64,000 bases of DNA from Syntrophales bacterium (GTDB taxonomy: Bacteria; Desulfobacterota; Syntrophia; Syntrophales; UBA2185). Position 1 is the stretch's first letter, and each line of letters starts with the position of its first letter. The stretch covers positions 9,628 to 73,627 of the forward strand of contig JBEKOL010000010.1 in the NCBI GenBank assembly GCA_049521775.1. Reading direction: 5' to 3'. Position numbers and translations under genes: made by a program. Shown one piece after another: positions 1 to 64,000 of the stretch. Under the pieces are notes generated by a model. That model was not told where the DNA came from and did no database searches. It saw only the letters and a program-made list of their open reading frames with translations.

Positions 1-76
1 TTATGACTCCAAAGTGGATTTGCTTTCACACGAGATCCATTCTGCAGATTATTCAAGAATCTCACGGCACTTGCGG

Positions 77-108
77 ATCTTAGATCATCTTAAATCATCT
101 TAAATCAT
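77..108. repeat. Three tandem 10-bp direct repeats (ATCTTARATC) just upstream of the putative lysS -35
   Basis: Sequence reads atcttagatc atcttaaatc atcttaaatc at. Confidence 0.75.
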
Positions 109-110
109 GC

Positions 111-137
111 TTGACTAATCACCAAAAAAAATATACT
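111..137 (+). promoter_or_regulatory. Putative sigma70 promoter of the lysS operon
   Basis: TTGACT (111-116) and TATACT (132-137); the 15-bp spacer is short. Confidence 0.45.
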
Positions 138-171
138 CAAGTTCGGTTTATATTAACTGGATAAGGTATTT

Positions 172-1653
172 ATGGAAGACAGCGAACTGCTGAGGAAGAA
201 AAAGGAAAAGATAGAATCTCTGAAGGCTGACGGCATTGACCTGTATCCCAACGATGCCCGGGTTACAGATACGGCGGCATCTGTCATTGAACGCTTTGCC
301 CATATGGACGATACTGCCCTAGGCAAGATAGCCGAGAGATTCTCCATAGCGGGAAGACTGATGGCCATTCGAGACTTTGGCAAAGGTTCTTTCGTCATAG
401 TACAAGACAGAACGGGGAGGCTTCAGGCCTTTCTCAGAAAGAATCAGTTGGGAGAAAAGGCCTATTCGCTTTTCAAAAGGCTCGACGTAGGGGATATAAT
501 TTTTGTCGCAGGGAAGATATTCAGAACCAGAACTAACGAGTTGACGATTGATTGTGATGAAGTGAGGCTCCTCTCAAAAGCTATACGTCCCCTGCCAGAG
601 AAATGGCATGGCCTTACAGATATTGAGACAAAATACCGTCAGCGTCACCTTGATCTAATTGTTAATCCTCATACTAAAGAGGTCTTTGCCAAGAGGAGCC
701 ACATCATACGTCTGATACGTTGCTTTATGGAGGAAAGAGATTTCCTGGAAGTGGAAACCCCCATGATGCAGCCCAAGGCAGGCGGCGCCATGGCACGCCC
801 CTTTAAGACACACCACAATGCCCTGGGGATGGATTTTTATCTGAGGATAGCTCCTGAGCTGTATCTAAAGCGACTGGTTACAGGCGGTTTCGAACGGGTC
901 TACGAAATAAACAAGAATTTCAGGAATGAAGGTATTTCCACCTTTCACAACCCTGAATTTACAATGATGGAATTTTATCAAGCTTATGCCACATACGAGG
1001 ATCTGATGGCTCTGACGGAAGAATTGTTCAACTTTGTTGCCTGCGAACTTTTTGGAACTCCGAAGTTTCAGTACCTGGAAACCGAGATTGACCTGACACC
1101 CCCGTGGCCGCGCATTTCAGTAAGAGATGCAATTGTCAAATACGGCAAGATAGCCGCCGAAGTCCTGGACGACGGCGTCGGGATTATCGCCTGCGCGAAG
1201 GATCTCGGCTTGAGCATCAAGGACAGTGATGCCCCGGGAATGGCCATGATGGCTATATTTGAAGAACGAGTGGAGGACAAGCTGATACAACCGACTTTTA
1301 TCACTCACTATCCGGTTGAGGTTTCTCCTCTTGCCAGGAAAACCCCCGATCATCCGGAGGTGACTGACAGATTTGAACTTTATATTTGTGGGAAAGAAAT
1401 TGCCAATGCCTTTTCCGAGATTAACGACCCTGTTGACCAGCGGGAAAGGTTTTTGATGCAGCTTAGGGCCAGAGAAGCGGGGGATGATGAGGCACATGAA
1501 ATGGATGAGGATTATATCCGAACTCTCGAATACGGGATGCCGCCTACAGCAGGAGAAGGAATAGGTATTGACAGGCTGGTGATGCTCTTCACGAACTCTG
1601 CCTCCATAAGGGACGTTATCCTTTTCCCCCTTTTGAGAAGCAAGGAAGAGTAA
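172..1653 (+). CDS. lysS: Lysine--tRNA ligase (class II)
   Basis: Motifs PLPEKWHGL, YRQRHLDL, YLRIAPELYLKRL, FRNEG..HNPEF, YGMPPTAGEGIGIDRL. Confidence 0.98.
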   Translation: MEDSELLRKKKEKIESLKADGIDLYPNDARVTDTAASVIERFAHMDDTALGKIAERFSIAGRLMAIRDFGKGSFVIVQDRTGRLQAFLRKNQLGEKAYSLFKRLDVGDIIFVAGKIFRTRTNELTIDCDEVRLLSKAIRPLPEKWHGLTDIETKYRQRHLDLIVNPHTKEVFAKRSHIIRLIRCFMEERDFLEVETPMMQPKAGGAMARPFKTHHNALGMDFYLRIAPELYLKRLVTGGFERVYEINKNFRNEGISTFHNPEFTMMEFYQAYATYEDLMALTEELFNFVACELFGTPKFQYLETEIDLTPPWPRISVRDAIVKYGKIAAEVLDDGVGIIACAKDLGLSIKDSDAPGMAMMAIFEERVEDKLIQPTFITHYPVEVSPLARKTPDHPEVTDRFELYICGKEIANAFSEINDPVDQRERFLMQLRAREAGDDEAHEMDEDYIRTLEYGMPPTAGEGIGIDRLVMLFTNSASIRDVILFPLLRSKEE

Positions 1654-1661
1654 GATTAATC

Positions 1662-2939
1662 ATGTCCTTCGAATTTTTTATCAGTCTCCGATACCTCCGG
1701 GCCAAGCGAAAGCAGATTTTTGTCTCCATTATCACATTCATATCCATTGCCGGGATATTCTTGGGTGTCGCCGCACTTATAATTGTCCTTGCCGTAATGA
1801 ACGGTTTCGAGACCGATCTCCGGAATAAAATACTGGGAATAAATTCCCACGTCGTTCTTATGCAGTACGCAGGAGCGATGCAAGACTACCAAAAGGTCAT
1901 GAACGAAGTTGACCAAGCCGAGGGTGTCGTCGCCTCCACACCATTCATATTCAGTCAGGCCATGCTGAGAAATGAAGGGCGCACCAGTGGTGTAATACTG
2001 CGGGGAATTTCTATAGATAACGCCTTCAAAGTTATTAATCTAGGAAAAATGCACGAAGGAAACATTGATTATCTTTCCGAAAAAAAGCGGAGTACCTTAG
2101 AGCTAGGCAAGGATACATCCATGCTTCCAGGCATTGTAATAGGCAAAGAACTGGCAAAAAACATGGGGCTTCTTCTTTTCGACCCTGTAAGTATAATCTC
2201 GCCCATGGGAATTTCCACGCCTATGGGCATGGTTCCCAAAATGAAAAAGTTTGTTGTAGTGGGCATCTTCGATTCCGGATTCTATGAATATGATTCAACC
2301 CTCGCATACATTTCCCTGAGAGACTGCCAGGAATTCCTAAACCTGGGAGAGCGGGTCACTGGCCTTGAAATCAAGGTTAATGACATCTACAGGGCGAATA
2401 TCATCGCAAAATCCATAGAAAAAAAACTTGGATTCCCTTTTTGGGCAAGGAATTGGATGGAAATGAATAAGAACCTGTTTTCTGCCCTGAGACTGGAGAA
2501 GCGGGTCATGTTTATCATCCTTAGTCTCATTGTTCTGGTGGCAGCGTTTAATATAATATGCACACTCATTATGATAGTCATGGAAAAGAACAAGGACATT
2601 GCCGTTTTGAAATCCATGGGAGCCACGTCAGGAAGCATCATGAAGATATTCGTTTATCAGGGGGTAACGATCGGCGCCATCGGCACCCTTTTGGGCTGCA
2701 TAGGAGGGCTTGCGGTTGCCTTAAACCTTGAGAAGATTTCTCTATCCATCGAAAATCTTTTCGGTTTCAAAATACTACCCGGAGATGTATATTACCTAAG
2801 CCAGTTGCCTTCACAGGTCAATTACAGCGATGTCGTCATCATTATCATAGGGACGATGTTGATATGTTTCCTGTCGACAATTTACCCCTCCCTGAGGGCT
2901 TCCAAACTAGACCCGGCAGAAGCCCTGAGATATGATTGA
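1662..2939 (+). CDS. lolE: Lipoprotein-releasing ABC transporter permease LolC/E
   Basis: ISLRYLRAKRK, VLAVMNGFE, VMEKNKDIAVLKSMGA, C-terminal PAEALRYD; adjacent to lolD. Confidence 0.92.
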   Translation: MSFEFFISLRYLRAKRKQIFVSIITFISIAGIFLGVAALIIVLAVMNGFETDLRNKILGINSHVVLMQYAGAMQDYQKVMNEVDQAEGVVASTPFIFSQAMLRNEGRTSGVILRGISIDNAFKVINLGKMHEGNIDYLSEKKRSTLELGKDTSMLPGIVIGKELAKNMGLLLFDPVSIISPMGISTPMGMVPKMKKFVVVGIFDSGFYEYDSTLAYISLRDCQEFLNLGERVTGLEIKVNDIYRANIIAKSIEKKLGFPFWARNWMEMNKNLFSALRLEKRVMFIILSLIVLVAAFNIICTLIMIVMEKNKDIAVLKSMGATSGSIMKIFVYQGVTIGAIGTLLGCIGGLAVALNLEKISLSIENLFGFKILPGDVYYLSQLPSQVNYSDVVIIIIGTMLICFLSTIYPSLRASKLDPAEALRYD

Positions 2940-3045
2940 TGGCTGGAGATCAGCGCCCATCCCTGACTCCCCAATGACAGAGAAAATAGATCTAGAAATA
3001 TCCAAAATGTTAGGATTTATATCTTAGAATTCAGAATTTTATTTG

Positions 3046-3717
3046 ATGATACAGCTAAATAATTTAAGTAAAACCTTTATCAAGGATGGTAACGCGATTG
3101 AAGTTTTGAAAAGCCTCGACTTCACCATAAGTCGAGGTGAGTCTCTGGCCATCTTGGGTGTCTCAGGCGCGGGAAAAAGTACCCTCATCCATATTTTGGG
3201 AACACTGGATCACCCCACATCAGGCACTGTGCTCTTTGACGACATTGATGTCTTCCAGTGGGACAAGAAAAAACTGGCAGAGTTCAGAAACAAGATGATT
3301 GGTTTTGTTTTCCAATTCCATAATCTGCTGCCCGAGTTTAACAGTCTGGAAAATACGATGATGCCGGCACTGATTCACGGTCTGCCATACCGAAAAGCAA
3401 GAGAGCGGGCCGCAGCTATATTGAATGAAGTGGGCCTCGGCGACAGGTTAACCCACAAACCCGGCGAGCTTTCCGGAGGCGAGCAGCAGAGGGTTGCCGT
3501 GGCGCGGGCGCTTGTCATGGAACCGGAAATCATTCTGGCTGATGAGCCTACCGGAAACCTTGACAGCGAAACCGGCAAGAAGATAGAAGATATCCTGCTG
3601 GACCTCAATAGAACGAAAAGAATCACCCTTGTTGTCGTTACCCACAACAGAACGCTGGCCGACAGAATGTCGAAGAACATAGGACTAAGAGATGGAAAGA
3701 TTTACGCCTATGAATAA
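3046..3717 (+). CDS. lolD: Lipoprotein-releasing ABC transporter ATPase
   Basis: Walker [19 protein letters not shown] LolD motif, [17 protein letters not shown]. Confidence 0.93.
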
Positions 3718-6355
3718 TAATGGTCTCCTCATAAGAATCATCATTCTCTTGGCTTTTCTCCTGCTGCTGCATCATCATAATGCTCTTGCTGAAGACGGAA
3801 AGAAAATTGCCATTCTGCCATTTGAAGTTCACGCCAAGGCAAATACAGCCAATATGCAGGAAGCCATCTACAAAGGACTCTCCACGGAGTTTGCCAAGTC
3901 AAAAAACATCCAGCTAATTGAGAGAGGTTCATTTGCCAAAGCCGTAGAGGGCAAGGTGATTGATGAAAAACTTGCCGTTAACGTCGGTAAGGGTGCAGGG
4001 GCCAATTACGTAATCATGGGAAGTCTTTCCGCATTTGGAGAGCAAATCAGCGCAGACGTCAGAGTCATTGACGTAAAAGAGGGAAGAGTGCTGCACACCA
4101 CCTTCGCACAGGGCAAGGGCATCGAAGCTATCAGCTCAATCTCTGCCCAATTACGGACAAATATACTCATCAAGATAGCCGCAGATATGAGGATAGTAAA
4201 GATTGAGTTTAAAGGTAATCGGAAGATTGAAAGCAGCGCGTTGAGCCAGGTCGTAAAAAGTGCCAGGGGCAATCTCTTTTCGGAAGCAGAGCTCACCTCC
4301 GATATCAAAGCGATTTACAAGATGGGATATTTCGATGATGTGTCCGCAGACGTCATCGTAAGTCCTGAAGGAAAGATCATTACTTTTCTATTGAAAGAAA
4401 AAGCCCTCATCTCAGAGATAAGAATAAAGGGGAATAAAGCCATCGAGAGGGGTGAGATTGAAGGTGTTATAACATTCAAAGTCCAGCAGGTCCTCAACCC
4501 GGAAAAAATTGTCGCCAGCGCAGACAAAATCAAAGCCCTCTATGATAACAAGGGATACTACAATGCAGAGATCAAGTATCTGATTGATAAAGAGGGGGAT
4601 AAGAATGTCATCGTCACCTTCAACATAAGCGAAGATGAGAGGCTGTATGTCAAGACCATTTCTTTTGAGGGAAACCGTGCATTCACGAGCAAAGAGCTGA
4701 AAAATATCGTGAGCCTCAAGGAATGGGGATTTTTCCACTTTTTCACCGACTCAGGCATCCTGAAGAAAGACCAATTAAAACAGGATACGGACAAACTAAA
4801 CGCATTTTACCTGAATCACGGCTTTATCAATGCTCAGGTAGGCGAACCTGAAATTACTCATGACAAGAAGGGGATATATGTAAAGATACCGATAGTGGAG
4901 GGAAAACAATTTAAAGTAGGCAAGGTAGACATTACGGGCGATACATTGACGGTTTCTCGCTCTGAACTGCTGAATAAACTTAATATAGGCAAGAAAGAGT
5001 TCTACGACAGGGAAGCGATCATAAAAGATATGGAGTATCTTACCCAAGCCTGTAATGATGACGGATATGCATATGCAGACATTGCCCCGCGCACTGTACC
5101 GCAGGAGAAAACCCAGACGGTGGATGTGACTTTCAATATCAAAAAAGGTCACGAGGTTTTCTTCAACATGATAACTATCACGGGCAACACAAAAACCAGG
5201 GATAAGGTAATCAGGAGGCAGCTCGCTTTTAACGAAGGGGATCTTTATAGCAGCAGTAAGCTCAAGAGTAGCTACATGGCTCTCAATCGCCTGCGATATT
5301 TTGAAGAGATAAATTTTCAGACAGAAAAGGGCCCCGATGAAACGTTAACGGATGTCAATATCAACATCAAGGAAAAACCGACGGGTATGTTCAGTATCGG
5401 CGCGGGATATTCTGCCCAGGACCATGCCATCGGCACCGCCCAGATCTCCCAGCAAAACCTCTTTGGCAGGGGACAGATACTAAGCCTCAAGGCAAGCATC
5501 GGGACTATATCGAACATGTACGAACTCTCATTCATAGAGCCATGGCTGTTTGATATTCCTCTATGGAGCAAATTTGACCTCTGGAGCGCGCAAAGGCAAT
5601 ACGACACTTACAATCTAAACACGAAGGGGTTTGGAATGACATTTGGTTATCCCCTCTGGCCGTATGTAACCGGCTATGTGGGATACAGGCTTTCTACAAA
5701 TGATGTCGCAGATGTCCAAGACACAGCAGCGGATATCATCAAGCAAGAAGCAGGACAAACGACAGAGAGCATGGCGTCCGTAACCCTCACAAAGGATACT
5801 ACCGATGATCTTATGTTTCCGACAAAGGGTTACAAGAACAGCGGCACCATTGATTATGCAGGAGGGCCACTGCAGGGCAGCACAGACTTTATCAGATATG
5901 GGGCAAAGTCTGCATGGTTCTATCCCCTGCCTCTTGATACTGTATTCGGTGTGCGCGGGCGAGCCGGTTTCATACAACGTACCGGAGATACGGACGTACC
6001 TATATTTGAGCGCTACTATCTGGGCGGGATTGATACTCTCCGGGGCCTTCGTGACGTGGGACCAAAAGATCCAGCCACGGGAGACCCTGTCGGCGGCTTC
6101 ACAATGCTATGTTTCAACTTTGAATACGTCTTTCCCTTGATTAAGAACGCCGGGATGAAGGGGGTTGTATTCTTCGATACGGGCAATGCATGGGACAGCG
6201 GTTGGCATATCGAGGACATGAGGAAAACGGCGGGCGTTGGTATCAGGTGGTACTCACCTATCGGTCCCCTGAGGCTCGAATGGGGCTATGTTCTTGACCA
6301 AAAGGAAAATGAAGCTTCCAACCGATTTGAATTCACAATAGGTATGTTTATGTAG
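3710..6355 (+). CDS. bamA: Outer membrane protein assembly factor BamA with extra N-terminal alpha/beta domain
   Basis: Signal peptide, five POTRA-like repeats, GNTKTRDKVIRR, LRG motif in loop 6, WYSPIGPLRLEWG, C-terminal FEFTIG. Confidence 0.95.
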   Translation: MNNNGLLIRIIILLAFLLLLHHHNALAEDGKKIAILPFEVHAKANTANMQEAIYKGLSTEFAKSKNIQLIERGSFAKAVEGKVIDEKLAVNVGKGAGANYVIMGSLSAFGEQISADVRVIDVKEGRVLHTTFAQGKGIEAISSISAQLRTNILIKIAADMRIVKIEFKGNRKIESSALSQVVKSARGNLFSEAELTSDIKAIYKMGYFDDVSADVIVSPEGKIITFLLKEKALISEIRIKGNKAIERGEIEGVITFKVQQVLNPEKIVASADKIKALYDNKGYYNAEIKYLIDKEGDKNVIVTFNISEDERLYVKTISFEGNRAFTSKELKNIVSLKEWGFFHFFTDSGILKKDQLKQDTDKLNAFYLNHGFINAQVGEPEITHDKKGIYVKIPIVEGKQFKVGKVDITGDTLTVSRSELLNKLNIGKKEFYDREAIIKDMEYLTQACNDDGYAYADIAPRTVPQEKTQTVDVTFNIKKGHEVFFNMITITGNTKTRDKVIRRQLAFNEGDLYSSSKLKSSYMALNRLRYFEEINFQTEKGPDETLTDVNINIKEKPTGMFSIGAGYSAQDHAIGTAQISQQNLFGRGQILSLKASIGTISNMYELSFIEPWLFDIPLWSKFDLWSAQRQYDTYNLNTKGFGMTFGYPLWPYVTGYVGYRLSTNDVADVQDTAADIIKQEAGQTTESMASVTLTKDTTDDLMFPTKGYKNSGTIDYAGGPLQGSTDFIRYGAKSAWFYPLPLDTVFGVRGRAGFIQRTGDTDVPIFERYYLGGIDTLRGLRDVGPKDPATGDPVGGFTMLCFNFEYVFPLIKNAGMKGVVFFDTGNAWDSGWHIEDMRKTAGVGIRWYSPIGPLRLEWGYVLDQKENEASNRFEFTIGMFM

Positions 6356-6394
6356 ACATGCCATTTCATTCTAATTATTAAGGGGGGAAAAGTT

Positions 6395-6931
6395 ATGAAA
6401 AAAAGTTGTCTGCTGATTTCAATGGTATTTGTCTTCCTGTCACTCTTCCTATGCAGCACGTGTGCATTTGCCGCTGAAAAGATAGGCTTTATCGACATGC
6501 GAGAAATCATGGTCAAATCCGATGCCGGAAGAAAGGCCGCCGACGATTTCGGCAAGCTCTACGAAAAAGACAAGGCCATGATACAGCAACGGGAAGGGGA
6601 AATGAGGAAACTCAAAGAGGATCTGGATAAGCAGCGATCCGTTCTGACTGAGACTGCCCTGAAGGAAAAAGAGGCGGCATACCAGAAAAAATTCAGGGAT
6701 TACCAGTTACTGGTCAAGGATTCCAATGAAGAGCTTCAAACAAGAGATCAGGAACTTTCTAAAAAGCTGGTTCCCGATATTTTGAAGATAATAAATGTCA
6801 TCGGTGATAAGGAAAAATATACACTGATCATTGATGTCGGCAGCACTCCCGTTGCCTACTTTGCGAAAGAAAATAACTTGACTCAGAAGGTTATTGAAGA
6901 ATTCAACAAAACCTTCAAATCGAAAAAATAA
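6395..6931 (+). CDS. skp: Skp/OmpH periplasmic chaperone
   Basis: Signal peptide, KIGFIDM, long coiled coil; position between bamA and lpxD. Confidence 0.9.
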   Translation: MKKSCLLISMVFVFLSLFLCSTCAFAAEKIGFIDMREIMVKSDAGRKAADDFGKLYEKDKAMIQQREGEMRKLKEDLDKQRSVLTETALKEKEAAYQKKFRDYQLLVKDSNEELQTRDQELSKKLVPDILKIINVIGDKEKYTLIIDVGSTPVAYFAKENNLTQKVIEEFNKTFKSKK

Positions 6932-6948
6932 AAAAGAGAGATACCAAA

Positions 6949-7980
6949 TTGAAAAAGACGCTGGGCGAAATTGCATCTCTTCTGCATGGAAAGGTCATAG
7001 GAGACCCTGAGGTAGTCATTGAAGATATCCGGGGGATCGATGAGGCCGGAAAGGGCGATCTGACCTTCATCGCAAACCCAAAATATTTGAAGTCACTTGA
7101 GACAACGCAAGCCTCTGCCATTCTGGTCTCGCCCCAAATCGAGAAGGCAGACAGGAACCTCGTCGTTGTTGATGACCCCTATATCGCCTTTGGCCGGGTC
7201 CTCGCACTTTTTTACCCAGAAGACCATGAACCGCCTGTGATTAGCACGGAAACATTTATCGAGGAAGGCGCCATCGTCTCAGAAGATGCGACTATCTATC
7301 CCGGTGTATATATCGGACGGGAAGCAAGAGTTGAACGGGGCGTTATCATTTATCCAGGTGTCTATATCGGTCGTCGCGTTGTAATCGGTGAAGGCTCCGT
7401 TCTCTATCCCAACGTTGTTGTATTAAGAAGGTGCATTATCGGAAAGAGGGTCATCCTGCATGCCGGTGTCGTCGTCGGAAGTGACGGCTTTGGTTTTGCC
7501 AGGCCGGCACGGGAAAATATAAAAATTCCCCAGGTGGGCTTTGTGCAAATAGACGATGACGTTGAAGTGGGAGCCAATACCACCATAGATAGGGGCACCA
7601 TTGAAAAAACCTGGATACAGAGGGGTGTAAAAATAGACAATCTGGTACAGGTGGCCCACAATGTTGTCATTGGTGAATACTCCATAATTGTATCCCAAGT
7701 CGGCATTTCAGGAAGTACAAAACTTGGAAAGGGCGTAATCCTGGGAGGTCAGGCAGGTCTCGTTGGCCACATCGATCTCGGTGATCATGTAATGGTTGGC
7801 GCCCAGTCAGGTGTTCATGACGACGTCCCCTCAAACCAGGTTGTGTCCGGTTCACCCCATATGCCTCACAGACAATGGCTGCGTGTAGAGGCATGTGTTT
7901 CTCAACTCCCGGAAATGCGCAAGAACGTCGCGTCCATGTTGAAAAGACTCGAAAAACTGGAAAAGGACACAAAAGAATAA
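6949..7980 (+). CDS. lpxD: UDP-3-O-acylglucosamine N-acyltransferase
   Basis: Hexapeptide repeats, GSDGFGF, GANTTIDRG, KIDNLVQVAHNV; TTG start. Confidence 0.96.
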   Translation: MKKTLGEIASLLHGKVIGDPEVVIEDIRGIDEAGKGDLTFIANPKYLKSLETTQASAILVSPQIEKADRNLVVVDDPYIAFGRVLALFYPEDHEPPVISTETFIEEGAIVSEDATIYPGVYIGREARVERGVIIYPGVYIGRRVVIGEGSVLYPNVVVLRRCIIGKRVILHAGVVVGSDGFGFARPARENIKIPQVGFVQIDDDVEVGANTTIDRGTIEKTWIQRGVKIDNLVQVAHNVVIGEYSIIVSQVGISGSTKLGKGVILGGQAGLVGHIDLGDHVMVGAQSGVHDDVPSNQVVSGSPHMPHRQWLRVEACVSQLPEMRKNVASMLKRLEKLEKDTKE

Positions 7981-7991
7981 AACCCAAAGCA

Positions 7992-8081
7992 CCAAATCCT
8001 GATTGCTCGACGCCTTCAGAATCCAAATGCACAGAAGAATCTGTATTTTGAATTTGTTTAGAATCGAAAGATCAGGATTGG
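7992..8081. repeat. Long imperfect intergenic inverted repeat between lpxD and lpxA
   Basis: Outer arms ccaaatcctgat / atcaggattgg and inner arms acaga / tctgt. Confidence 0.6.
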
Positions 8082-8099
8082 CAATTTCAAGGATCTACT

Positions 8100-8876
8100 A
8101 TGAATATTCACCCTACAGCAGTTTTATCCACGGAGGCCCATATCGGGGAGGGCGTCGAGATTGGCCCTTATACGGTAATAGGACCCGATGTGCATATCGG
8201 AAAGAACACCATTATCGGACCTCATGTGGTAGTTGATGCCCATACCGACATCGGAGAGGGATGCCGCATCTTTCAATTTAGCTCAATCGGCGCAAGCCCC
8301 CAGGACCTGAAATTCAAGGGGGAAAAGACTCGGGTTATTATCGGTAACAACAATACGATCAGGGAATATGTGACCATCAACCGGGCCACATCGGCCGATA
8401 TCGGGGTAACCATCATAGGAAATAATAACCTTCTGATGGCCTACTGCCACGTCGCGCACAATTGTAAATTAGGAAATAATATAGTTATGGCTAATGCCGC
8501 CAATCTTGCCGGCCATATACATGTAGAAGATTACGCTATCATCGGTGGGTTAACGGGAATCCATCAGTTCACTCGCATAGGGATGCACTGTATTATCGGC
8601 GGCGCTTCCGCAGTTTCCAAGGATGTTCCCCCTTTCGTCATGGCCTCCGGCAACTATGCAAAACTCTATGGTCTTAACATAATAGGCCTTAAGCGCAGGG
8701 GGTTCAAAGAGGAAACTATACAAGCGCTGAAAAAAGCCTACAGGATTATATTCAGATCATCTCTCCTTCTTTCCGTAGCAACCGCAAAGGTGAAAGCCGA
8801 GGTTGACGATAGTCCGGAAGTAAGGCAGTTTGTAGAGTTCATTGAGACCAGATCGTCGAGGGGGATCACAAGATAG
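8100..8876 (+). CDS. lpxA: Acyl-ACP--UDP-N-acetylglucosamine acyltransferase
   Basis: IHPTA start, [19 protein letters not shown] catalytic His, IHQF, GLKRRGF. Confidence 0.97.
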
Positions 8877-8982
8877 CTCTAAAACGTGATGCCTTTGAAA
8901 GGTTTCTCGTCGATTTCGAAACGATAGCTTCATATTCGCATCTATGAAATGATGCAGTAGAATTTGGAATTTTACCAGCCAT

Positions 8983-9930
8983 ATGAAAGAAATCAGAGTC
9001 GGTGTGGTAGGTACCGGCCATTTAGGCAACTACCACCTGCAAAAATACCGCGAGTTGTCCAACTGCCGGATTGCCGGTGTGGTGGACATCAAAGAGGAGC
9101 GCGCCCGGAAGGCAGCCGAAATGCACAACTGCCTTGCTATGTCCGATCACCGCAAGCTGATGAGTTCAGTCGATGCAGTCAGTATTGCCGTTCCAACCGT
9201 ATCTCATTACCGGATCGCAAAGGACTTCTTGAAAGCGGGCATTGACGTCCTGCTGGAAAAACCCATTACAACGACCATCGAGGAGGCAGATGAACTCATA
9301 GCCATTGCCGAAGCAAAAGGATTGATATTCCAAATAGGATTTCTTGAACGATTTAATCCGGCAATCGTCGCGTTAAGGACGGTTATGGAAAAACCGCTTT
9401 TCATTGAGACTCACCGCCTCCACCCTTTCTTCGAACGCGGCACGGATGTGGATGTCATTCTCGATCTCATGATCCATGATCTCGACATAATCCTGCACTT
9501 CGTCAAGTCACCCATTCTGAATGTGGAAGCGGTGGGTGTATCCATCCTGTCGGATAAGGTGGACATTGCCAACGCGAGGATAACCTTCTCTTCCGGTTGC
9601 GTGGCTAATGTCACGGCCAGCAGGGTAACAGGAAAGACAATGCAGAAGATTAGATTCTTCGGATTTGAGGGGTATCACGCAGTCGATTACGGGAAGCGCG
9701 AATTGGTCTCTCTCTGCAGGAAAAACTCTGCGGGAGGAAAGGTTGAAATCAGTGCAAACCCTGTGGAAGTCAAAATACTTGATCCCTTAGAAGAAGAGAT
9801 TCGATCGTTCATTGAAGCAGTTATAAGCAGGAATCCGCCGCCTGTCACCGGTAAGGAAGGGAGAGACGCTTTGGAATTAGCTCTTCTCATTGCTAAAAAG
9901 GTCAAGTTATCGCAGGAGCTGCTTCCATGA
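8983..9930 (+). CDS. gnnA: Gfo/Idh/MocA oxidoreductase, probable UDP-GlcNAc 3-dehydrogenase
   Basis: GxGxxG Rossmann motif, LEKP, ERFNPA, DLMIHDLD; lies between lpxA and lpxB as gnnA does in Acidithiobacillus ferrooxidans. Confidence 0.8.
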   Translation: MKEIRVGVVGTGHLGNYHLQKYRELSNCRIAGVVDIKEERARKAAEMHNCLAMSDHRKLMSSVDAVSIAVPTVSHYRIAKDFLKAGIDVLLEKPITTTIEEADELIAIAEAKGLIFQIGFLERFNPAIVALRTVMEKPLFIETHRLHPFFERGTDVDVILDLMIHDLDIILHFVKSPILNVEAVGVSILSDKVDIANARITFSSGCVANVTASRVTGKTMQKIRFFGFEGYHAVDYGKRELVSLCRKNSAGGKVEISANPVEVKILDPLEEEIRSFIEAVISRNPPPVTGKEGRDALELALLIAKKVKLSQELLP

Positions 9931-11021
9931 TACCCATGGTTGATCTCAAGAGACAGTACCAGAATCTTAAAGCCGACATCAATGCAGCTATACAGAATGT
10001 TCTTGAAGACGGTCAGTTCATTTTGGGACCGAATGTGGCGGAACTGGAAAAAGAAATAGCCGCATATCACGGTGTCTCCCATGCTGTCGGTGTGGCAAGC
10101 GGCACCGACGCCCTGCTCCTGTCTCTGCGCGCCTGCGGAATTGGAGCCGGAGATGAGGTTATTACCACGCCCTTCACTTTCATTGCCACGGCGGACGTCA
10201 TATCACTTCTTCATGCAATACCCGTATTTGCCGATATCGTTACGGACACATTCAATATCGACCCCGGCAAGTTAGAAGAAAAAATTACAAGCAAGACCAA
10301 GGCGATCATCCCTGTCCATCTCTTCGGCCATCCTGCGGATATGGATCCGATCTGCGCCCTGGCCGCGAAATGCAAAATCAGGGTCATTGAAGATTGCGCC
10401 CAGGCCTTCGGTGCAACATATAAAGGGAAAAAGGTGGGTACCCGCGGTGACTGCGGCTGCTTTAGCTTCTTTCCGAGCAAGAACTTGGCCGGCTACGGCG
10501 ACGGAGGCATGATTATCACCGGCAATGAGGAAATGGCAAAGAATATGAGGCTTCTCCGGAACCACGGGAGCGCCGTTAAATACCATCACACGACGTTAGG
10601 TTATAACAGCCGACTCGATGAGATCCAGGCGGCAATCATCCGCGTCAAAATGAAAAAACTTGAAGAATTCAACGACAAGCGCCGCATCAACGCGGACATA
10701 TACAGAACGCTCATCAAGAGAGATGATATCACCCTCCCCATTGAACTTCCTTCTTGCAGGCATGTATATCATCAGTTTACGATCCGCTCAAAAAACAGGG
10801 ACGGCCTCATGAAAACCCTGCAAAATGAGAACGTCTCCTCCGCGATCTATTACCCGGTACCTCTCCATAGACAGGAGGTATTCACCCGTCAGCACATTCG
10901 TACGGAGAACCTGACGAACAGTGAGACATGCGCCGCGGAGGTGCTATCCCTGCCCATGTTCCCTGAACTGGAAAAAGATGAGATTGAACACGTAAGCAAT
11001 GTGATCAACCATGCACCCTGA
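9927..11021 (+). CDS. gnnB: DegT/DnrJ/EryC1/StrS aminotransferase, probable UDP-3-keto-GlcNAc aminotransferase
   Basis: SGTDAL, IEDCAQA, SFFPSKNL (PLP lysine), GYNSRLDEIQAA; overlaps the gnnA-like gene. Confidence 0.8.
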   Translation: MIPMVDLKRQYQNLKADINAAIQNVLEDGQFILGPNVAELEKEIAAYHGVSHAVGVASGTDALLLSLRACGIGAGDEVITTPFTFIATADVISLLHAIPVFADIVTDTFNIDPGKLEEKITSKTKAIIPVHLFGHPADMDPICALAAKCKIRVIEDCAQAFGATYKGKKVGTRGDCGCFSFFPSKNLAGYGDGGMIITGNEEMAKNMRLLRNHGSAVKYHHTTLGYNSRLDEIQAAIIRVKMKKLEEFNDKRRINADIYRTLIKRDDITLPIELPSCRHVYHQFTIRSKNRDGLMKTLQNENVSSAIYYPVPLHRQEVFTRQHIRTENLTNSETCAAEVLSLPMFPELEKDEIEHVSNVINHAP

Positions 11022-12237
11022 AACTTCCCTTCTCAAAGACAGACAAGATAAAAAAAACGGCAGCAAAAAACTGATCATGATTGTGGCGGGGGAAGCCTCG
11101 GGCGACCTCCATGGGGGAAACCTCGTACGGGCAATGCACAAGATCGATCCGGAAATAATATTCTATGGAGTCGGCGGCAGGAATTTGAAGGAGGCCGGCG
11201 CAGAGCTGATAGCAGATGCATCAGATATGGCTGTCGTCGGACTTACGGAGGTTGTCTTTAGGCTGGGGATGATACTGAAAGTCATGGCTCAACTTAAGGC
11301 GTCAATGAAGAAAGATAAACCCGATCTTATCATCCTCATCGATTACCCGGACTTCAACCTCCCACTCGCGAAGGCGGCGAAGAAATACGGCATAAAGGTA
11401 TTTTACTATATCAGTCCCCAGGTATGGGCGTGGCGAAGAGGAAGAATCGGGAAGATCAAGAAGATCGTGGACAGAATGGCCGTGATCCTCCCCTTTGAGG
11501 CCGATCTCTACAGGGAAGCAGGTGTTGATGCAACCTTCGTCGGCCATCCCCTCCTGGATGTGGTCAGGACAAAATATCCCCGCAGAGAGGCGCTGCATCG
11601 GTTCGATCTCCGTGAAGATGCGACGACTGTGGGAATTCTGCCCGGAAGCAGGGAGTCAGAGGTTACAAGGCTCCTTCCTGTGATGCTCAGGGCAGCGGAG
11701 ATCATCGAGAAAAAAATCAGGCCTGTCCAATTTGTGCTGCCTCTTGCCGCTACGCTTGATTTTGCTTTCGTCTCAGAAATAATTGCAAAACATTCCGTGC
11801 CGGTGAGACTTATCCCCAATGAAGTCTATGATGTCATCGGTTGTGCGGACATAGCCATGGTTGCTTCGGGAACGGCCACCCTGGAAACAGCTCTGATGGA
11901 GACGCCCATGGTTATTATTTATAAAGTGTCTGCACCTTCCTATTATGTAGGCAAGATGGTAATCAATGTCGATCACATCGGTCTCGTCAACATCATTGCC
12001 GGAAAGACGGTTGTCCCTGAGTTAATCCAGTCTGATGCAAGTCCGGAGAAGATAGCGGCAGAGGTCATGGACATTCTTGCAACCAAAGAGCGAATGGAAA
12101 GCATCACGGCTGAATTGAAGAAAATCAGAGATATGCTTGGAAGCCACGGTGCGGCAGAAAGGGTTGCCCGTCTGGCATATGATGTGATAAACACTAGATG
12201 TGAAACTAATTCAGACGCTGATTCAACTAATAACTAA
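11011..12237 (+). CDS. lpxB: Lipid-A-disaccharide synthase
   Basis: AGEASGDLHG, IDYPDFN, SPQVWAWR, FVGHPL, LPGSR, SGTATLE. Confidence 0.97.
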   Translation: MHPETSLLKDRQDKKNGSKKLIMIVAGEASGDLHGGNLVRAMHKIDPEIIFYGVGGRNLKEAGAELIADASDMAVVGLTEVVFRLGMILKVMAQLKASMKKDKPDLIILIDYPDFNLPLAKAAKKYGIKVFYYISPQVWAWRRGRIGKIKKIVDRMAVILPFEADLYREAGVDATFVGHPLLDVVRTKYPRREALHRFDLREDATTVGILPGSRESEVTRLLPVMLRAAEIIEKKIRPVQFVLPLAATLDFAFVSEIIAKHSVPVRLIPNEVYDVIGCADIAMVASGTATLETALMETPMVIIYKVSAPSYYVGKMVINVDHIGLVNIIAGKTVVPELIQSDASPEKIAAEVMDILATKERMESITAELKKIRDMLGSHGAAERVARLAYDVINTRCETNSDADSTNN

Positions 12238-12265
12238 ATTTTTGAATTTGGGATTTTTTTAAAAA

Positions 12266-14017
12266 GTGGATATTTTTAAACGCCTGTTACAGCTTGCAAA
12301 ACCACATGCATCGAAGTTCATCCTGGCGATGTTATGCATGCTTGTTGTCGGTGCTACAACGTCTGCCCTGGCTTTCCTTGTGAAGCCGGCCTTAGATGAA
12401 ATATTCCTCAAAAGAAACTCCGACATGCTCAAGTGGATCCCTGTCGCCGTCATTGTCATATACCTGATAAAAGGGGTTTGCAATTACACGCAAACGATAC
12501 TGATGAGTTTCATCGGCCAGCGGGTTGTAGCGGATTTGCGACATAATCTCTACAGACGAATACAGATGCAATCCCTTTCATTTTTCACCAAGAATCCGAC
12601 AGGCATCCTCATGTCGCGGATTACAAGTGATGTGGCATGTATCCAGGGAGCCGTATCGGAAGCCGTCACAAGCCTCCTTAAAGACTCCTTCACCCTTATC
12701 TGTCTTGTATTTGTCATCTTTTATCGTGACTGGCAATTGGCGATAATTGCCATGTTCGTATTTCCTCTTACCATCTATCCCATAGCCAAATTCGGTGCGA
12801 AAATGAGAAACATTGCCACGCGCACTCAGGTTACCATAGGCAGTCTTACCACGCTTCTCCAGGAAACAATTTCCGGCACGAGGATCGTCAAGGCCTTCAG
12901 CATGGAAGAATATGAAAACAGGAGGTTTGCAAAAGAAAATGAGCACCTCTTCAAACTTGCTTTGAAATCCGTATCCGTAAACGCCGTTTCCAGCCCTTTC
13001 ATGGAATTCTTGGGAGGTATAGGCATCGCCGCTATTATCTTCTATGGAGGGTACCAGGTGATAAACGGCGTCTCCACGCCAGGCACTTTTTTTTCTTTCC
13101 TGACGGCGCTGATCATGCTCTACGAGCCGGTCAAACGGCTGACTAATGTCAATAATACAATACAGCAGGGAATTGCCGGCGCAGTGCGGGTTTTCAGTAT
13201 CATCGACATCGTGCCGGATATAATAAATGACGCCGACGCCATCGAGCTGCCGAAAATATCGCGGGGCATTGATATCCGGAACGTTACCTTCCGTTACGAA
13301 GAAACGCCGGTCTTGAAGAATATAGATCTCTCTATTAAAGCAGGAGAGGTCGTTGCCTTTGTCGGCATGAGTGGTGGAGGCAAGACAACCCTCGTCAATC
13401 TGATCCCTCGCTTTTACGATGTCTCGCAGGGAAAGATTCTGATAGACGGTCATGACATCCGTCACGTCACTATCGAGTCCCTGCGCGGGCAGATCGGAAT
13501 CGTCACACAGCAGACCATCCTCTTTAACGACACGGTGCGAAACAATATCGCCTATGGCAACATCGAAAAGACCGATGAGGATATCATCCAGGCAGCGAAG
13601 GCAGCCAACGCCCACGACTTCATCATGAACTTACCAAAAGGGTACGATACTGTTATCGGTGAACAGGGAGCAAAACTCTCCGGAGGCGAAAGGCAGAGAA
13701 TATCCATAGCAAGGGCCCTGCTCAAGGATGCGCCGATTCTAATTCTTGACGAAGCAACATCGTCCCTTGACACGGAAGCAGAGATAGAGGTTCAGGATGC
13801 CCTGGAATATCTGATGAAAGGGAGGACGACACTTATCATTGCGCACCGGCTTTCGACAATCCGTAACGCCCATCGGATATTGGTGCTTGCAAACGGCGAG
13901 ATTGTTGAAGAGGGAACCCACGAATCTCTTCTTGAAAAAAGAGGAGAATACTTTAAGTTTTACAGCATGCAGTTTAAAGATGAAAACAGGAACAGCATTG
14001 AAAAAACTGTCCAGTAA
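12266..14017 (+). CDS. msbA: Lipid A export ABC transporter
   Basis: TMD-NBD fusion, GMSGGGKTT, LSGGERQR, LILDEATSSLD; between lpxB and lpxK. Confidence 0.92.
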   Translation: MDIFKRLLQLAKPHASKFILAMLCMLVVGATTSALAFLVKPALDEIFLKRNSDMLKWIPVAVIVIYLIKGVCNYTQTILMSFIGQRVVADLRHNLYRRIQMQSLSFFTKNPTGILMSRITSDVACIQGAVSEAVTSLLKDSFTLICLVFVIFYRDWQLAIIAMFVFPLTIYPIAKFGAKMRNIATRTQVTIGSLTTLLQETISGTRIVKAFSMEEYENRRFAKENEHLFKLALKSVSVNAVSSPFMEFLGGIGIAAIIFYGGYQVINGVSTPGTFFSFLTALIMLYEPVKRLTNVNNTIQQGIAGAVRVFSIIDIVPDIINDADAIELPKISRGIDIRNVTFRYEETPVLKNIDLSIKAGEVVAFVGMSGGGKTTLVNLIPRFYDVSQGKILIDGHDIRHVTIESLRGQIGIVTQQTILFNDTVRNNIAYGNIEKTDEDIIQAAKAANAHDFIMNLPKGYDTVIGEQGAKLSGGERQRISIARALLKDAPILILDEATSSLDTEAEIEVQDALEYLMKGRTTLIIAHRLSTIRNAHRILVLANGEIVEEGTHESLLEKRGEYFKFYSMQFKDENRNSIEKTVQ

Positions 14018-15092
14018 ATTAAGAATAATCTGGTACTCGGACACTGCTGAGTCCCTACTGAACCCCCTGAAACTGATTCTATCCTTTCTATCTTTATTCT
14101 ACCGTTCTGTTGTCAGCTTGAAAAACCTGATGTATGATCTTGGCATCATCAGGCAGATTAAGCTCCCCTGTAAGGTTATCAGCATCGGAAACATAACTGT
14201 TGGCGGCACCGGCAAGACTCCAACGGTGATAATGTTGGCAAAGTCGCTGAAGGAGAAAGGATACAGACCAGCCGTATTAAGCAGGGGATACGGGGGAAAG
14301 GCCAAATCTCCTGTGAACGTCGTGTCGGATGGTTCAAAAATCCTGATGGGACAAGTTGAGGCCGGGGATGAACCGATCCTCATTGCAAAAGCTGCGGAGG
14401 GTATACCGGTGCTTACAGGACCGGAAAGAATCGACACGGCCAGGTTCGCCATAGAAAACCTAAAAGCCAATGTCCTGATACTTGATGATGCATTCCAGCA
14501 CAGGCGTATCTTCAGGGATGTGGATATGGTCATCCTTAATCGGGAACAACCCTTCGGAAACGGTTTCCTGCTCCCGAGGGGACCGCTTCGGGAACCGACG
14601 GCAGCTCTGAATCGGGCACATTTCGTCATATGGAGAGACAGCGCCAGAGATGGCCGTTATCCAAAATACCAAGAGCAGGGCATAGGCAGTTTCTTCCCCG
14701 TACTCTCGGTGTACCTGCAACCGAAAGATATCATACGCGCCGATACGGGGGAGGTCTATCCATTAGAATTCGTTAAAGGGAAAAAAGTCTGTGCCTTTGC
14801 CGGAATCGCGTCACCGGAAGCATTCAGCAGAACCGTCGAATCTTTAGGTTGGGACGTGACGAGTTTCATTGACTTCCCAGACCACTACAACTATACGGAT
14901 AACGATATATCTTATATTAAGAGAAGATGCATCGATTCCTTCTCTGATGTCATTATCACTACAGAAAAGGACGGCGTCCGTTTAACAGACTTCCCCGATT
15001 TTTTGAAAGATGTCTTTCTCCTGCAGGTGGAGATGGAGATGCTCCCTTCCCGGGAGGAATTTGAAGCGCTAATTTTCGAGAGACTGAAGTGA
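13998..15092 (+). CDS. lpxK: Tetraacyldisaccharide 4'-kinase
   Basis: ISIGNITVGGTGKTP, LSRGYGG, GDEP, LDDAFQH, TTEKD; start uncertain (ATG 13980 or TTG 13998 rather than 13839). Confidence 0.95.
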   Translation: MKKLSSKLRIIWYSDTAESLLNPLKLILSFLSLFYRSVVSLKNLMYDLGIIRQIKLPCKVISIGNITVGGTGKTPTVIMLAKSLKEKGYRPAVLSRGYGGKAKSPVNVVSDGSKILMGQVEAGDEPILIAKAAEGIPVLTGPERIDTARFAIENLKANVLILDDAFQHRRIFRDVDMVILNREQPFGNGFLLPRGPLREPTAALNRAHFVIWRDSARDGRYPKYQEQGIGSFFPVLSVYLQPKDIIRADTGEVYPLEFVKGKKVCAFAGIASPEAFSRTVESLGWDVTSFIDFPDHYNYTDNDISYIKRRCIDSFSDVIITTEKDGVRLTDFPDFLKDVFLLQVEMEMLPSREEFEALIFERLK

Positions 15093-16000
15093 CAAAATCA
15101 GTGATGACACATATAATACTTAAGTGCTTCAGTGCCATACCGCGGGAGTCGAGAAGGGACTTATTTATAGGAATGTTCCGCCTTTTTTACTATCTTTCCG
15201 CGAGGCAGAGATTTATTACTATTCACAATCTCAGGCGCGCCTTCCCGGAGAAGAGCGCAGATGAAATCATCGCCATCGCCAAAGGAGTATACAGGACTCT
15301 CGGTATTGTAGCAGCGGATTTCTTTGACATCCCTTCCTTAACAAAGGAAAATATCGGCGATCTGGTTGAGGTCGAAGGACTGGAGAATTTGCAAAAGGCT
15401 CTGGAGAAGAACAAGGGAGTCCTCCTCTTTGGCGCCCACTTCGGCAACTGGGAGCTTGCCGTGATAGCGATTTCGCTGCTCTTAAAACCCGTGGTTGTGA
15501 TCTATCGCCCTTTCGATAGCTCCGTCCTGAACAATCTGGTTGCGTTAGTTCGGTCCTCCACCGGCAATACACCTCTACCAAAAGAACGCGCCATGAGACA
15601 GATGCTCCGCAGCCTCAAAAAAAACGAGATTCTAGGCATTCTGATGGACCAAAATGTAGCCTGGCAAGAGGGAGTCTTCGTGGATTTTTTCGGAAGACCC
15701 GCCTGTACAACAAACGGGCTTGCACTCCTTTCCCTTTATACGGAAGCGCCTGTTATCCCCGGGTATATAGTCAGGCTGGAAAACGGCAAATACCGGCTGG
15801 TTATCAAGGAGGAGATGCAAGTAATCCGCGCAGGCGACGAAGATGCAGATATTCTCATCAATACACAGAATTTCACCAGGGTCATAGAAGATGCAGTCAG
15901 GGAGTATCCGGATCAATGGCTCTGGATCCATCAGAGATGGAAGACCAAACCCTGGCAGGCAGCGAAGACACATGAGGAAGAAGGTGCCGCCAACAAATGA
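15089..16000 (+). CDS. lpxL: Lipid A late acyltransferase (LpxL/HtrB family)
   Basis: AHFGNWE, MDQN, FVDFFG, YPDQWLWIHQRWKT. Confidence 0.9.
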   Translation: MTKSVMTHIILKCFSAIPRESRRDLFIGMFRLFYYLSARQRFITIHNLRRAFPEKSADEIIAIAKGVYRTLGIVAADFFDIPSLTKENIGDLVEVEGLENLQKALEKNKGVLLFGAHFGNWELAVIAISLLLKPVVVIYRPFDSSVLNNLVALVRSSTGNTPLPKERAMRQMLRSLKKNEILGILMDQNVAWQEGVFVDFFGRPACTTNGLALLSLYTEAPVIPGYIVRLENGKYRLVIKEEMQVIRAGDEDADILINTQNFTRVIEDAVREYPDQWLWIHQRWKTKPWQAAKTHEEEGAANK

Positions 16001-17055
16001 AAGTCAGAATCTCAACGCGCACCCCCTTTAACAGGGCAAAAAATATTCTGATACGCGGTACGAACTGGATCGGAGACGCCGTCATGACGCTGCCCGCAGT
16101 CCATGCCATCAGAAATACCTTTCCCGTTGCGCGTATATCTGTTCTCGCAAAGCCGTGGGTTGCAGAGATATTCAACCTTTGCCCGGACGTTGATGAGGTC
16201 ATCGTTTTCAAAATCCCCGGCCCTCATTCAGGCATAGACGGAAAGCTGAAACTGGCAAAAGAACTGAAGGCCAGGAGATTTGATACGGCCATCCTCCTGC
16301 AGAATGCCATAGAGGCGGCCATCATAACCTGGCTAGCCGCTATCCCTGTCCGGGCAGGATACAACTCCGACGCAAGAGGGTTGCTTCTTACACACTCCGT
16401 CCAGAGGACAGAAGACATCAGGAAAGTGCACCAGATCCAGTACTACCTGGAAATGGTCAAAGCCCTCGGATGCCAATCAGCAGGGGAAAATGTGTATCTG
16501 CAGCCGGGAAACGAATATGAGAGCTTGTCGGAGAAGATTCTCGGCGAATATGGTATCCGTAGAGAGGGCATTATAATCGGCCTCGCACCGGGAGCTACTT
16601 ACGGACCCGCGAAGAGGTGGCTTCCGGAAAGGTTTGCCGCCGTCGGTGACAGATTGATTGAAGACCTTTTCGCACAGGTGGTTCTTTTCGGAAGTCGTGA
16701 AGACAGGCAAACAACTGATCTTGTAGAGCAGCATGCCCATCATCCACTCATCAACCTTGCCGGGAAAACAAATCTGAAGGAGGCCATAGCGTCTATCTCC
16801 AAGTGCAGCCTTTTCATATCCAACGATTCCGGTCTGATGCATATAGCCGGAGCTTTAAATATCCCCACGGTTGCCATTTTCGGATCGACGAATCCTGTCA
16901 CGACCTCTCCTGTCGGAGATAGAAGTGTAGTAATCTACAAGGGTGTCTCGTGCAGCCCATGTCTCAAACAGACATGCCCGACAGATTTCAGATGCATGGA
17001 CGTAATCAGTGTTGAGGAAGTTTGTGAAACCGCCAAGGGTATTTTGACGCAATGA
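15997..17055 (+). CDS. waaF: LPS heptosyltransferase II (GT9)
   Basis: NWIGDAVM, APGATYGPAKRW, SNDSGLMH, C-terminal CSPC motif. Confidence 0.9.
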   Translation: MKVRISTRTPFNRAKNILIRGTNWIGDAVMTLPAVHAIRNTFPVARISVLAKPWVAEIFNLCPDVDEVIVFKIPGPHSGIDGKLKLAKELKARRFDTAILLQNAIEAAIITWLAAIPVRAGYNSDARGLLLTHSVQRTEDIRKVHQIQYYLEMVKALGCQSAGENVYLQPGNEYESLSEKILGEYGIRREGIIIGLAPGATYGPAKRWLPERFAAVGDRLIEDLFAQVVLFGSREDRQTTDLVEQHAHHPLINLAGKTNLKEAIASISKCSLFISNDSGLMHIAGALNIPTVAIFGSTNPVTTSPVGDRSVVIYKGVSCSPCLKQTCPTDFRCMDVISVEEVCETAKGILTQ

Positions 17056-17660
17056 AAAAGAATACGGCAGTTTTTCTGGACAGGGATGGCACGATCAATG
17101 AAGAGGTGGGATACCTGGACAGCGTTGACAAGCTGAAGCTCTTTGCCTATACGGCAGAAGCGATAAGGCTGATCAACGAAAGCGGAATGAAGGCCGTTGT
17201 GATTACCAATCAGTCAGGGGTAGCAAAGGGATATTTCACCGAGGAATTCGTCAGGACGGTTCACGGGCGCATCCAGGAAATGCTGCGGGAGAGAGGCGCA
17301 TTCATTGATGCTTTCTACTACTGTCCCCATCACCAGACAGAAGGTATCGGGGTTTATCTGCAGTCCTGCGCATGCAGGAAGCCGGAGGCGGGAATGCTTA
17401 TCGAAGCATCGGAAGATCTCGACATCGACTTTCGGCGTTCTTACACGGTTGGAGACATGCTGAAAGACATCCAGGTGGGGCGTACGGTGGGAGCGAAAGG
17501 AATCCTTGTCAAGACAGGCTATGGTATAAATACCATAGAGAAAGACTTAACGTCCGATACTTCCCAAATCTGTCAGCCAAACTATATCGCGGAAGATATT
17601 CTCGATGCTGTCAAGTGGATCATGAAGGATCGAAAAAAGAAACGCCCGAAAAAGCTTTAG
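17052..17660 (+). CDS. gmhB: D-glycero-D-manno-heptose 1,7-bisphosphate phosphatase
   Basis: FLDRDGTIN HAD motif, TNQSG, YCPHH..CACRKP zinc site. Confidence 0.93.
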   Translation: MKKNTAVFLDRDGTINEEVGYLDSVDKLKLFAYTAEAIRLINESGMKAVVITNQSGVAKGYFTEEFVRTVHGRIQEMLRERGAFIDAFYYCPHHQTEGIGVYLQSCACRKPEAGMLIEASEDLDIDFRRSYTVGDMLKDIQVGRTVGAKGILVKTGYGINTIEKDLTSDTSQICQPNYIAEDILDAVKWIMKDRKKKRPKKL

Positions 17661-17703
17661 ACCATTATTGCTGACTGTGTGAAGCGGTCTCATAAGAAAT
17701 TTT

Positions 17704-18732
17704 ATGAATATTCTGATTGTAAAATTGAGCGCTATCGGAGACGTTATCCATACCCTTCCCTCTTTGGCCGCCCTTAGAAAACTCTACCCTGAGGCGAATA
17801 TCACCTGGGTCATTGAAGATGCCTCTTCTGACCTCATTTTGGGCCATCCGTATCTGGATAGAGTCATAATCTCTCATAGGAAACAATGGATAAATGACCT
17901 GAAAAAGGGCCGCATCACAAAGCCTATAAGAGAAATTAGAGCCTTCATCGATGATCTGAGAAAGCAGCCTTACGACCTGGTAATTGATTTTCACGGGCTT
18001 ATCAAGAGCGCTGTTCTTGTCCTTCTCAGTTCCGGCAAAAGAAAACTAGGCTACGATAGCATGCAGGAACTCAGCGGTATTTTTCTCAATGAAAAGATCC
18101 CAGAAAACATGCGTAAGCACGCCGTTGACCGCTACCTTGATTTTCTCCGTTATCTCGGTGCAGATGTAAATGAGCCGGAATTTTTGATTCCCATCGGTGA
18201 AGAAAACAAAAAAAGAGTGGAAGAACTTCTGCAAAGAAACGACATTGACAAGAAGGGCCGATTTGTGGCAGTAAGCCCTGAAGCCTTATGGGACACTAAA
18301 CTCTGGACGGATGAAAAATTCGCCGCGTTGTGTGACCGGATTTCAAAAGAGCTAAAGGTCAGCGTTATTTTTACTGGAACCGAGCGCGATAAATTGGAGC
18401 ACATTCAATCCCGGATGAAGACTCCCTCTGTCAACCTGGGAAGAAAAACGACGCTCCGTGACTTGGCCTATCTTTATCAGCGATCTTCACTACTGATCAC
18501 CACAGACTCAGGTCCAATGCACCTTGCGGCAGCCATGGGGACACCTGTTATCGCTCTTTTCGGTCCTACTGATCCATCTCGGACGGGCCCGTACGGAAAA
18601 GGGCATGTGGTCATACAGAGGGAATTGTCCTGCAGTCCCTGTTTCCTGAAGAAGTGCGCCTCCATGGAATGTATGTCCGGCATTACCATTGAAGAAGTCT
18701 TTCATGCGGCAAGAGAAAAATTATCTGGGTGA
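17704..18732 (+). CDS. waaC: LPS heptosyltransferase (GT9, WaaC-like)
   Basis: ILIVKLSAIGDVIHTLP, DFHGLIKSA, TTDSGPMHLAAA. Confidence 0.75.
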   Translation: MNILIVKLSAIGDVIHTLPSLAALRKLYPEANITWVIEDASSDLILGHPYLDRVIISHRKQWINDLKKGRITKPIREIRAFIDDLRKQPYDLVIDFHGLIKSAVLVLLSSGKRKLGYDSMQELSGIFLNEKIPENMRKHAVDRYLDFLRYLGADVNEPEFLIPIGEENKKRVEELLQRNDIDKKGRFVAVSPEALWDTKLWTDEKFAALCDRISKELKVSVIFTGTERDKLEHIQSRMKTPSVNLGRKTTLRDLAYLYQRSSLLITTDSGPMHLAAAMGTPVIALFGPTDPSRTGPYGKGHVVIQRELSCSPCFLKKCASMECMSGITIEEVFHAAREKLSG

Positions 18733-18733
18733 G

Positions 18734-19351
18734 GTGAATAGAACGTTGAATATTCGGGGTGCTGCGCTGTTAAAGATTTTTATTGTCTTCGCCATTATTC
18801 TTTCGGCAAACCATGCATATTGTTCTGAAGATGTGCAGAAAGAAGGTCGCACCAGTGACAGATTCTTCACAGAGATGGGATTTATCACCGGTTTCGGAAG
18901 CGGCAACATTCCGGAAGGCACCTATCAGCCTATCTTACTGATTGGCCATTTCGGTGTCGATATGAAAAGATATTTCCAGGGATTGAAAGATCACCGGGGA
19001 ACGCTTTCCGTTTTTCTCGAGCCTCAGTTCAATCCCGTTTTCAGTCCGCAGACCGACTTCGAACTGGGCGTTGGTGTTGGCATCCAGTACATGTATCCGG
19101 TCATGGACAAACTATCCATTTACGTCCTCGGAAGTGTTGGACCGCATTATATTTCCTTAGTCACAAGTCAACAGGCCACCGGTTTCATATTCTCCGACAC
19201 AATCGGAGCCGGACTGTATTATTATCTCACAAAGGATTCAGCGATCAATGCAGGCTACCGGCTCAGGCATATTTCCAATGCGAATTGTGCATCACCAAAT
19301 CTGGGCATCAATACCAATTTTGGAGTTATAGGCTACTCGGTCTTTTTTTGA
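18734..19351 (+). CDS. pagL: Acyloxyacyl hydrolase / lipid A 3-O-deacylase (PagL family) outer-membrane beta-barrel
   Basis: Signal peptide, alternating beta strands, YRLRHISNA..PNLGIN catalytic motif, C-terminal Phe; GTG at 18734 preferred over 18689. Confidence 0.75.
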   Translation: MNRTLNIRGAALLKIFIVFAIILSANHAYCSEDVQKEGRTSDRFFTEMGFITGFGSGNIPEGTYQPILLIGHFGVDMKRYFQGLKDHRGTLSVFLEPQFNPVFSPQTDFELGVGVGIQYMYPVMDKLSIYVLGSVGPHYISLVTSQQATGFIFSDTIGAGLYYYLTKDSAINAGYRLRHISNANCASPNLGINTNFGVIGYSVFF

Positions 19352-19415
19352 TTGATTTTTCCCCGGACGGGGATAAGAAGGTTGATACGGCAGAATTTAT
19401 AAGGGAGGGAAGAAT

Positions 19416-19586
19416 TTGGCGATTAGCAAAGAACTGCTGGATATTTTGGTATGCCCGAAGTGCAAGGGTGACATCCGCTTGAATGAATCTGGAGATGGAT
19501 TGATCTGCGATAAGTGTAAACTGTTATATGAGATCAAAGACGATATCCCGATTATGTTGATTGATGAGGCAAAGAAGCTGCCCTGA
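19416..19586 (+). CDS. Trm112/YcaR family small zinc-binding protein (56 aa; not in the ORF track)
   Basis: Read by eye: GGGAGG SD, TTG start, MAISKELLDILVCPKCKG...LICDKCKLLYEIKDDIPIMLIDEAKKLP*. Confidence 0.92.
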   Translation: MAISKELLDILVCPKCKGDIRLNESGDGLICDKCKLLYEIKDDIPIMLIDEAKKLP

Positions 19587-19717
19587 CTTGAGCCTTCTGA
19601 ATAATTCAAGACGTGATCGGATTTTTTCCCAACTCGCTTTATCCCGTCTGCGATCATCAGCCGCTAATTGAAACTTGAAGCGTTCCGTAAGAGACTCCCT
19701 TATCATAAGCCCCGTAT

Positions 19718-20665
<948 letters not shown>

Positions 20666-20711
20666 CTAAATTGAGGATTTAAGGAACGAGGATTTTCATG
20701 CAAACACGCAG

Positions 20712-21737
20712 CTAACGTATGTTATCGGCACGTTTGTAACCTGCATCGCGCAGTGTTTTTTCCTTCCTCGCAAGTTCCATGTCCGCCTCTACCATCATAT
20801 CCACGAGTTCGTCAAAACCCACCTTCGGTTTCCAACCCAAGATCTTCCTCGCCTTTGTTGAGTCACCGAGGAGAATATTGACGTCCGTGGGGCGGAAGTA
20901 TCTTGCGTCGATTTCGACGTACTTCTGATAGTCCAGCGCCAGCTTTTGAAAGACCTTTTCCAGGAATTCTTTCACCGAATGGGTTTCTCCTAAGGCAATC
21001 ACATAATCAGCAGGCTTCTCATACTGGAGCATAAGCCACATGGCTTCCACATAGTCACCCGCGAATCCCCAATCGCGCTTTGCATCCAGATTGCCCAGAT
21101 ACAGTTTCTGCTGAAGTCCCAGCTTGATTCTCGTCGCCGCCCGGGTAATCTTCCTTGTCACGAACGTCTCGCCCCGCCGGGGTGATTCATGGTTGAACAG
21201 TATCCCATTGCATACAAAGAGCCCGTAGGCATCGCGGTAGTTCTTCACGACGTAATAGGCATAGACCTTGGCGGCCGCATAAGGACTCTGAGGCTGGAAG
21301 GGTGTATCCTCGTTCTGCGGCGGCGGCGCCGCTCCGAACATTTCACTGGAAGAAGCCTGATAGAAGCGGGTTTTGATCCCCGTCTTACGAATAGCCTCTA
21401 GGAGACGCAGCGTCCCCAGGCCGGTAACATCCCCGGTATACTCAGGCATGTCGAAGCTCACTCTCACATGGCTCTGAGCCCCCAGATGATATATTTCGTC
21501 GGGCCGGATCGTATGGAGCAGGTCGGTCATTTGCCCTGAAACGGATAAGTCGCCGTAGTGGAGATGCAAGCGGGCAGAGGGATCGTGCACGTCCTTGTAA
21601 AGATGTTCGATCCTGTCAGTGTTGAAGGTGCTGGAGCGCCTGATGAGGCCATGCACAGTATAGTCCTTATCCAGCAAGAACTCCGCGAGGTACGAACCGT
21701 CCTGCCCTGTTATGCCTGTAATGAGTGCTGTTTTCAT
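20712..21737 (-). CDS. gmd: GDP-mannose 4,6-dehydratase
   Basis: [44 protein letters not shown]. Confidence 0.97.
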
Positions 21738-21869
21738 TGTCTTCCTTTCAATAACTTCAAAAAATCCATATTTTCATCTTGAGCCTTTAGGAAAATCGGC
21801 GGGAATCCTCTCCATTTGAATGGAGAGATGAAATCCGACCATATGTAGTTAATTAACTAAAAATAATAT

Positions 21870-21898
21870 TTGACTTTACTAACAATAATACCTATACT
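21870..21898 (+). promoter_or_regulatory. Near-consensus sigma70 promoter of tnpA
   Basis: TTGACT (21870-21875), 17-bp spacer, TATACT (21893-21898). Confidence 0.75.
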
Positions 21899-21905
21899 AT
21901 ATGCT

Positions 21906-22328
21906 ATGATAAAAAGCAATATCCAGCATGGCAGAACCTGTGTCTTTAACTGTAACTACCACATCGTGTTCAGCACAAAGTACAGGCGCAAAGTGTTGAC
22001 GGAAGACGTCGTTGAGTACATGAAGAACACCATCCAGGAAATTGCCGCAGACAAAGGTTTTCGAATCTCCCACTGTGAGGTTGGAGAACAAGACCATGTC
22101 CATATATTTGCTTCCGCGCATCCTAAGGTGTCTCCTTCCTATATTGTGAAGATGACCAAGGGGATCTCTGCACGCAAAATATTCATGCGATTTCCCGGGA
22201 TAAAGAAGATGTTGTATAAAGGGCATTTATGGAATCCTTCTTTTTATGTTGAGACAATCGGCTCCATTTCGGAAGAGGCCATCAAGCAATACATCGAGAA
22301 ACAAAAAGGGCCCCATGATTCTGACTAA
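21906..22328 (+). CDS. tnpA: IS200/IS605 Y1 HUH transposase
   Basis: YHIVFSTKYRRKVL, DHVHIF (HUH), LWNPSFYVETIG, IKQYIEKQ (catalytic Tyr). Confidence 0.96.
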   Translation: MIKSNIQHGRTCVFNCNYHIVFSTKYRRKVLTEDVVEYMKNTIQEIAADKGFRISHCEVGEQDHVHIFASAHPKVSPSYIVKMTKGISARKIFMRFPGIKKMLYKGHLWNPSFYVETIGSISEEAIKQYIEKQKGPHDSD

Positions 22329-23604
22329 GAAAATTCAAATTCACCCTTCTAACGAAGCCCAGGAAAAACTCTGGCAGGTTTCCTATCTTTGCAAAGACCT
22401 GTGGAATGCGGCGGTTGAGCAGCGGAGAGATCGGAAGAGCTGGCGTAAGGTAAATCTTTACAGCCAGAAAAAAGAGATACCACGGATAAAAAAAGAGTTT
22501 CCAGAGTACAAAATACCATCCTCCCAGGTTTTGCAGAATGTTATTTTTGCTGTTGACCGATCCTATAAGATGTTTTTCACGAAACGGGGAAACGGGGACA
22601 AATATGTTATGCCTCCAGGTTTTAAGTCGTTCCGCCATTTCTTCACCCAGGAATATTCCCAGCCCGGTACCAGCTTCGCCATCACCGAAGAAGGGATTCT
22701 CCAGCTGGCCTACGGCTCCAAACCTACCGATTGGATAACCATACCTATGAATGGAAGTATCCCGGAAGTGCCCAGGACCGTTACCATCAGCAAGCAGGAC
22801 AAGAAATGGTATGCATGTTTCACCTACAAGATGCCGAAATGCGAATTGATGGCCGATGGTCATAGAATCTATTTCGATCCAGGCTGCAAGACCACGCTTA
22901 CCGGTCTTAAAACTACCGGAGCATTTGTCGAATATGACATTAACCCGCTGAGGCAGTTCAATCTCTCGACCTATAAACTTATCGACGAACTGACTTCGCA
23001 AAGAGACAAAAAGATCATGGGCTCGTACCACTGGCGCAGGCTGAACAGGAAAATCAAAAAGCTCTTTTCCAGGATCAACACCAGGACGAAGACTTATCTC
23101 CATTCGCTGGCGAACAGGATCCTTACCGACCATCCCGATGTTAAAGAATTTAAAGTCGGGGATTGGGTTAAACAAGACACCCTGGCCGATACCGACTACG
23201 CATTTGTGAACCGGCGCATTAACCGCGCAGTACAGAATAACAACCCTGTAATGAGGCTCATCGAATACCTGTCCTATAAAGGCAAACTCAGGGGACAGGC
23301 CACTATAAAATTCGATGAACGGGGAACTACGCGGACATGCGTGATGTGCGATCACAACCACGAAAACGGCATTGATCCGGGCATACGGACTTTTGTTTGC
23401 GAGAGTTGTTCTTTCACGTACCCAAGAGATCATCATAGCTGTCTCAATGATGTTAAGAAATCAGAACCAGTGTTGTGGCAACGCCTCTCCGGGAATCTCC
23501 CGGACCGTAGTGTGAGAACGACCTTAAGCCCGTTCTCGTTCAAACCTCAGGTCGCACTCTATGCGATCCGCATTCAAAATACTGGATGCTTCTCACTTCA
23601 GTAA
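22315..23604 (+). CDS. tnpB: RNA-guided endonuclease TnpB
   Basis: LWNAAVEQR helix, PPGFK, RuvC-I FDPG, zinc finger TRTCVMC..CESC, RuvC-III PRD; ATG at 22315 overlaps the tnpA end. Confidence 0.9.
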   Translation: MILTKKIQIHPSNEAQEKLWQVSYLCKDLWNAAVEQRRDRKSWRKVNLYSQKKEIPRIKKEFPEYKIPSSQVLQNVIFAVDRSYKMFFTKRGNGDKYVMPPGFKSFRHFFTQEYSQPGTSFAITEEGILQLAYGSKPTDWITIPMNGSIPEVPRTVTISKQDKKWYACFTYKMPKCELMADGHRIYFDPGCKTTLTGLKTTGAFVEYDINPLRQFNLSTYKLIDELTSQRDKKIMGSYHWRRLNRKIKKLFSRINTRTKTYLHSLANRILTDHPDVKEFKVGDWVKQDTLADTDYAFVNRRINRAVQNNNPVMRLIEYLSYKGKLRGQATIKFDERGTTRTCVMCDHNHENGIDPGIRTFVCESCSFTYPRDHHSCLNDVKKSEPVLWQRLSGNLPDRSVRTTLSPFSFKPQVALYAIRIQNTGCFSLQ

Positions 23605-23808
23605 GGAGAGGATGTCACTATGCACTTAAGGCAAGTTCAAATTGGTAACATGGGATATCCGGTGCCTAGCATATAGGAGGTGTATCCGTTCAAGCGCAAA
23701 TAAATCTAGCATGCACAGACGCAAAATATCAAATATCTTTTCAATGGCTATCGGGATCGCTCCTGCTATCGATTCCCGGATCGTCTCTCATAAATCGATG
23801 GTTTTCCT

Positions 23809-25218
23809 TCATATGAATTTGATTTTTTTCATTGCAAAGGCCGTCATTTTCAACAGCAGCCATCCATGCCGGAACCGGTCGATCTGTGTGGATCCGTAGG
23901 TCCGCTCCCGGTACCTTATCGGAATTTCGACTATCTGGAGGTTCAGTTTCGCGGCTCCAAAGAGCAGATCAAAATCACCGAACGGATCAAAATCACCGAA
24001 ATAGCTTCGCCCTGCGACGATTTTCTCGTAATCCCTGCGCCGGAGAACTTTGGTTCCACAAAGGGTATCTCTGATTCGTTGATCGAGGAGGTAGGTGAAC
24101 ATGGTACTGAAAAATTTATTTCCCAGAAGATTCAGCGTTCTCATGGCCTCTTTTTCCATTTGATACACAAGGCGACTCCCGATGACAAGCTCTCCCTTGC
24201 CCGAGATAACCGCTTCAAAAAACTTCGTGAGAGATTCGGGAGGAATGGTCAGATCGGCATCGAGAATCATGAGAACATCACCTTTTGCTTCCCGAAATCC
24301 CTTGCGTACGGCATCGGCCTTACCTTTCCCGTCCTGGACCATTACCTTGATGTCCTTGTCGGGATATGCTTTCTGAACCCTGAGGCACTCAGCCAGTGTC
24401 TGGTCCTGGGAATGACCCTCAACGAATATAAGTTCCGTGTGTCTCCCCATATCGGGCATGCGTTTTACAACGTTCTCAATATTTCCCTTTTCATTGCGGC
24501 AGGGAACTACAACAGAACACGTTGTGGCGTCCGCATCTCCTCTTTTCTCGCAAGTCCTGGCAATGACAATGTCATTCAAAGCCAGCTTACGGAAGAACGG
24601 CATCTTCACGATTATCCTGTTTAGCAGGGTTGAGAAGAGAGGGATATATACAGGCATGAGAATCCGATAATCTGCCTTGACAGTTTCGAAGTCACTGAGC
24701 TTGAGGATATTTCGGATGTCTTGCGGCGGCAGCCAGTGCATAATGGGCCGTTTCATCCGCAGGCCAAACCACTCGGCAAATTTCAAAATTGGCTGCCACA
24801 GGTAATTAAAATAGATGACGATTATCCGCGTATCCGGTTTGCAGATCTTCTTCAAGCCGTTAAGAGACGCCTGAATATCATCCACGTAACCGATAACGTT
24901 CACGAGAAGGATATAATCGAACTTCTCGTCCGTTTGCAAAGCCTCCAAATCATCTACACGGAATTCAACACCGGGAAATTTCTCTCTTGCCACTTCAACC
25001 ATCTTCGGGCTGAAATCGATTCCGACTTTGCGTGAAGACTCTAAGGATGCAATCAGATTACCGATACCGCAGCCGATCTGCAGGATGGATGATTGGGCAG
25101 GGACAAGATTCTTAATGTACTTCGCTATGGCCCTGTGATAGTAATCCCCTTTCTTCAGCCATTTCTCTCTTTTTCTGGCCAGGGAATCAAAATATCTTAT
25201 CTTATCGCCTTTATTAAT
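23809..25218 (-). CDS. Class I SAM methyltransferase-GT2 fusion
   Basis: The frame stays open 79 codons upstream of the track ATG (25002) and encodes SILQIGCGIGNL; C-terminal GT2 with VVVPCRNE, ILDAD, DTLCGTK. Proposed start ATT 25218 is uncertain. Confidence 0.85.
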   Translation of the reverse strand: MNKGDKIRYFDSLARKREKWLKKGDYYHRAIAKYIKNLVPAQSSILQIGCGIGNLIASLESSRKVGIDFSPKMVEVAREKFPGVEFRVDDLEALQTDEKFDYILLVNVIGYVDDIQASLNGLKKICKPDTRIIVIYFNYLWQPILKFAEWFGLRMKRPIMHWLPPQDIRNILKLSDFETVKADYRILMPVYIPLFSTLLNRIIVKMPFFRKLALNDIVIARTCEKRGDADATTCSVVVPCRNEKGNIENVVKRMPDMGRHTELIFVEGHSQDQTLAECLRVQKAYPDKDIKVMVQDGKGKADAVRKGFREAKGDVLMILDADLTIPPESLTKFFEAVISGKGELVIGSRLVYQMEKEAMRTLNLLGNKFFSTMFTYLLDQRIRDTLCGTKVLRRRDYEKIVAGRSYFGDFDPFGDFDLLFGAAKLNLQIVEIPIRYRERTYGSTQIDRFRHGWLLLKMTAFAMKKIKFI

Positions 25219-25248
25219 AGCAATATCCTCAAGAAGATTTCACTAAAG

Positions 25249-26394
25249 TTATCTCTTCTCCAACACCTCACGGATAGCATCTTGTACCGTCTTCACTTCG
25301 AGAGTTTCGAGGCATATGCTCCGTTCCGAACCGTTGCAGCCCTTCTTATAGCACGGCACACAATCCATGTTTGACACGACTACGCGGTTTTTATCGCCGA
25401 CGGGAGCCCAATCGCGCCAATCAGAGGGACCGAAGATTGTTAACGTCGGTGTTCCAACAGCGGCGGCAATATGCGGAGCCGCGCTGTCAACCCCGAGATG
25501 AAAGCTGCTCAGACTGAGTGTACCTGCCAGTTCGGCCAGCGTCGTTTTCCCAGCAAGGTTGCATACTTTACCGGCACATTGCGCCGCCAGTTCTGTAGCT
25601 CTGGCCGTTTCTCCTTTACTGCCAACAATAGCGGCAGCAATCTGAAACTCATGCCACAGCAAATTGATGATGCTTGCCCATTTATCATCCGCCCATTCCT
25701 TATATGGCCACCGGGAAAATGGATTGACGGTAACCCACCGATAAGAGGGGTCAGATGCCACGGGCTTCATGTCACACTCAGTAAGCAGTTTGTAAACCTG
25801 CGCCATCACCTGATCTGATACCCATAGCTTGGGGACCTCCGTTTTCCCGGCAATGCCAAAACCCCTGACAATACTAAGTGACTGCTCTGCTGCGCCTAAT
25901 ACACGCTCTTTCGGAGTGGGAAGCCCCTTGAGGAGATGCGTAAAGAGCCGGTTTCGCCAGAAGGGAACTGCGGTGTAATAGAGCGAGCCTCTTATGGACG
26001 CGCCGGTCAAGCGGGCCATGATCGCCCCTCGATCGCCGGAACGGAGATCAAAGACCATGTCAAATTGTTCATTACGCAACTTTTTGATCAACCGCACTTG
26101 ATCAATGACATTTAAGAGAAGATTACCCTGGGTGCTCTTCACTTCAAAGATTTTATGTATCGATGGATCTGCCTCCAGAAGGCATCCGAAACCTTCCCGA
26201 AGAAGAACCGATACGTTGCCCTGTGGATAAGATTCCTTAACAGCCCACAATGTTGGTGTCGTCCAGACCACATCCCCGATATCGCCCAGCTGGATAACAA
26301 GAACATTTCTGATTTGTTTTGTGATTTTAAAATGGTCCTGAACAAGCACCATGTCTTTGCCACTGCCCTTCTTCATAAAAAAGAGACAGGCCAC
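25249..26394 (-). CDS. GT9 heptosyltransferase-like glycosyltransferase
   Basis: VLVIQLGDIGDVV, GVDSAAPHIAAAVG, C-terminal CVPC; start may be 26352. Confidence 0.88.
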   Translation of the reverse strand: MACLFFMKKGSGKDMVLVQDHFKITKQIRNVLVIQLGDIGDVVWTTPTLWAVKESYPQGNVSVLLREGFGCLLEADPSIHKIFEVKSTQGNLLLNVIDQVRLIKKLRNEQFDMVFDLRSGDRGAIMARLTGASIRGSLYYTAVPFWRNRLFTHLLKGLPTPKERVLGAAEQSLSIVRGFGIAGKTEVPKLWVSDQVMAQVYKLLTECDMKPVASDPSYRWVTVNPFSRWPYKEWADDKWASIINLLWHEFQIAAAIVGSKGETARATELAAQCAGKVCNLAGKTTLAELAGTLSLSSFHLGVDSAAPHIAAAVGTPTLTIFGPSDWRDWAPVGDKNRVVVSNMDCVPCYKKGCNGSERSICLETLEVKTVQDAIREVLEKR

Positions 26395-26444
26395 TTCTTA
26401 TTGCAGTCCCCTCTTGAGAACACTTGCAAAATAGCCTGTCCACT

Positions 26445-28373
26445 TTATCTAAAGATGCTCTCTGTATCCTGCGGCGAATATTCGGGAACAATCTCCTGAA
26501 GCTTTCTCTTTATAGCCTGGGAATCATATTGAAGCGATAGATCATATAACTGTTTGAGTTCTGAATTCAGCCAGTCCTGCAGCTCTGCAGGACTCTTCAA
26601 ACCATTAGGGAAACCTCCTGACCGAAGCACCATTATCTTCTCGTGCTTCGTTGGCCCGATCTCTTCTCCCACACTAATGAGTTCTTCGCAAAGTTTTTCC
26701 CCTTCCCTAAGTCCCGTAAAAACGATCTTAATATCCTTGTCCGGTTCTTTGCCGGAGAGCCTTATCAGGTCTCTTGCCATGTCAAGGATCTTAACTGGTG
26801 TCCCCATCCTCAGGATGAAAATCTCACCACCATCTCCCATGGCTCCGGCCTGGATGATCAACTGGGAGGCCTCGGTTATGGTCATAAAGTAACGTGTGAC
26901 ATCAGGATGCGACACAGTGACCGGCCCTCCCTGATCGATCTGACGGCGGAAGAGGGGGATCACAGATCCTGACGAGCCTAGCACATTTCCGAACCGCACC
27001 GCCATAAATCGCGTCCCATTCCCCTGAAAGGATTGAAGCAAAAGTTCATCGATACGCTTGCTCGCGCCCATGACATTAATAGGCCGTACAGCTTTATCTG
27101 TGGAGACCAGTACAAACCTCTCGACACCCTGTTTAATGGACATCTCCATGATTACCTGGCTTCCCAGGATATTGTTAGTAACCGTCTCCCAAGGATTCTT
27201 TTCCAACATCGGCACATGCTTGTAAGCTGCAGCATGAAATACAACCTGAGGATGATATTTTTGAAAAACTGAAGTGATTAATGCCTTATCCTGCACATGT
27301 CCTAAAATGGCTTCGCATTTGTGATAATACATCTCATCCTGGAGTTCCATTTGAATTTGAAATAGATTCACTTCGCTCGAATCCAATAATATGATGGATC
27401 GCGGCTGAAAACGAACGATCTGGCGACAAAGTTCCGACCCGATGGATCCACCGCAGCCTGTAACCAAAACCGTCCGTCCATCCAGGTAGTTTCTGATGCT
27501 CTCTATATTTAAAAGAACAGGGGGTCGCCCAAGCAAATCATCGTATCTTACATCCCTCAAAATCTTGACACTCACGTGGCCGTCAATAATCTCGCCAATA
27601 CCGGGCAACGTTTTATAAAAAACACCACAGAGCTTACAGATATCCACAATACGCCGCATTTGTTCTCCGCTGGCCGAAGGAATGGCAATGAGCACCTCTT
27701 CAATTTTCTCATTCTCGACGATCATGGGCAGTTCTTCCACAGAACCCAGAATCGGGATCCCGTGTATTGATCGTCCCTGCTTTTGAGAATCATCATCGAC
27801 AAAACCCGCCACATGATAATGAAGTTGATAATTATCAAAAATCTCTCGGAGTATTTTTTCGCCGGCATCACCCGCGCCGATGATAAGCACTTCTTTGCGA
27901 TGCCTTGCCTGGAAAAAATACTTTATTCCCGCTTGTACGCGTGTCTGAGAGGACAAATAGGAACGAATAGCCATCCGGAGCGATCCAGCTAAAAGAAACG
28001 TCAATGCCCCATCCAGCAAATAAACGGCCCTAGAAAAACCCTCAAATCTGTGAATAAAAAGCACTGCGACCATGATCGCAAGCATGGACAAAAAACAGGC
28101 CTGGGCTAAACGCCAGAAGTCCCTGACGCTGGTATAACGCCACATGTCCTTGTAGAGGCCGAAAATAAAAAAAACTACAATTTTCAAAGGTACCAGCCAG
28201 GGGAGTACTACCATGAATTGCCAGATTTCAGTTCGATGAAGCGTAAACTCAAAACGGATCAGATAGGCTAGCAGATGTGCGACCACAAACACGACCGCAT
28301 CGCTTGCGACCATCCTAAAGGATCTTAGCGCAACCCCGTTACTTTTTGCGAATTTTCCCTGCAAAATATTCAT
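26445..28373 (-). CDS. Membrane-bound UDP-sugar 4,6-dehydratase (CapD/WbpM/PglF family)
   Basis: Four N-terminal TM segments, IIGAGDAG, TGCGGSIGSE, HAAAYKHVP, STDKAV, RFGNVLGSSGSV. Confidence 0.93.
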   Translation of the reverse strand: MNILQGKFAKSNGVALRSFRMVASDAVVFVVAHLLAYLIRFEFTLHRTEIWQFMVVLPWLVPLKIVVFFIFGLYKDMWRYTSVRDFWRLAQACFLSMLAIMVAVLFIHRFEGFSRAVYLLDGALTFLLAGSLRMAIRSYLSSQTRVQAGIKYFFQARHRKEVLIIGAGDAGEKILREIFDNYQLHYHVAGFVDDDSQKQGRSIHGIPILGSVEELPMIVENEKIEEVLIAIPSASGEQMRRIVDICKLCGVFYKTLPGIGEIIDGHVSVKILRDVRYDDLLGRPPVLLNIESIRNYLDGRTVLVTGCGGSIGSELCRQIVRFQPRSIILLDSSEVNLFQIQMELQDEMYYHKCEAILGHVQDKALITSVFQKYHPQVVFHAAAYKHVPMLEKNPWETVTNNILGSQVIMEMSIKQGVERFVLVSTDKAVRPINVMGASKRIDELLLQSFQGNGTRFMAVRFGNVLGSSGSVIPLFRRQIDQGGPVTVSHPDVTRYFMTITEASQLIIQAGAMGDGGEIFILRMGTPVKILDMARDLIRLSGKEPDKDIKIVFTGLREGEKLCEELISVGEEIGPTKHEKIMVLRSGGFPNGLKSPAELQDWLNSELKQLYDLSLQYDSQAIKRKLQEIVPEYSPQDTESIFR

Positions 28374-28387
28374 GTAATTACTTGATA

Positions 28388-29425
28388 TTAAGTTATCAAT
28401 CCGGCTCTATTTGCCGATTTCATGATGATGTAAGAATAAATGATTTGGATACATAGAAACGGCAAGAAAACGAGCAATCTTCTATTCCCGGGAATGTGAA
28501 CCATCCACACAGCGCCGATTCCCTGCAAGACGCACACGCTATAATGAAAAAGACTTACCGTCAGGTGACTATATCCGATCTGCTGGGATAACTGGTACAG
28601 GTGCGTGCGATGGGCATCTATAACCCTTTCCCAGCGCAATAATCGCCGGAAAAATGTAAAAAATGTATCGTAAATAAAATTGAACAACAGCAACGGCATC
28701 ACAAAGAAAGAGGTATGGGAAAAATCATAGCGGGCTGCAATAATCGCAAGTACTGCAAAAACAAAACCTAAAAACGTGCTGCCGACATCACCCATGAAGA
28801 TACGAGCGGGAGGGAAGTTATAGATGAGAAAACCAAGTGTTCCCGCAAAAAGCACATAGCAGGTGACGTAAACGAAAATGCTGCCATGGATGAATGTGAT
28901 GGCACAAAAAAAAGCGCTGACTATAGCCGCAACACCCGCAGCCATTCCGTCCAGACCGTCCATAAAATTGAACGTATTGGTCAGGCCGATAATCCAGATA
29001 AACGAAATGGGATAGCCCAGCCATCCTAATTCTATGGCCCCCACGAAAGGCAAAGTTATGACATCAAGAACGATGCCGAATGCCAAAACAAAAAAAATTG
29101 CCAGGATCTGGGTGGTTAATTTAATGATATAAGGCTTGTCTCTAATATCATCATAGAAAGAAATACTGGCTATCAACAATGCGGAAAGGGAGAAGCCCAG
29201 AAAGTATCGCTTCATAATCATCATGCCGTCAGTAAACATAAAAATCGCGGCAACCCCGACAAGGAAAGTGGCAACTATAGAAATGCCGCCACATGTCGGC
29301 GTTGGCACATCATGAGAAGAGCGCTCACGAGGCACGTCCATGATACGCGCATGATAAAGCATAAAGCGGGTAACAAAGAGAGACAAAAGTAGCAAAAAAC
29401 ATGCAAAAAATACGTGTACGATAAT
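28388..29425 (-). CDS. Polyprenyl-phosphate HexNAc-1-phosphate transferase (WecA/WbpL, MraY-like)
   Basis: RSSH..PTPTCGG, DD motif, NFMDGLDG, FMGDVGS, HRTHLYQ; start ATT 29425 (behind AAGGAG) or TTG 29395. Confidence 0.9.
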   Translation of the reverse strand: MIVHVFFACFLLLLSLFVTRFMLYHARIMDVPRERSSHDVPTPTCGGISIVATFLVGVAAIFMFTDGMMIMKRYFLGFSLSALLIASISFYDDIRDKPYIIKLTTQILAIFFVLAFGIVLDVITLPFVGAIELGWLGYPISFIWIIGLTNTFNFMDGLDGMAAGVAAIVSAFFCAITFIHGSIFVYVTCYVLFAGTLGFLIYNFPPARIFMGDVGSTFLGFVFAVLAIIAARYDFSHTSFFVMPLLLFNFIYDTFFTFFRRLLRWERVIDAHRTHLYQLSQQIGYSHLTVSLFHYSVCVLQGIGAVWMVHIPGNRRLLVFLPFLCIQIIYSYIIMKSANRAGLIT

Positions 29426-29436
29426 AATAGCTCCTT

Positions 29437-30324
29437 TTATGTGAATACCGGCCCCACCCTATCCTGATAACGGAATTTCCGGGGTGAATATCCAAAATCA
29501 CGCTGTGCATCGGATGAGTCGAAACACATATCAGTATTCACTCTTTCAATCATTTCTTTGTTTATGTGCCTGTAGGTCTGAGTGCAAGCAGCCATTATCA
29601 AGGGAAGCATCAGCATTCGTGGAATAACGACAATTCGAGGTTTCATATCCAATGCTAGGAATATGGCTTCCACCATTTCCCGGAATGTCAGCGTTTGTCC
29701 CCCACTGAGATTGTAATCCCTGTTGAAGGCAACAGGACGATTCAAAACCGCAATACAAGCCGCAGCAACATCATCAGCGTGGACGGGCTGACGATAGCCT
29801 TTTCCGCTGCCCAACAGCGGGAAAAAACCAAATCGCCTGATGAATCGTGCGACTATTGTCACATTCCTGTCCATTCCGCAACCATAAATCAGCGTTGGCC
29901 GAAGCAATGTCCATAAAATCGCGTATTTGTCACATGCAGCCGCCATGCTTTCTTCAGCCGCAGCTAACTTTTTCGCTACTTTCTGCTCCTGAAGGTTCTT
30001 GGAGTTCATCTTTGTAAAGCGGCTTGTTGAGCTGAGAGCCACGATACGCCGAATGCCCAGATGGGACAAGTCCTCAACAATATCCGGAAGAAGCCAGATA
30101 GGAGCCAGATGAATTAGGTATGAAGCGCCCTGTATTTTCGGTCCTGTCCATCCGTGGGAGATATCTGTTTGATGCCAAGTAATAAGAGGATGTACCCTAT
30201 TCGCGGATGCCGAATCAGTACGGCTCAGGGCTTGAACATGGAAGCCGACTTCGATAAGGCGGGGCAGTAAAAAAATCCCTACCTGGCTGGTGGCGCCTGA
30301 AACAATGACTTGCGTATGCTCCAT
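29437..30324 (-). CDS. NAD-dependent epimerase/dehydratase (atypical SDR)
   Basis: VSGATSQVG, LLRPTLIYG, QPVHADD. Confidence 0.85.
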   Translation of the reverse strand: MEHTQVIVSGATSQVGIFLLPRLIEVGFHVQALSRTDSASANRVHPLITWHQTDISHGWTGPKIQGASYLIHLAPIWLLPDIVEDLSHLGIRRIVALSSTSRFTKMNSKNLQEQKVAKKLAAAEESMAAACDKYAILWTLLRPTLIYGCGMDRNVTIVARFIRRFGFFPLLGSGKGYRQPVHADDVAAACIAVLNRPVAFNRDYNLSGGQTLTFREMVEAIFLALDMKPRIVVIPRMLMLPLIMAACTQTYRHINKEMIERVNTDMCFDSSDAQRDFGYSPRKFRYQDRVGPVFT

Positions 30325-30446
30325 TCTCTTCTCTAATCCCCTTTGTCATTTCGACCAAAGGGAGATATCCAATAAATCAGTGATAAATAATAAATTTGCC
30401 ATGTCGCTTCGCATCAGCATTAGGCCTATTTTCTAGATAAAGGTTA

Positions 30447-31319
30447 TTATTTTACTAGTCTTTTCAAAGAAAGACCCGCCGCTAGCATGGTAAACCGGGT
30501 CCAGACCACAGCCATTACCAGATACATCAATCCAACAGGATACTGATGACGGAAAAACTTGCGATAAAACCGGATCATCCCCATATGCTTGTACCACTCC
30601 ACGCGAATCGGCCGATCAGCGCCACACACTCCTTTGGTGTGAATGATCTCAACGGCAGGAACAAACAGTATCTTCCAGTCAGCCATGCGAAAACGCATGC
30701 ACCAGTCCAGATCCTCACAATGGAGAAAATACGTTTCATCCATCGGTCCAACCTGTTTTATGGCTCTACTACGGACAAACATAAACGCCCCGGAAATCGC
30801 TTCCATGGGAACAGGATGATCGGGGAGCGGTTGTCCCGCCATGTTAAGAATTCCAAATCTCGGATATTTATGAAACAATCTTGAAATCTTCAAAACTCTT
30901 ATCATGGATCGCAACGGGGTTGGAATATACCTCCGACTGCCTACCTGTTCCGAACCATCGGGATTACGAATCAGACAACCTGCTATGCCGGCATCCGGAT
31001 GAGACTCCATGACTGTCAGCATGCATTCGAGAGCATCCGGTTTAATGATACAATCCGGATTCAAGAATAGGATATAGTCACCTTTTGTCATGGGCAGAAC
31101 CTGATTGTTCGCCCTCGCGAATCCCAGGTTTTCTTTATTTTGTATGATGTGCAGGCGCGGTTCGCAACCAATCATATTTTTCAATATAGATAGACTCTCA
31201 TCTTCTGAGCCGTTATCAATAACAAAGACATTTACAGGAACAGTGGATGCCAGTGCGGATTGCACACACTTGGACAGATGCTCTCTGCTGTTAAAATTTA
31301 CAATGATAACGTCGATCAA
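30447..31319 (-). CDS. GT2 glycosyltransferase (WbbL-like)
   Basis: VIIVNFN, IDNGSED, NLGFARANN, FLNPD, SGAFMF, EDLDWC. Confidence 0.9.
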   Translation of the reverse strand: MIDVIIVNFNSREHLSKCVQSALASTVPVNVFVIDNGSEDESLSILKNMIGCEPRLHIIQNKENLGFARANNQVLPMTKGDYILFLNPDCIIKPDALECMLTVMESHPDAGIAGCLIRNPDGSEQVGSRRYIPTPLRSMIRVLKISRLFHKYPRFGILNMAGQPLPDHPVPMEAISGAFMFVRSRAIKQVGPMDETYFLHCEDLDWCMRFRMADWKILFVPAVEIIHTKGVCGADRPIRVEWYKHMGMIRFYRKFFRHQYPVGLMYLVMAVVWTRFTMLAAGLSLKRLVK

Positions 31320-31499
31320 ATTAATTCCTCTTGTAAATTACCCATGTCTTCCTCTTTTCAAGCGCTTCCTTTCATAAATGCACATCCCCCACTTACGAAA
31401 TGAAGCGCTGATCAGTTGCTGTTTCAAGTCGATGACCTTTTAACTTTTCATCCTGAGCGCCCCCCGAAATGTCATTGACGCTTATTGAGCTCCATCCTT

Positions 31500-32324
31500 T
31501 CATCCGGAAATCTGTTTCCATCCATACCTTAGCAAGGTCGTGATATCAAAAAAGACGGCTTTGTAAAAATTCATGTACTGATGCCTGATTGCGATTTCCT
31601 CCCGGTATCCGACAAATCTTCCTTCCATCGAGACGCCACGCCCGCAGCGGGCCACGATCTCGTCCCGGTACAGATGTCCTGCCCCGCGGGTGAACAACAT
31701 TAAATTCAGTTGATAGTCACCTGAAATACCAAAATATCTTTTAAATCCCGAGTATCCATCATGACCATAACGGAACTTATCAAATACGCAACGTCGATAA
31801 AATGCGCTTTGGTGATGAATGCAATTTTTATAGTAAAGTTTCTTGTCAAACCTGCTCCTGAACAATCTACCATCAGGATAAATGACATTCCCAAACACCA
31901 GGGTAATGTCATCCGATATCTTTCTATTTTGAATCATAACTTCCAACGTGTCACGCCTATAAAAAGAATCATCTGCTCCCAAAAAATAGAGCCATTCACC
32001 ACCTGCGGCATCGATACCCTTGTTCATCGCAGCATAAATACCGGCATCAGCTTCGGATACCCAGTAATCAACATCGCCATCTCTTTTTATGAGAATGTCC
32101 ACTGTTCCATCGTGGGACCCACCGTCGATGATGATGTGCTCTCTATTCGCATATGTTTGACGCTGAACCTCTTCAATGACCCTTTCGATCTCGTTTTGTG
32201 CGTTGTGAACGGCGGTAATAATACTGACTAAAGGAAGACCGGAGATAGCTTTCCTGACGCTTTCTTTTCCTCTCATTCCGCCGATCATCTTCTCATGGGT
32301 ATGCAATGCCATTCTAGTCATCAT
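31500..32324 (-). CDS. GT2 glycosyltransferase (WcaE-like)
   Basis: PLVSIIT, IDGGSHDGT, GIYAAMNKG, FLGADD. Confidence 0.9.
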   Translation of the reverse strand: MMTRMALHTHEKMIGGMRGKESVRKAISGLPLVSIITAVHNAQNEIERVIEEVQRQTYANREHIIIDGGSHDGTVDILIKRDGDVDYWVSEADAGIYAAMNKGIDAAGGEWLYFLGADDSFYRRDTLEVMIQNRKISDDITLVFGNVIYPDGRLFRSRFDKKLYYKNCIHHQSAFYRRCVFDKFRYGHDGYSGFKRYFGISGDYQLNLMLFTRGAGHLYRDEIVARCGRGVSMEGRFVGYREEIAIRHQYMNFYKAVFFDITTLLRYGWKQISG

Positions 32325-32341
32325 CTATGAAGCGATGAGTT

Positions 32342-33466
32342 TCATTCACAGGAAAAATCCAGTAATGTCCAACGCTGCTGATCAAGACATTCAATGGATA
32401 TCTCAAAAGAGGGTTTGTCCAGCAAAGGCACGTCGATGGAGAATTGCCCTTCTTTCGCCAATACAACCGTCTCATAAGCCCCATTGATCGTGGTGCGATA
32501 ACTTCGGCCATCAGGCGTCACTCGCAGGAGAATTTTCCCCAACCGACGCTTGTCATACCAGGGGAGGTGGATCGTACCTTTACCAACGACGACGGGTTCC
32601 CACCGATGAAATCCATAGAGTGTTCCATTGGTCTGATTTTCAAGATTGCGGTGTGAAATAATTCTTTTCTTCATCCGTCTTAAAGACTTTAAGAAACTAA
32701 AGGTAATTCTTTCCGCTACCGTCTTGTGTTCCTTAAAGCTTAAGTCAAAGAAATAAAAACCCGCCCACGACCAGGGCAGCCATCTATGCCCGTATTGTCT
32801 TTCGATGCGCCAAATCTCCCGGTAGCGCCCTGTGTCGCCGCTTAGCGTTTTTGTTCCCGGATAATACCGGACCGCAGCTAGCGGCTCGGGGAGATAGTGA
32901 AATATTGCCCCGGCACGGGCAAGGCGGCACCACAGGTCCCAGTCCATGGTATAAACTAGGGACGGATTCACACCTCCGACCCTCTCGTAAGCAGAGCGGC
33001 GGACGAAACAAGCTGGTTGACAGATGAAGCAGGTTCGCGTGAGATCGCTCGCATTAAATTCCTGAATAGGTGGAAAGTACGAGAGGAAAAAACCTGCTTC
33101 CGTAACGTGAATGGCGTCGCCATAGACGACGTCCAGTTTCGGGTCCGCCTCGAAACAGGCGGCCACGCGCGCCAGGGTGCTTGGGAAATAGTAATCATCG
33201 GCGTTTAACCAGCCGACTGCATCGCCTTCAATCGCCTTTATGCCTTCTTCTATGGCCGCGGCCTGGCCTGCATCCGGACCGGAACGCAGGAATGTGATGA
33301 TGTCCGAATGCGGTTCAACCGCCGCCCTAAAATTGTCGGTCGATCCGCCATCCATGATTGCCAGTTTAAACGGATTGGACTGGTGAAGCAGGCTTTCCAA
33401 GGCGCATGGAAGGAATCGGCTCTGATTGAAATTTGGAACAACGACGGAAAAGGTGATCAACGGCAA
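32342..33466 (-). CDS. GT2 glycosyltransferase with C-terminal extension
   Basis: VVVPNFNQ, DGGSTD, GQAAAI, WLNADD, MDWDLW. Confidence 0.88.
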   Translation of the reverse strand: MPLITFSVVVPNFNQSRFLPCALESLLHQSNPFKLAIMDGGSTDNFRAAVEPHSDIITFLRSGPDAGQAAAIEEGIKAIEGDAVGWLNADDYYFPSTLARVAACFEADPKLDVVYGDAIHVTEAGFFLSYFPPIQEFNASDLTRTCFICQPACFVRRSAYERVGGVNPSLVYTMDWDLWCRLARAGAIFHYLPEPLAAVRYYPGTKTLSGDTGRYREIWRIERQYGHRWLPWSWAGFYFFDLSFKEHKTVAERITFSFLKSLRRMKKRIISHRNLENQTNGTLYGFHRWEPVVVGKGTIHLPWYDKRRLGKILLRVTPDGRSYRTTINGAYETVVLAKEGQFSIDVPLLDKPSFEISIECLDQQRWTLLDFSCE

Positions 33467-33624
33467 ACCATTTAAGAATTTACGGACTTATAAAAAGCCC
33501 TGTTTGTCCTTGGACTGTCATTCCATCAAAAGTCGGGTCCCAGGTTTTTCAAGCGTTTTTCAGACCACGACGAAGCTATTAACTTAAAACTTTTCATGTC
33601 CACTTCACGCATTGAGATTATTCA

Positions 33625-34599
33625 TCATTGATTGGTCAGCTTTTTTAAGTAATCATAAACGCGACGAAATCCAACGGCCAGGTCTGTTTCCGGTCTCCAG
33701 CCTGTCTCGTGCGTCAAGCGAGAATTGTCCAGAATGTTGACTGGAACATCAAACTTTCGTGATTCAAGGTATCTTACTTCTATCGGAATTTTCAAGTCGT
33801 CCCGAATAATTGCAACAATATCGTTTAAAGAATAGCCCAAGCCGCTGGAGATATTGAAAACCTTGTACCCTCCCCGGTAATGCATCAATTTGACAATCGC
33901 GTTTGCCATATCGGTCACATACAGATAATCCCTCATGACGGTGCCGTCACCCCAGATCTCTACCGGTTTTCCTTTCAGGCACTGATCCAGAAATACACCA
34001 ATGACACCTTGGCCGATATGGAGGCGCTGACCCTCTCCATACACGTTGGCCGGTCGGCAAATGACATAATCAACCCCGTGCATCTTTGAATACATGGCGG
34101 TATATTTTTCAATGGCCAACTTGGTAATGCCATAGGAGGATATGGGATCGGTGGGATGGTCTTCGGTTATGGGGTTATTTTGCGGGATGCCATAGACGGT
34201 GCCGCCGGAGGAAATATAGATGATTTTTTTTAATCGGGTCTGGTGCAGAAGATGAAGCCAGCCTGCGTGCGCTACCACATTGGTCTGGACATCATAGGAC
34301 GGATCCTGCATGGAGGCACCTGGAACTGTTGTATGAATGAGATCGATGGCCATATCGATGTCTCTTAAAGCCCGGACAACATCTTCAGGCCTTTCGGCAT
34401 CCCCCTCTTCTATTTCAATTTTTTCTTGAATATCGGATATCAAGTCATGCGAACCGTATAGCTTGTCGAAGATCCTGACCCTATAACCTTTCCTAAGCAA
34501 CAGTCGGCTGATATGACTGCCGATAAAGCCCAGCCCTCCCATAACGAGGACGCTTCCTTTTTCATCTGTGCTTGATAATAAATTGACCGTATCACTCAT
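33625..34599 (-). CDS. NAD-dependent nucleotide-sugar epimerase/dehydratase
   Basis: GGLGFIG, SSGGTVYG, YGITK, RPANVYG. Confidence 0.9.
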   Translation of the reverse strand: MSDTVNLLSSTDEKGSVLVMGGLGFIGSHISRLLLRKGYRVRIFDKLYGSHDLISDIQEKIEIEEGDAERPEDVVRALRDIDMAIDLIHTTVPGASMQDPSYDVQTNVVAHAGWLHLLHQTRLKKIIYISSGGTVYGIPQNNPITEDHPTDPISSYGITKLAIEKYTAMYSKMHGVDYVICRPANVYGEGQRLHIGQGVIGVFLDQCLKGKPVEIWGDGTVMRDYLYVTDMANAIVKLMHYRGGYKVFNISSGLGYSLNDIVAIIRDDLKIPIEVRYLESRKFDVPVNILDNSRLTHETGWRPETDLAVGFRRVYDYLKKLTNQ

Positions 34600-37219
34600 T
34601 CCGGTATCCCTGTACAGCTTGCGAGTTAGGGGAAAATCTGACTATCCCCTCATAATATTCGATCAGGTCATCAATATACCGATCAAAGTCAAAGTCTTTT
34701 TCGGCGGACGCCCGCGCGCCCTCAGATAACTGCCGACATAAATCGGGGTTTTTCATCATCTCCTCAAGATGTGAGATCATGCCATCCTCATCATTGATAT
34801 CCACGATAAATCCGTTATAACCATTTTTTATCGCCTCCTTCTGCCCTCCCGCATCGTAAGAAATGACTGGCACCCCGCAGGCTAGGGCATTGAGACAGGT
34901 CAAGGATAAATTCTCTGCTTGCGTTGGATAGAGTAGGACGTCACATAGATTTAGGGCATTAGCCAACTCATGGGCATGCTTTAGATAGGGTAAAACAGTT
35001 ACCGAAAGCTCGGGAGGAACGGTTTCTTTCACAGAATGGCCTTGATTGCCCACAATAAGCAATTCAATCTCGCCGGGAAACTGCTTGGACAATTCCCCCA
35101 GCCTCTTAATGATGGGTAGGATGCCCTTCCTTGGATCAAGAAGGTAACTGTGAAATAAGCCTACTACAAATCGCGATGAAGCTTCCACGCCCAGCCTGAT
35201 GGCGCTACTTTTGCGTTGCAATTTTCTGTAGGTGCAAAGATCTACGCCATAGTGAATCGTCCTGCTTGGTTGGTATTTGGCAAAAGTTCCCGAATAATGA
35301 TCAGTCAATGCCCTTGTGTGGAAAAGCATATTTAACCTGGAAAAGCGAAAAAATAAATACTTAATATTCCAAAGCGTATGCGTTACATCTCTGGTGATTC
35401 CAGGATAAGTTTCATTTAATCTTGGGCACGATCCACAGCCGATCAGATATCGTTCGCAATCCATGGGGTAGGGACAATGGCCGGTGGACAGATACTGATC
35501 AACCGGTGAGATGACCAAATGCTTTGTCCGGCTCAAGAGGCCCAATAAAGGGATACTCAAATAATGAGCATGTAAATTATGAAAATGCCATATATCGGCT
35601 GATATGAGCCACTGACGTAAACGCAATAATGCAGTGGACGGGAAAAGAAAATCATTCAAACCTGTCAGCTTGGAATGGACGCGTTCAAATAATTTTTCCA
35701 ATGGCAGTGTTGGCAGCTTGTGGACAAAAAAGGGAGGATCTTTATCCCAATGCAGATTCATGACATATACACGGACATCATGTCCTTGTTCTATTAAAGC
35801 ACGGGCTGTATTATAGATGAGACGTTCACATCCAGAGCCTACATTAGCAGGATATGCTGTGAAAAAGGCAACTTTCAAAAACCGACGCTTAGTCATATGC
35901 AAATACCCTGAATTTGATAATATCTGCACCGGTTCAGGATCACTTATGGCACGACGAGGATCATTTCTTTCTGACTCTTGCCTGGTGAGATAATCCCAAG
36001 TTGGAAAGCAGGGAATGGATTGAACGGAAATAATACCTTTACCCATCGGAAGAGGTTTTGATATTAAACTTAAACTGAAATACGCAGGCCCCCAATTTTC
36101 TATGGCTGGAACAAAAGACTTATTTGATTTTAGCCGTATTACAGAGAATCTGTTACTGCTTTTTAAAGTCAAGTCGATAGAAGTTTTCTTATAAAGTTCT
36201 ACCGCATAACACGTTTCATCTACACATATATCTACACGATCAGCGCTTAAACCGGGGTAAGGACTTTCGATAATCCAATTCACATTTGAACCGACAACAT
36301 GTTTATCCAGCACATAGACAGCCTCCGGTCCTACCCACTCAAAAGATGTTCCTCCTTTCACGGAAAGAACACCATTCCTTGAATAGCGCTTCCAGATATT
36401 CCACACTTCCTCTGTGAATTTATCCGTCGTGCATCCATCATTAATCCAATGTGTGACAGGTTCCCACTGTCTTGCCCATTTGTCCCGCAGCTTTTCCAAT
36501 CCCTGCTTTGAAAACGGCCATGGTGGAATCGAAAGTGAATAGCGGTTTGCAAACTTATCTCTGGCCAATTTCATTTCTTTTATGTAGCGATTTGCGGAAG
36601 AACTCTTCTGGTTATGCATGATTCTATGAACGCCTAATATTTCCGGCAGGTAATAGGAAGCGCCCTTATAGAATAGGCGCAACCAGAGTTCATAATCCAT
36701 CGCGCCCCAAAAAGAAGGATCAATTCCCCCGACTTTTTCATAAAGCCCGCGACGAAAGAATGTTGCTTCCTGGTTTATTAGGTAGGGTGTTTCAAACAAA
36801 TCCTGCCAAGTAACGGGGATATGCGTACCTATTCCGACAGGTAAAGAATTCCCATCTGTCATAAGACAATCACCATAAAGCACGTCTATTTCCGGATTGG
36901 CGGTGAAAAAATCAGCAACTCTTCTAAATACACCAGGAGGGTATAAATCATCGGAATTGATCCAGGCGACAACATCTCCGCTACCCATTGCAAGACCCTC
37001 TGCTATAGCCGCGGACTGACCTGCATCCTGCGATGATCTCCAGTATTGTAATTTGGATTTATAGGATTTAATAATTTTCCTACTGCCATCATTGGAACCG
37101 CCATCTAAAACATAATAGGCAACGTCAATGCCATCCCCTGACTGATTCAGGACACTTTCCATCGTTTCTTTCAAGTACCTTGCCTGGTTGTATGACGGCG
37201 TTACGATATCAAACTTCAT
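34592..37219 (-). CDS. Bifunctional GT2-GT4 glycosyltransferase
   Basis: N-terminal GT2 (VTPSYNQ, WINSDD); C-terminal GT-B domain (HFHNLH, TGHCPYPMDC..GCGSCP, ALACGVPVI). Confidence 0.88.
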   Translation of the reverse strand: MKFDIVTPSYNQARYLKETMESVLNQSGDGIDVAYYVLDGGSNDGSRKIIKSYKSKLQYWRSSQDAGQSAAIAEGLAMGSGDVVAWINSDDLYPPGVFRRVADFFTANPEIDVLYGDCLMTDGNSLPVGIGTHIPVTWQDLFETPYLINQEATFFRRGLYEKVGGIDPSFWGAMDYELWLRLFYKGASYYLPEILGVHRIMHNQKSSSANRYIKEMKLARDKFANRYSLSIPPWPFSKQGLEKLRDKWARQWEPVTHWINDGCTTDKFTEEVWNIWKRYSRNGVLSVKGGTSFEWVGPEAVYVLDKHVVGSNVNWIIESPYPGLSADRVDICVDETCYAVELYKKTSIDLTLKSSNRFSVIRLKSNKSFVPAIENWGPAYFSLSLISKPLPMGKGIISVQSIPCFPTWDYLTRQESERNDPRRAISDPEPVQILSNSGYLHMTKRRFLKVAFFTAYPANVGSGCERLIYNTARALIEQGHDVRVYVMNLHWDKDPPFFVHKLPTLPLEKLFERVHSKLTGLNDFLFPSTALLRLRQWLISADIWHFHNLHAHYLSIPLLGLLSRTKHLVISPVDQYLSTGHCPYPMDCERYLIGCGSCPRLNETYPGITRDVTHTLWNIKYLFFRFSRLNMLFHTRALTDHYSGTFAKYQPSRTIHYGVDLCTYRKLQRKSSAIRLGVEASSRFVVGLFHSYLLDPRKGILPIIKRLGELSKQFPGEIELLIVGNQGHSVKETVPPELSVTVLPYLKHAHELANALNLCDVLLYPTQAENLSLTCLNALACGVPVISYDAGGQKEAIKNGYNGFIVDINDEDGMISHLEEMMKNPDLCRQLSEGARASAEKDFDFDRYIDDLIEYYEGIVRFSPNSQAVQGYRNE

Positions 37220-37276
37220 GGCCGATCACTTTATCTATGAATATCAATTCCATATATGGTCTGGCCTTGAGATAAA

Positions 37277-38203
37277 TCACCTTTTTTTCAATACCACATA
37301 GTCCTGCCAATTGATCACCGCACCTTCATCGTGTTCAAGGATTTCAAATCGATTTGCCCAATGTCTTCTTATATATTCCTTCGAAATATACGCGATACCA
37401 AAGACCTCTGAATCAAGCCCTCCTTCAGCCAGACTTTTCTGATCATAGCAATTGTAAAATGCAAAACCATCCTTCATAAACTGGTTATAGATCTCCTCAT
37501 AATTCCTTCCCTCCATACACATGGGTTGTCTGACCGTCTCCTCGTTTTTACATCTGTTTAATATGGGTTCCCCATGAAGGGTTAAAATAAGCAACCCCTC
37601 CGGTTTGAGCAGCCGGTGTAACTCGGACAACCATTCGAGGTGGAGTTTCTCTTCAAAATGGGTAAAAATAGAATAAGCATAAATGATTTCTAATGAAGCA
37701 TCAGAAAGGACAAGAGGTGGAAAGTTATTCTGGTGTAAGTAGATCACTTCGGGAAAGGCATATTTCCCCCATTTGACATTTTCAAAGAAGACTTCGGAGG
37801 CATAATATTGAGGTCCGGGCAGAAACTCTACAAAATATCTCAAAATTCTTGATGTTCCGCATCCAAAATCCAATACCTTTGCGGCATGTCTTAATGGATG
37901 TTGATGCTTCTTGGCCTTTGACGAAATCTGAATCGCATTGGTTAATCCTTCTCCCACATGATATTTCAGGCTATAATCACTATATTTCCCTAATCTGGAG
38001 ATGTCCGGAAAGGGATGTTTATGGAGTTTGTCGCGCAACTTTTCTGATTTGATGCTTCCATCGACAAACGCCCTACCGATTACTTCATCGCTTGCCGATT
38101 TAGACAACAGCTCCGGAGAAATATCTAACTCCAGAGCTTCTATGATATCACGCCAAGCATTGGCATTGACAATCCTTTCGCGCAGCGTCTCAAAGGATAT
38201 CAT
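37277..38203 (-). CDS. Class I SAM-dependent methyltransferase
   Basis: VLDFGCGTSR, YAYSIFTH, RLLKPEG. Confidence 0.88.
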   Translation of the reverse strand: MISFETLRERIVNANAWRDIIEALELDISPELLSKSASDEVIGRAFVDGSIKSEKLRDKLHKHPFPDISRLGKYSDYSLKYHVGEGLTNAIQISSKAKKHQHPLRHAAKVLDFGCGTSRILRYFVEFLPGPQYYASEVFFENVKWGKYAFPEVIYLHQNNFPPLVLSDASLEIIYAYSIFTHFEEKLHLEWLSELHRLLKPEGLLILTLHGEPILNRCKNEETVRQPMCMEGRNYEEIYNQFMKDGFAFYNCYDQKSLAEGGLDSEVFGIAYISKEYIRRHWANRFEILEHDEGAVINWQDYVVLKKR

Positions 38204-38293
38204 CGCACGTATCCTCTAAGTCTGTTCATGAGGTCAAACGGTAATTTTATAATAATTCGGCCCCGATAATTAAATTCTTGTCGATCAGGTTTT

Positions 38294-39004
38294 CTATTTT
38301 TGCAGGATGTATCCGATGGAAGTGAGGCGATGGTATTTCTTTTGATTAAATCCCCTGCCATATCCCATTTCAAGATACACCTGTGGGGGAACAAAAAAAG
38401 CATCCTCATCAATCGATATCTCTTCACGTGACCACATATGACTTATTCGATTGAGAGGCGGCATGTCTAGATAGGCAATATCATCCCGATAGTCGTAACC
38501 GGGGATGATGTCGGGATTTATGAAGTAATCAACAGTTACAATCAACAGTCCACCCGGCTTCAGAAGCCGTTTTAGTTCTGACAGGCAGGGATAGTGGGCA
38601 TGCGGCTGTTGCGGAGTTAGAATATGCTCTAATACGCTGACACACGTGATTCGGTCGAATGTATCGTCGGCAAAGGGGGCATTAAACATACTTCCATGAT
38701 GATAATTAACTTTACCCTTTAACATCTTTATCCAATCTTGAGGAATTCCATAGGTGTCTGGGTATTCCCCCTTTTCCCCCTGTAGATAGTCCAACCCATT
38801 TGCATCACACCCCATGTCACCAAGGTATCCCGGAAGAGGAGACTGACCGCATCCCGCATCGAGACATTTCAGCCCTCTGCCAAAACGACCGTTTTCCAGT
38901 ATCCATGGATATTCCCAGCAGCGGGTTACATACTGCCAATCAGCCCAAAGTCGTTTCTCGTCTATATATCGGAACATGTTGCTGACCCTGGCATAATCAA
39001 TCAT
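38294..39004 (-). CDS. Class I SAM-dependent methyltransferase
   Basis: CLDAGCG, FDRITCVSVLEH, RLLKPGG. Confidence 0.88.
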   Translation of the reverse strand: MIDYARVSNMFRYIDEKRLWADWQYVTRCWEYPWILENGRFGRGLKCLDAGCGQSPLPGYLGDMGCDANGLDYLQGEKGEYPDTYGIPQDWIKMLKGKVNYHHGSMFNAPFADDTFDRITCVSVLEHILTPQQPHAHYPCLSELKRLLKPGGLLIVTVDYFINPDIIPGYDYRDDIAYLDMPPLNRISHMWSREEISIDEDAFFVPPQVYLEMGYGRGFNQKKYHRLTSIGYILQK

Positions 39005-39045
39005 GTTATGAGCACCTCGGAATCATATCTCAACATCATTCATGT

Positions 39046-41703
39046 TTAATGAACGCTGACCCATGTTTGATCAATGAAATCTTTATCTTTATCCCTTTTG
39101 ATGTGAACACCATATTCACTGTATTTGTCGATATCCTCCGTTACAATCAAGGTGCTCTCTGCTACCCAGTCTTTTAACAAGGAAATTTCCTTATCATTCT
39201 TTGCCCAATATCTAAATTTGATATTATTATAACCAATTGTTTCAACACTCAATATAACTGTTTCACCGGAATTTGAAATATTCTTAATGGCTAAAAGACG
39301 GATTCTTGTTTTACGGGTCAGCCTGTAAAAAACTTTTCTGCAAAAGCGCCAGAACCATAAGGGCCCAACTCCTTCGCCGAGTATTCGCTTTAAAACCATT
39401 TTATAGCCTGGCATGAGGGGGGTGGCGGGATGTATTAAATGGGCCACTGAAAAAGATAATATCGCTTTTATACGTTTATGAATATCCAGATTCTCTTTAG
39501 CAGCATTTAATCGTTTTTCAGCATCTGCATAGTGCTTTGTATTGCCGCCGTAAGAAAAATAATAATGAAATAATAGACGCCAATATCCAGGTTTCCATCT
39601 TGCCGGCCAATAATTACGACTCACCTCGATTAATTCAAGCCTTGATCCGTAATTGTCGGAAAAACACTTGGCATCAGGATGAATGCGATATTTGGCAACA
39701 TAGGCATCAATATGAGAGAAAAACGTCTTTTGACTCATCCGTAACCAAAGGTCGTAATCCATCGCAAAATAGAGATTCTCTTTTATCGGACCACAGGTTT
39801 CCCAGATCTTTTTGGTCCAAAAAGTGGCAGGCTGACTGATCGTTCCATATTTCCAGAAACGCAACAGCATATCATGGTCATAGTGCGGATGTACATTTGC
39901 CGGATGCTCAGATAGATAATTACCCCCCGCATCAATAAAACGACTATATCCCATCACCACATCATTTCCCGCGATAATACCCTTTACTGCCTTTTGAATG
40001 GCTCCCGGTTCGTATTCGTCATCGGCACACAACCAAGCCAGGATATCTCCCTGGGCCATAGCGAATCCTTTGTTTATGGCATGGGACTGGCCGCGGTCCT
40101 TCTTTGAGTGAATAATCAGGTGAGGATATCTATGGCAAATATCGAGCGTCCCGTCTGTCGATTTCCCGTCTACGATAATATGCTCAATTTTCGGATAATC
40201 CTGATTTAATACGCTTTTAATGCAATTGTCGATCCACTTTTCCCCATTGAATACAGGAGTAATAATGCTCACAAGAGGTAATGCCCGCAATGCTTGTTCA
40301 TTAACTTGACGTAATACCGCCAACCATGAATCCCGCTTGTGTATCTCTTCTACGGCGTTGTCGCGATCTTGCTTTAGTTCCGCCAACCATGAATCCCGCT
40401 TGTATATCTCTTCTACGGCGTTGTCGCGGTCTTGTTTTAGTTCCGCAAACCATGCATCCCGCTTGTGTATCTCTTCTACAGCATCATTGCGATCCTTGCG
40501 TAAATCTTTATAATCTTTATAGCCCTTCTCCAGGAGCGTATTGATAGATGGCTCGACATATAATCCTTTGTGAACTTCCAGATATTTGATCGTTCCTGCG
40601 AATAATCTTTCTATGGCCTCCACGACATGAACAACTGAAACCATCTTGCAGCAAGGCGCGTCCACCAGCCAACAATCTTGCCATAGACAAGAGGTGCAAG
40701 GGAGCTCCTGCGTAAGCGCCGCGCCATGAGGAGTTACGGGTAAAAAGCGCGGCCAGGTGCCGCCGCCGAAGATCGCGACCACGGGCTTTTCCAAGGCCGC
40801 AGCCATGTGCATCAACCCCGTATCATTGCCTAAATAGAAAAAGGATTGCGCAAGCAATGCACAGGCGAAAGGAATCTCTCCATCCTTCCCCAGCCACACA
40901 GTGGGAGATGCCCCGCGTTGTCTGGCTAAATCAACCACTTTATCGACAATTACTCTTTCCGATTCGTGAGCAACAATTAGGGTCTTCAACGAATATTTTT
41001 TTTCAAGATGGTCGATCATTTCTGCAAACTTTTTTTCCGGCCATTTCTTAAGCGAAATATTCGAGACGCCTGCGGGGAAACAATAAACAAACTGGCCTGC
41101 CCTCAGTCCAGCCGCGTCGAGAAAGTCTTGCGCTTTCTTCGTTTCGTCAGCCGGCACTGAAAGGCGCGGCAGGGCCAGAGGTGCCGATTCGCCGGTCAGA
41201 TGGTTCCAGAGGGTCTGGTACTTTTCCGTTTCGTGACTCCCCTCTTCCACCGGAACACATGCATCATAATAGTTTTCAGGATGGTCACTACCAAAATTCG
41301 CACATAGCTCCGCCGCATCAGGAGCGATCGGTCCCGCATCGCCGATGGCTACGCGCCTCGCGGAAATCAATGTTGCGGCCAGCAGATCGTCAGGCCAGGG
41401 ACGATTATAGGTTGTGGTCAACAGCAGGTCATACGACTCCTTTTTCAGTTCCTCCAGCAACGATGTTATTTCTTGAGGATCGGACGGCTTCTTATAAGGA
41501 TGAATCCGCGTGGTTTTCCAAAGCAAACGCTCGGGAAACAGAGCCGCCAATTGATCATATCCCTCCCGTACCAGGAGCGTGATCCGGGCTTCGGGCAGGA
41601 AATCAAGAAGCGCCTTGATGAATCCCTGCAGCAGGACAATATCGCCGAAGGTATCAAAACGAGGAATCAAAATATTATAGAATTTTCTTATATCGAGTAA
41701 CAT
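39046..41703 (-). CDS. GT9 - coiled-coil repeat - GT2 multidomain glycosyltransferase
   Basis: GT9 motifs RFDTFGDIVL and GNDTGLMHMAAA; three 21-aa repeats; GT2 motifs PLVSIITPVFN, WLCADD, MDYDLW. Confidence 0.88.
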   Translation of the reverse strand: MLLDIRKFYNILIPRFDTFGDIVLLQGFIKALLDFLPEARITLLVREGYDQLAALFPERLLWKTTRIHPYKKPSDPQEITSLLEELKKESYDLLLTTTYNRPWPDDLLAATLISARRVAIGDAGPIAPDAAELCANFGSDHPENYYDACVPVEEGSHETEKYQTLWNHLTGESAPLALPRLSVPADETKKAQDFLDAAGLRAGQFVYCFPAGVSNISLKKWPEKKFAEMIDHLEKKYSLKTLIVAHESERVIVDKVVDLARQRGASPTVWLGKDGEIPFACALLAQSFFYLGNDTGLMHMAAALEKPVVAIFGGGTWPRFLPVTPHGAALTQELPCTSCLWQDCWLVDAPCCKMVSVVHVVEAIERLFAGTIKYLEVHKGLYVEPSINTLLEKGYKDYKDLRKDRNDAVEEIHKRDAWFAELKQDRDNAVEEIYKRDSWLAELKQDRDNAVEEIHKRDSWLAVLRQVNEQALRALPLVSIITPVFNGEKWIDNCIKSVLNQDYPKIEHIIVDGKSTDGTLDICHRYPHLIIHSKKDRGQSHAINKGFAMAQGDILAWLCADDEYEPGAIQKAVKGIIAGNDVVMGYSRFIDAGGNYLSEHPANVHPHYDHDMLLRFWKYGTISQPATFWTKKIWETCGPIKENLYFAMDYDLWLRMSQKTFFSHIDAYVAKYRIHPDAKCFSDNYGSRLELIEVSRNYWPARWKPGYWRLLFHYYFSYGGNTKHYADAEKRLNAAKENLDIHKRIKAILSFSVAHLIHPATPLMPGYKMVLKRILGEGVGPLWFWRFCRKVFYRLTRKTRIRLLAIKNISNSGETVILSVETIGYNNIKFRYWAKNDKEISLLKDWVAESTLIVTEDIDKYSEYGVHIKRDKDKDFIDQTWVSVH
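40317..40494 (-). repeat. 63-bp coding tandem repeat, about 3 copies (DRxxAVEEIxKRDxWxAELKQ)
   Basis: Units start at 40317, 40380 and 40443 and are nearly identical at DNA level. Confidence 0.92.
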
Positions 41704-41814
41704 TCTATTCCATTATCAATCATCAATCCATTTTCTACTTAATACCATCACATAAACTTTTTTTACGATTTAAGAAAAGATTCTAAATTACTCACCCTCA
41801 TTATAATCATAAGT

Positions 41815-44145
41815 TTAGATTGCTTTGCGTATTCTTCTTAAGAATATAGCCAAGCGGCGAAACGGCGCCGTCAGACGCCAGGAGCTTGATGTGAGAATAG
41901 CTTGGAGATGCAATTGATAAGTCTCTTCCTGTTTAATTAAGCGTTCCTCCATATTTTGAATAACACCAAGACTGGCTTCCTGATCTGCTTTTGACGCTTT
42001 TAAGCGACAGGACACATCGTCCAATTCTATTTTATACTTCTGCAATTGCTTCACCACATCGGACACCTGGTTAAAAACGGCTATAACTGGTTTATCAAGC
42101 GTAGCAGCCATATACATAAGATCTGTATTATGACTTAAATAGAAAGAGGGGCTCTGAATTAGGGAACTTGCCTGTAACAAGTCATCATCTGTAAATTGCA
42201 CCAAATGATCACATATTCCCATTTTTATCTTTCTGATACCAATCAATGCTTCAACCTGTTGGAATAAGTCACATGCTTTTTCATTTCCGTAAATTTCAAT
42301 AATAATGTCCTTCAACTCTTCCATGACCTTCAGTGATTCTTCTGAAGCATTATTATCAATTAGTTTCTTTATTGCTTGAATAAGCGTCTGGTAAAGATCG
42401 TCGTGTTCGCCATTAAGATAGAAGCTTGATGTCTTGATGCTCTTGGGTAATCTCGTTGGAAAATGTTTAGCAAGATATAGTAACCTATTTCGCGAACAGA
42501 AATAGTTTGCAAGTTCGGAAGATGCAACCCCATGATACATATGGTATACAACACTCATGGGAGAATAAAATATTTTCCATCCTGTTTTCTTGCATCTGGT
42601 GCTGAAATCTGTGTCTTCAAAAAACATCATGAATTCTTCATCAATACTTCCAACACTTTCAAGACATGACCTCCTCAACAGAACAGAACCACCAGAAAAA
42701 GAGTTTATTTCTTTTACTTCTTCATATTGTCCATAATCTTCTTCACAAAATCCTATATCTCCATAATTAAAATCCGCCCGTTCTTCTACGCCAACACTAT
42801 TAATCTTGCCTCCTTCAAAAAAAATCTTGCTCTGAACGGCACCAACCTTTTCATCCTGAAGCATCACATCCAAAAGACCCCGAAGCCAATTTTTTTCAAC
42901 TCGTGTATCATTATTGAGAAAAGCAACATAATCCCCAGAAGCATTCCTAACGCCCAGGTTGAGCGCCCTGGCAAAATTGTTTAAATCATTTTCAATAACT
43001 TTAATCGTCGGATATTTACATCTAATGTAATTAACTGAATCGTCCTGCGAAAGATTGTCAACCATGATTATCTCTAACGAAATATTATCTCTATCCATAT
43101 TCAACAGAGAATCGAAACATGATTCCAAATATTTCTTGCCGTTGTAATTAACTACAATAACTGTGACTTTGACCCTAACTGCCCCGTTACCATTCATTTC
43201 TTCGTTCGATATTAAGTTCTTCTTGTATAGTTTCACATCACTTGTTTGTATCTTATCAGTCTGATCTTTTGCCATATAACTTAGATCATTCTGATTTCTT
43301 ATCTCTTCATTATAAAACATTCTGTGAGCTTCATTAAATTCTATTCTAATATCTTCAATATCCATTTTTATTTTATCATCTAATCCATCAGTACCGGATA
43401 GATCGGACAAAAGATTATAGTATATTGAAATAAAACTAGGACAGGTGATCACTACATTATCACCAATACAATTATGATGTTTGAGACCCGGATCCAAAAA
43501 AGCCTCTATATCTCTTCTGATATCCTGCCATTTTCTAGGGTAGTTAATATCAAATCTATCGGCAATACGAGTAAACGTCCCCTCAGGATCCCTTAACATA
43601 TCGTCAAAAGAAAGAAAATATCTTCGAAATGGTCTACTGTAATATTCTGCTGTCGTCATGTACTTCATCCATAAAAGAAGACTTTTCTCAATCGTAAAGT
43701 TATTTCTTTTGTTGAGGGAGTTTCCTACTTCCAGGGGATTTCGTATCGGTAAAATACATACCGGATCAATATCGAGATCTTCAAATACGCTTTTCCATAA
43801 TGGGAACAATATAGAAAGGCGAGGGTCCTTAATGCAAAAAATTGAATCGTCTTTGAATTCCCTTTCAACAATCTCAATTATATTCTGCCGATAAGAGTCT
43901 AATCTCGGCATTTTCCACCAATCATCGTGCATAAAGAACAAATCATCCCATGATGAATTTAATGTTTTCAGTATCCCTTCATTGACGTTATATATATCCA
44001 AATTCTCGAAGAAACCTTTTTCATTATCTTCTTCAGCCGGAGCCATCAACCGAGACCCCATATTAATGCCAAGTTGATTTATTACGCCGGCAACAGCAGA
44101 AGTACCGCTTCTGTGACAACCCAGTATTGTTATACATTTTCTCAT
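41815..44145 (-). CDS. Sulfotransferase-like - GT2 - coiled-coil protein with WbdD-like C-terminal amphipathic helix
   Basis: LGCHRSGTS (5'-PSB-like), IKDPR, IRNPLEVGNSL (3'-PB-like); GT2 VIVVNYNG, FLNND, EDTD; ends SSSWRLTAPFRRL. Confidence 0.82.
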   Translation of the reverse strand: MRKCITILGCHRSGTSAVAGVINQLGINMGSRLMAPAEEDNEKGFFENLDIYNVNEGILKTLNSSWDDLFFMHDDWWKMPRLDSYRQNIIEIVEREFKDDSIFCIKDPRLSILFPLWKSVFEDLDIDPVCILPIRNPLEVGNSLNKRNNFTIEKSLLLWMKYMTTAEYYSRPFRRYFLSFDDMLRDPEGTFTRIADRFDINYPRKWQDIRRDIEAFLDPGLKHHNCIGDNVVITCPSFISIYYNLLSDLSGTDGLDDKIKMDIEDIRIEFNEAHRMFYNEEIRNQNDLSYMAKDQTDKIQTSDVKLYKKNLISNEEMNGNGAVRVKVTVIVVNYNGKKYLESCFDSLLNMDRDNISLEIIMVDNLSQDDSVNYIRCKYPTIKVIENDLNNFARALNLGVRNASGDYVAFLNNDTRVEKNWLRGLLDVMLQDEKVGAVQSKIFFEGGKINSVGVEERADFNYGDIGFCEEDYGQYEEVKEINSFSGGSVLLRRSCLESVGSIDEEFMMFFEDTDFSTRCKKTGWKIFYSPMSVVYHMYHGVASSELANYFCSRNRLLYLAKHFPTRLPKSIKTSSFYLNGEHDDLYQTLIQAIKKLIDNNASEESLKVMEELKDIIIEIYGNEKACDLFQQVEALIGIRKIKMGICDHLVQFTDDDLLQASSLIQSPSFYLSHNTDLMYMAATLDKPVIAVFNQVSDVVKQLQKYKIELDDVSCRLKASKADQEASLGVIQNMEERLIKQEETYQLHLQAILTSSSWRLTAPFRRLAIFLRRIRKAI

Positions 44146-44200
44146 TTTTATCTCTGTTTCTACAAATAATCGGCAAATAGATATTATTTGCTATAAAAAC

Positions 44201-44229
44201 AACTCCCCGGGCTAAAGCCTTGGGTTTCT
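44201..44229 (-). mobile_element. Isolated IS200/IS605-type end hairpin (remnant)
   Basis: Minus strand AGAAACCCAAGGCTTTAGCCCGGGGAGTT: imperfect stem with a TTTA loop resembling IS605 subterminal hairpins; no transposase nearby. Confidence 0.5.
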
Positions 44230-44254
44230 AGCCTCTGGCATACCTGCCACAAGT

Positions 44255-45082
44255 CTACGCCCTTGCCAGATTATGCAGGAATGGCTTGCGCCTCGCTCCG
44301 GGGGGTAATTTCACCAAAAGGGGCACATCTAAAACAGCATCATGGCTGATACCGTGTTCCCACAGACCGTCTTCGCCCCAAGCATCGCCGTGATCGGCGC
44401 AGATTATGATCAGGCCATCACTGAAACGCTGGATCATGCTATCGATGTGCGCATCGATAAATTCAAGGCAAGCAATCTGTCTCCGTCGGCACTCTTGGGC
44501 GTCATTATTCACGCTAAACGGGACGCAAGGGTTGTATGACGCATCCCAGGAGGCGCCGTCATGATAATACGGTACATGGGTTTCACCGATATTCAAAAAA
44601 ACAAAATGAGGCGGAGGACATTGGCTCAAGCGCTCATGGATCCACTGTAACTGCTTTAAAAGCGAACAAGAATTACCAGGGTAATAAAAATCGTTGAAAC
44701 TTTGGGTCAGAATTTTACCTGTTTCTGAAGAAGGGTCAAACCAGCCAACGGCACCGCTGCCAAGCGTCGCGTAGCCCAATTTCCGGAGACCATCGATAAT
44801 ATTCGACCCCTCCAGCTCTAAATAAGGAGGATGGTAACCGGCAAAACCGCCTCCTTTCATGCGAAATATCTTGCCATATTTCGGATTGACGTAAGGCTCC
44901 GCAAGGGATGCGACGCCTGGAGTGAATCCCATGAAAAAAGAAGCATGCGCCCCATAGGTAAAGTGGGATGAGGATTTTGCGCGGAAAAGCTCACCGACAC
45001 GCTTCAGATTCGGCGCATTTGCAGACACGAATGTGTCATAACGGCAGGAATCCAACGTAACAAACAGGATATTTGCGGACAT
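44255..45082 (-). CDS. Alkaline-phosphatase/sulfatase-superfamily metalloenzyme
   Basis: ILFVTLDSCRYD, HFTYGAH, ETHVPY, CADHGDAWGEDG..HG..VPL; ATG 45082 preferred over 45136. Confidence 0.8.
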   Translation of the reverse strand: MSANILFVTLDSCRYDTFVSANAPNLKRVGELFRAKSSSHFTYGAHASFFMGFTPGVASLAEPYVNPKYGKIFRMKGGGFAGYHPPYLELEGSNIIDGLRKLGYATLGSGAVGWFDPSSETGKILTQSFNDFYYPGNSCSLLKQLQWIHERLSQCPPPHFVFLNIGETHVPYYHDGASWDASYNPCVPFSVNNDAQECRRRQIACLEFIDAHIDSMIQRFSDGLIIICADHGDAWGEDGLWEHGISHDAVLDVPLLVKLPPGARRKPFLHNLARA

Positions 45083-45132
45083 TCTCTTACCTTTTCTCTT
45101 TATCTGTTTGCATCGCGACGACAGGGTGCTGT

Positions 45133-46395
45133 TCAATTTTCGATAAAGGCCATATCGATATCGAGCACACCCCAGGAGGTTGAATTTTCCTTCTTGAAAA
45201 TTTCAAACGAAAGGGCGCCCACCTGCTTGTCGATCAGCGTGAAGAGATGATCGGACATCCGCTCCTCCAAGCGGAGATTAATAAAATATTCGCCTGGGCC
45301 CAGCGGCGCCTGAAACCGGCATTGGATACCATGAGTGGATAAATCCCCGCCATTCTCGTTTTTCGGCAAACAGCAGTATTTACCGGCGAGGACAAGCATT
45401 CGTTGATCCAGGATAATCAGGGAAAGGCATGGATTCTGGATGGAACCGTCGTATTCGACCTCCGCCGTCACGGTAATCATATCGCCGGACTCAAAAGCAC
45501 CTCGCGTGGTTTGGTTGTTCTCAAAGACCGCCTTGACGACACGCCCCTGGTCGGTTCCAAAGGCAAACTGTCCATCCTCCGCCACCTGCGCCTTGACGGC
45601 GACGGTCCTGTTGATGGAACTTGCCATCTGTTCCTGTCTTGCGTTCATCAGATAGGTCTCCGTAACCTCTAGCGATGGGCCGAAGGCAGCGGTCCGTCCC
45701 TGTTCCAAAAGCAGGGTGAAATCGCAGAAACTGCGGACTAGACCAATGTCATGGGACACGAAAAGAAGCGTCGTTCCGCTTTCAATGAGTTGATGCAGGC
45801 GTTCGAGGCATTTAAATTGAAATGCCATGTCACCCACGGCCAATGCCTCATCTACGATCAGAATTTCAGGCTGCACGCAGACTGATACGGCAAAGGCGAG
45901 TCGCACAAGCATACCGCTTGAATAGGTCTTGACTGGCTGCTCGATGAAGTCGCCGATGTTGGCAAAAGCTGCGATTTCCGGGAAGCGGGCGTTGATTTCC
46001 TTCTGCGATAATCCCAAGACGGAGGCATTCATGAACACATTCTCCCGGCCCGTAAATTCCGTGTTAAACCCGCTCCCCAGTTCAAGGAGCGCTGCAACCC
46101 GTCCGTTAAGCTTCACGCTGCCGCAGGTAGGAGACAGTGTTCCGGCAATCATCTGCAGGAGCGTCGATTTACCCGATCCGTTTCTACCGATGATACCGAC
46201 GCTTTCGCCCCGTCTCACGTTGAAAGTGACGTCCCTGAGCGCCCAAAACTCACGGAAATAATGATGCGGAGGTTGTTTTGCAAGGCGCTGAAGGCGAGGC
46301 AGGACGAATTGTTTGAGCCGATCCCGCGGTGCATTGTAGATCTGATAGCACTTGCCCAGGTTTTCCACGCGGATGGCTATATCATCAGAGGACAT
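45133..46395 (-). CDS. wzt: Polysaccharide ABC exporter ATPase with C-terminal carbohydrate-binding module
   Basis: FWALRDV, GRNGSGKST, YSSGM..RLAF, DEALAVGD, long Wzt_C-like tail; ATG 46395 overlaps the wzm end. Confidence 0.93.
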   Translation of the reverse strand: MSSDDIAIRVENLGKCYQIYNAPRDRLKQFVLPRLQRLAKQPPHHYFREFWALRDVTFNVRRGESVGIIGRNGSGKSTLLQMIAGTLSPTCGSVKLNGRVAALLELGSGFNTEFTGRENVFMNASVLGLSQKEINARFPEIAAFANIGDFIEQPVKTYSSGMLVRLAFAVSVCVQPEILIVDEALAVGDMAFQFKCLERLHQLIESGTTLLFVSHDIGLVRSFCDFTLLLEQGRTAAFGPSLEVTETYLMNARQEQMASSINRTVAVKAQVAEDGQFAFGTDQGRVVKAVFENNQTTRGAFESGDMITVTAEVEYDGSIQNPCLSLIILDQRMLVLAGKYCCLPKNENGGDLSTHGIQCRFQAPLGPGEYFINLRLEERMSDHLFTLIDKQVGALSFEIFKKENSTSWGVLDIDMAFIEN

Positions 46396-47215
46396 CGGCA
46401 AAGCCTTTTCTCGTTTTCTGGAACCACCAGAAGCCCGCCCAGGCAATGGATAGGCTGATAAGGCTGTAGATACCAAGCCCCTCCCAATCCGGCATACGCC
46501 CGCTAAGGAGAACGACACGTGCCTGCTCAATGATAAAAGTGAGCGGATTGGCCATGATCAAGGGTTGGTATTCTTTTGGCAGAGCAGAGACAGGATAGAA
46601 AACCGGAGCGAGAAACATCATTACCGTCGTGATGATGCCTGTGATCTGCCCTATATCCCTGGCGAAAACACCAAGGGAGGCCAGAAACCAAGCAAAGCCG
46701 AGGGTGGCGATGGTCAGTGGAAGCACCACGGCCGGCAAAAACAATACCGTCCAGTGCAGGTATCCGTTCATCGTGAAAAAAGCGGCAAGCAGGACCATAA
46801 CGCTCACGATGGCCTGGAAAAGGGCCGAGCACATAGCCACCATGGGGAGTGTTTCCAGGGGGAAAACGACCTTTTTGACGTAATTAACATTGGAGAGGAT
46901 AAGTCCGGGCGCCCGGTTGACACATTCCGCAAAGAGCCCGTGGATGATCATCCCTACAAAGAGCGTAATGGCGAAACTTGCCTTGCTCTCTTCACTGCCG
47001 ATACCCCATTTCATTTTAAAAACAATTGAAAAAACAAATGTATAAACGCAAAGCATAAACAGCGGATGAAAAAAAGACCAAGCCAAGCCCATAAAGGAAC
47101 CACGGTAGCGACCGACGACTTCGCGATAGGTCATCTGCCGGATGAGCTGTCGGTTGCGCCAGAAGCTGTTGACCATAGCCAGCGGTGATGTGCGAAGCGC
47201 GCCGTGGGCATTCAT
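46385..47215 (-). CDS. wzm: Polysaccharide ABC exporter permease
   Basis: RYRGSFMGLAW, NYVKKVVFP, PVFYP, NPL, GFADVL. Confidence 0.94.
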   Translation of the reverse strand: MNAHGALRTSPLAMVNSFWRNRQLIRQMTYREVVGRYRGSFMGLAWSFFHPLFMLCVYTFVFSIVFKMKWGIGSEESKASFAITLFVGMIIHGLFAECVNRAPGLILSNVNYVKKVVFPLETLPMVAMCSALFQAIVSVMVLLAAFFTMNGYLHWTVLFLPAVVLPLTIATLGFAWFLASLGVFARDIGQITGIITTVMMFLAPVFYPVSALPKEYQPLIMANPLTFIIEQARVVLLSGRMPDWEGLGIYSLISLSIAWAGFWWFQKTRKGFADVL

Positions 47216-47277
47216 ATTTCTGATATCCTTAAAAAAAGAATTTTCCCAAACGATGGGCGATAGGACAGACAGACATT

Positions 47278-49182
47278 TTACCGCTGTGTCAGGATGTCCC
47301 GCTTCAGTCTGTCAATAATGAGGTCGACACTGTTCTCCACGCTTTGCAGATCTGTTTCCAGTGTGATTTCCGGATTACGCGGCGCCTCATAGGGTGATGA
47401 GACGCCCGTAAAGTCCTTGATCTCGCCGGTAATGGCCTTTTGATACAGCCCGTTAGGATCACGCATTCGACAGATGTCCAGATCACATTTGACATAGACT
47501 TCAAAAAAGCTTCCCGCAGGAAATAGTGATCTTACAAACACCCTGTCTTTTTCAAACGGCGATATAAATGTACAGATGACAATATGGCCGGCTTCAAAAA
47601 AGAGTCTTGCCACTTCTCCCACTCTTCGGATATTCTCCGACCTGTCCCTGTCGGAAAAACCCAGATCTCCGCAGAGGCCATGTCTGATATTATCTCCATC
47701 CAGGAGCATGGTCTGGCAGCCGGTTTCAAATAATTTCTTTTCGAGGCCACGTGCTATTGTTGATTTTCCCGATCCGGAGTATCCGGTCAGCCACAGGACA
47801 GAACTCCTATGGCCAAATCTCATCTCTCTCATTCCGCGGGGGATGTTCCAGCCGCTCCAGGTGGTATGGGGAGATTTCTTTTGCTTTACCGTTTCACCTT
47901 CCTTTTGCCCGATCAGATCATCTATTCGCTTCACGGCGCCTCTTATCATACCTGCCGCAACGGTTTTGTTTGTTAAAGGGTCAATTAAGATAAAACTCCC
48001 GGTCCCATGATTCACCCTATAGGGATCGAAAAAGATCGGCAATGCCGTTCTGATTTCCACTCTGCCGATTTCGTTGAGCGCCAGGGTTTCAACACCCCGT
48101 TCCCTGTGCAGGGTATTCACATCGATCTTGTACAATATTTCTGAAATAAAGGCCCTCACGCTCCGGGTTGTATGTTTAAGGATGTATGGCACGCTCATCG
48201 ACAGATGCTGTTCGTCCATCCAGCAAATCGTGGCTTCAATATAACCGCTCACCTGGGGCAGATTGTTTTTTCTGACAAGCATATCCCCTCGACTGATATC
48301 GATTTCATCATTCAGGGTGAGAACGACAGACTGAGAAGCGAACGCTTCGTCCAGCTCTTCATCATAGGTCGTGATGAATTTAACCGTTGTCTGTCTTCCC
48401 GAAGGTAAGACGATGACTTCTTCACCAGGACTGATGGTACCAGATGCTATCCGTCCTGAAAAACCCCTGAAATCAAGATGCGGGCGGATAACATACTGGA
48501 CTGGAAATCGAAAATCGACCAGATTCCGGTCGGCAGTCACATGGACGCTCTCAAGATGGTGCAGAAGGGTCGCTCCGTCATACCACGGCATGCGAGAACT
48601 CTTCTCGACAAGATTATCACCGATGAGTGCGGAAACCGGGATAAAGACCACGTTGTGGATATCAAGCTTTTCGGAGAACGCCGTATATTGTTCAACGATG
48701 TCGCGATAGACTCCTTCAGAGTAATCAACGAGATCCATTTTATTGACGGCAACAATCAAATGGGGGATCTGTAAAAGGGAAACAATAAAGCCGTGGCGCT
48801 TGGACTGGGTGAGTATGCCGTTTCTTGCATCGATCAGGATGACGGCGAGATCTGCCGTCGAGGCGCCTGTAATCATGTTACGTGTATATTGGATATGACC
48901 GGGTGTATCGGCAATAATGAATTTTCTCGACGGCGTTTCAAAATAGCGGTAGGCGACATCAATGGTAATGTTCTGTTCCCTTTCGGCAGACAGTCCATCG
49001 AGAAGCAGCGCCAGATCGACTTCATTCATGCCTTTTCTTTTTGAGGTTGTTTCAATTGCGGCATATTGATCTTCATAAATTGATTTCGTTTCAAAGAGGA
49101 GACGGCCGATCAGAGTGGATTTCCCGTCATCGACACTCCCGGTCGTCGTGAAGCGAAGCAGTGTCTTTTCCCTGAGCGTCAT
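47278..49182 (-). CDS. cysNC: Bifunctional sulfate adenylyltransferase subunit 1 / APS kinase (CysNC, NodQ-type)
   Basis: GSVDDGKST, ITIDVAYRYF, DTPGH, NKMD; C-terminal WLTGYSGSGKST, LDGDNIRHGL; TGATG overlap with cysD. Confidence 0.96.
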   Translation of the reverse strand: MTLREKTLLRFTTTGSVDDGKSTLIGRLLFETKSIYEDQYAAIETTSKRKGMNEVDLALLLDGLSAEREQNITIDVAYRYFETPSRKFIIADTPGHIQYTRNMITGASTADLAVILIDARNGILTQSKRHGFIVSLLQIPHLIVAVNKMDLVDYSEGVYRDIVEQYTAFSEKLDIHNVVFIPVSALIGDNLVEKSSRMPWYDGATLLHHLESVHVTADRNLVDFRFPVQYVIRPHLDFRGFSGRIASGTISPGEEVIVLPSGRQTTVKFITTYDEELDEAFASQSVVLTLNDEIDISRGDMLVRKNNLPQVSGYIEATICWMDEQHLSMSVPYILKHTTRSVRAFISEILYKIDVNTLHRERGVETLALNEIGRVEIRTALPIFFDPYRVNHGTGSFILIDPLTNKTVAAGMIRGAVKRIDDLIGQKEGETVKQKKSPHTTWSGWNIPRGMREMRFGHRSSVLWLTGYSGSGKSTIARGLEKKLFETGCQTMLLDGDNIRHGLCGDLGFSDRDRSENIRRVGEVARLFFEAGHIVICTFISPFEKDRVFVRSLFPAGSFFEVYVKCDLDICRMRDPNGLYQKAITGEIKDFTGVSSPYEAPRNPEITLETDLQSVENSVDLIIDRLKRDILTQR

Positions 49183-50108
49183 CAAAAATATCCCTCTTTC
49201 TTCTTCTGTTCCATAGAGGAATCGCTGGTGAGATCGATGACCCGATTTTCACGTTCGGATTTTCTGGCCGCTTCCACTTCCCTGATGATATCGTCAATGT
49301 TTGACGCCGTTGATGGAATTGCGCCCGTACAGGGAATACATCCAAGGCTTCGGAAACGGCACATGACCGTTTCTTTTTTCTCATACCCTGAACCGTTTCT
49401 CATGTCGTTATCAGCCTCTGGAGTCGCTGAAACGGGAATCAGGATGTTGCCGCATCTGGTTATTTCCCGGCTCAAAGCAAAATAAATCGGAACGATGGGA
49501 ATATTTTCCAACTTTATGTAATGCCAGATATCCTGTTCCGTCCAGTTGCTGAGCGGAAAAACCCGCATGGAGGTAGTTTCACCGATTCTCGTATTGTACA
49601 GATCCCACAGTTCAGGTCGCTGATTCTTGGGATCCCACTGGCCGAACTCGTCACGAAGAGAAAATATCCGTTCCTTTGCCCTCGATTTTTCTTCTTCCCT
49701 TCTGGCGCCACCGAAGGCCGCGTCAAACCCGTGCTTTTTCAGTGCATCGAGCAAAGCTCCGGTCTTGAGATAACTGCAACATTTATCAACGCCGATTTTC
49801 AGAGGATGGCACCCCTTCGCGATCCACTCCTCATTTCGTTCAACGATTAGCTGAGCTCCTATTGCCTTGCAGAAGCTGTTACGGAATTCGTACATTTCAG
49901 GAAATTTAAACCCTGTATCGACATGCATCAACGGAAATGGAAATTTTCCGGGATAAAATGCTTTCTGTGCCAGCCGGACCATCACGCTTGAATCTTTCCC
50001 CGCAGAGTAGAGCATGACCGGATTTTTGAATTCAGCCACAACTTCTCTCATGATATGAATGGATTCCGATTCGAGTTGCTTAAGGTATGACAGGCTGTAA
50101 GATTTCAT
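49182..50108 (-). CDS. cysD: Sulfate adenylyltransferase subunit 2
   Basis: YSAGKDS PP-loop, [39 protein letters not shown]. Confidence 0.96.
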
Positions 50109-50121
50109 AAATTTTCCCAGA

Positions 50122-50970
50122 TTAACTTATTTCACCACTGATATAGGCCTGCGTTCTTTCGTCCTTTGGAGAGCCAAAAAATGAACTGGCAGGCCCATGC
50201 TCAATCAATTCACCCATATAAAGAAACATAACATAGTCTGCCAACCTCCGTGCCTGGCGAAGGATATGGGTGACCACAACAATCGTATACTTTGCTTTCA
50301 GCAATCTGAATTGCTTCTCAATCAGCGTAGCTGATATAGGATCTAATGCGGAAGTCGGTTCATCGGCAAGAATGGCCTCCGGCTCGACAGCTAGCGCCCT
50401 TGCCAGCGCCAGCCGCTGCTGCTGCCCGACGGAAAGCCGTGCTGCCGGGGCATGTAATCTATCTTTCACTTCATCCCAGAGACCGGCAAGACGAAGATAA
50501 TACTCAACAAGGTGATCAATCTCAGAGTTCTTCTGTGACCGGTCGGATGGAAAAGTAAAATCGGTAAATGATCCGATAATGGCATTATTTTTCTCTATGG
50601 CCTCTATCTGACGGAGAATCTGTTGGCCGTTCATCCTGTGGATTCTGGGTCCGAAGGCGATATTGTCATAGATGGACATCGGCAGCGGATAAGGACGCTG
50701 AGAAAGAAAGCCCACTTTTTTTCTCAGGGCAAGAATATCAGCTTGTGGATCGTAGATGTTTATCCCATCAATCAGCACATCCCCGCTTATATGGACATCC
50801 TCATAGAGATCGAGCAGGCGGTTCAGGCTTTTAAGCAATGTCGTCTTGCCACACCCCGACGGACCTAAAATGGCAATGATCTGACGATCGGGGATATCAA
50901 CCGTTATATTCCGGAGCACTTCATGATTTCCATAGGAAACCGTTAGATTATTCAGGCTAATGTGTGAAAT
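50122..50970 (-). CDS. pstB: Phosphate ABC transporter ATPase
   Basis: [36 protein letters not shown]; frame extends upstream of the track GTG (50919) to ATT 50970. Confidence 0.9.
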
Positions 50971-50977
50971 CGAATAT

Positions 50978-51826
50978 CTACCTTACAATATATTTTGAAA
51001 AGCGCCATCCCAGGATCCGGGAAATAATATTTACCAATAGCACAATGAACAGTAAGATAAGCGCCGATGTATAAGCCCTGTCTTGTACTTCAGGAATAGG
51101 TGTAGCAGATTGGAAAAATACAGCAAGGGGCAGAGAAGCTACCGGATCTAATAGTGAACCAGGCATATAATCGGTATACCCAGTCGTAAAGAGAATGGAT
51201 GCTGCGTCACCAATACCGCGTCCAAAGGCAAGTAAAACCGCTGTGATCATTCCCGGCAGTGCCTGCCTCAAGACAACAGAAACAGTTGTTTCAATCTTTG
51301 TTGTTCCGAGGGAGTATGAGACTTCCTTAAGCTCTAAAGGAACTGTCCTTATCACTTCTTCCATTGACCTTATCATAATGGGAAGCATCAGAAGAGTTAA
51401 AACAATAATCCCCCCGAGCAAAGACGCTCTAAGTCCGAAATATACCATGACAACAAATCCGAAAGCGCCGTAGACGATAGATGGCATACCCCAGAGTATA
51501 TCCAGGACAAGTCTGGTACAATTGGCAACGAGATGCCCGGCATACTCGCGCTGAATTGCAAAGGCAACGGGTAGACTCAGGATGATGGAAAGGAATGAGG
51601 CGCCGAATGCAAGATATAAAGACCCTACGATGGCATTGGCAATACCTCCTTCTTTCCCCAGGTAGTATCCGCCCTTTGGTGTATCTATAATCATAGACAG
51701 ACTGAGAGCCGATATTCCCTTCACGACAATTACGAATATGATACCGGCAAGGGCCGTCAAGATCAGCCCCAGTGAGATAATCATCAATCCCTTAAACAGG
51801 TTTTCTTCCAGTCTTCTCGCTTTCAT
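50978..51826 (-). CDS. pstA: Phosphate ABC transporter permease
   Basis: GGIANAIVGS, GMPSIVYG, EAA-like loop VPLELKEVSYSLG. Confidence 0.9.
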   Translation of the reverse strand: MKARRLEENLFKGLMIISLGLILTALAGIIFVIVVKGISALSLSMIIDTPKGGYYLGKEGGIANAIVGSLYLAFGASFLSIILSLPVAFAIQREYAGHLVANCTRLVLDILWGMPSIVYGAFGFVVMVYFGLRASLLGGIIVLTLLMLPIMIRSMEEVIRTVPLELKEVSYSLGTTKIETTVSVVLRQALPGMITAVLLAFGRGIGDAASILFTTGYTDYMPGSLLDPVASLPLAVFFQSATPIPEVQDRAYTSALILLFIVLLVNIISRILGWRFSKYIVR

Positions 51827-51828
51827 TT

Positions 51829-52716
51829 TTATGACGCCTGCCTTCCCATCCGCAATAGTGTGAGATGGGCCATCAGACTAAAACCCCCTACAACGAGGAG
51901 CAGAATGAGAGCGGCAAGCAACATTGCAGAATCATAGAGAGGTATTGACATCATCTCGCCGTAATTGTTAGCAATTAGGGCCGGCAGCGGATATGCCGGG
52001 TCAAAAACCGATGCCGGAACTTGAGCAACATTTCCCACAACCATTAAAACAGCAATTGTTTCACCAAAGGCACGGGCAAACCCCATAATGACGGCAGCAA
52101 AAATGCCACGTCGCGCACTCTTTAAAATAACATGCCTGACTGCCTCCCACTTCGTCGTTCCCAATGCAAGGGCATTCTCGCGTGCCTCAATAGGAATCAT
52201 CCTGAGTACTTCCAAAGAAAGAGAAATAATGAAAGGGGACACCATAACCGCAAGAATGACACCGCCCGCAAGGAGGCTGTATCCCGTTGTCGTGTTACCT
52301 AGGGCATTGCCAACGAGCCGCACAAATGGCACAACCACAATGACGCCACAGAGCCCATAAATGACGGAAGGAATGCCCGCCAGTATGTCAATAGCGAGAC
52401 GAGCAAATTCTCTGAATCTCATATTCGCATATTCCGAAAGATAAATTGCACTTAACAGACATACGGGAATTGATAGAATCATCGCTATGGCGGTCACTTC
52501 CAGGGTACTTATAATGAATGGATAAAAACCAAAGTGGCCTTTTAAGGGGTGCCAATCAGAGGAAAACAGAAGTTCAACGATGGATATCTTGTCGAGAATC
52601 GGTTTTGATTTAAAAAAAAGTGTTATTATTATAATGAATGCAATTGCGTTTACAAGAACCAGACTTAAACGCAATATGCCACTGGCAAAAAGATCTTTTA
52701 TTTGCCTCCACGTCAT
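51829..52716 (-). CDS. pstC: Phosphate ABC transporter permease
   Basis: AIYLSEY, LAGIPSVIYG, ALALGTTKWE, ARAFGETIAV. Confidence 0.92.
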   Translation of the reverse strand: MTWRQIKDLFASGILRLSLVLVNAIAFIIIITLFFKSKPILDKISIVELLFSSDWHPLKGHFGFYPFIISTLEVTAIAMILSIPVCLLSAIYLSEYANMRFREFARLAIDILAGIPSVIYGLCGVIVVVPFVRLVGNALGNTTTGYSLLAGGVILAVMVSPFIISLSLEVLRMIPIEARENALALGTTKWEAVRHVILKSARRGIFAAVIMGFARAFGETIAVLMVVGNVAQVPASVFDPAYPLPALIANNYGEMMSIPLYDSAMLLAALILLLVVGGFSLMAHLTLLRMGRQAS

Positions 52717-52743
52717 GACTTATATATCTACCTATTACCCACC

Positions 52744-55700
52744 TTAATAGCCCACAGAACCTGTCATATTTGTCAGTGTTCCAGTGCTATTTCGCAATGT
52801 CCCCATCAGAACGATATTGGAAGAGGGATAGGTAATATGCAAACGGAAATTACCCGTTGCAAGGTTTGCTCCCACCACATTGCCCAAATCGGAGATAGAT
52901 AACCTTGCCGTGGATTTGCCCGCCAGCGAACTTACAAGGATAGAATTTGCCGTCCCCATGACGCTTCCATCCAAAGTATATACCGTACCACGGACCTGAA
53001 ACGGACTGCTTGAGAAGTTTGTAATACGAATGAACGCTGCATCAGCACTTGTAGAGCCGGGCATAAAATAAAGATCCGAAGTTGCGCTTTCGCTCATGTT
53101 TACCAGATCACCTGTAGCGTTCATAATCCAACCCATAACCACCAATCCGGAAGTGGGAGATGTAATCTCTAAACGAACGCTATTGCTCAGAGGAGAGGAA
53201 CCAATCCTTCCTTCCAGATCAGCAGCCGACAAAATCACAGTCTGTTGCGATGCCAAAGAACTAACAAGAATAGAATCGGCAGTACCTGCCACCGATCCAT
53301 CAAGCTTATAAACAGTCCCTCTCACTTGCACAGCGGCGCTCGTTGTATTGGTAATTCGAACGTATCCTACATCGGAAGCTGCGGAACCAGGAATATGGAA
53401 AACCATATTATTTGTGATGGCAGAACTCATGTTCTCCAGCGTCCCCGCTGCTGTCCGAATCACACCCATAATAGCCACACCGGAGGTTGATGAGGTCGTA
53501 TCCAGGCGGGCACGGTTTGTCCATGGAGAACAATTCACCAGCCTCTCCAGGTCGGCTGCAGCTAATACTTTTGTCTCTTTAGGAGCCAGGGAACTCACGA
53601 GGACAGAGTTGGCGGTCCCCAAAATATATCCATCCTTATGGTATAATGTACCATTGACCTGCGTAGAAGACGTGTCCGACTTATTGGTAATCCTTATGGA
53701 CGCCTGATCGACATTCCCGGACCCTGGTATGTTATACAGACTCGCAGTTGTCGTATTACTCATGTTCGTCATGGTACCGCTGTAACTCCGAAAGGTCCCC
53801 ATAAGAACAACACCGGAACTGGGAGAGGTGATTTCGAGACGGGCACCGCCATTCCAGGATGAAACACCCACTATGCCCGCCAATTGAGACGGCGTTAGAT
53901 GTCCTGTCTCATTAGGAGCCAAGGAACTGAATAAAGTCACGCTGGCACTCCCCAGAACTGCACCACTCTGGTTATACAAAATTCCCTTCACTCCCGTTGA
54001 ACTGCTTGATGTATTCGTTATTCTGACTGCACCGGAATCCGTAACGGATGGAGAGGGAATATTGTTGAGGAAGGGGGGCGATGGTACTGAATCAGATTGA
54101 ATGATTAAATCGTTTCCCGCCACCGCAACGAAGGTATTGTTGCCAAAAGTTACACCATTGAATGAATTCGCTGTCCCGGAGCTGCGGCTTGTCCACGTGA
54201 TACCGTCCGGTGTCGTAATGACGACGCCGGAGATCCCCGCCGCAACAAAGGTGTTGTTCCCAAAAGCTACGCCATTGAGCGAATTCGATGTCCCGGAGTT
54301 GTGGCTTGTCCACGTGATCCCATCGGAAGACGTTATGACCGTGCCGTAGCCTCCTACCGCAACGAAGGTATTCTTGCCAAAAGTTACACCATTGAACGAA
54401 TTCGATGTCCCGGAGCTTCTGTTTGTCCATGTAGCTCCATCAGGAGAGGTTATTACTGTGCCGGCGCCTCCCACGGCAATATACATGTTATTGCCATAGG
54501 TCACACTATTAAGTACATTCGTTGTGCCGGAGCTTCTTGCTGTCCACGCAACTCCGTCAGGAGAGGTTATTACTGTGCCGACGCTTCCCACGGCAATATA
54601 CATGTTATTGCCATAGATCACGCTATTGAGTGCATTTGTACTGGAGTTGCTATTTCTCCACACGATCCCGTCGGAAGAGGTCACTACCGTACCGGCACCC
54701 CCTGCAGCAACAAAGGTATTACTGCCATAAGTAACAGCACTTAGAATACTCGTTATCCCCGAACTTCTGGCTGTCCATACAATTCCGTCGGGAGACGTTC
54801 GGACCGCACCAGAACCTCCTACAGCAACAAAAGCATTATTGCCATAAGTAACAGCACTTAGATTGCTCATCGCTCCTACACCTCTACTCACCCAGGCAAT
54901 CCCGTCCGAAGAGGTAAGGATTGTGCCAGAATTTCCTACAGCAACAAAAGTATTTCCGCCGTAGGTAACTCCATTAAGTATATTAGATATTCCCGAGGTT
55001 CTGGTTGTCCATGTGAATCCGTCAGGGGATGTATACACTGCGCCGGAGCTTCCCACGGCAACAAAAGTATTTCCGCCGTAGGTCACGCCGCCGAATGCAT
55101 TCGTCGGGCCTGAAGCACTGTTATTCCATGTAATCCCGTCAGTAGATACGATGACTGTGCTGGAGCTTCCCACAGCAACAAAAGTATTTCCACCGTAGGC
55201 CACCCCGCTGAGTGCATTCGTCGTCCCCGAAGTCCTGGCCGTCCATGCAATACCGTTAGGAGAAGTAAGTACCTTACCAGAAACTCCAACGGCAACAAAG
55301 GTGCTATTGGCATAGGACACGCCATTGAGTGCATTCGCCGTCCCAGAAACTTGGGACGTCCATGTGATACCATCGGGAGAGGTAAGCGCTGTCCCGGAGC
55401 CTCCCACGGCAACAAAGGTGCTATTGCCATAGGTCACGCCACTGAGTGTATTCGTCGTCCCCGAACTTCTATTTGCCCATGTGATACCATCTGAAGAAGT
55501 CATTACCGCACCGGATACTCCCACGGCAACAAAGGTGCTATTGGCATAGGTCACGCCGTTAAGCGTATTCGTTGTTCCCGAGGTTATATTTGTCCATGTG
55601 ATCCCGTCAGGCGAAGTAAGTATTGTGCCGAAGCTTCCCACAGCAACAAAAGTATTGTTGCCATATGTGACTTGATTTAGATCATTTCCTGTTGGCATTG

Positions 55701-55842
55701 GATTTCTCACGTGCCAGTTATCGAGCGGATCTGCATGTAAGGCCGGTGGAACAATTAACATCACCACGAAATAGATTAATAGAAACAGATTCATGAATAA
55801 ATGCCCACCCCTTTTGGCATTTGAAGAGACCTTTTTCCCCAT
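52744..55842 (-). CDS. Secreted Ser/Thr/Gly-rich repeat protein: 14 Asp-box (BNR) repeats plus 4 beta-rich C-terminal repeats
   Basis: AGGAGG SD, signal peptide ending ALHA, 39-aa repeats VTYGxxTFVAVGxxGxxxTSxDGITW, then four ~110-aa repeats xPG..D...RITN. Confidence 0.85.
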   Translation of the reverse strand: MGKKVSSNAKRGGHLFMNLFLLIYFVVMLIVPPALHADPLDNWHVRNPMPTGNDLNQVTYGNNTFVAVGSFGTILTSPDGITWTNITSGTTNTLNGVTYANSTFVAVGVSGAVMTSSDGITWANRSSGTTNTLSGVTYGNSTFVAVGGSGTALTSPDGITWTSQVSGTANALNGVSYANSTFVAVGVSGKVLTSPNGIAWTARTSGTTNALSGVAYGGNTFVAVGSSSTVIVSTDGITWNNSASGPTNAFGGVTYGGNTFVAVGSSGAVYTSPDGFTWTTRTSGISNILNGVTYGGNTFVAVGNSGTILTSSDGIAWVSRGVGAMSNLSAVTYGNNAFVAVGGSGAVRTSPDGIVWTARSSGITSILSAVTYGSNTFVAAGGAGTVVTSSDGIVWRNSNSSTNALNSVIYGNNMYIAVGSVGTVITSPDGVAWTARSSGTTNVLNSVTYGNNMYIAVGGAGTVITSPDGATWTNRSSGTSNSFNGVTFGKNTFVAVGGYGTVITSSDGITWTSHNSGTSNSLNGVAFGNNTFVAAGISGVVITTPDGITWTSRSSGTANSFNGVTFGNNTFVAVAGNDLIIQSDSVPSPPFLNNIPSPSVTDSGAVRITNTSSSSTGVKGILYNQSGAVLGSASVTLFSSLAPNETGHLTPSQLAGIVGVSSWNGGARLEITSPSSGVVLMGTFRSYSGTMTNMSNTTTASLYNIPGSGNVDQASIRITNKSDTSSTQVNGTLYHKDGYILGTANSVLVSSLAPKETKVLAAADLERLVNCSPWTNRARLDTTSSTSGVAIMGVIRTAAGTLENMSSAITNNMVFHIPGSAASDVGYVRITNTTSAAVQVRGTVYKLDGSVAGTADSILVSSLASQQTVILSAADLEGRIGSSPLSNSVRLEITSPTSGLVVMGWIMNATGDLVNMSESATSDLYFMPGSTSADAAFIRITNFSSSPFQVRGTVYTLDGSVMGTANSILVSSLAGKSTARLSISDLGNVVGANLATGNFRLHITYPSSNIVLMGTLRNSTGTLTNMTGSVGY
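54090..55700 (-). repeat. ~117-bp coding repeat array, 14 units
   Basis: Counted from the translation; neighbouring units are similar at DNA level. Confidence 0.85.
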
Positions 55843-56011
55843 CTCAATAGCCCTCCTTTTTTTGCTGACCTTTGACGTTAATAGAAAAATTTAACGAAGA
55901 TTAACCTTAAAAACACGCTGGAAATAATTAGTATTCTCTGACCAATCTCCACTGCGAAACTGAAATGGTTTCACGACTTATAATAAATTATCCCCTGTCA
56001 GGTTTATCTTT

Positions 56012-57007
56012 TTATTTCCCAAGCTTTTCAAGAGCTTCTTTTATCTGGATTTGAGGAAGGTTTATATATCCTACCTCCTCAACATATTTTTGTCCATCGA
56101 CTAATATCCATTTGACAAATTCTCTAACAACCCCTTTAAATTCCACTTTTGTAATAAGATATAAATCTCTTGCGGGTGGTGACGGGTACTTCTTAGCAAC
56201 AACTGCGCTGATGGCTTTCTGCTTTGTACTTAGATCTTCTTCAGGATCGATCTTTCCATTTTCATTCACATCTATCGGCAAAACTCGCAGCCCGCTCACT
56301 GGTAGACCTGTCTTGACATCATAGGCATAGTTGAGATTGTTGTAACCAATGCCGAGGGGGTCTTTCTTAATGGCTTCTGCCACGCCTGGATCGCCATAGA
56401 CACCCACGCCCTTGAGGTCTTCCTGTTTTCCACCAAGGTATCGTGCCCATGTTTCCGCGGCGCCACAAGAATCAGACCTTGTATACACCTGAATCCGGTC
56501 TTTATTAGATGGCGCCCCGATAATCGCCCCCCATGTCAATGTCTTTCCACCTATCCAGAGCTCCACAAAGACTTTTTTCATGACACCTTTTTCCATGAGG
56601 CCTTTCGTCAGCATGGGGTTCTTATCATTGATCGTCAGGAATACGGCATCCTTAACGACGGGCACATAGAAAGCGCCCTGCTTAACCTCTTCAGGTCTTA
56701 CTTCTCTTGACACCATGCCGATATCCACGAGACCGGCAAGGGCATCAGCCGCACCTTTGCCGGCGCCTCCGGCAGAGACATCAATCCTCACCTTCGGATG
56801 AATTTTTCCGAACTCTTCACCCCATTTGATCATCATCGGATACATAGCCCAGGCGCCGGAGACCCTGATTGTCCCTTGCAGTCCAGTGACACCTGACTCA
56901 GACTTCGATCCTGTTACATCTCTGCCCTTCTTTTCACAGCCTATCATGCAAAAGAGGAGCGCGATAGAACAAAGGCAACCAACAACAGCCAATCGAAAAT
57001 GTTTCAT
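56012..57007 (-). CDS. pstS: Phosphate-binding lipoprotein (PstS-like)
   Basis: Lipobox-like MIGC, ISAGGAGKG-type motif VSAGGAGKG, DIGMVSR, YPSPPARDLY; upstream of pstCAB. Confidence 0.85.
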   Translation of the reverse strand: MKHFRLAVVGCLCSIALLFCMIGCEKKGRDVTGSKSESGVTGLQGTIRVSGAWAMYPMMIKWGEEFGKIHPKVRIDVSAGGAGKGAADALAGLVDIGMVSREVRPEEVKQGAFYVPVVKDAVFLTINDKNPMLTKGLMEKGVMKKVFVELWIGGKTLTWGAIIGAPSNKDRIQVYTRSDSCGAAETWARYLGGKQEDLKGVGVYGDPGVAEAIKKDPLGIGYNNLNYAYDVKTGLPVSGLRVLPIDVNENGKIDPEEDLSTKQKAISAVVAKKYPSPPARDLYLITKVEFKGVVREFVKWILVDGQKYVEEVGYINLPQIQIKEALEKLGK

Positions 57008-57025
57008 TTGTGTTCCCTGCTGTTT

Positions 57026-57859
57026 TTACTTCACTTTTTTTGAACTGCTCCCCGGGTTGCACTCACGCTGGAAGATGGTCTCCATGTGCGCGTCAATTTT
57101 CATCCAGCCTGAGAAAGGAAAAGCCTGTCCGTCCAGTTTCATATCTTTATCATCATAATCAAATTGCCCTTGGAAGCGATATTGTCTCTTGATACAGTCA
57201 ATGTCCAACTCAAAAATCGAATATTTCAAGTTCTCATATCCTTTATTCGGCAAACTTCTTTTTTTTCTTCCTTCCATGTAGGTCTCTTTTTCCTCATCAT
57301 TGCAGAATAACTTTGTGCGAACGGCAATCACATATTTAGCCTTCGGAGCTTCCTGAGCATAGAGACTTTCAATAACTAGGCGATTGAGTCTTTTTATGTT
57401 GTTTTGCTCATCCTCGCTCAGGTTTTGAAAATTCTTTGATCTGTACCGACTCGTTAAATGGACAATTTCTTTTATTTCTGGTGTGTACATAAAAATCTCT
57501 TTCTTCTCGAGCACCTTATCGAAAAAATTGGGAATCTTTAGTATTCCGTTGAGATACTCCAGTGTATTTTCAGGCGCATTTACAGAGATATTGTAACCAT
57601 CCGCCTTAACAGCCCTATAGAGTTTATCTGCCGTAAGGGATCCTTGAAATTCTTTTGCAACAAAGTCTATGGAAACGATACTGCCGTCGAGCACTTTTGT
57701 GAAACTTTCATCATATAGATTTTGACATTCTTTGTCCTGCTCCTGGTAAAAACATGTCCATTGCGTGCTCTTGATAGCCGGCGTACACCCGGAAAGCACG
57801 GCGAAACAGATGAAAAGACTGATGATCAATTTGGCTGAAATTACATTTAATCCTCTCAT
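57026..57859 (-). CDS. Hypothetical lipoprotein
   Basis: GGGAGG SD, lipobox LSGC; C-terminal DIDC..RQYR..YD resembles surface-adhesin-E-like domains (recollection, not verified). Confidence 0.7.
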   Translation of the reverse strand: MRGLNVISAKLIISLFICFAVLSGCTPAIKSTQWTCFYQEQDKECQNLYDESFTKVLDGSIVSIDFVAKEFQGSLTADKLYRAVKADGYNISVNAPENTLEYLNGILKIPNFFDKVLEKKEIFMYTPEIKEIVHLTSRYRSKNFQNLSEDEQNNIKRLNRLVIESLYAQEAPKAKYVIAVRTKLFCNDEEKETYMEGRKKRSLPNKGYENLKYSIFELDIDCIKRQYRFQGQFDYDDKDMKLDGQAFPFSGWMKIDAHMETIFQRECNPGSSSKKVK

Positions 57860-57892
57860 ATATATGGTTCCTCCCGCATTTTGTTTTTAATA

Positions 57893-58681
57893 TTATAATT
57901 TGTTGCGTATCTTCAACCAGGCCAGGCAGAGATATTCATAGATTGCATTTTCAGCTTTACCGAGACCTCTTGTCGACGGGATATAATCTTCCGGGCTCGA
58001 ACTCTGCCTTTTTGTTACCCGATAATTAGTGGGAGCAGGAATCGGATCCAGCCCTACTTTCTTAAAAAGGGCCACCGAGCGAGGCATATGGGATGCCGAA
58101 GTCACCAGGACAAACCGGTCCTTCCCGACAATATTTTTAATGAATTGCGCCTGATCTTCCGTATCTTTAGACGTCTTTTCCAGCACCAAATCATGGCGAT
58201 TGACGTTCATGATTTCGGCCACTTTTGCTTCTGTCTCCACCTCAGGTACAGGATCAAAAACGGCTCCTCCCGCAAGAACTATCCTGCTCCCCGGAAATTT
58301 CCGGTAAAGGCGAACCCCTTCCGTCAAACGAATCATAGAGCCGGGTGAAATCTGACTTGTCACAGGAACATTCGGATCGGATACGTGGCCGCCGCCCAGC
58401 ACAACAATCCACCTGACATTAGATAATTCGTTGCGACTATGTTGACCGGCCATCTGGTCAAGCATCAGAGGCGGATAGTGATCTTCAAGCGGTTTCAAAA
58501 GCCGATCCGACACCTGACTGAAACTCAACAACAAAAGAACGATGGTGCCCGCAGAAACCATGATTTTACCTGCCCTTTGCCTTTTCGTGAACCACAGCAA
58601 AAACAATCCGACCAGCAGCAGCAAAAAGGATAAGGGGATGGGCGACAAAAGAAGTGAAATCATTTTATTAAAGAAAAACAT
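57893..58681 (-). CDS. elyC: Envelope biogenesis factor ElyC (YdcF/DUF218)
   Basis: Two N-terminal TM segments, IVVLGGG, LVTSASHMPRS, PIPAPTN, YEYL. Confidence 0.85.
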   Translation of the reverse strand: MFFFNKMISLLLSPIPLSFLLLLVGLFLLWFTKRQRAGKIMVSAGTIVLLLLSFSQVSDRLLKPLEDHYPPLMLDQMAGQHSRNELSNVRWIVVLGGGHVSDPNVPVTSQISPGSMIRLTEGVRLYRKFPGSRIVLAGGAVFDPVPEVETEAKVAEIMNVNRHDLVLEKTSKDTEDQAQFIKNIVGKDRFVLVTSASHMPRSVALFKKVGLDPIPAPTNYRVTKRQSSSPEDYIPSTRGLGKAENAIYEYLCLAWLKIRNKL

Positions 58682-58685
58682 CTTT

Positions 58686-59726
58686 TTATAAAGCTTTCTG
58701 GGATCCGATGATAACTTCGACCATCGACATCTTGAAATGCCAGATCGTCTTAATCATCTCGAAACGACCGATTCTTCGTTTACGCATCAATAAAAAACGT
58801 TTCCGCAATATTGACGGCATCCCGTAAGCAGCGGATAGATACGCCTTCACGATGGTCGCCACCACCTGAAAAAAATCTGATTGCCCCGTAAAGCTGCTCA
58901 GATCACCGGAACGACTTAAAATGGCATAAGTCTGGACGATGTATCGCCATACCGTCGCAAAGGGGAGCAATGGTAAAAGAAGGAATGGAAAATTCTTGGC
59001 TGCCACCCACAAATGATTTCGTTCCACCCAGAATACCTTCTGAAGACTGTATTTTCCGGCTGTCATGGAATAATTATGGGTAACCTGTGCATCAGGCACC
59101 ACGACTGTTTTAAATCCGGCCCATCGCAGGCGCAATCCGAGATCCGTGTCTTCACAATACGCGAAAAACGATTCATCGAAAAGACCGACGGCTTTTAACG
59201 CGTCGGCCCGGAAAAGGCAAGCGCAACCGCTCGGGACAAGAACTTCTTTTGGCGCCTTCGACTGAGGCGGCGCCTGGCCTCTCATCAACTGTCGGGACAT
59301 TCCATCCAGAGCCATCCCGACACCGCACGAATCCAGCACGTCGGGCTTGTTGCCATCAATAATGATGGAGGCTATCGCGCCCGTCTTCCGATCCTTTTCA
59401 GCTACCTCCACCAATGCACCTACCCATTGAGGCGAAGCGACGGCGTCATTGTTGATGATCGCAACATATTTTCCATGAGCAGCTTCAATACCTCTGTTGT
59501 AGCCACCGGCAAACCCATGATTGCTCTTCAGTCGAATGAAGCGGGCCTGAGGAAATGCTTCCGCCACCATTCCCCGAATGTCTTCCTGCGACCCGTTATC
59601 GACAACGATTATTTCCTTCGACTGATAGTCCTGACTGAACAGGCTCTCAAGGCAGCGACGGGTAATGTCGAGGCCGTTAAGGCAAACCACAACAACAGAC
59701 ACCAGTGGCGGATTTCCATTCGTCAT
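58686..59726 (-). CDS. GT2 glycosyltransferase
   Basis: VVDNGS, GFAGGYNRG, INND, EDTDLG. Confidence 0.9.
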   Translation of the reverse strand: MTNGNPPLVSVVVVCLNGLDITRRCLESLFSQDYQSKEIIVVDNGSQEDIRGMVAEAFPQARFIRLKSNHGFAGGYNRGIEAAHGKYVAIINNDAVASPQWVGALVEVAEKDRKTGAIASIIIDGNKPDVLDSCGVGMALDGMSRQLMRGQAPPQSKAPKEVLVPSGCACLFRADALKAVGLFDESFFAYCEDTDLGLRLRWAGFKTVVVPDAQVTHNYSMTAGKYSLQKVFWVERNHLWVAAKNFPFLLLPLLPFATVWRYIVQTYAILSRSGDLSSFTGQSDFFQVVATIVKAYLSAAYGMPSILRKRFLLMRKRRIGRFEMIKTIWHFKMSMVEVIIGSQKAL

Positions 59727-59805
59727 GTTACTTTGCTGAACTGGACAGAATCACAGATTTCATATGAACTTCAAATCTGTTATGCATAGCTGCAATTTTC
59801 CCATC

Positions 59806-61224
59806 TCATTTTATGACAACTTTTAGCAATGCAATAAACCCTTTCAACATGTGTCCCAAAAGACGGGGATTAAAAACCACATCAATAAACTTTCTGATCA
59901 ACACTTTCGGCCTGAAGTAAAAAGCTTTCAATATTTCTGATCTGGCCTTTTCCATATCATCTCTGGTAAAACCATTGGGCACGAAAACGGTGGTTAAAGC
60001 ATTCATTTTACGCCAGTCCTTTTCAAACACGCCATGTTCGGATGCCCGGCGATAAACGGCCGTCCCCGGGAATGGGGTAAGCTGCATGACAGACACATCG
60101 TCCAGAGGCAGTCTCAGGGCAAGCGATTTCGTGAGCTTCAGTGAATCTATGGTTTCCCCCGGGAAGCCAACCATGAAAAACCCCTTGGTCTTAATTCCGG
60201 CTTCTCGACTCCAGCGAACAGCTTTTTCCATGCGGGCAAGATCTTCCCCTTTCTGCATGGCATCAAGTATCTTCTGATCGCCGCTTTCAATGCCATAGGA
60301 AATATGCCAGCAGCCTGCCCGCCTCATGAGTCTCAACATCTCCTGTGTTACGTGGTCGGCTCTTCCAAGACAGGACCATGTAATATCAATTTCTTCTGTG
60401 ATCAGTCTTTCACAAAATTCTCTAACCCACTTTCGAGAAATAACGAAGGTGTCATCTTCTATCAATATCTCCCTGACGCCAAAATTATTCACCAGATCCT
60501 TCAGCATATTGACTGCATAGGCGGGGCTGTGTGAACGAACCTTGTTCCCGAAAACAGAACGATCACAGAACTGGCATTGGTTAGGACATCCTCTTGTAAA
60601 AACAACAGAGGCGCACGGAAATCTATTCATCCTTGCAGGAGAAGGGTAGAAGTCCCCTGGAAATCCTCGGAAGAGCTTCCATGCCGGTAACGGCAGTTCA
60701 TCCAGATTATCAATAAAAGGCCGGCGCGGGTTCACAATGAAACTACCATCGCACCTCACGGCAATTCCTGCAAGTGATGTCGGTATTTCTCTCGTTTCAT
60801 TTATAGCTCTTAGCATCTCAGCGAACGTCATCTCCCCTTCACCAATAACCGCAATGTCAAAACCACTAAATTCGGATAATGTCTCTTCAGGAAGAGCAGT
60901 TACGTGACAACCGCCGATTACCGTAATTGTCCTGCCGTTAAACTCTTTGATGCGCTTTGCCAGTTCTCCGGAAGCGACAATACCGGCCGTGGTAGAGCTG
61001 ATACCAACCACATCGGGCATGTATTCTTTTATCTCTTCGACAGTCCTTTCAATAGAAAGATTTTCGGCAGCAGCATCAATAATCCTGACATCCGTTTTCT
61101 CCTGTTCAGCAATGGCGCCGAGACATGCCAAGGCATATGTAGGCTCGGTATTCCCGGCTCCGGAAAAACTGCCATATCTTTCCTGTAACGTTAGGGGAGA
61201 TGAAATGAGCGCAACGCGAAGCAT
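59806..61224 (-). CDS. B12-binding radical SAM protein
   Basis: N-terminal cobalamin-binding domain (GGCHVT, GEGE), TRGCPNQCQFC, GIESG, FFMVGFPGET. Confidence 0.92.
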   Translation of the reverse strand: MLRVALISSPLTLQERYGSFSGAGNTEPTYALACLGAIAEQEKTDVRIIDAAAENLSIERTVEEIKEYMPDVVGISSTTAGIVASGELAKRIKEFNGRTITVIGGCHVTALPEETLSEFSGFDIAVIGEGEMTFAEMLRAINETREIPTSLAGIAVRCDGSFIVNPRRPFIDNLDELPLPAWKLFRGFPGDFYPSPARMNRFPCASVVFTRGCPNQCQFCDRSVFGNKVRSHSPAYAVNMLKDLVNNFGVREILIEDDTFVISRKWVREFCERLITEEIDITWSCLGRADHVTQEMLRLMRRAGCWHISYGIESGDQKILDAMQKGEDLARMEKAVRWSREAGIKTKGFFMVGFPGETIDSLKLTKSLALRLPLDDVSVMQLTPFPGTAVYRRASEHGVFEKDWRKMNALTTVFVPNGFTRDDMEKARSEILKAFYFRPKVLIRKFIDVVFNPRLLGHMLKGFIALLKVVIK

Positions 61225-61226
61225 GA

Positions 61227-61559
61227 TTACTTTTCTTCCATACGTATTGCAATCTGCTGTGTAAGCCTTTTAATCTGGCGGCGCTGTAAGGAAATGACGA
61301 TAGAAAACTGAAGACACATTAAAAACAACACAAGTATGGAAAAAAGGAAAAGCGTGGTAATCGGCGAAACGGCGCCTATAAGTTTTGTAAACCGCAAAAG
61401 CCAGTTATACTTGACAACTATTAAGGGAGCCATGATGCCGACACCCAGCCAGAGCCAGCAATAAGAAATGTCAAGCCTGCCCTTCTGAATCAATCTGACA
61501 ATGAGCACCAGCAGCGCCAAACTTATTACCAGAGTCACGACATATTGTCTAAGTAGCAT
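61227..61559 (-). CDS. DUF2304-family membrane protein
   Basis: Three TM segments and C-terminal IKRLTQQIAI; directly follows a DPM1-like GT2, the usual context for this family. Confidence 0.8.
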   Translation of the reverse strand: MLLRQYVVTLVISLALLVLIVRLIQKGRLDISYCWLWLGVGIMAPLIVVKYNWLLRFTKLIGAVSPITTLFLFSILVLFLMCLQFSIVISLQRRQIKRLTQQIAIRMEEK

Positions 61560-62283
61560 ATTGCTTCCACCTCCTTCGACTTAAAACAACCATAATGATA
61601 GAAAGAATCATTTTGATAATATAATAGAGAGGTTTTAACCCTTCGTGCATGGATACACCACCGGACCTCTTCATCATGATGACCGGAAGCTCTTTTACAC
61701 GGAAACCAGCGTAATGAGCCATCAGTAAAACATCCGTATCGGGAAAGTCATGAGGGAAATTACCGCTTGCAAAAAGCTCAAAAACTCTTCTGTTCAAACA
61801 CTGAAATCCTGATGTCGGATCAGTAAGGTTATACCGTGTAATAGTGGAAAATATGGCGCCAAAAAACTTTTGACCCACCCTCCTTGTAAATAACGTTTTA
61901 TAATCAGTCTCAGAAGAAAGATACCTGCTTCCTATAGCAATGTCCGCCTCCCCGTTTGCAACAGGCAAAAAGATTTTGTGAATTTCGTCCGCAATATGCT
62001 GTCCGTCTCCGTCCATCTGTATGACAAATTCAAAACCGCTTCTTAAAGCATAAAAATAACCTGTCTCTAAACTGGCGCCATATCCTAAATTTATAGGATG
62101 GGAGATTACGGTAGCGCCTGCCGTTGTGGCCTCATGGCCCGTATCATCGGACGAACAATCATTGACCACAAGCGTTTTTGCAAATGGCATGACACGCATT
62201 ACTGATTGAACTATTTCACCTATCCGCCCAGCTTCGTTGTAGGCCGGTATCACTACCAGAACTTTTTGGTCATTTGTAGTCAT
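61549..62283 (-). CDS. DPM1-like GT2 (polyprenyl-phosphate glycosyltransferase)
   Basis: VIPAYNE, NLGYG, MDGDGQH, GSRY, DPTSGF. Confidence 0.88.
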   Translation of the reverse strand: MTTNDQKVLVVIPAYNEAGRIGEIVQSVMRVMPFAKTLVVNDCSSDDTGHEATTAGATVISHPINLGYGASLETGYFYALRSGFEFVIQMDGDGQHIADEIHKIFLPVANGEADIAIGSRYLSSETDYKTLFTRRVGQKFFGAIFSTITRYNLTDPTSGFQCLNRRVFELFASGNFPHDFPDTDVLLMAHYAGFRVKELPVIMMKRSGGVSMHEGLKPLYYIIKMILSIIMVVLSRRRWKQYAT

Positions 62284-63119
62284 AATGAAAAAACCTTCAT
62301 CCGAAATTGAGTTAATCCAAGAAGGACAGAATGTTTTACTAAAGAAAAAAGAATTAACAACGGGAGTATGAGAACAAGGCTTTTTTTGTATTTTAAAGCT
62401 TCAAAATACATTGATATTTCACCTAACCTCATACGGGTTCTCTTTGCGGTCAATCCTCCACCTGTAAAAGGTTCTTTCCCCAATTGCACTAATTTGAGCT
62501 TTGCATAATAAACATTATATATACGAGAGACCCGCAGTAAAAATTCGTGATCTTCGCAATATCTCAGATTGACATTAAACCTTTCTGAAATACTTTTCTT
62601 TAAAAAAATGGAAGGTGTTACAAAAGGATTTAGCAACAATATTGGATAAAAACTCTTTTTCACGATCCCGTAATTTACACCTGACAAAAATGCATCTATC
62701 TCTCCCATGCAACCATTTATATAAAAGTCATGGCCAAGAAGATCAATGAATGGATTCTCTTTAATAATATCATAGGAAATTTCCAATTTTCGCGGATGCC
62801 AAGCATCATCCGCATCTAAAAAGGCGACATAAGGTTGGGATGCTGCATCCCAACCAGTGTTTCTCGCAAAAGCGGGCCCCCTATTCTTATCAAAATTAAT
62901 AATATTAATTTTGATGATACGACCGAAGCGGTCCCTCAGTGAATTAAGCGCTGCAATCGTCTGGCCATTATCAGGGCTTGCGTCATCGATCAGAAAGAGT
63001 TCCACTGGTAATCTTGTTTGCCTGACAACCGACTCAACGGCAGACGCAATGGTTGGGCTGCACTTATAACAGGGAATGATGACGCTAACCGGCACATTCT
63101 TCTCACCGTCGCGTACCAT
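62280..63119 (-). CDS. GT2 glycosyltransferase
   Basis: VSVIIPCY, IDDAS, GPAFARN, FLDADD, ED. Confidence 0.9.
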   Translation of the reverse strand: MVRDGEKNVPVSVIIPCYKCSPTIASAVESVVRQTRLPVELFLIDDASPDNGQTIAALNSLRDRFGRIIKINIINFDKNRGPAFARNTGWDAASQPYVAFLDADDAWHPRKLEISYDIIKENPFIDLLGHDFYINGCMGEIDAFLSGVNYGIVKKSFYPILLLNPFVTPSIFLKKSISERFNVNLRYCEDHEFLLRVSRIYNVYYAKLKLVQLGKEPFTGGGLTAKRTRMRLGEISMYFEALKYKKSLVLILPLLILFSLVKHSVLLGLTQFRMKVFSL

Positions 63120-63122
63120 CTT

Positions 63123-64000
63123 TTAATCTTCCATTTCTTTGCGGATATCCGTAAACCCGAGCATTCCTTTAAGACATATCAAAATACCTTCAGCCCGCCC
63201 TAAAGCAAACTTTAATAATGACGGGTTTAAAGTTACAATTCCATAAACAAAGTTCGCAATTGCCGATGTCGTTAGCATCCATAAACATGCCAAACGGGAA
63301 AGCTCCGGATTAGACCTAACAAAATAAAATATTGCAAGCGCCCCTTTGCGGCCCTGATAGCGGTGCACAAAGTCAGGAGGTGCCTGGTCATAGACGTGCT
63401 CGTGATGTACTTTTGCACTGGCACAGACATATAGAGGATACTTTTTCCCAATGGGATAGCTGTATCTCACATCTTCGCCCCATGCCCAGCGGGTGTTCAG
63501 ATTCTCCTGAGGAAACTCATCAAGGATACTCCGCTTCCAGATTGTATAGCCGCCACCCAGAAATTGCGTACGAATATCATCGGGAATATTAAAATAATTC
63601 ATATTAACGCCAGAAAGAAGGATTTTCCCCGGCACCGGAGTACCCAACAACATTAGGGTCCGAAGAAGGGAGTGGCTGGGAGAGTTTATGTTGGTGATGT
63701 TAAAACCGACCCCAGCCGTATGTACATCTGCACGATTCCAGAAAGCGATCATATTTTCCAGCGCACCCTTTTCCAAAACCACATCATCGTCAAGAAATCC
63801 GACCAGCGGCGTGTTATTATCGAGTTGGGCGATTCCCACATTCCGCTGCCTGATCTGGCCTGGTGGGTTACATGCAAAATACTCGACAGGCAAACTGTCC
63901 CCAAAACTAAGGACAATATCTTTTACGCTCATGCCGCCATCTACGACAATAATTCTACCGCATCGTATCGATTGTCTCTTGGTACTTTCAAGTAATGTAT
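63123..64000 (-). CDS. GT2 glycosyltransferase, 5'-truncated by the window edge
   Basis: Frame is open to the window end (..RIIVVDGG..), QRNVG, FLDDD, GED. Confidence 0.85.
   Translation of the reverse strand, partial: TLLESTKRQSIRCGRIIVVDGGMSVKDIVLSFGDSLPVEYFACNPPGQIRQRNVGIAQLDNNTPLVGFLDDDVVLEKGALENMIAFWNRADVHTAGVGFNITNINSPSHSLLRTLMLLGTPVPGKILLSGVNMNYFNIPDDIRTQFLGGGYTIWKRSILDEFPQENLNTRWAWGEDVRYSYPIGKKYPLYVCASAKVHHEHVYDQAPPDFVHRYQGRKGALAIFYFVRSNPELSRLACLWMLTTSAIANFVYGIVTLNPSLLKFALGRAEGILICLKGMLGFTDIRKEMED

Follow-up and report, generated by a model that had tools for sequence, protein, structure and literature searches.

The 64-kb stretch of Syntrophales DNA analyzed here (the window) probably carries an O-antigen locus with a dedicated PAPS supply, a sulfotransferase, and Wzm/Wzt export of the sulfated glycan, a reading to which we assign a probability of about 0.8. 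In the mechanism that we propose, CysD and CysNC would convert sulfate to PAPS, the N-terminal sulfotransferase domain of a 776-aa protein would act in the cytoplasm to place sulfate on the lipid-linked glycan, the GT2 domain of that protein would add a sugar, and Wzm/Wzt would export the product, with the C-terminal module of Wzt binding the finished glycan. We infer both the acceptor, presumably the O-polysaccharide of the cluster, and the position of the sulfate.

Locus layout and PAPS supply

The host belongs to an uncultured Syntrophales lineage and is an anaerobe predicted to be unable to grow with sulfate. As an earlier, sequence-only reading of this DNA had described, cysD, cysNC, wzm, and wzt are contiguous and all lie on the minus strand (Table 1), with a 4-bp overlap between cysD and cysNC and 62 bp between cysNC and wzm. 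Profile searches of the 64 kb likewise upheld its statement that the window contains no cysH or sulfite reductase gene. The window also holds lpxD, lpxA, lpxB, lpxK, msbA, heptosyltransferase genes, and a gene for a WecA-like initiating transferase, and the domain content of an 875-aa GT2-GT4 protein makes it a likely polymerase component. We consider it probable that the region is the portion of a large LPS locus devoted to an ABC-transporter-dependent O-polysaccharide, with its own sulfation supply line. The GC content of the 776-aa gene is 36%, compared to 45 to 53% in its neighbors (47 to 53% from cysD through wzt), and because of this disparity, joint arrival of the 776-aa gene and the cysD-to-wzt segment is not required.

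Table 1. Features of the locus, with positions given in the window
Feature	Position	Strand	Basis
Two SAM methyltransferases, 236 and 308 aa	37277..39004	-	Methyltransf_11, E 2.7e-13 and 8.8e-10
GT2-GT4 dual glycosyltransferase, 875 aa	34592..37219	-	PF00535 and PF00534
GT9-like-coiled coil-GT2 protein, 885 aa (P0265)	39046..41703	-	Glyco_transf_9, residues 149-344; GT2, residues 479-618
Sulfotransferase-GT2-coiled coil protein, 776 aa (P0001)	41815..44145	-	Domain searches, AF2, GC
C-terminal SWRLTAPFRR motif and basic amphipathic helix of P0001	41818..41877	-	Hydrophobic moment, AF2
Predicted coiled coil of P0001, residues about 687-752	41890..42087	-	Heptad heuristic, AF2
GT2 glycosyltransferase domain of P0001, residues 325-560	42466..43173	-	PF00535, E 1.3e-24
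Sulfotransferase domain of P0001, residues 1-240	43426..44145	-	AF2, Foldseek, VIA, conservation
Small cytoplasmic alkaline-phosphatase/sulfatase superfamily enzyme	44255..45082 (frame to 45136)	-	PF00884, E 2e-7
wzt, exporter ATPase with C-terminal carbohydrate-binding module	45133..46395 (ORF to 46530)	-	ABC_tran; Wzt_C, 47.7 bits vs 30.4
wzm, ABC-2 permease of glycan exporter	46385..47215	-	ABC2_membrane PF01061, E 3.6e-24
cysNC, CysN GTPase subunit fused to APS kinase	47278..49185	-	NF004035, 907 bits vs 715
cysD, small subunit of sulfate adenylyltransferase	49182..50108	-	NCBIfam NF009214 CysD equivalog, 433 bits vs cut-off 413
Divergent Pst-like ABC importer (pstB-, pstA-, and pstC-like genes, 1032-aa protein, binding protein)	50122..57007	-	NCBIfam

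The APS_kinase domain occupies residues 461 to 609 of CysNC. In the whole genome (completeness, 99.9%) we found a single cysD match and only one CysN above the cut-off. Genome-wide searches returned no CysH, the CysH model matching cysD alone (52.5 bits against a cut-off of 154), and no CysI, Sat, or AprA above the cut-off. Intact cysD occurred in none of 40 relatives, one of which contained fragments, and the sulfotransferase family of the 776-aa protein was equally absent from the 40 relatives sampled. DsrAB is encoded on contig C1 and is found across the genus; because it is genus-wide while no relative has intact cysD, it must be independent of cysD. Since cysD/cysNC is the sole copy in a genome in which searches for CysH, CysI, Sat, and AprA came back empty, and since neither intact cysD nor the sulfotransferase was present in the 40 relatives, these genes very probably supply PAPS for sulfation rather than assimilation, which supports the earlier proposal of a dedicated supply.

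Two other accounts of the PAPS genes were weighed. They might be ordinary assimilatory genes that chance to adjoin a glycan cluster, as the lack of any other cysD or cysN in the genome and the DsrAB-type sulfite reductase would allow. However, searches of the same genome found no CysH-type or AprA-type reductase that would join APS or PAPS to sulfite and no CysI, the relatives lack intact cysD although DsrAB is genus-wide, and the APS-kinase fusion yields PAPS, which has no reductive use in this host; we therefore regard an assimilatory role as very improbable. PAPS might also be made mainly for another candidate user, a 781-aa TPR-sulfotransferase-like-GT2 protein on contig C18, its link to the O-antigen cluster being secondary. 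This protein matches two sulfotransferase families (Sulfotransfer_3, 26 bits; Sulfotransfer_1, 21.4 bits) and is encoded in an amino-sugar and deoxy-sugar setting, next to genes for sugar aminotransferases, a C-methyltransferase, and epimerases. Yet cysD and cysNC sit in the O-antigen cluster near the 776-aa gene and not on C18, and the two uses are mutually compatible, so we think it improbable that the C18 protein is the main consumer.

The Pst-like importer genes end 13 bp upstream of cysD. Their products score below the NCBIfam cut-offs for PstB (297 versus 343), PstS (101 versus 207), and, just, PstA (191.2 versus 193.45), and above that for PstC (246 versus 196); a canonical PstB (400 bits) is encoded elsewhere in the genome, on C17. 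A genome profile search did not find Sbp. A search of 20 relatives for the binding protein of the importer turned up no close homologue (best identity, 29%). We infer from these data that the system is a candidate sulfate importer.

On the export side, the most likely start of Wzt is the ATG at 46395 rather than the TTG at 46530, which makes the protein 420 aa long. The glycan-binding module previously claimed for it was confirmed by its Wzt_C score (Table 1) and by an alignment (E 4.8e-66) in which residues 52 to 448 matched 8dku_A, a full-length ABC transporter chain of 404 aa. A sulfatase-family open reading frame of 275 to 293 aa, with a probable ATG start at 45082, separates wzt from the 776-aa gene. 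It reached 141.7 bits against the STM4013-family model (cut-off, 250) and keeps a C-terminal DHGD...H metal site. Its translation contains no [CS]xPxR formylglycine motif, the sequence FTYGAH standing at a weak, nonsignificant HMMER alignment to the choline-sulfatase motif, and for want of this C/S-x-P-x-R nucleophile it does not qualify as a formylglycine sulfatase. A gene in the matching position of a related locus (L055) is 56% identical. This gene, the central GT2 domain of the 776-aa protein, and the 885-aa coiled-coil protein were all overlooked in the sequence-only reading.

The 776-aa protein and its relatives

The motifs that had been quoted for the 776-aa protein, HRSGTS and RNPxxVxxS, are present at residues 11 to 16 and 135 to 143 (RNPLEVGNS), respectively, and its C-terminal end reads ...LTSSSWRLTAPFRRLAIFLRRIRKAI. 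The N-terminal domain was modeled by AF2 with a pLDDT of 93, and its top Foldseek matches were Stf1, Stf9, and TPST (E ~1e-5, probability 1.00). With VIA, 208 residues of the model could be aligned to TPST1 at a Z score of 15.7 (rmsd, 4.0), and sulfotransferases took all of the first 28 places (Z 10.6 to 15.7; 180 to 220 residues aligned). G14, S16, E47, K106, R109, R135, and S143 were invariant in 44 sequences, and the loop H11-R12-S13-G14-T15-S16 and the pair R135...S143 were invariant or at least 90% conserved both in 10 and in 44 sequences; we take these to be the 5'-phosphosulfate loop and the 3'-phosphate R...S pair of PAPS-dependent sulfotransferases. The protein itself scored below the gathering score of 27 for Sulfotransfer_3 (19.9 bits over its full length and 23.9 for the domain by itself), and a sequence-only comparison to solved structures found no sulfotransferase (E ≥1 for the single sequence, 0.38 to 0.5 for the profile). 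Within the family, 26/44 sequences matched Sulfotransfer_3 (E ≤0.01) and 6/44 matched Sulfotransfer_1.

We compared this assignment with a P-loop kinase or an inactive fold, to which the Pfam match under the gathering score and the shared fold core might point: adenylate kinases reached Z 10.2 to 10.6 in VIA, and guanylate kinases appeared in Foldseek at E ~2e-3. But the kinases aligned over only 147 to 170 residues (147 for the best, at Z 10.6), less than the sulfotransferases that filled the first 28 places. The Sulfotransfer_3 matches among relatives, the conserved loop and R...S pair, and the PAPS genes close by, in this locus as in 8/80 related ones, also speak against a kinase, and we rate that alternative as highly unlikely. 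The AF2, Foldseek, and VIA results thus favor the sulfotransferase identity that the sequence-only reading had suggested, and the modeled structure supports a sulfotransferase rather than a kinase.

In the GT2 domain, modeled mostly at pLDDT >90, the acidic residues D363, D368, D413, E510, D511, and D513 were invariant in 10/10 sequences. It is followed by a GT9 motif remnant at residues 653 to 692 and by the predicted coiled coil, which our home-made heptad heuristic placed at residues 687 to 750 (~60 residues) and the AF2 monomer rendered as helices 694 to 715 and 719 to 752 (pLDDT, 48 to 69). Homologues depart from it in length in this region, P0002 by 7 residues and P0005 to P0007 by more than 100 residues made up of 21-residue repeats. 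The last 16 residues (761 to 776) have a hydrophobic moment of 0.72, the third highest in the protein, and AF2 predicted a helix at residues 760 to 775 with low pLDDT; this basic amphipathic helix is a possible membrane anchor. The SWRLTAPFRR-type motif at this end recurs in 13/80 family proteins. Pfam and NCBIfam searches returned no kinase, methyltransferase, or Kdo-transferase family match for the protein. The WbdD-like layout proposed earlier therefore stands in part: the predicted ~60-residue helix and the basic amphipathic tail agree with it, but an extra GT2 domain shares the N-terminal side of the coiled coil with the sulfotransferase.

The sulfotransferase family comprises 19,643 cluster representatives at E ≤1e-3, and its genes often come immediately behind wzm-wzt. 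In 57/80 family proteins, the home-made heuristic detected 35 or more consecutive residues resembling a coiled coil, mostly beginning directly after the sulfotransferase domain, and P0076 and some other relatives are arranged exactly as sulfotransferase-coiled coil-GT2. The sequence-only reading had called for co-occurrence of the domain with cysD/cysNC and Wzt_C to be scored. Genes for CysD or APS kinase lay within 10 kb in 8/80 loci, one of which (L026) has the order cysD-cysN-CysQ-like-apsK-wzm-wzt(CBM)-sulfotransferase, the same as in the Syntrophales locus. The other 72 had no PAPS genes within this distance; taken literally, homologous loci mostly lack cysD/cysNC, an outcome that had been named in advance as counting against the proposal, and it carries little weight, since in most hosts APS or PAPS can come from genes outside the locus. 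Among the 66 of these 80 loci with at least 3 kb of upstream sequence, 21 had a wzt gene in the same orientation whose end lay no more than 1.5 kb upstream, and 16 of these 21 encoded Wzt_C. Wzt_C was present in 17/27 complete Wzt proteins adjoining the sulfotransferase family and in 96/119 Wzt-type open frames that were 383 aa or longer (a length proxy) from 150 genomes of the phylum, so its co-occurrence with the family is not above background.

Terminal cap or repeat-unit decoration

In the sections of PMC11231755 drawn on here, few chain-length or export cap chemistries are described, namely, methyl, methyl-phosphate, Kdo, and nonobligatory pyruvate, and our literature search found no demonstrated sulfate cap. 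The 776-aa protein would carry its catalytic head on a ~60-residue coiled coil with a basic amphipathic helix, which is the topology of WbdD, and because of this analogy we tentatively propose, at somewhat less than even odds, that the nonreducing end is capped by sulfate or by a sulfated sugar that the GT2 domain adds. A sulfate or sulfated-sugar tag, attached by a stalk-mounted sulfotransferase and recognized by the Wzt module, might then be the chain-terminating export signal, a suggestion that we find plausible without favoring it. On the widest view, which likewise falls a little short of being probable, the locus could be a self-contained module running from the Pst-derived importer through CysD/CysNC and the sulfotransferase cap to Wzm/Wzt, and the sulfotransferase-coiled-coil family could be widespread terminators.

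Sulfate might instead be a decoration of the repeat unit, a possibility that we take seriously at rather under an even chance. In its full form, also somewhat short of even odds, this alternative holds that sulfate only decorates repeat units and that Wzt reads a cap produced by different enzymes of the cluster, the candidates being the GT9-like head of the 885-aa protein (a terminal sugar, as in WbbB) or a methyltransferase (methyl, as in E. coli O8). From its domains, the 885-aa protein is a candidate rival or partner terminator and scaffold: its coiled-coil-like stretch (residues 386 to 475, three repeats) is longer than that of the 776-aa protein and lies between the GT9-like head and GT2, and many of its homologues also contain methyltransferase and polysaccharide pyruvyl-transferase domains as fusions, typical end-modifying chemistries. 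The two methyltransferase genes that follow it are, by family membership, candidates for making a methyl cap or methylated sugars, and methyltransferases also occur in three of eight annotated related loci (L055, L059, and L082). The lack of Wzt_C enrichment fits decoration as well, as does a Cobetia O-polysaccharide that reportedly carries sulfate in its repeat unit. Against it, a decorating enzyme has no known need of a coiled coil and a membrane-proximal tail, the coiled coil follows the sulfotransferase domain directly in most of the family, and wzt directly adjoins the sulfotransferase gene across several phyla. In Aeromonas salmonicida, moreover, a sulfotransferase-domain gene that may belong to the family follows wzt, yet sulfate was not observed in the repeat unit, which better fits a substoichiometric group (PMC4483657).

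A sulfate cap, if true, would be a new cap chemistry, and the size of the family means that sulfate capping could then extend to thousands of surface glycans in many phyla. The genome offers an unusually clean test case, because sulfation appears to be the sole use of activated sulfate in a lineage in which 40 relatives have neither intact cysD nor the family sulfotransferase. Should sulfate prove to be no more than a decoration, the locus would still predict sulfated LPS in a strictly anaerobic syntroph, and it provides a compact gene set (activation, transferase, and exporter) with which heterologous hosts could be made to produce sulfated polysaccharides.

Comparison with known systems

Dedicated PAPS synthesis is paired with a sulfotransferase in NodPQ/NodH of rhizobia and RaxPQ/RaxST of Xanthomonas, hosts that also assimilate sulfate and hold extra cysD/cysN copies. 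The Syntrophales locus resembles these systems in that a cysD/cysN-cysC set would serve a sulfotransferase and not sulfur assimilation. It differs in having no second copy of the pair, none of the 40 sampled relatives in its lineage having intact cysD, and in that the acceptor is presumably an O-polysaccharide rather than a Nod factor or peptide. PAPS genes and sulfotransferases in a polysaccharide cluster are called a hallmark of sulfated polysaccharide synthesis in the portion of PMC11641403 cited here, and the capsule cluster of Vibrio sp. KMM 8419 similarly combines cysN, cysD, and cysC with sulfotransferases in an ABC-transporter-dependent cluster. As far as that portion goes, the Vibrio cluster differs by its Kps-type capsule exporter, stand-alone sulfotransferases, repeat-unit sulfation, and second-copy PAPS genes, and neither a coiled-coil sulfotransferase nor a Wzt binding module is mentioned there (PMC11641403). 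In A. salmonicida A450, ORF19, which has a sulfotransferase domain, immediately follows wzt (438 aa) and precedes the gene for a WbbB-like protein; its product, a possible member of the family, has 216 aa, and the authors observed no sulfate in the O-antigen (PMC4483657).

WbdD of E. coli O9a/O8 and K. pneumoniae O3/O5 is described, in the sections used, as an N-terminal modifying domain, a coiled-coil ruler, and a C-terminal amphipathic region (PMC11231755). The 776-aa protein shares an N-terminal nonpolymerizing modifying domain, a C-terminal amphipathic region, and a partner Wzt with a binding module, and a coiled coil is predicted for it as well. It shows no sequence homology to WbdD and lacks both the kinase and the methyltransferase domain, and its predicted coiled coil is short (~60 residues), with a GT2 domain and a GT9 remnant both located to one side of it; its terminator role is putative, and its chemistry would be sulfate transfer from PAPS. 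WbbB (K. pneumoniae O12) and ORF6 (K. pneumoniae O7), as presented in the same sections, join a terminator, a coiled coil, and polymerizing GT domains in one polypeptide, the terminator chemistry being β-Kdo or methyl-phosphate (PMC11231755). In the 776-aa protein, the long coiled coil comes after GT2 and not between the sulfotransferase and GT2. In family profile searches, the 776-aa protein was not homologous to the WbdD kinase/methyltransferase or the WbbB GT99 domain. Like WbbB and ORF6, it nevertheless fuses a terminator-type domain, a glycosyltransferase module, and a predicted coiled coil, as does P0076, and by this analogy it could act as a terminator though it is no homologue of WbdD or WbbB.

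Organization of the LPS locus

The window is almost wholly LPS locus, and the span under study is on its minus strand. Every element quoted in an earlier sequence-only reading, which had proposed PAPS supply genes, Wzm/Wzt and a WbdD-like sulfotransferase making an exported glycan with sulfate as its cap and export signal, was found at the same coordinates. Its inventory had overlooked the central GT2 domain of the 776-aa protein, the small sulfatase-family gene and a second coiled-coil protein, the 885-aa P0265.

Features of the LPS locus and related genes elsewhere in the genome (window positions unless a contig or locus is named)
Feature	Coordinates	Strand	Position
bamA, skp, lpxD, lpxA, lpxB, msbA, lpxK, late acyltransferase, heptosyltransferases, pagL		+	upstream
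Gfo/Idh/MocA oxidoreductase and DegT aminotransferase	8983-11021	+	between lpxA and lpxB
TnpB/IS605 OrfB-like gene	22246-23604	+	inside LPS cluster
397-aa ORF	23809-25002	-	inside LPS cluster
Pst-like ABC importer	57007-50122	-	first in transcription order of the minus-strand block
1032-aa protein	52744-55842	-	between the binding-protein and permease genes of the importer
cysD	50108-49182	-	after the importer
cysNC	49185-47278	-	after cysD
wzm	47215-46385	-	after cysNC
wzt, with Wzt_C binding module	46395-45133	-	after wzm
Small sulfatase-family gene	45082-44255 (open frame 44255-45136)	-	between wzt and the 776-aa gene
776-aa sulfotransferase-GT2 gene	44145-41815	-	after the sulfatase-family gene
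885-aa GT9-like/GT2 gene (P0265)	41703-39046	-	followed by two methyltransferases
875-aa GT2-GT4 gene		-	after the two methyltransferases
Epimerases, three GT2 genes, WecA-like initiating transferase, WbpM-like dehydratase		-	end of the block
DsrAB	C1:178592-180761		contig C1
TPR-sulfotransferase-GT2 protein, 781 aa	L092:7829-10174	+	contig C18, sugar-modification cluster

The GC content of the 776-aa gene is 36% (30 to 39% across all its parts), compared with 45 to 53% for its neighbors and 47 to 53% from cysD through the sulfatase-like gene. This low GC content suggests that the sulfotransferase-GT2 gene had a separate and probably recent origin, and the cluster in its present order is probably mosaic. 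It also contains a TnpB/IS605 OrfB-like gene, opposite in strand to the cluster. Beside that gene is an ORF of 397 aa; in its methyltransferase part the Pfam models are matched over their C-terminal half only, and the ORF may be truncated. The oxidoreductase and aminotransferase genes between lpxA and lpxB are an arrangement associated with lipid A that is based on 2,3-diamino-2,3-dideoxyglucose.

The sulfotransferase domain and the PAPS genes

The Pfam Sulfotransfer_3 match of the 776-aa protein was sub-threshold. The N-terminal domain, searched as a single sequence against solved structures, gave nothing significant (E values of at least 1), and a profile of 44 sequences (43 short family members plus the domain itself) found coiled-coil proteins best, at E 0.056, with sulfotransferases at E 0.38 to 0.5. 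Since both sequence and profile searches were null, the fold was established through a predicted model. The family to which the domain belongs is very large, with 19,643 members at E <= 1e-3 and 4,083 at E <= 1e-30 in a search of 1.84 billion representatives; in the 44-sequence set, 26 members matched Sulfotransfer_3 and 6 matched Sulfotransfer_1, and the invariant positions of the alignment include G14, S16, E47, K106, P108, R109, R135 and S143. An AlphaFold model built on this alignment reached a pLDDT of 93, and Foldseek ranked mycobacterial Stf1 and Stf9, tyrosylprotein sulfotransferases and the CurM sulfotransferase at the top. A second structural aligner gave a Z score of 15.7 to TPST1 (rmsd 4.0 over 208 residues), and its first 28 entries were all sulfotransferases, whereas the top kinase, adenylate kinase, scored 10.6 over 147 residues. 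The choice between sulfotransferase and P-loop kinase that had been posed for this domain thus falls, on the predicted model, to a sulfotransferase, and a kinase is excluded for practical purposes.

A sole cysD/cysNC pair serving sulfate assimilation would have spoken against a dedicated PAPS supply. The 99.9% complete assembly does hold one cysD and one cysN, both being the copies in the window, and these are not assimilatory: across the genome a CysH model matched cysD alone, far under its cut-off, neither CysI nor Sat was found, and no AprA scored above its cut-off. The genome encodes a dissimilatory-type sulfite reductase pair, DsrAB, and Sat, AprA and CysH were not found alongside it. Each of the 10 species sampled from the genus carries the same pair and lacks cysD, and DsrAB is therefore unrelated to cysD/cysNC. 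The organism itself belongs in Syntrophales, judging by the names borne by proteins that share its 90% clusters. In a sample of 40 relatives, of which 10 belong to the genus, 11 to the family and 19 to the order, we detected no intact cysD, with three fragments in one of them, and no member of the sulfotransferase family. The sulfate-activating pair and the sulfotransferase thus stand two genes apart, in one species of a lineage without sulfate assimilation. This arrangement is the strongest result of our analysis and makes it likely that the PAPS genes serve sulfation and not assimilation.

The TPR-sulfotransferase-GT2 protein of contig C18, which combines TPR repeats, near-threshold Sulfotransfer_3/1 matches and a GT2 domain, could be a further user of PAPS. 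Its gene adjoins genes for a C-methyltransferase, two DegT aminotransferases, an acetyltransferase and epimerases, and it may be part of another sulfated glycan or of a protein-glycosylation system.

The small cytoplasmic sulfatase-family protein retains the DHGD...H metal site and lacks the formylglycine motif, and for the latter reason we rejected it as a true sulfatase. It is 56% identical to the product encoded at the same position in L055, a betaproteobacterial locus, and STM4012-type radical SAM fusions are among its atlas neighbors. We considered it as a candidate PAP phosphatase; a CysQ-like gene elsewhere in the genome scored 105 bits, under its cut-off.

In the available text of one study (PMC11641403), PAPS genes together with sulfotransferases within polysaccharide clusters are already described as characteristic of sulfated polysaccharides. 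Across 80 loci encoding the sulfotransferase family, cysD or an APS-kinase gene lay within 10 kb at eight. By a rough estimate this exceeds chance for a 20-kb window, yet these loci are a minority. A Leptospiraceae genome (L026) has the order cysD-cysN-CysQ-like-apsK-wzm-wzt(CBM)-sulfotransferase; L051 carries cysD at the locus edge, and four further loci carry a stand-alone APS kinase.

The importer stops 13 bp short of cysD, on its upstream side. Its genes form a divergent paralogue of the PstSCAB system: the PstB and PstS matches were under cut-off and the PstA match marginally so, and canonical pst genes lie on contig C17, where PstB scores 400 bits. The 331-aa binding protein of the importer has other residues at the positions that HMMER aligned with the phosphate-binding SGS/SGT stretches in PstS structures, and no close homologue of this protein was found in 20 relatives. 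An Sbp-type sulfate-binding protein was not found in the genome, and SulP gave a marginal match only. Judged from these sequences, it is an attractive possibility that the importer brings in sulfate for the sulfation module. A 1032-aa protein whose sole matches are to DUF6242 and, weakly, to a beta-propeller, with none to an NCBIfam family, is encoded within the importer genes.

Taken together, the findings give good support, at a probability of roughly 0.8, to an O-polysaccharide that is sulfated, exported by an ABC transporter and provided with a PAPS supply of its own.

Sulfate as a possible chain cap

Capped ABC-exported glycans are described, in the text available to us, as having two hallmarks: the terminating enzyme is part of a protein that includes a coiled-coil ruler, and Wzt binds the cap through a C-terminal module (PMC11231755). 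The Wzt encoded here carries a C-terminal Wzt_C module, at about residues 310 to 465, and can be aligned from one end to the other with 8dku_A, a full-length transporter ATPase chain of 404 aa. In the 776-aa protein, our own heuristic marked a coiled-coil-like stretch near the C-terminus at residues 687 to 750, where AF2 placed helices at 694 to 715 and 719 to 752; the full-length model is of low confidence at 636 to 697. This predicted coiled coil is followed by SWRLTAPFRR and a basic amphipathic helix that ranks third in the protein by hydrophobic moment. P0002, a close homologue, differs in the coiled-coil region by exactly seven residues; the more distant P0005 to P0007 differ there by 21-residue repeats that amount to more than 100 residues, as would be expected of a variable ruler. 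Of the 80 sulfotransferase-family proteins, from loci of many phyla, 57 contain a coiled-coil-like stretch 35 residues or longer, which mostly starts directly after the sulfotransferase domain.

Upstream sequence extended for 3 kb or more at 66 of these loci; at 21 of the 66 a same-strand wzt ended within 1.5 kb upstream, and in 16 of the 21 it encoded Wzt_C. In Aeromonas salmonicida, a sulfotransferase-domain gene directly after wzt has been noted and, in the available part of that report, left unexplained (PMC4483657). The proposed co-occurrence of Wzt_C with the sulfotransferase family did not rise above background: 17 of 27 Wzt proteins encoded beside the family carried the module (leaving out two ATPases cut by contig ends, at L054 and L070), against 96 of 119 Wzt-type open frames with a length of 383 aa or more, from 150 genomes within this phylum, a rough length proxy rather than a count of Wzt_C matches. 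The betaproteobacterial L055, with the order wzm-wzt-sulfatase-like-sulfotransferase as here, encodes the sole related binding module in the set; none was found in the 40 relatives, which lack the sulfotransferase, and this absence is uninformative on a sulfate ligand.

Evidence against the sulfotransferase as terminator comes from the same cluster, where P0265 or the methyltransferases might make the cap instead. P0265 has a GT9-like head, three tandem repeats of about 22 residues at 386 to 475 (...DRDNAVEEIxKRDSWLAELKQ...) that form a coiled-coil-like linker, and then a GT2 domain; fusions to methyltransferases and polysaccharide pyruvyl transferases are frequent among its relatives, and two methyltransferase genes follow its own. 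As a whole protein, P0265 is unique to this genome among the relatives compared. The 776-aa protein has, at residues 653 to 692, a match to the P0265 GT9 motif (45% identity, E 1e-7), which hints at a shared origin or a pairing of the two proteins.

In the literature searched, we found no demonstration or naming of a sulfate cap in an ABC-exported glycan. One may already be predicted in the 2019 terminator census of Mann, Kimber and Whitfield in Glycobiology, whose abstract reportedly mentions predicted new capping chemistries and which may list sulfotransferases.

We regard sulfate as the chain cap as plausible and testable, at slightly less than even odds. In known systems the ruler separates the terminator from the polymerase, whereas the GT2 and sulfotransferase domains of the 776-aa protein share one side of the coiled coil, so that the known ruler logic does not transfer simply. 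A sulfate cap could instead be set by a two-step terminator, in which the GT2 domain would add a capping sugar and the sulfotransferase would then sulfate it, a pairing that would resemble the kinase and methyltransferase of WbdD.
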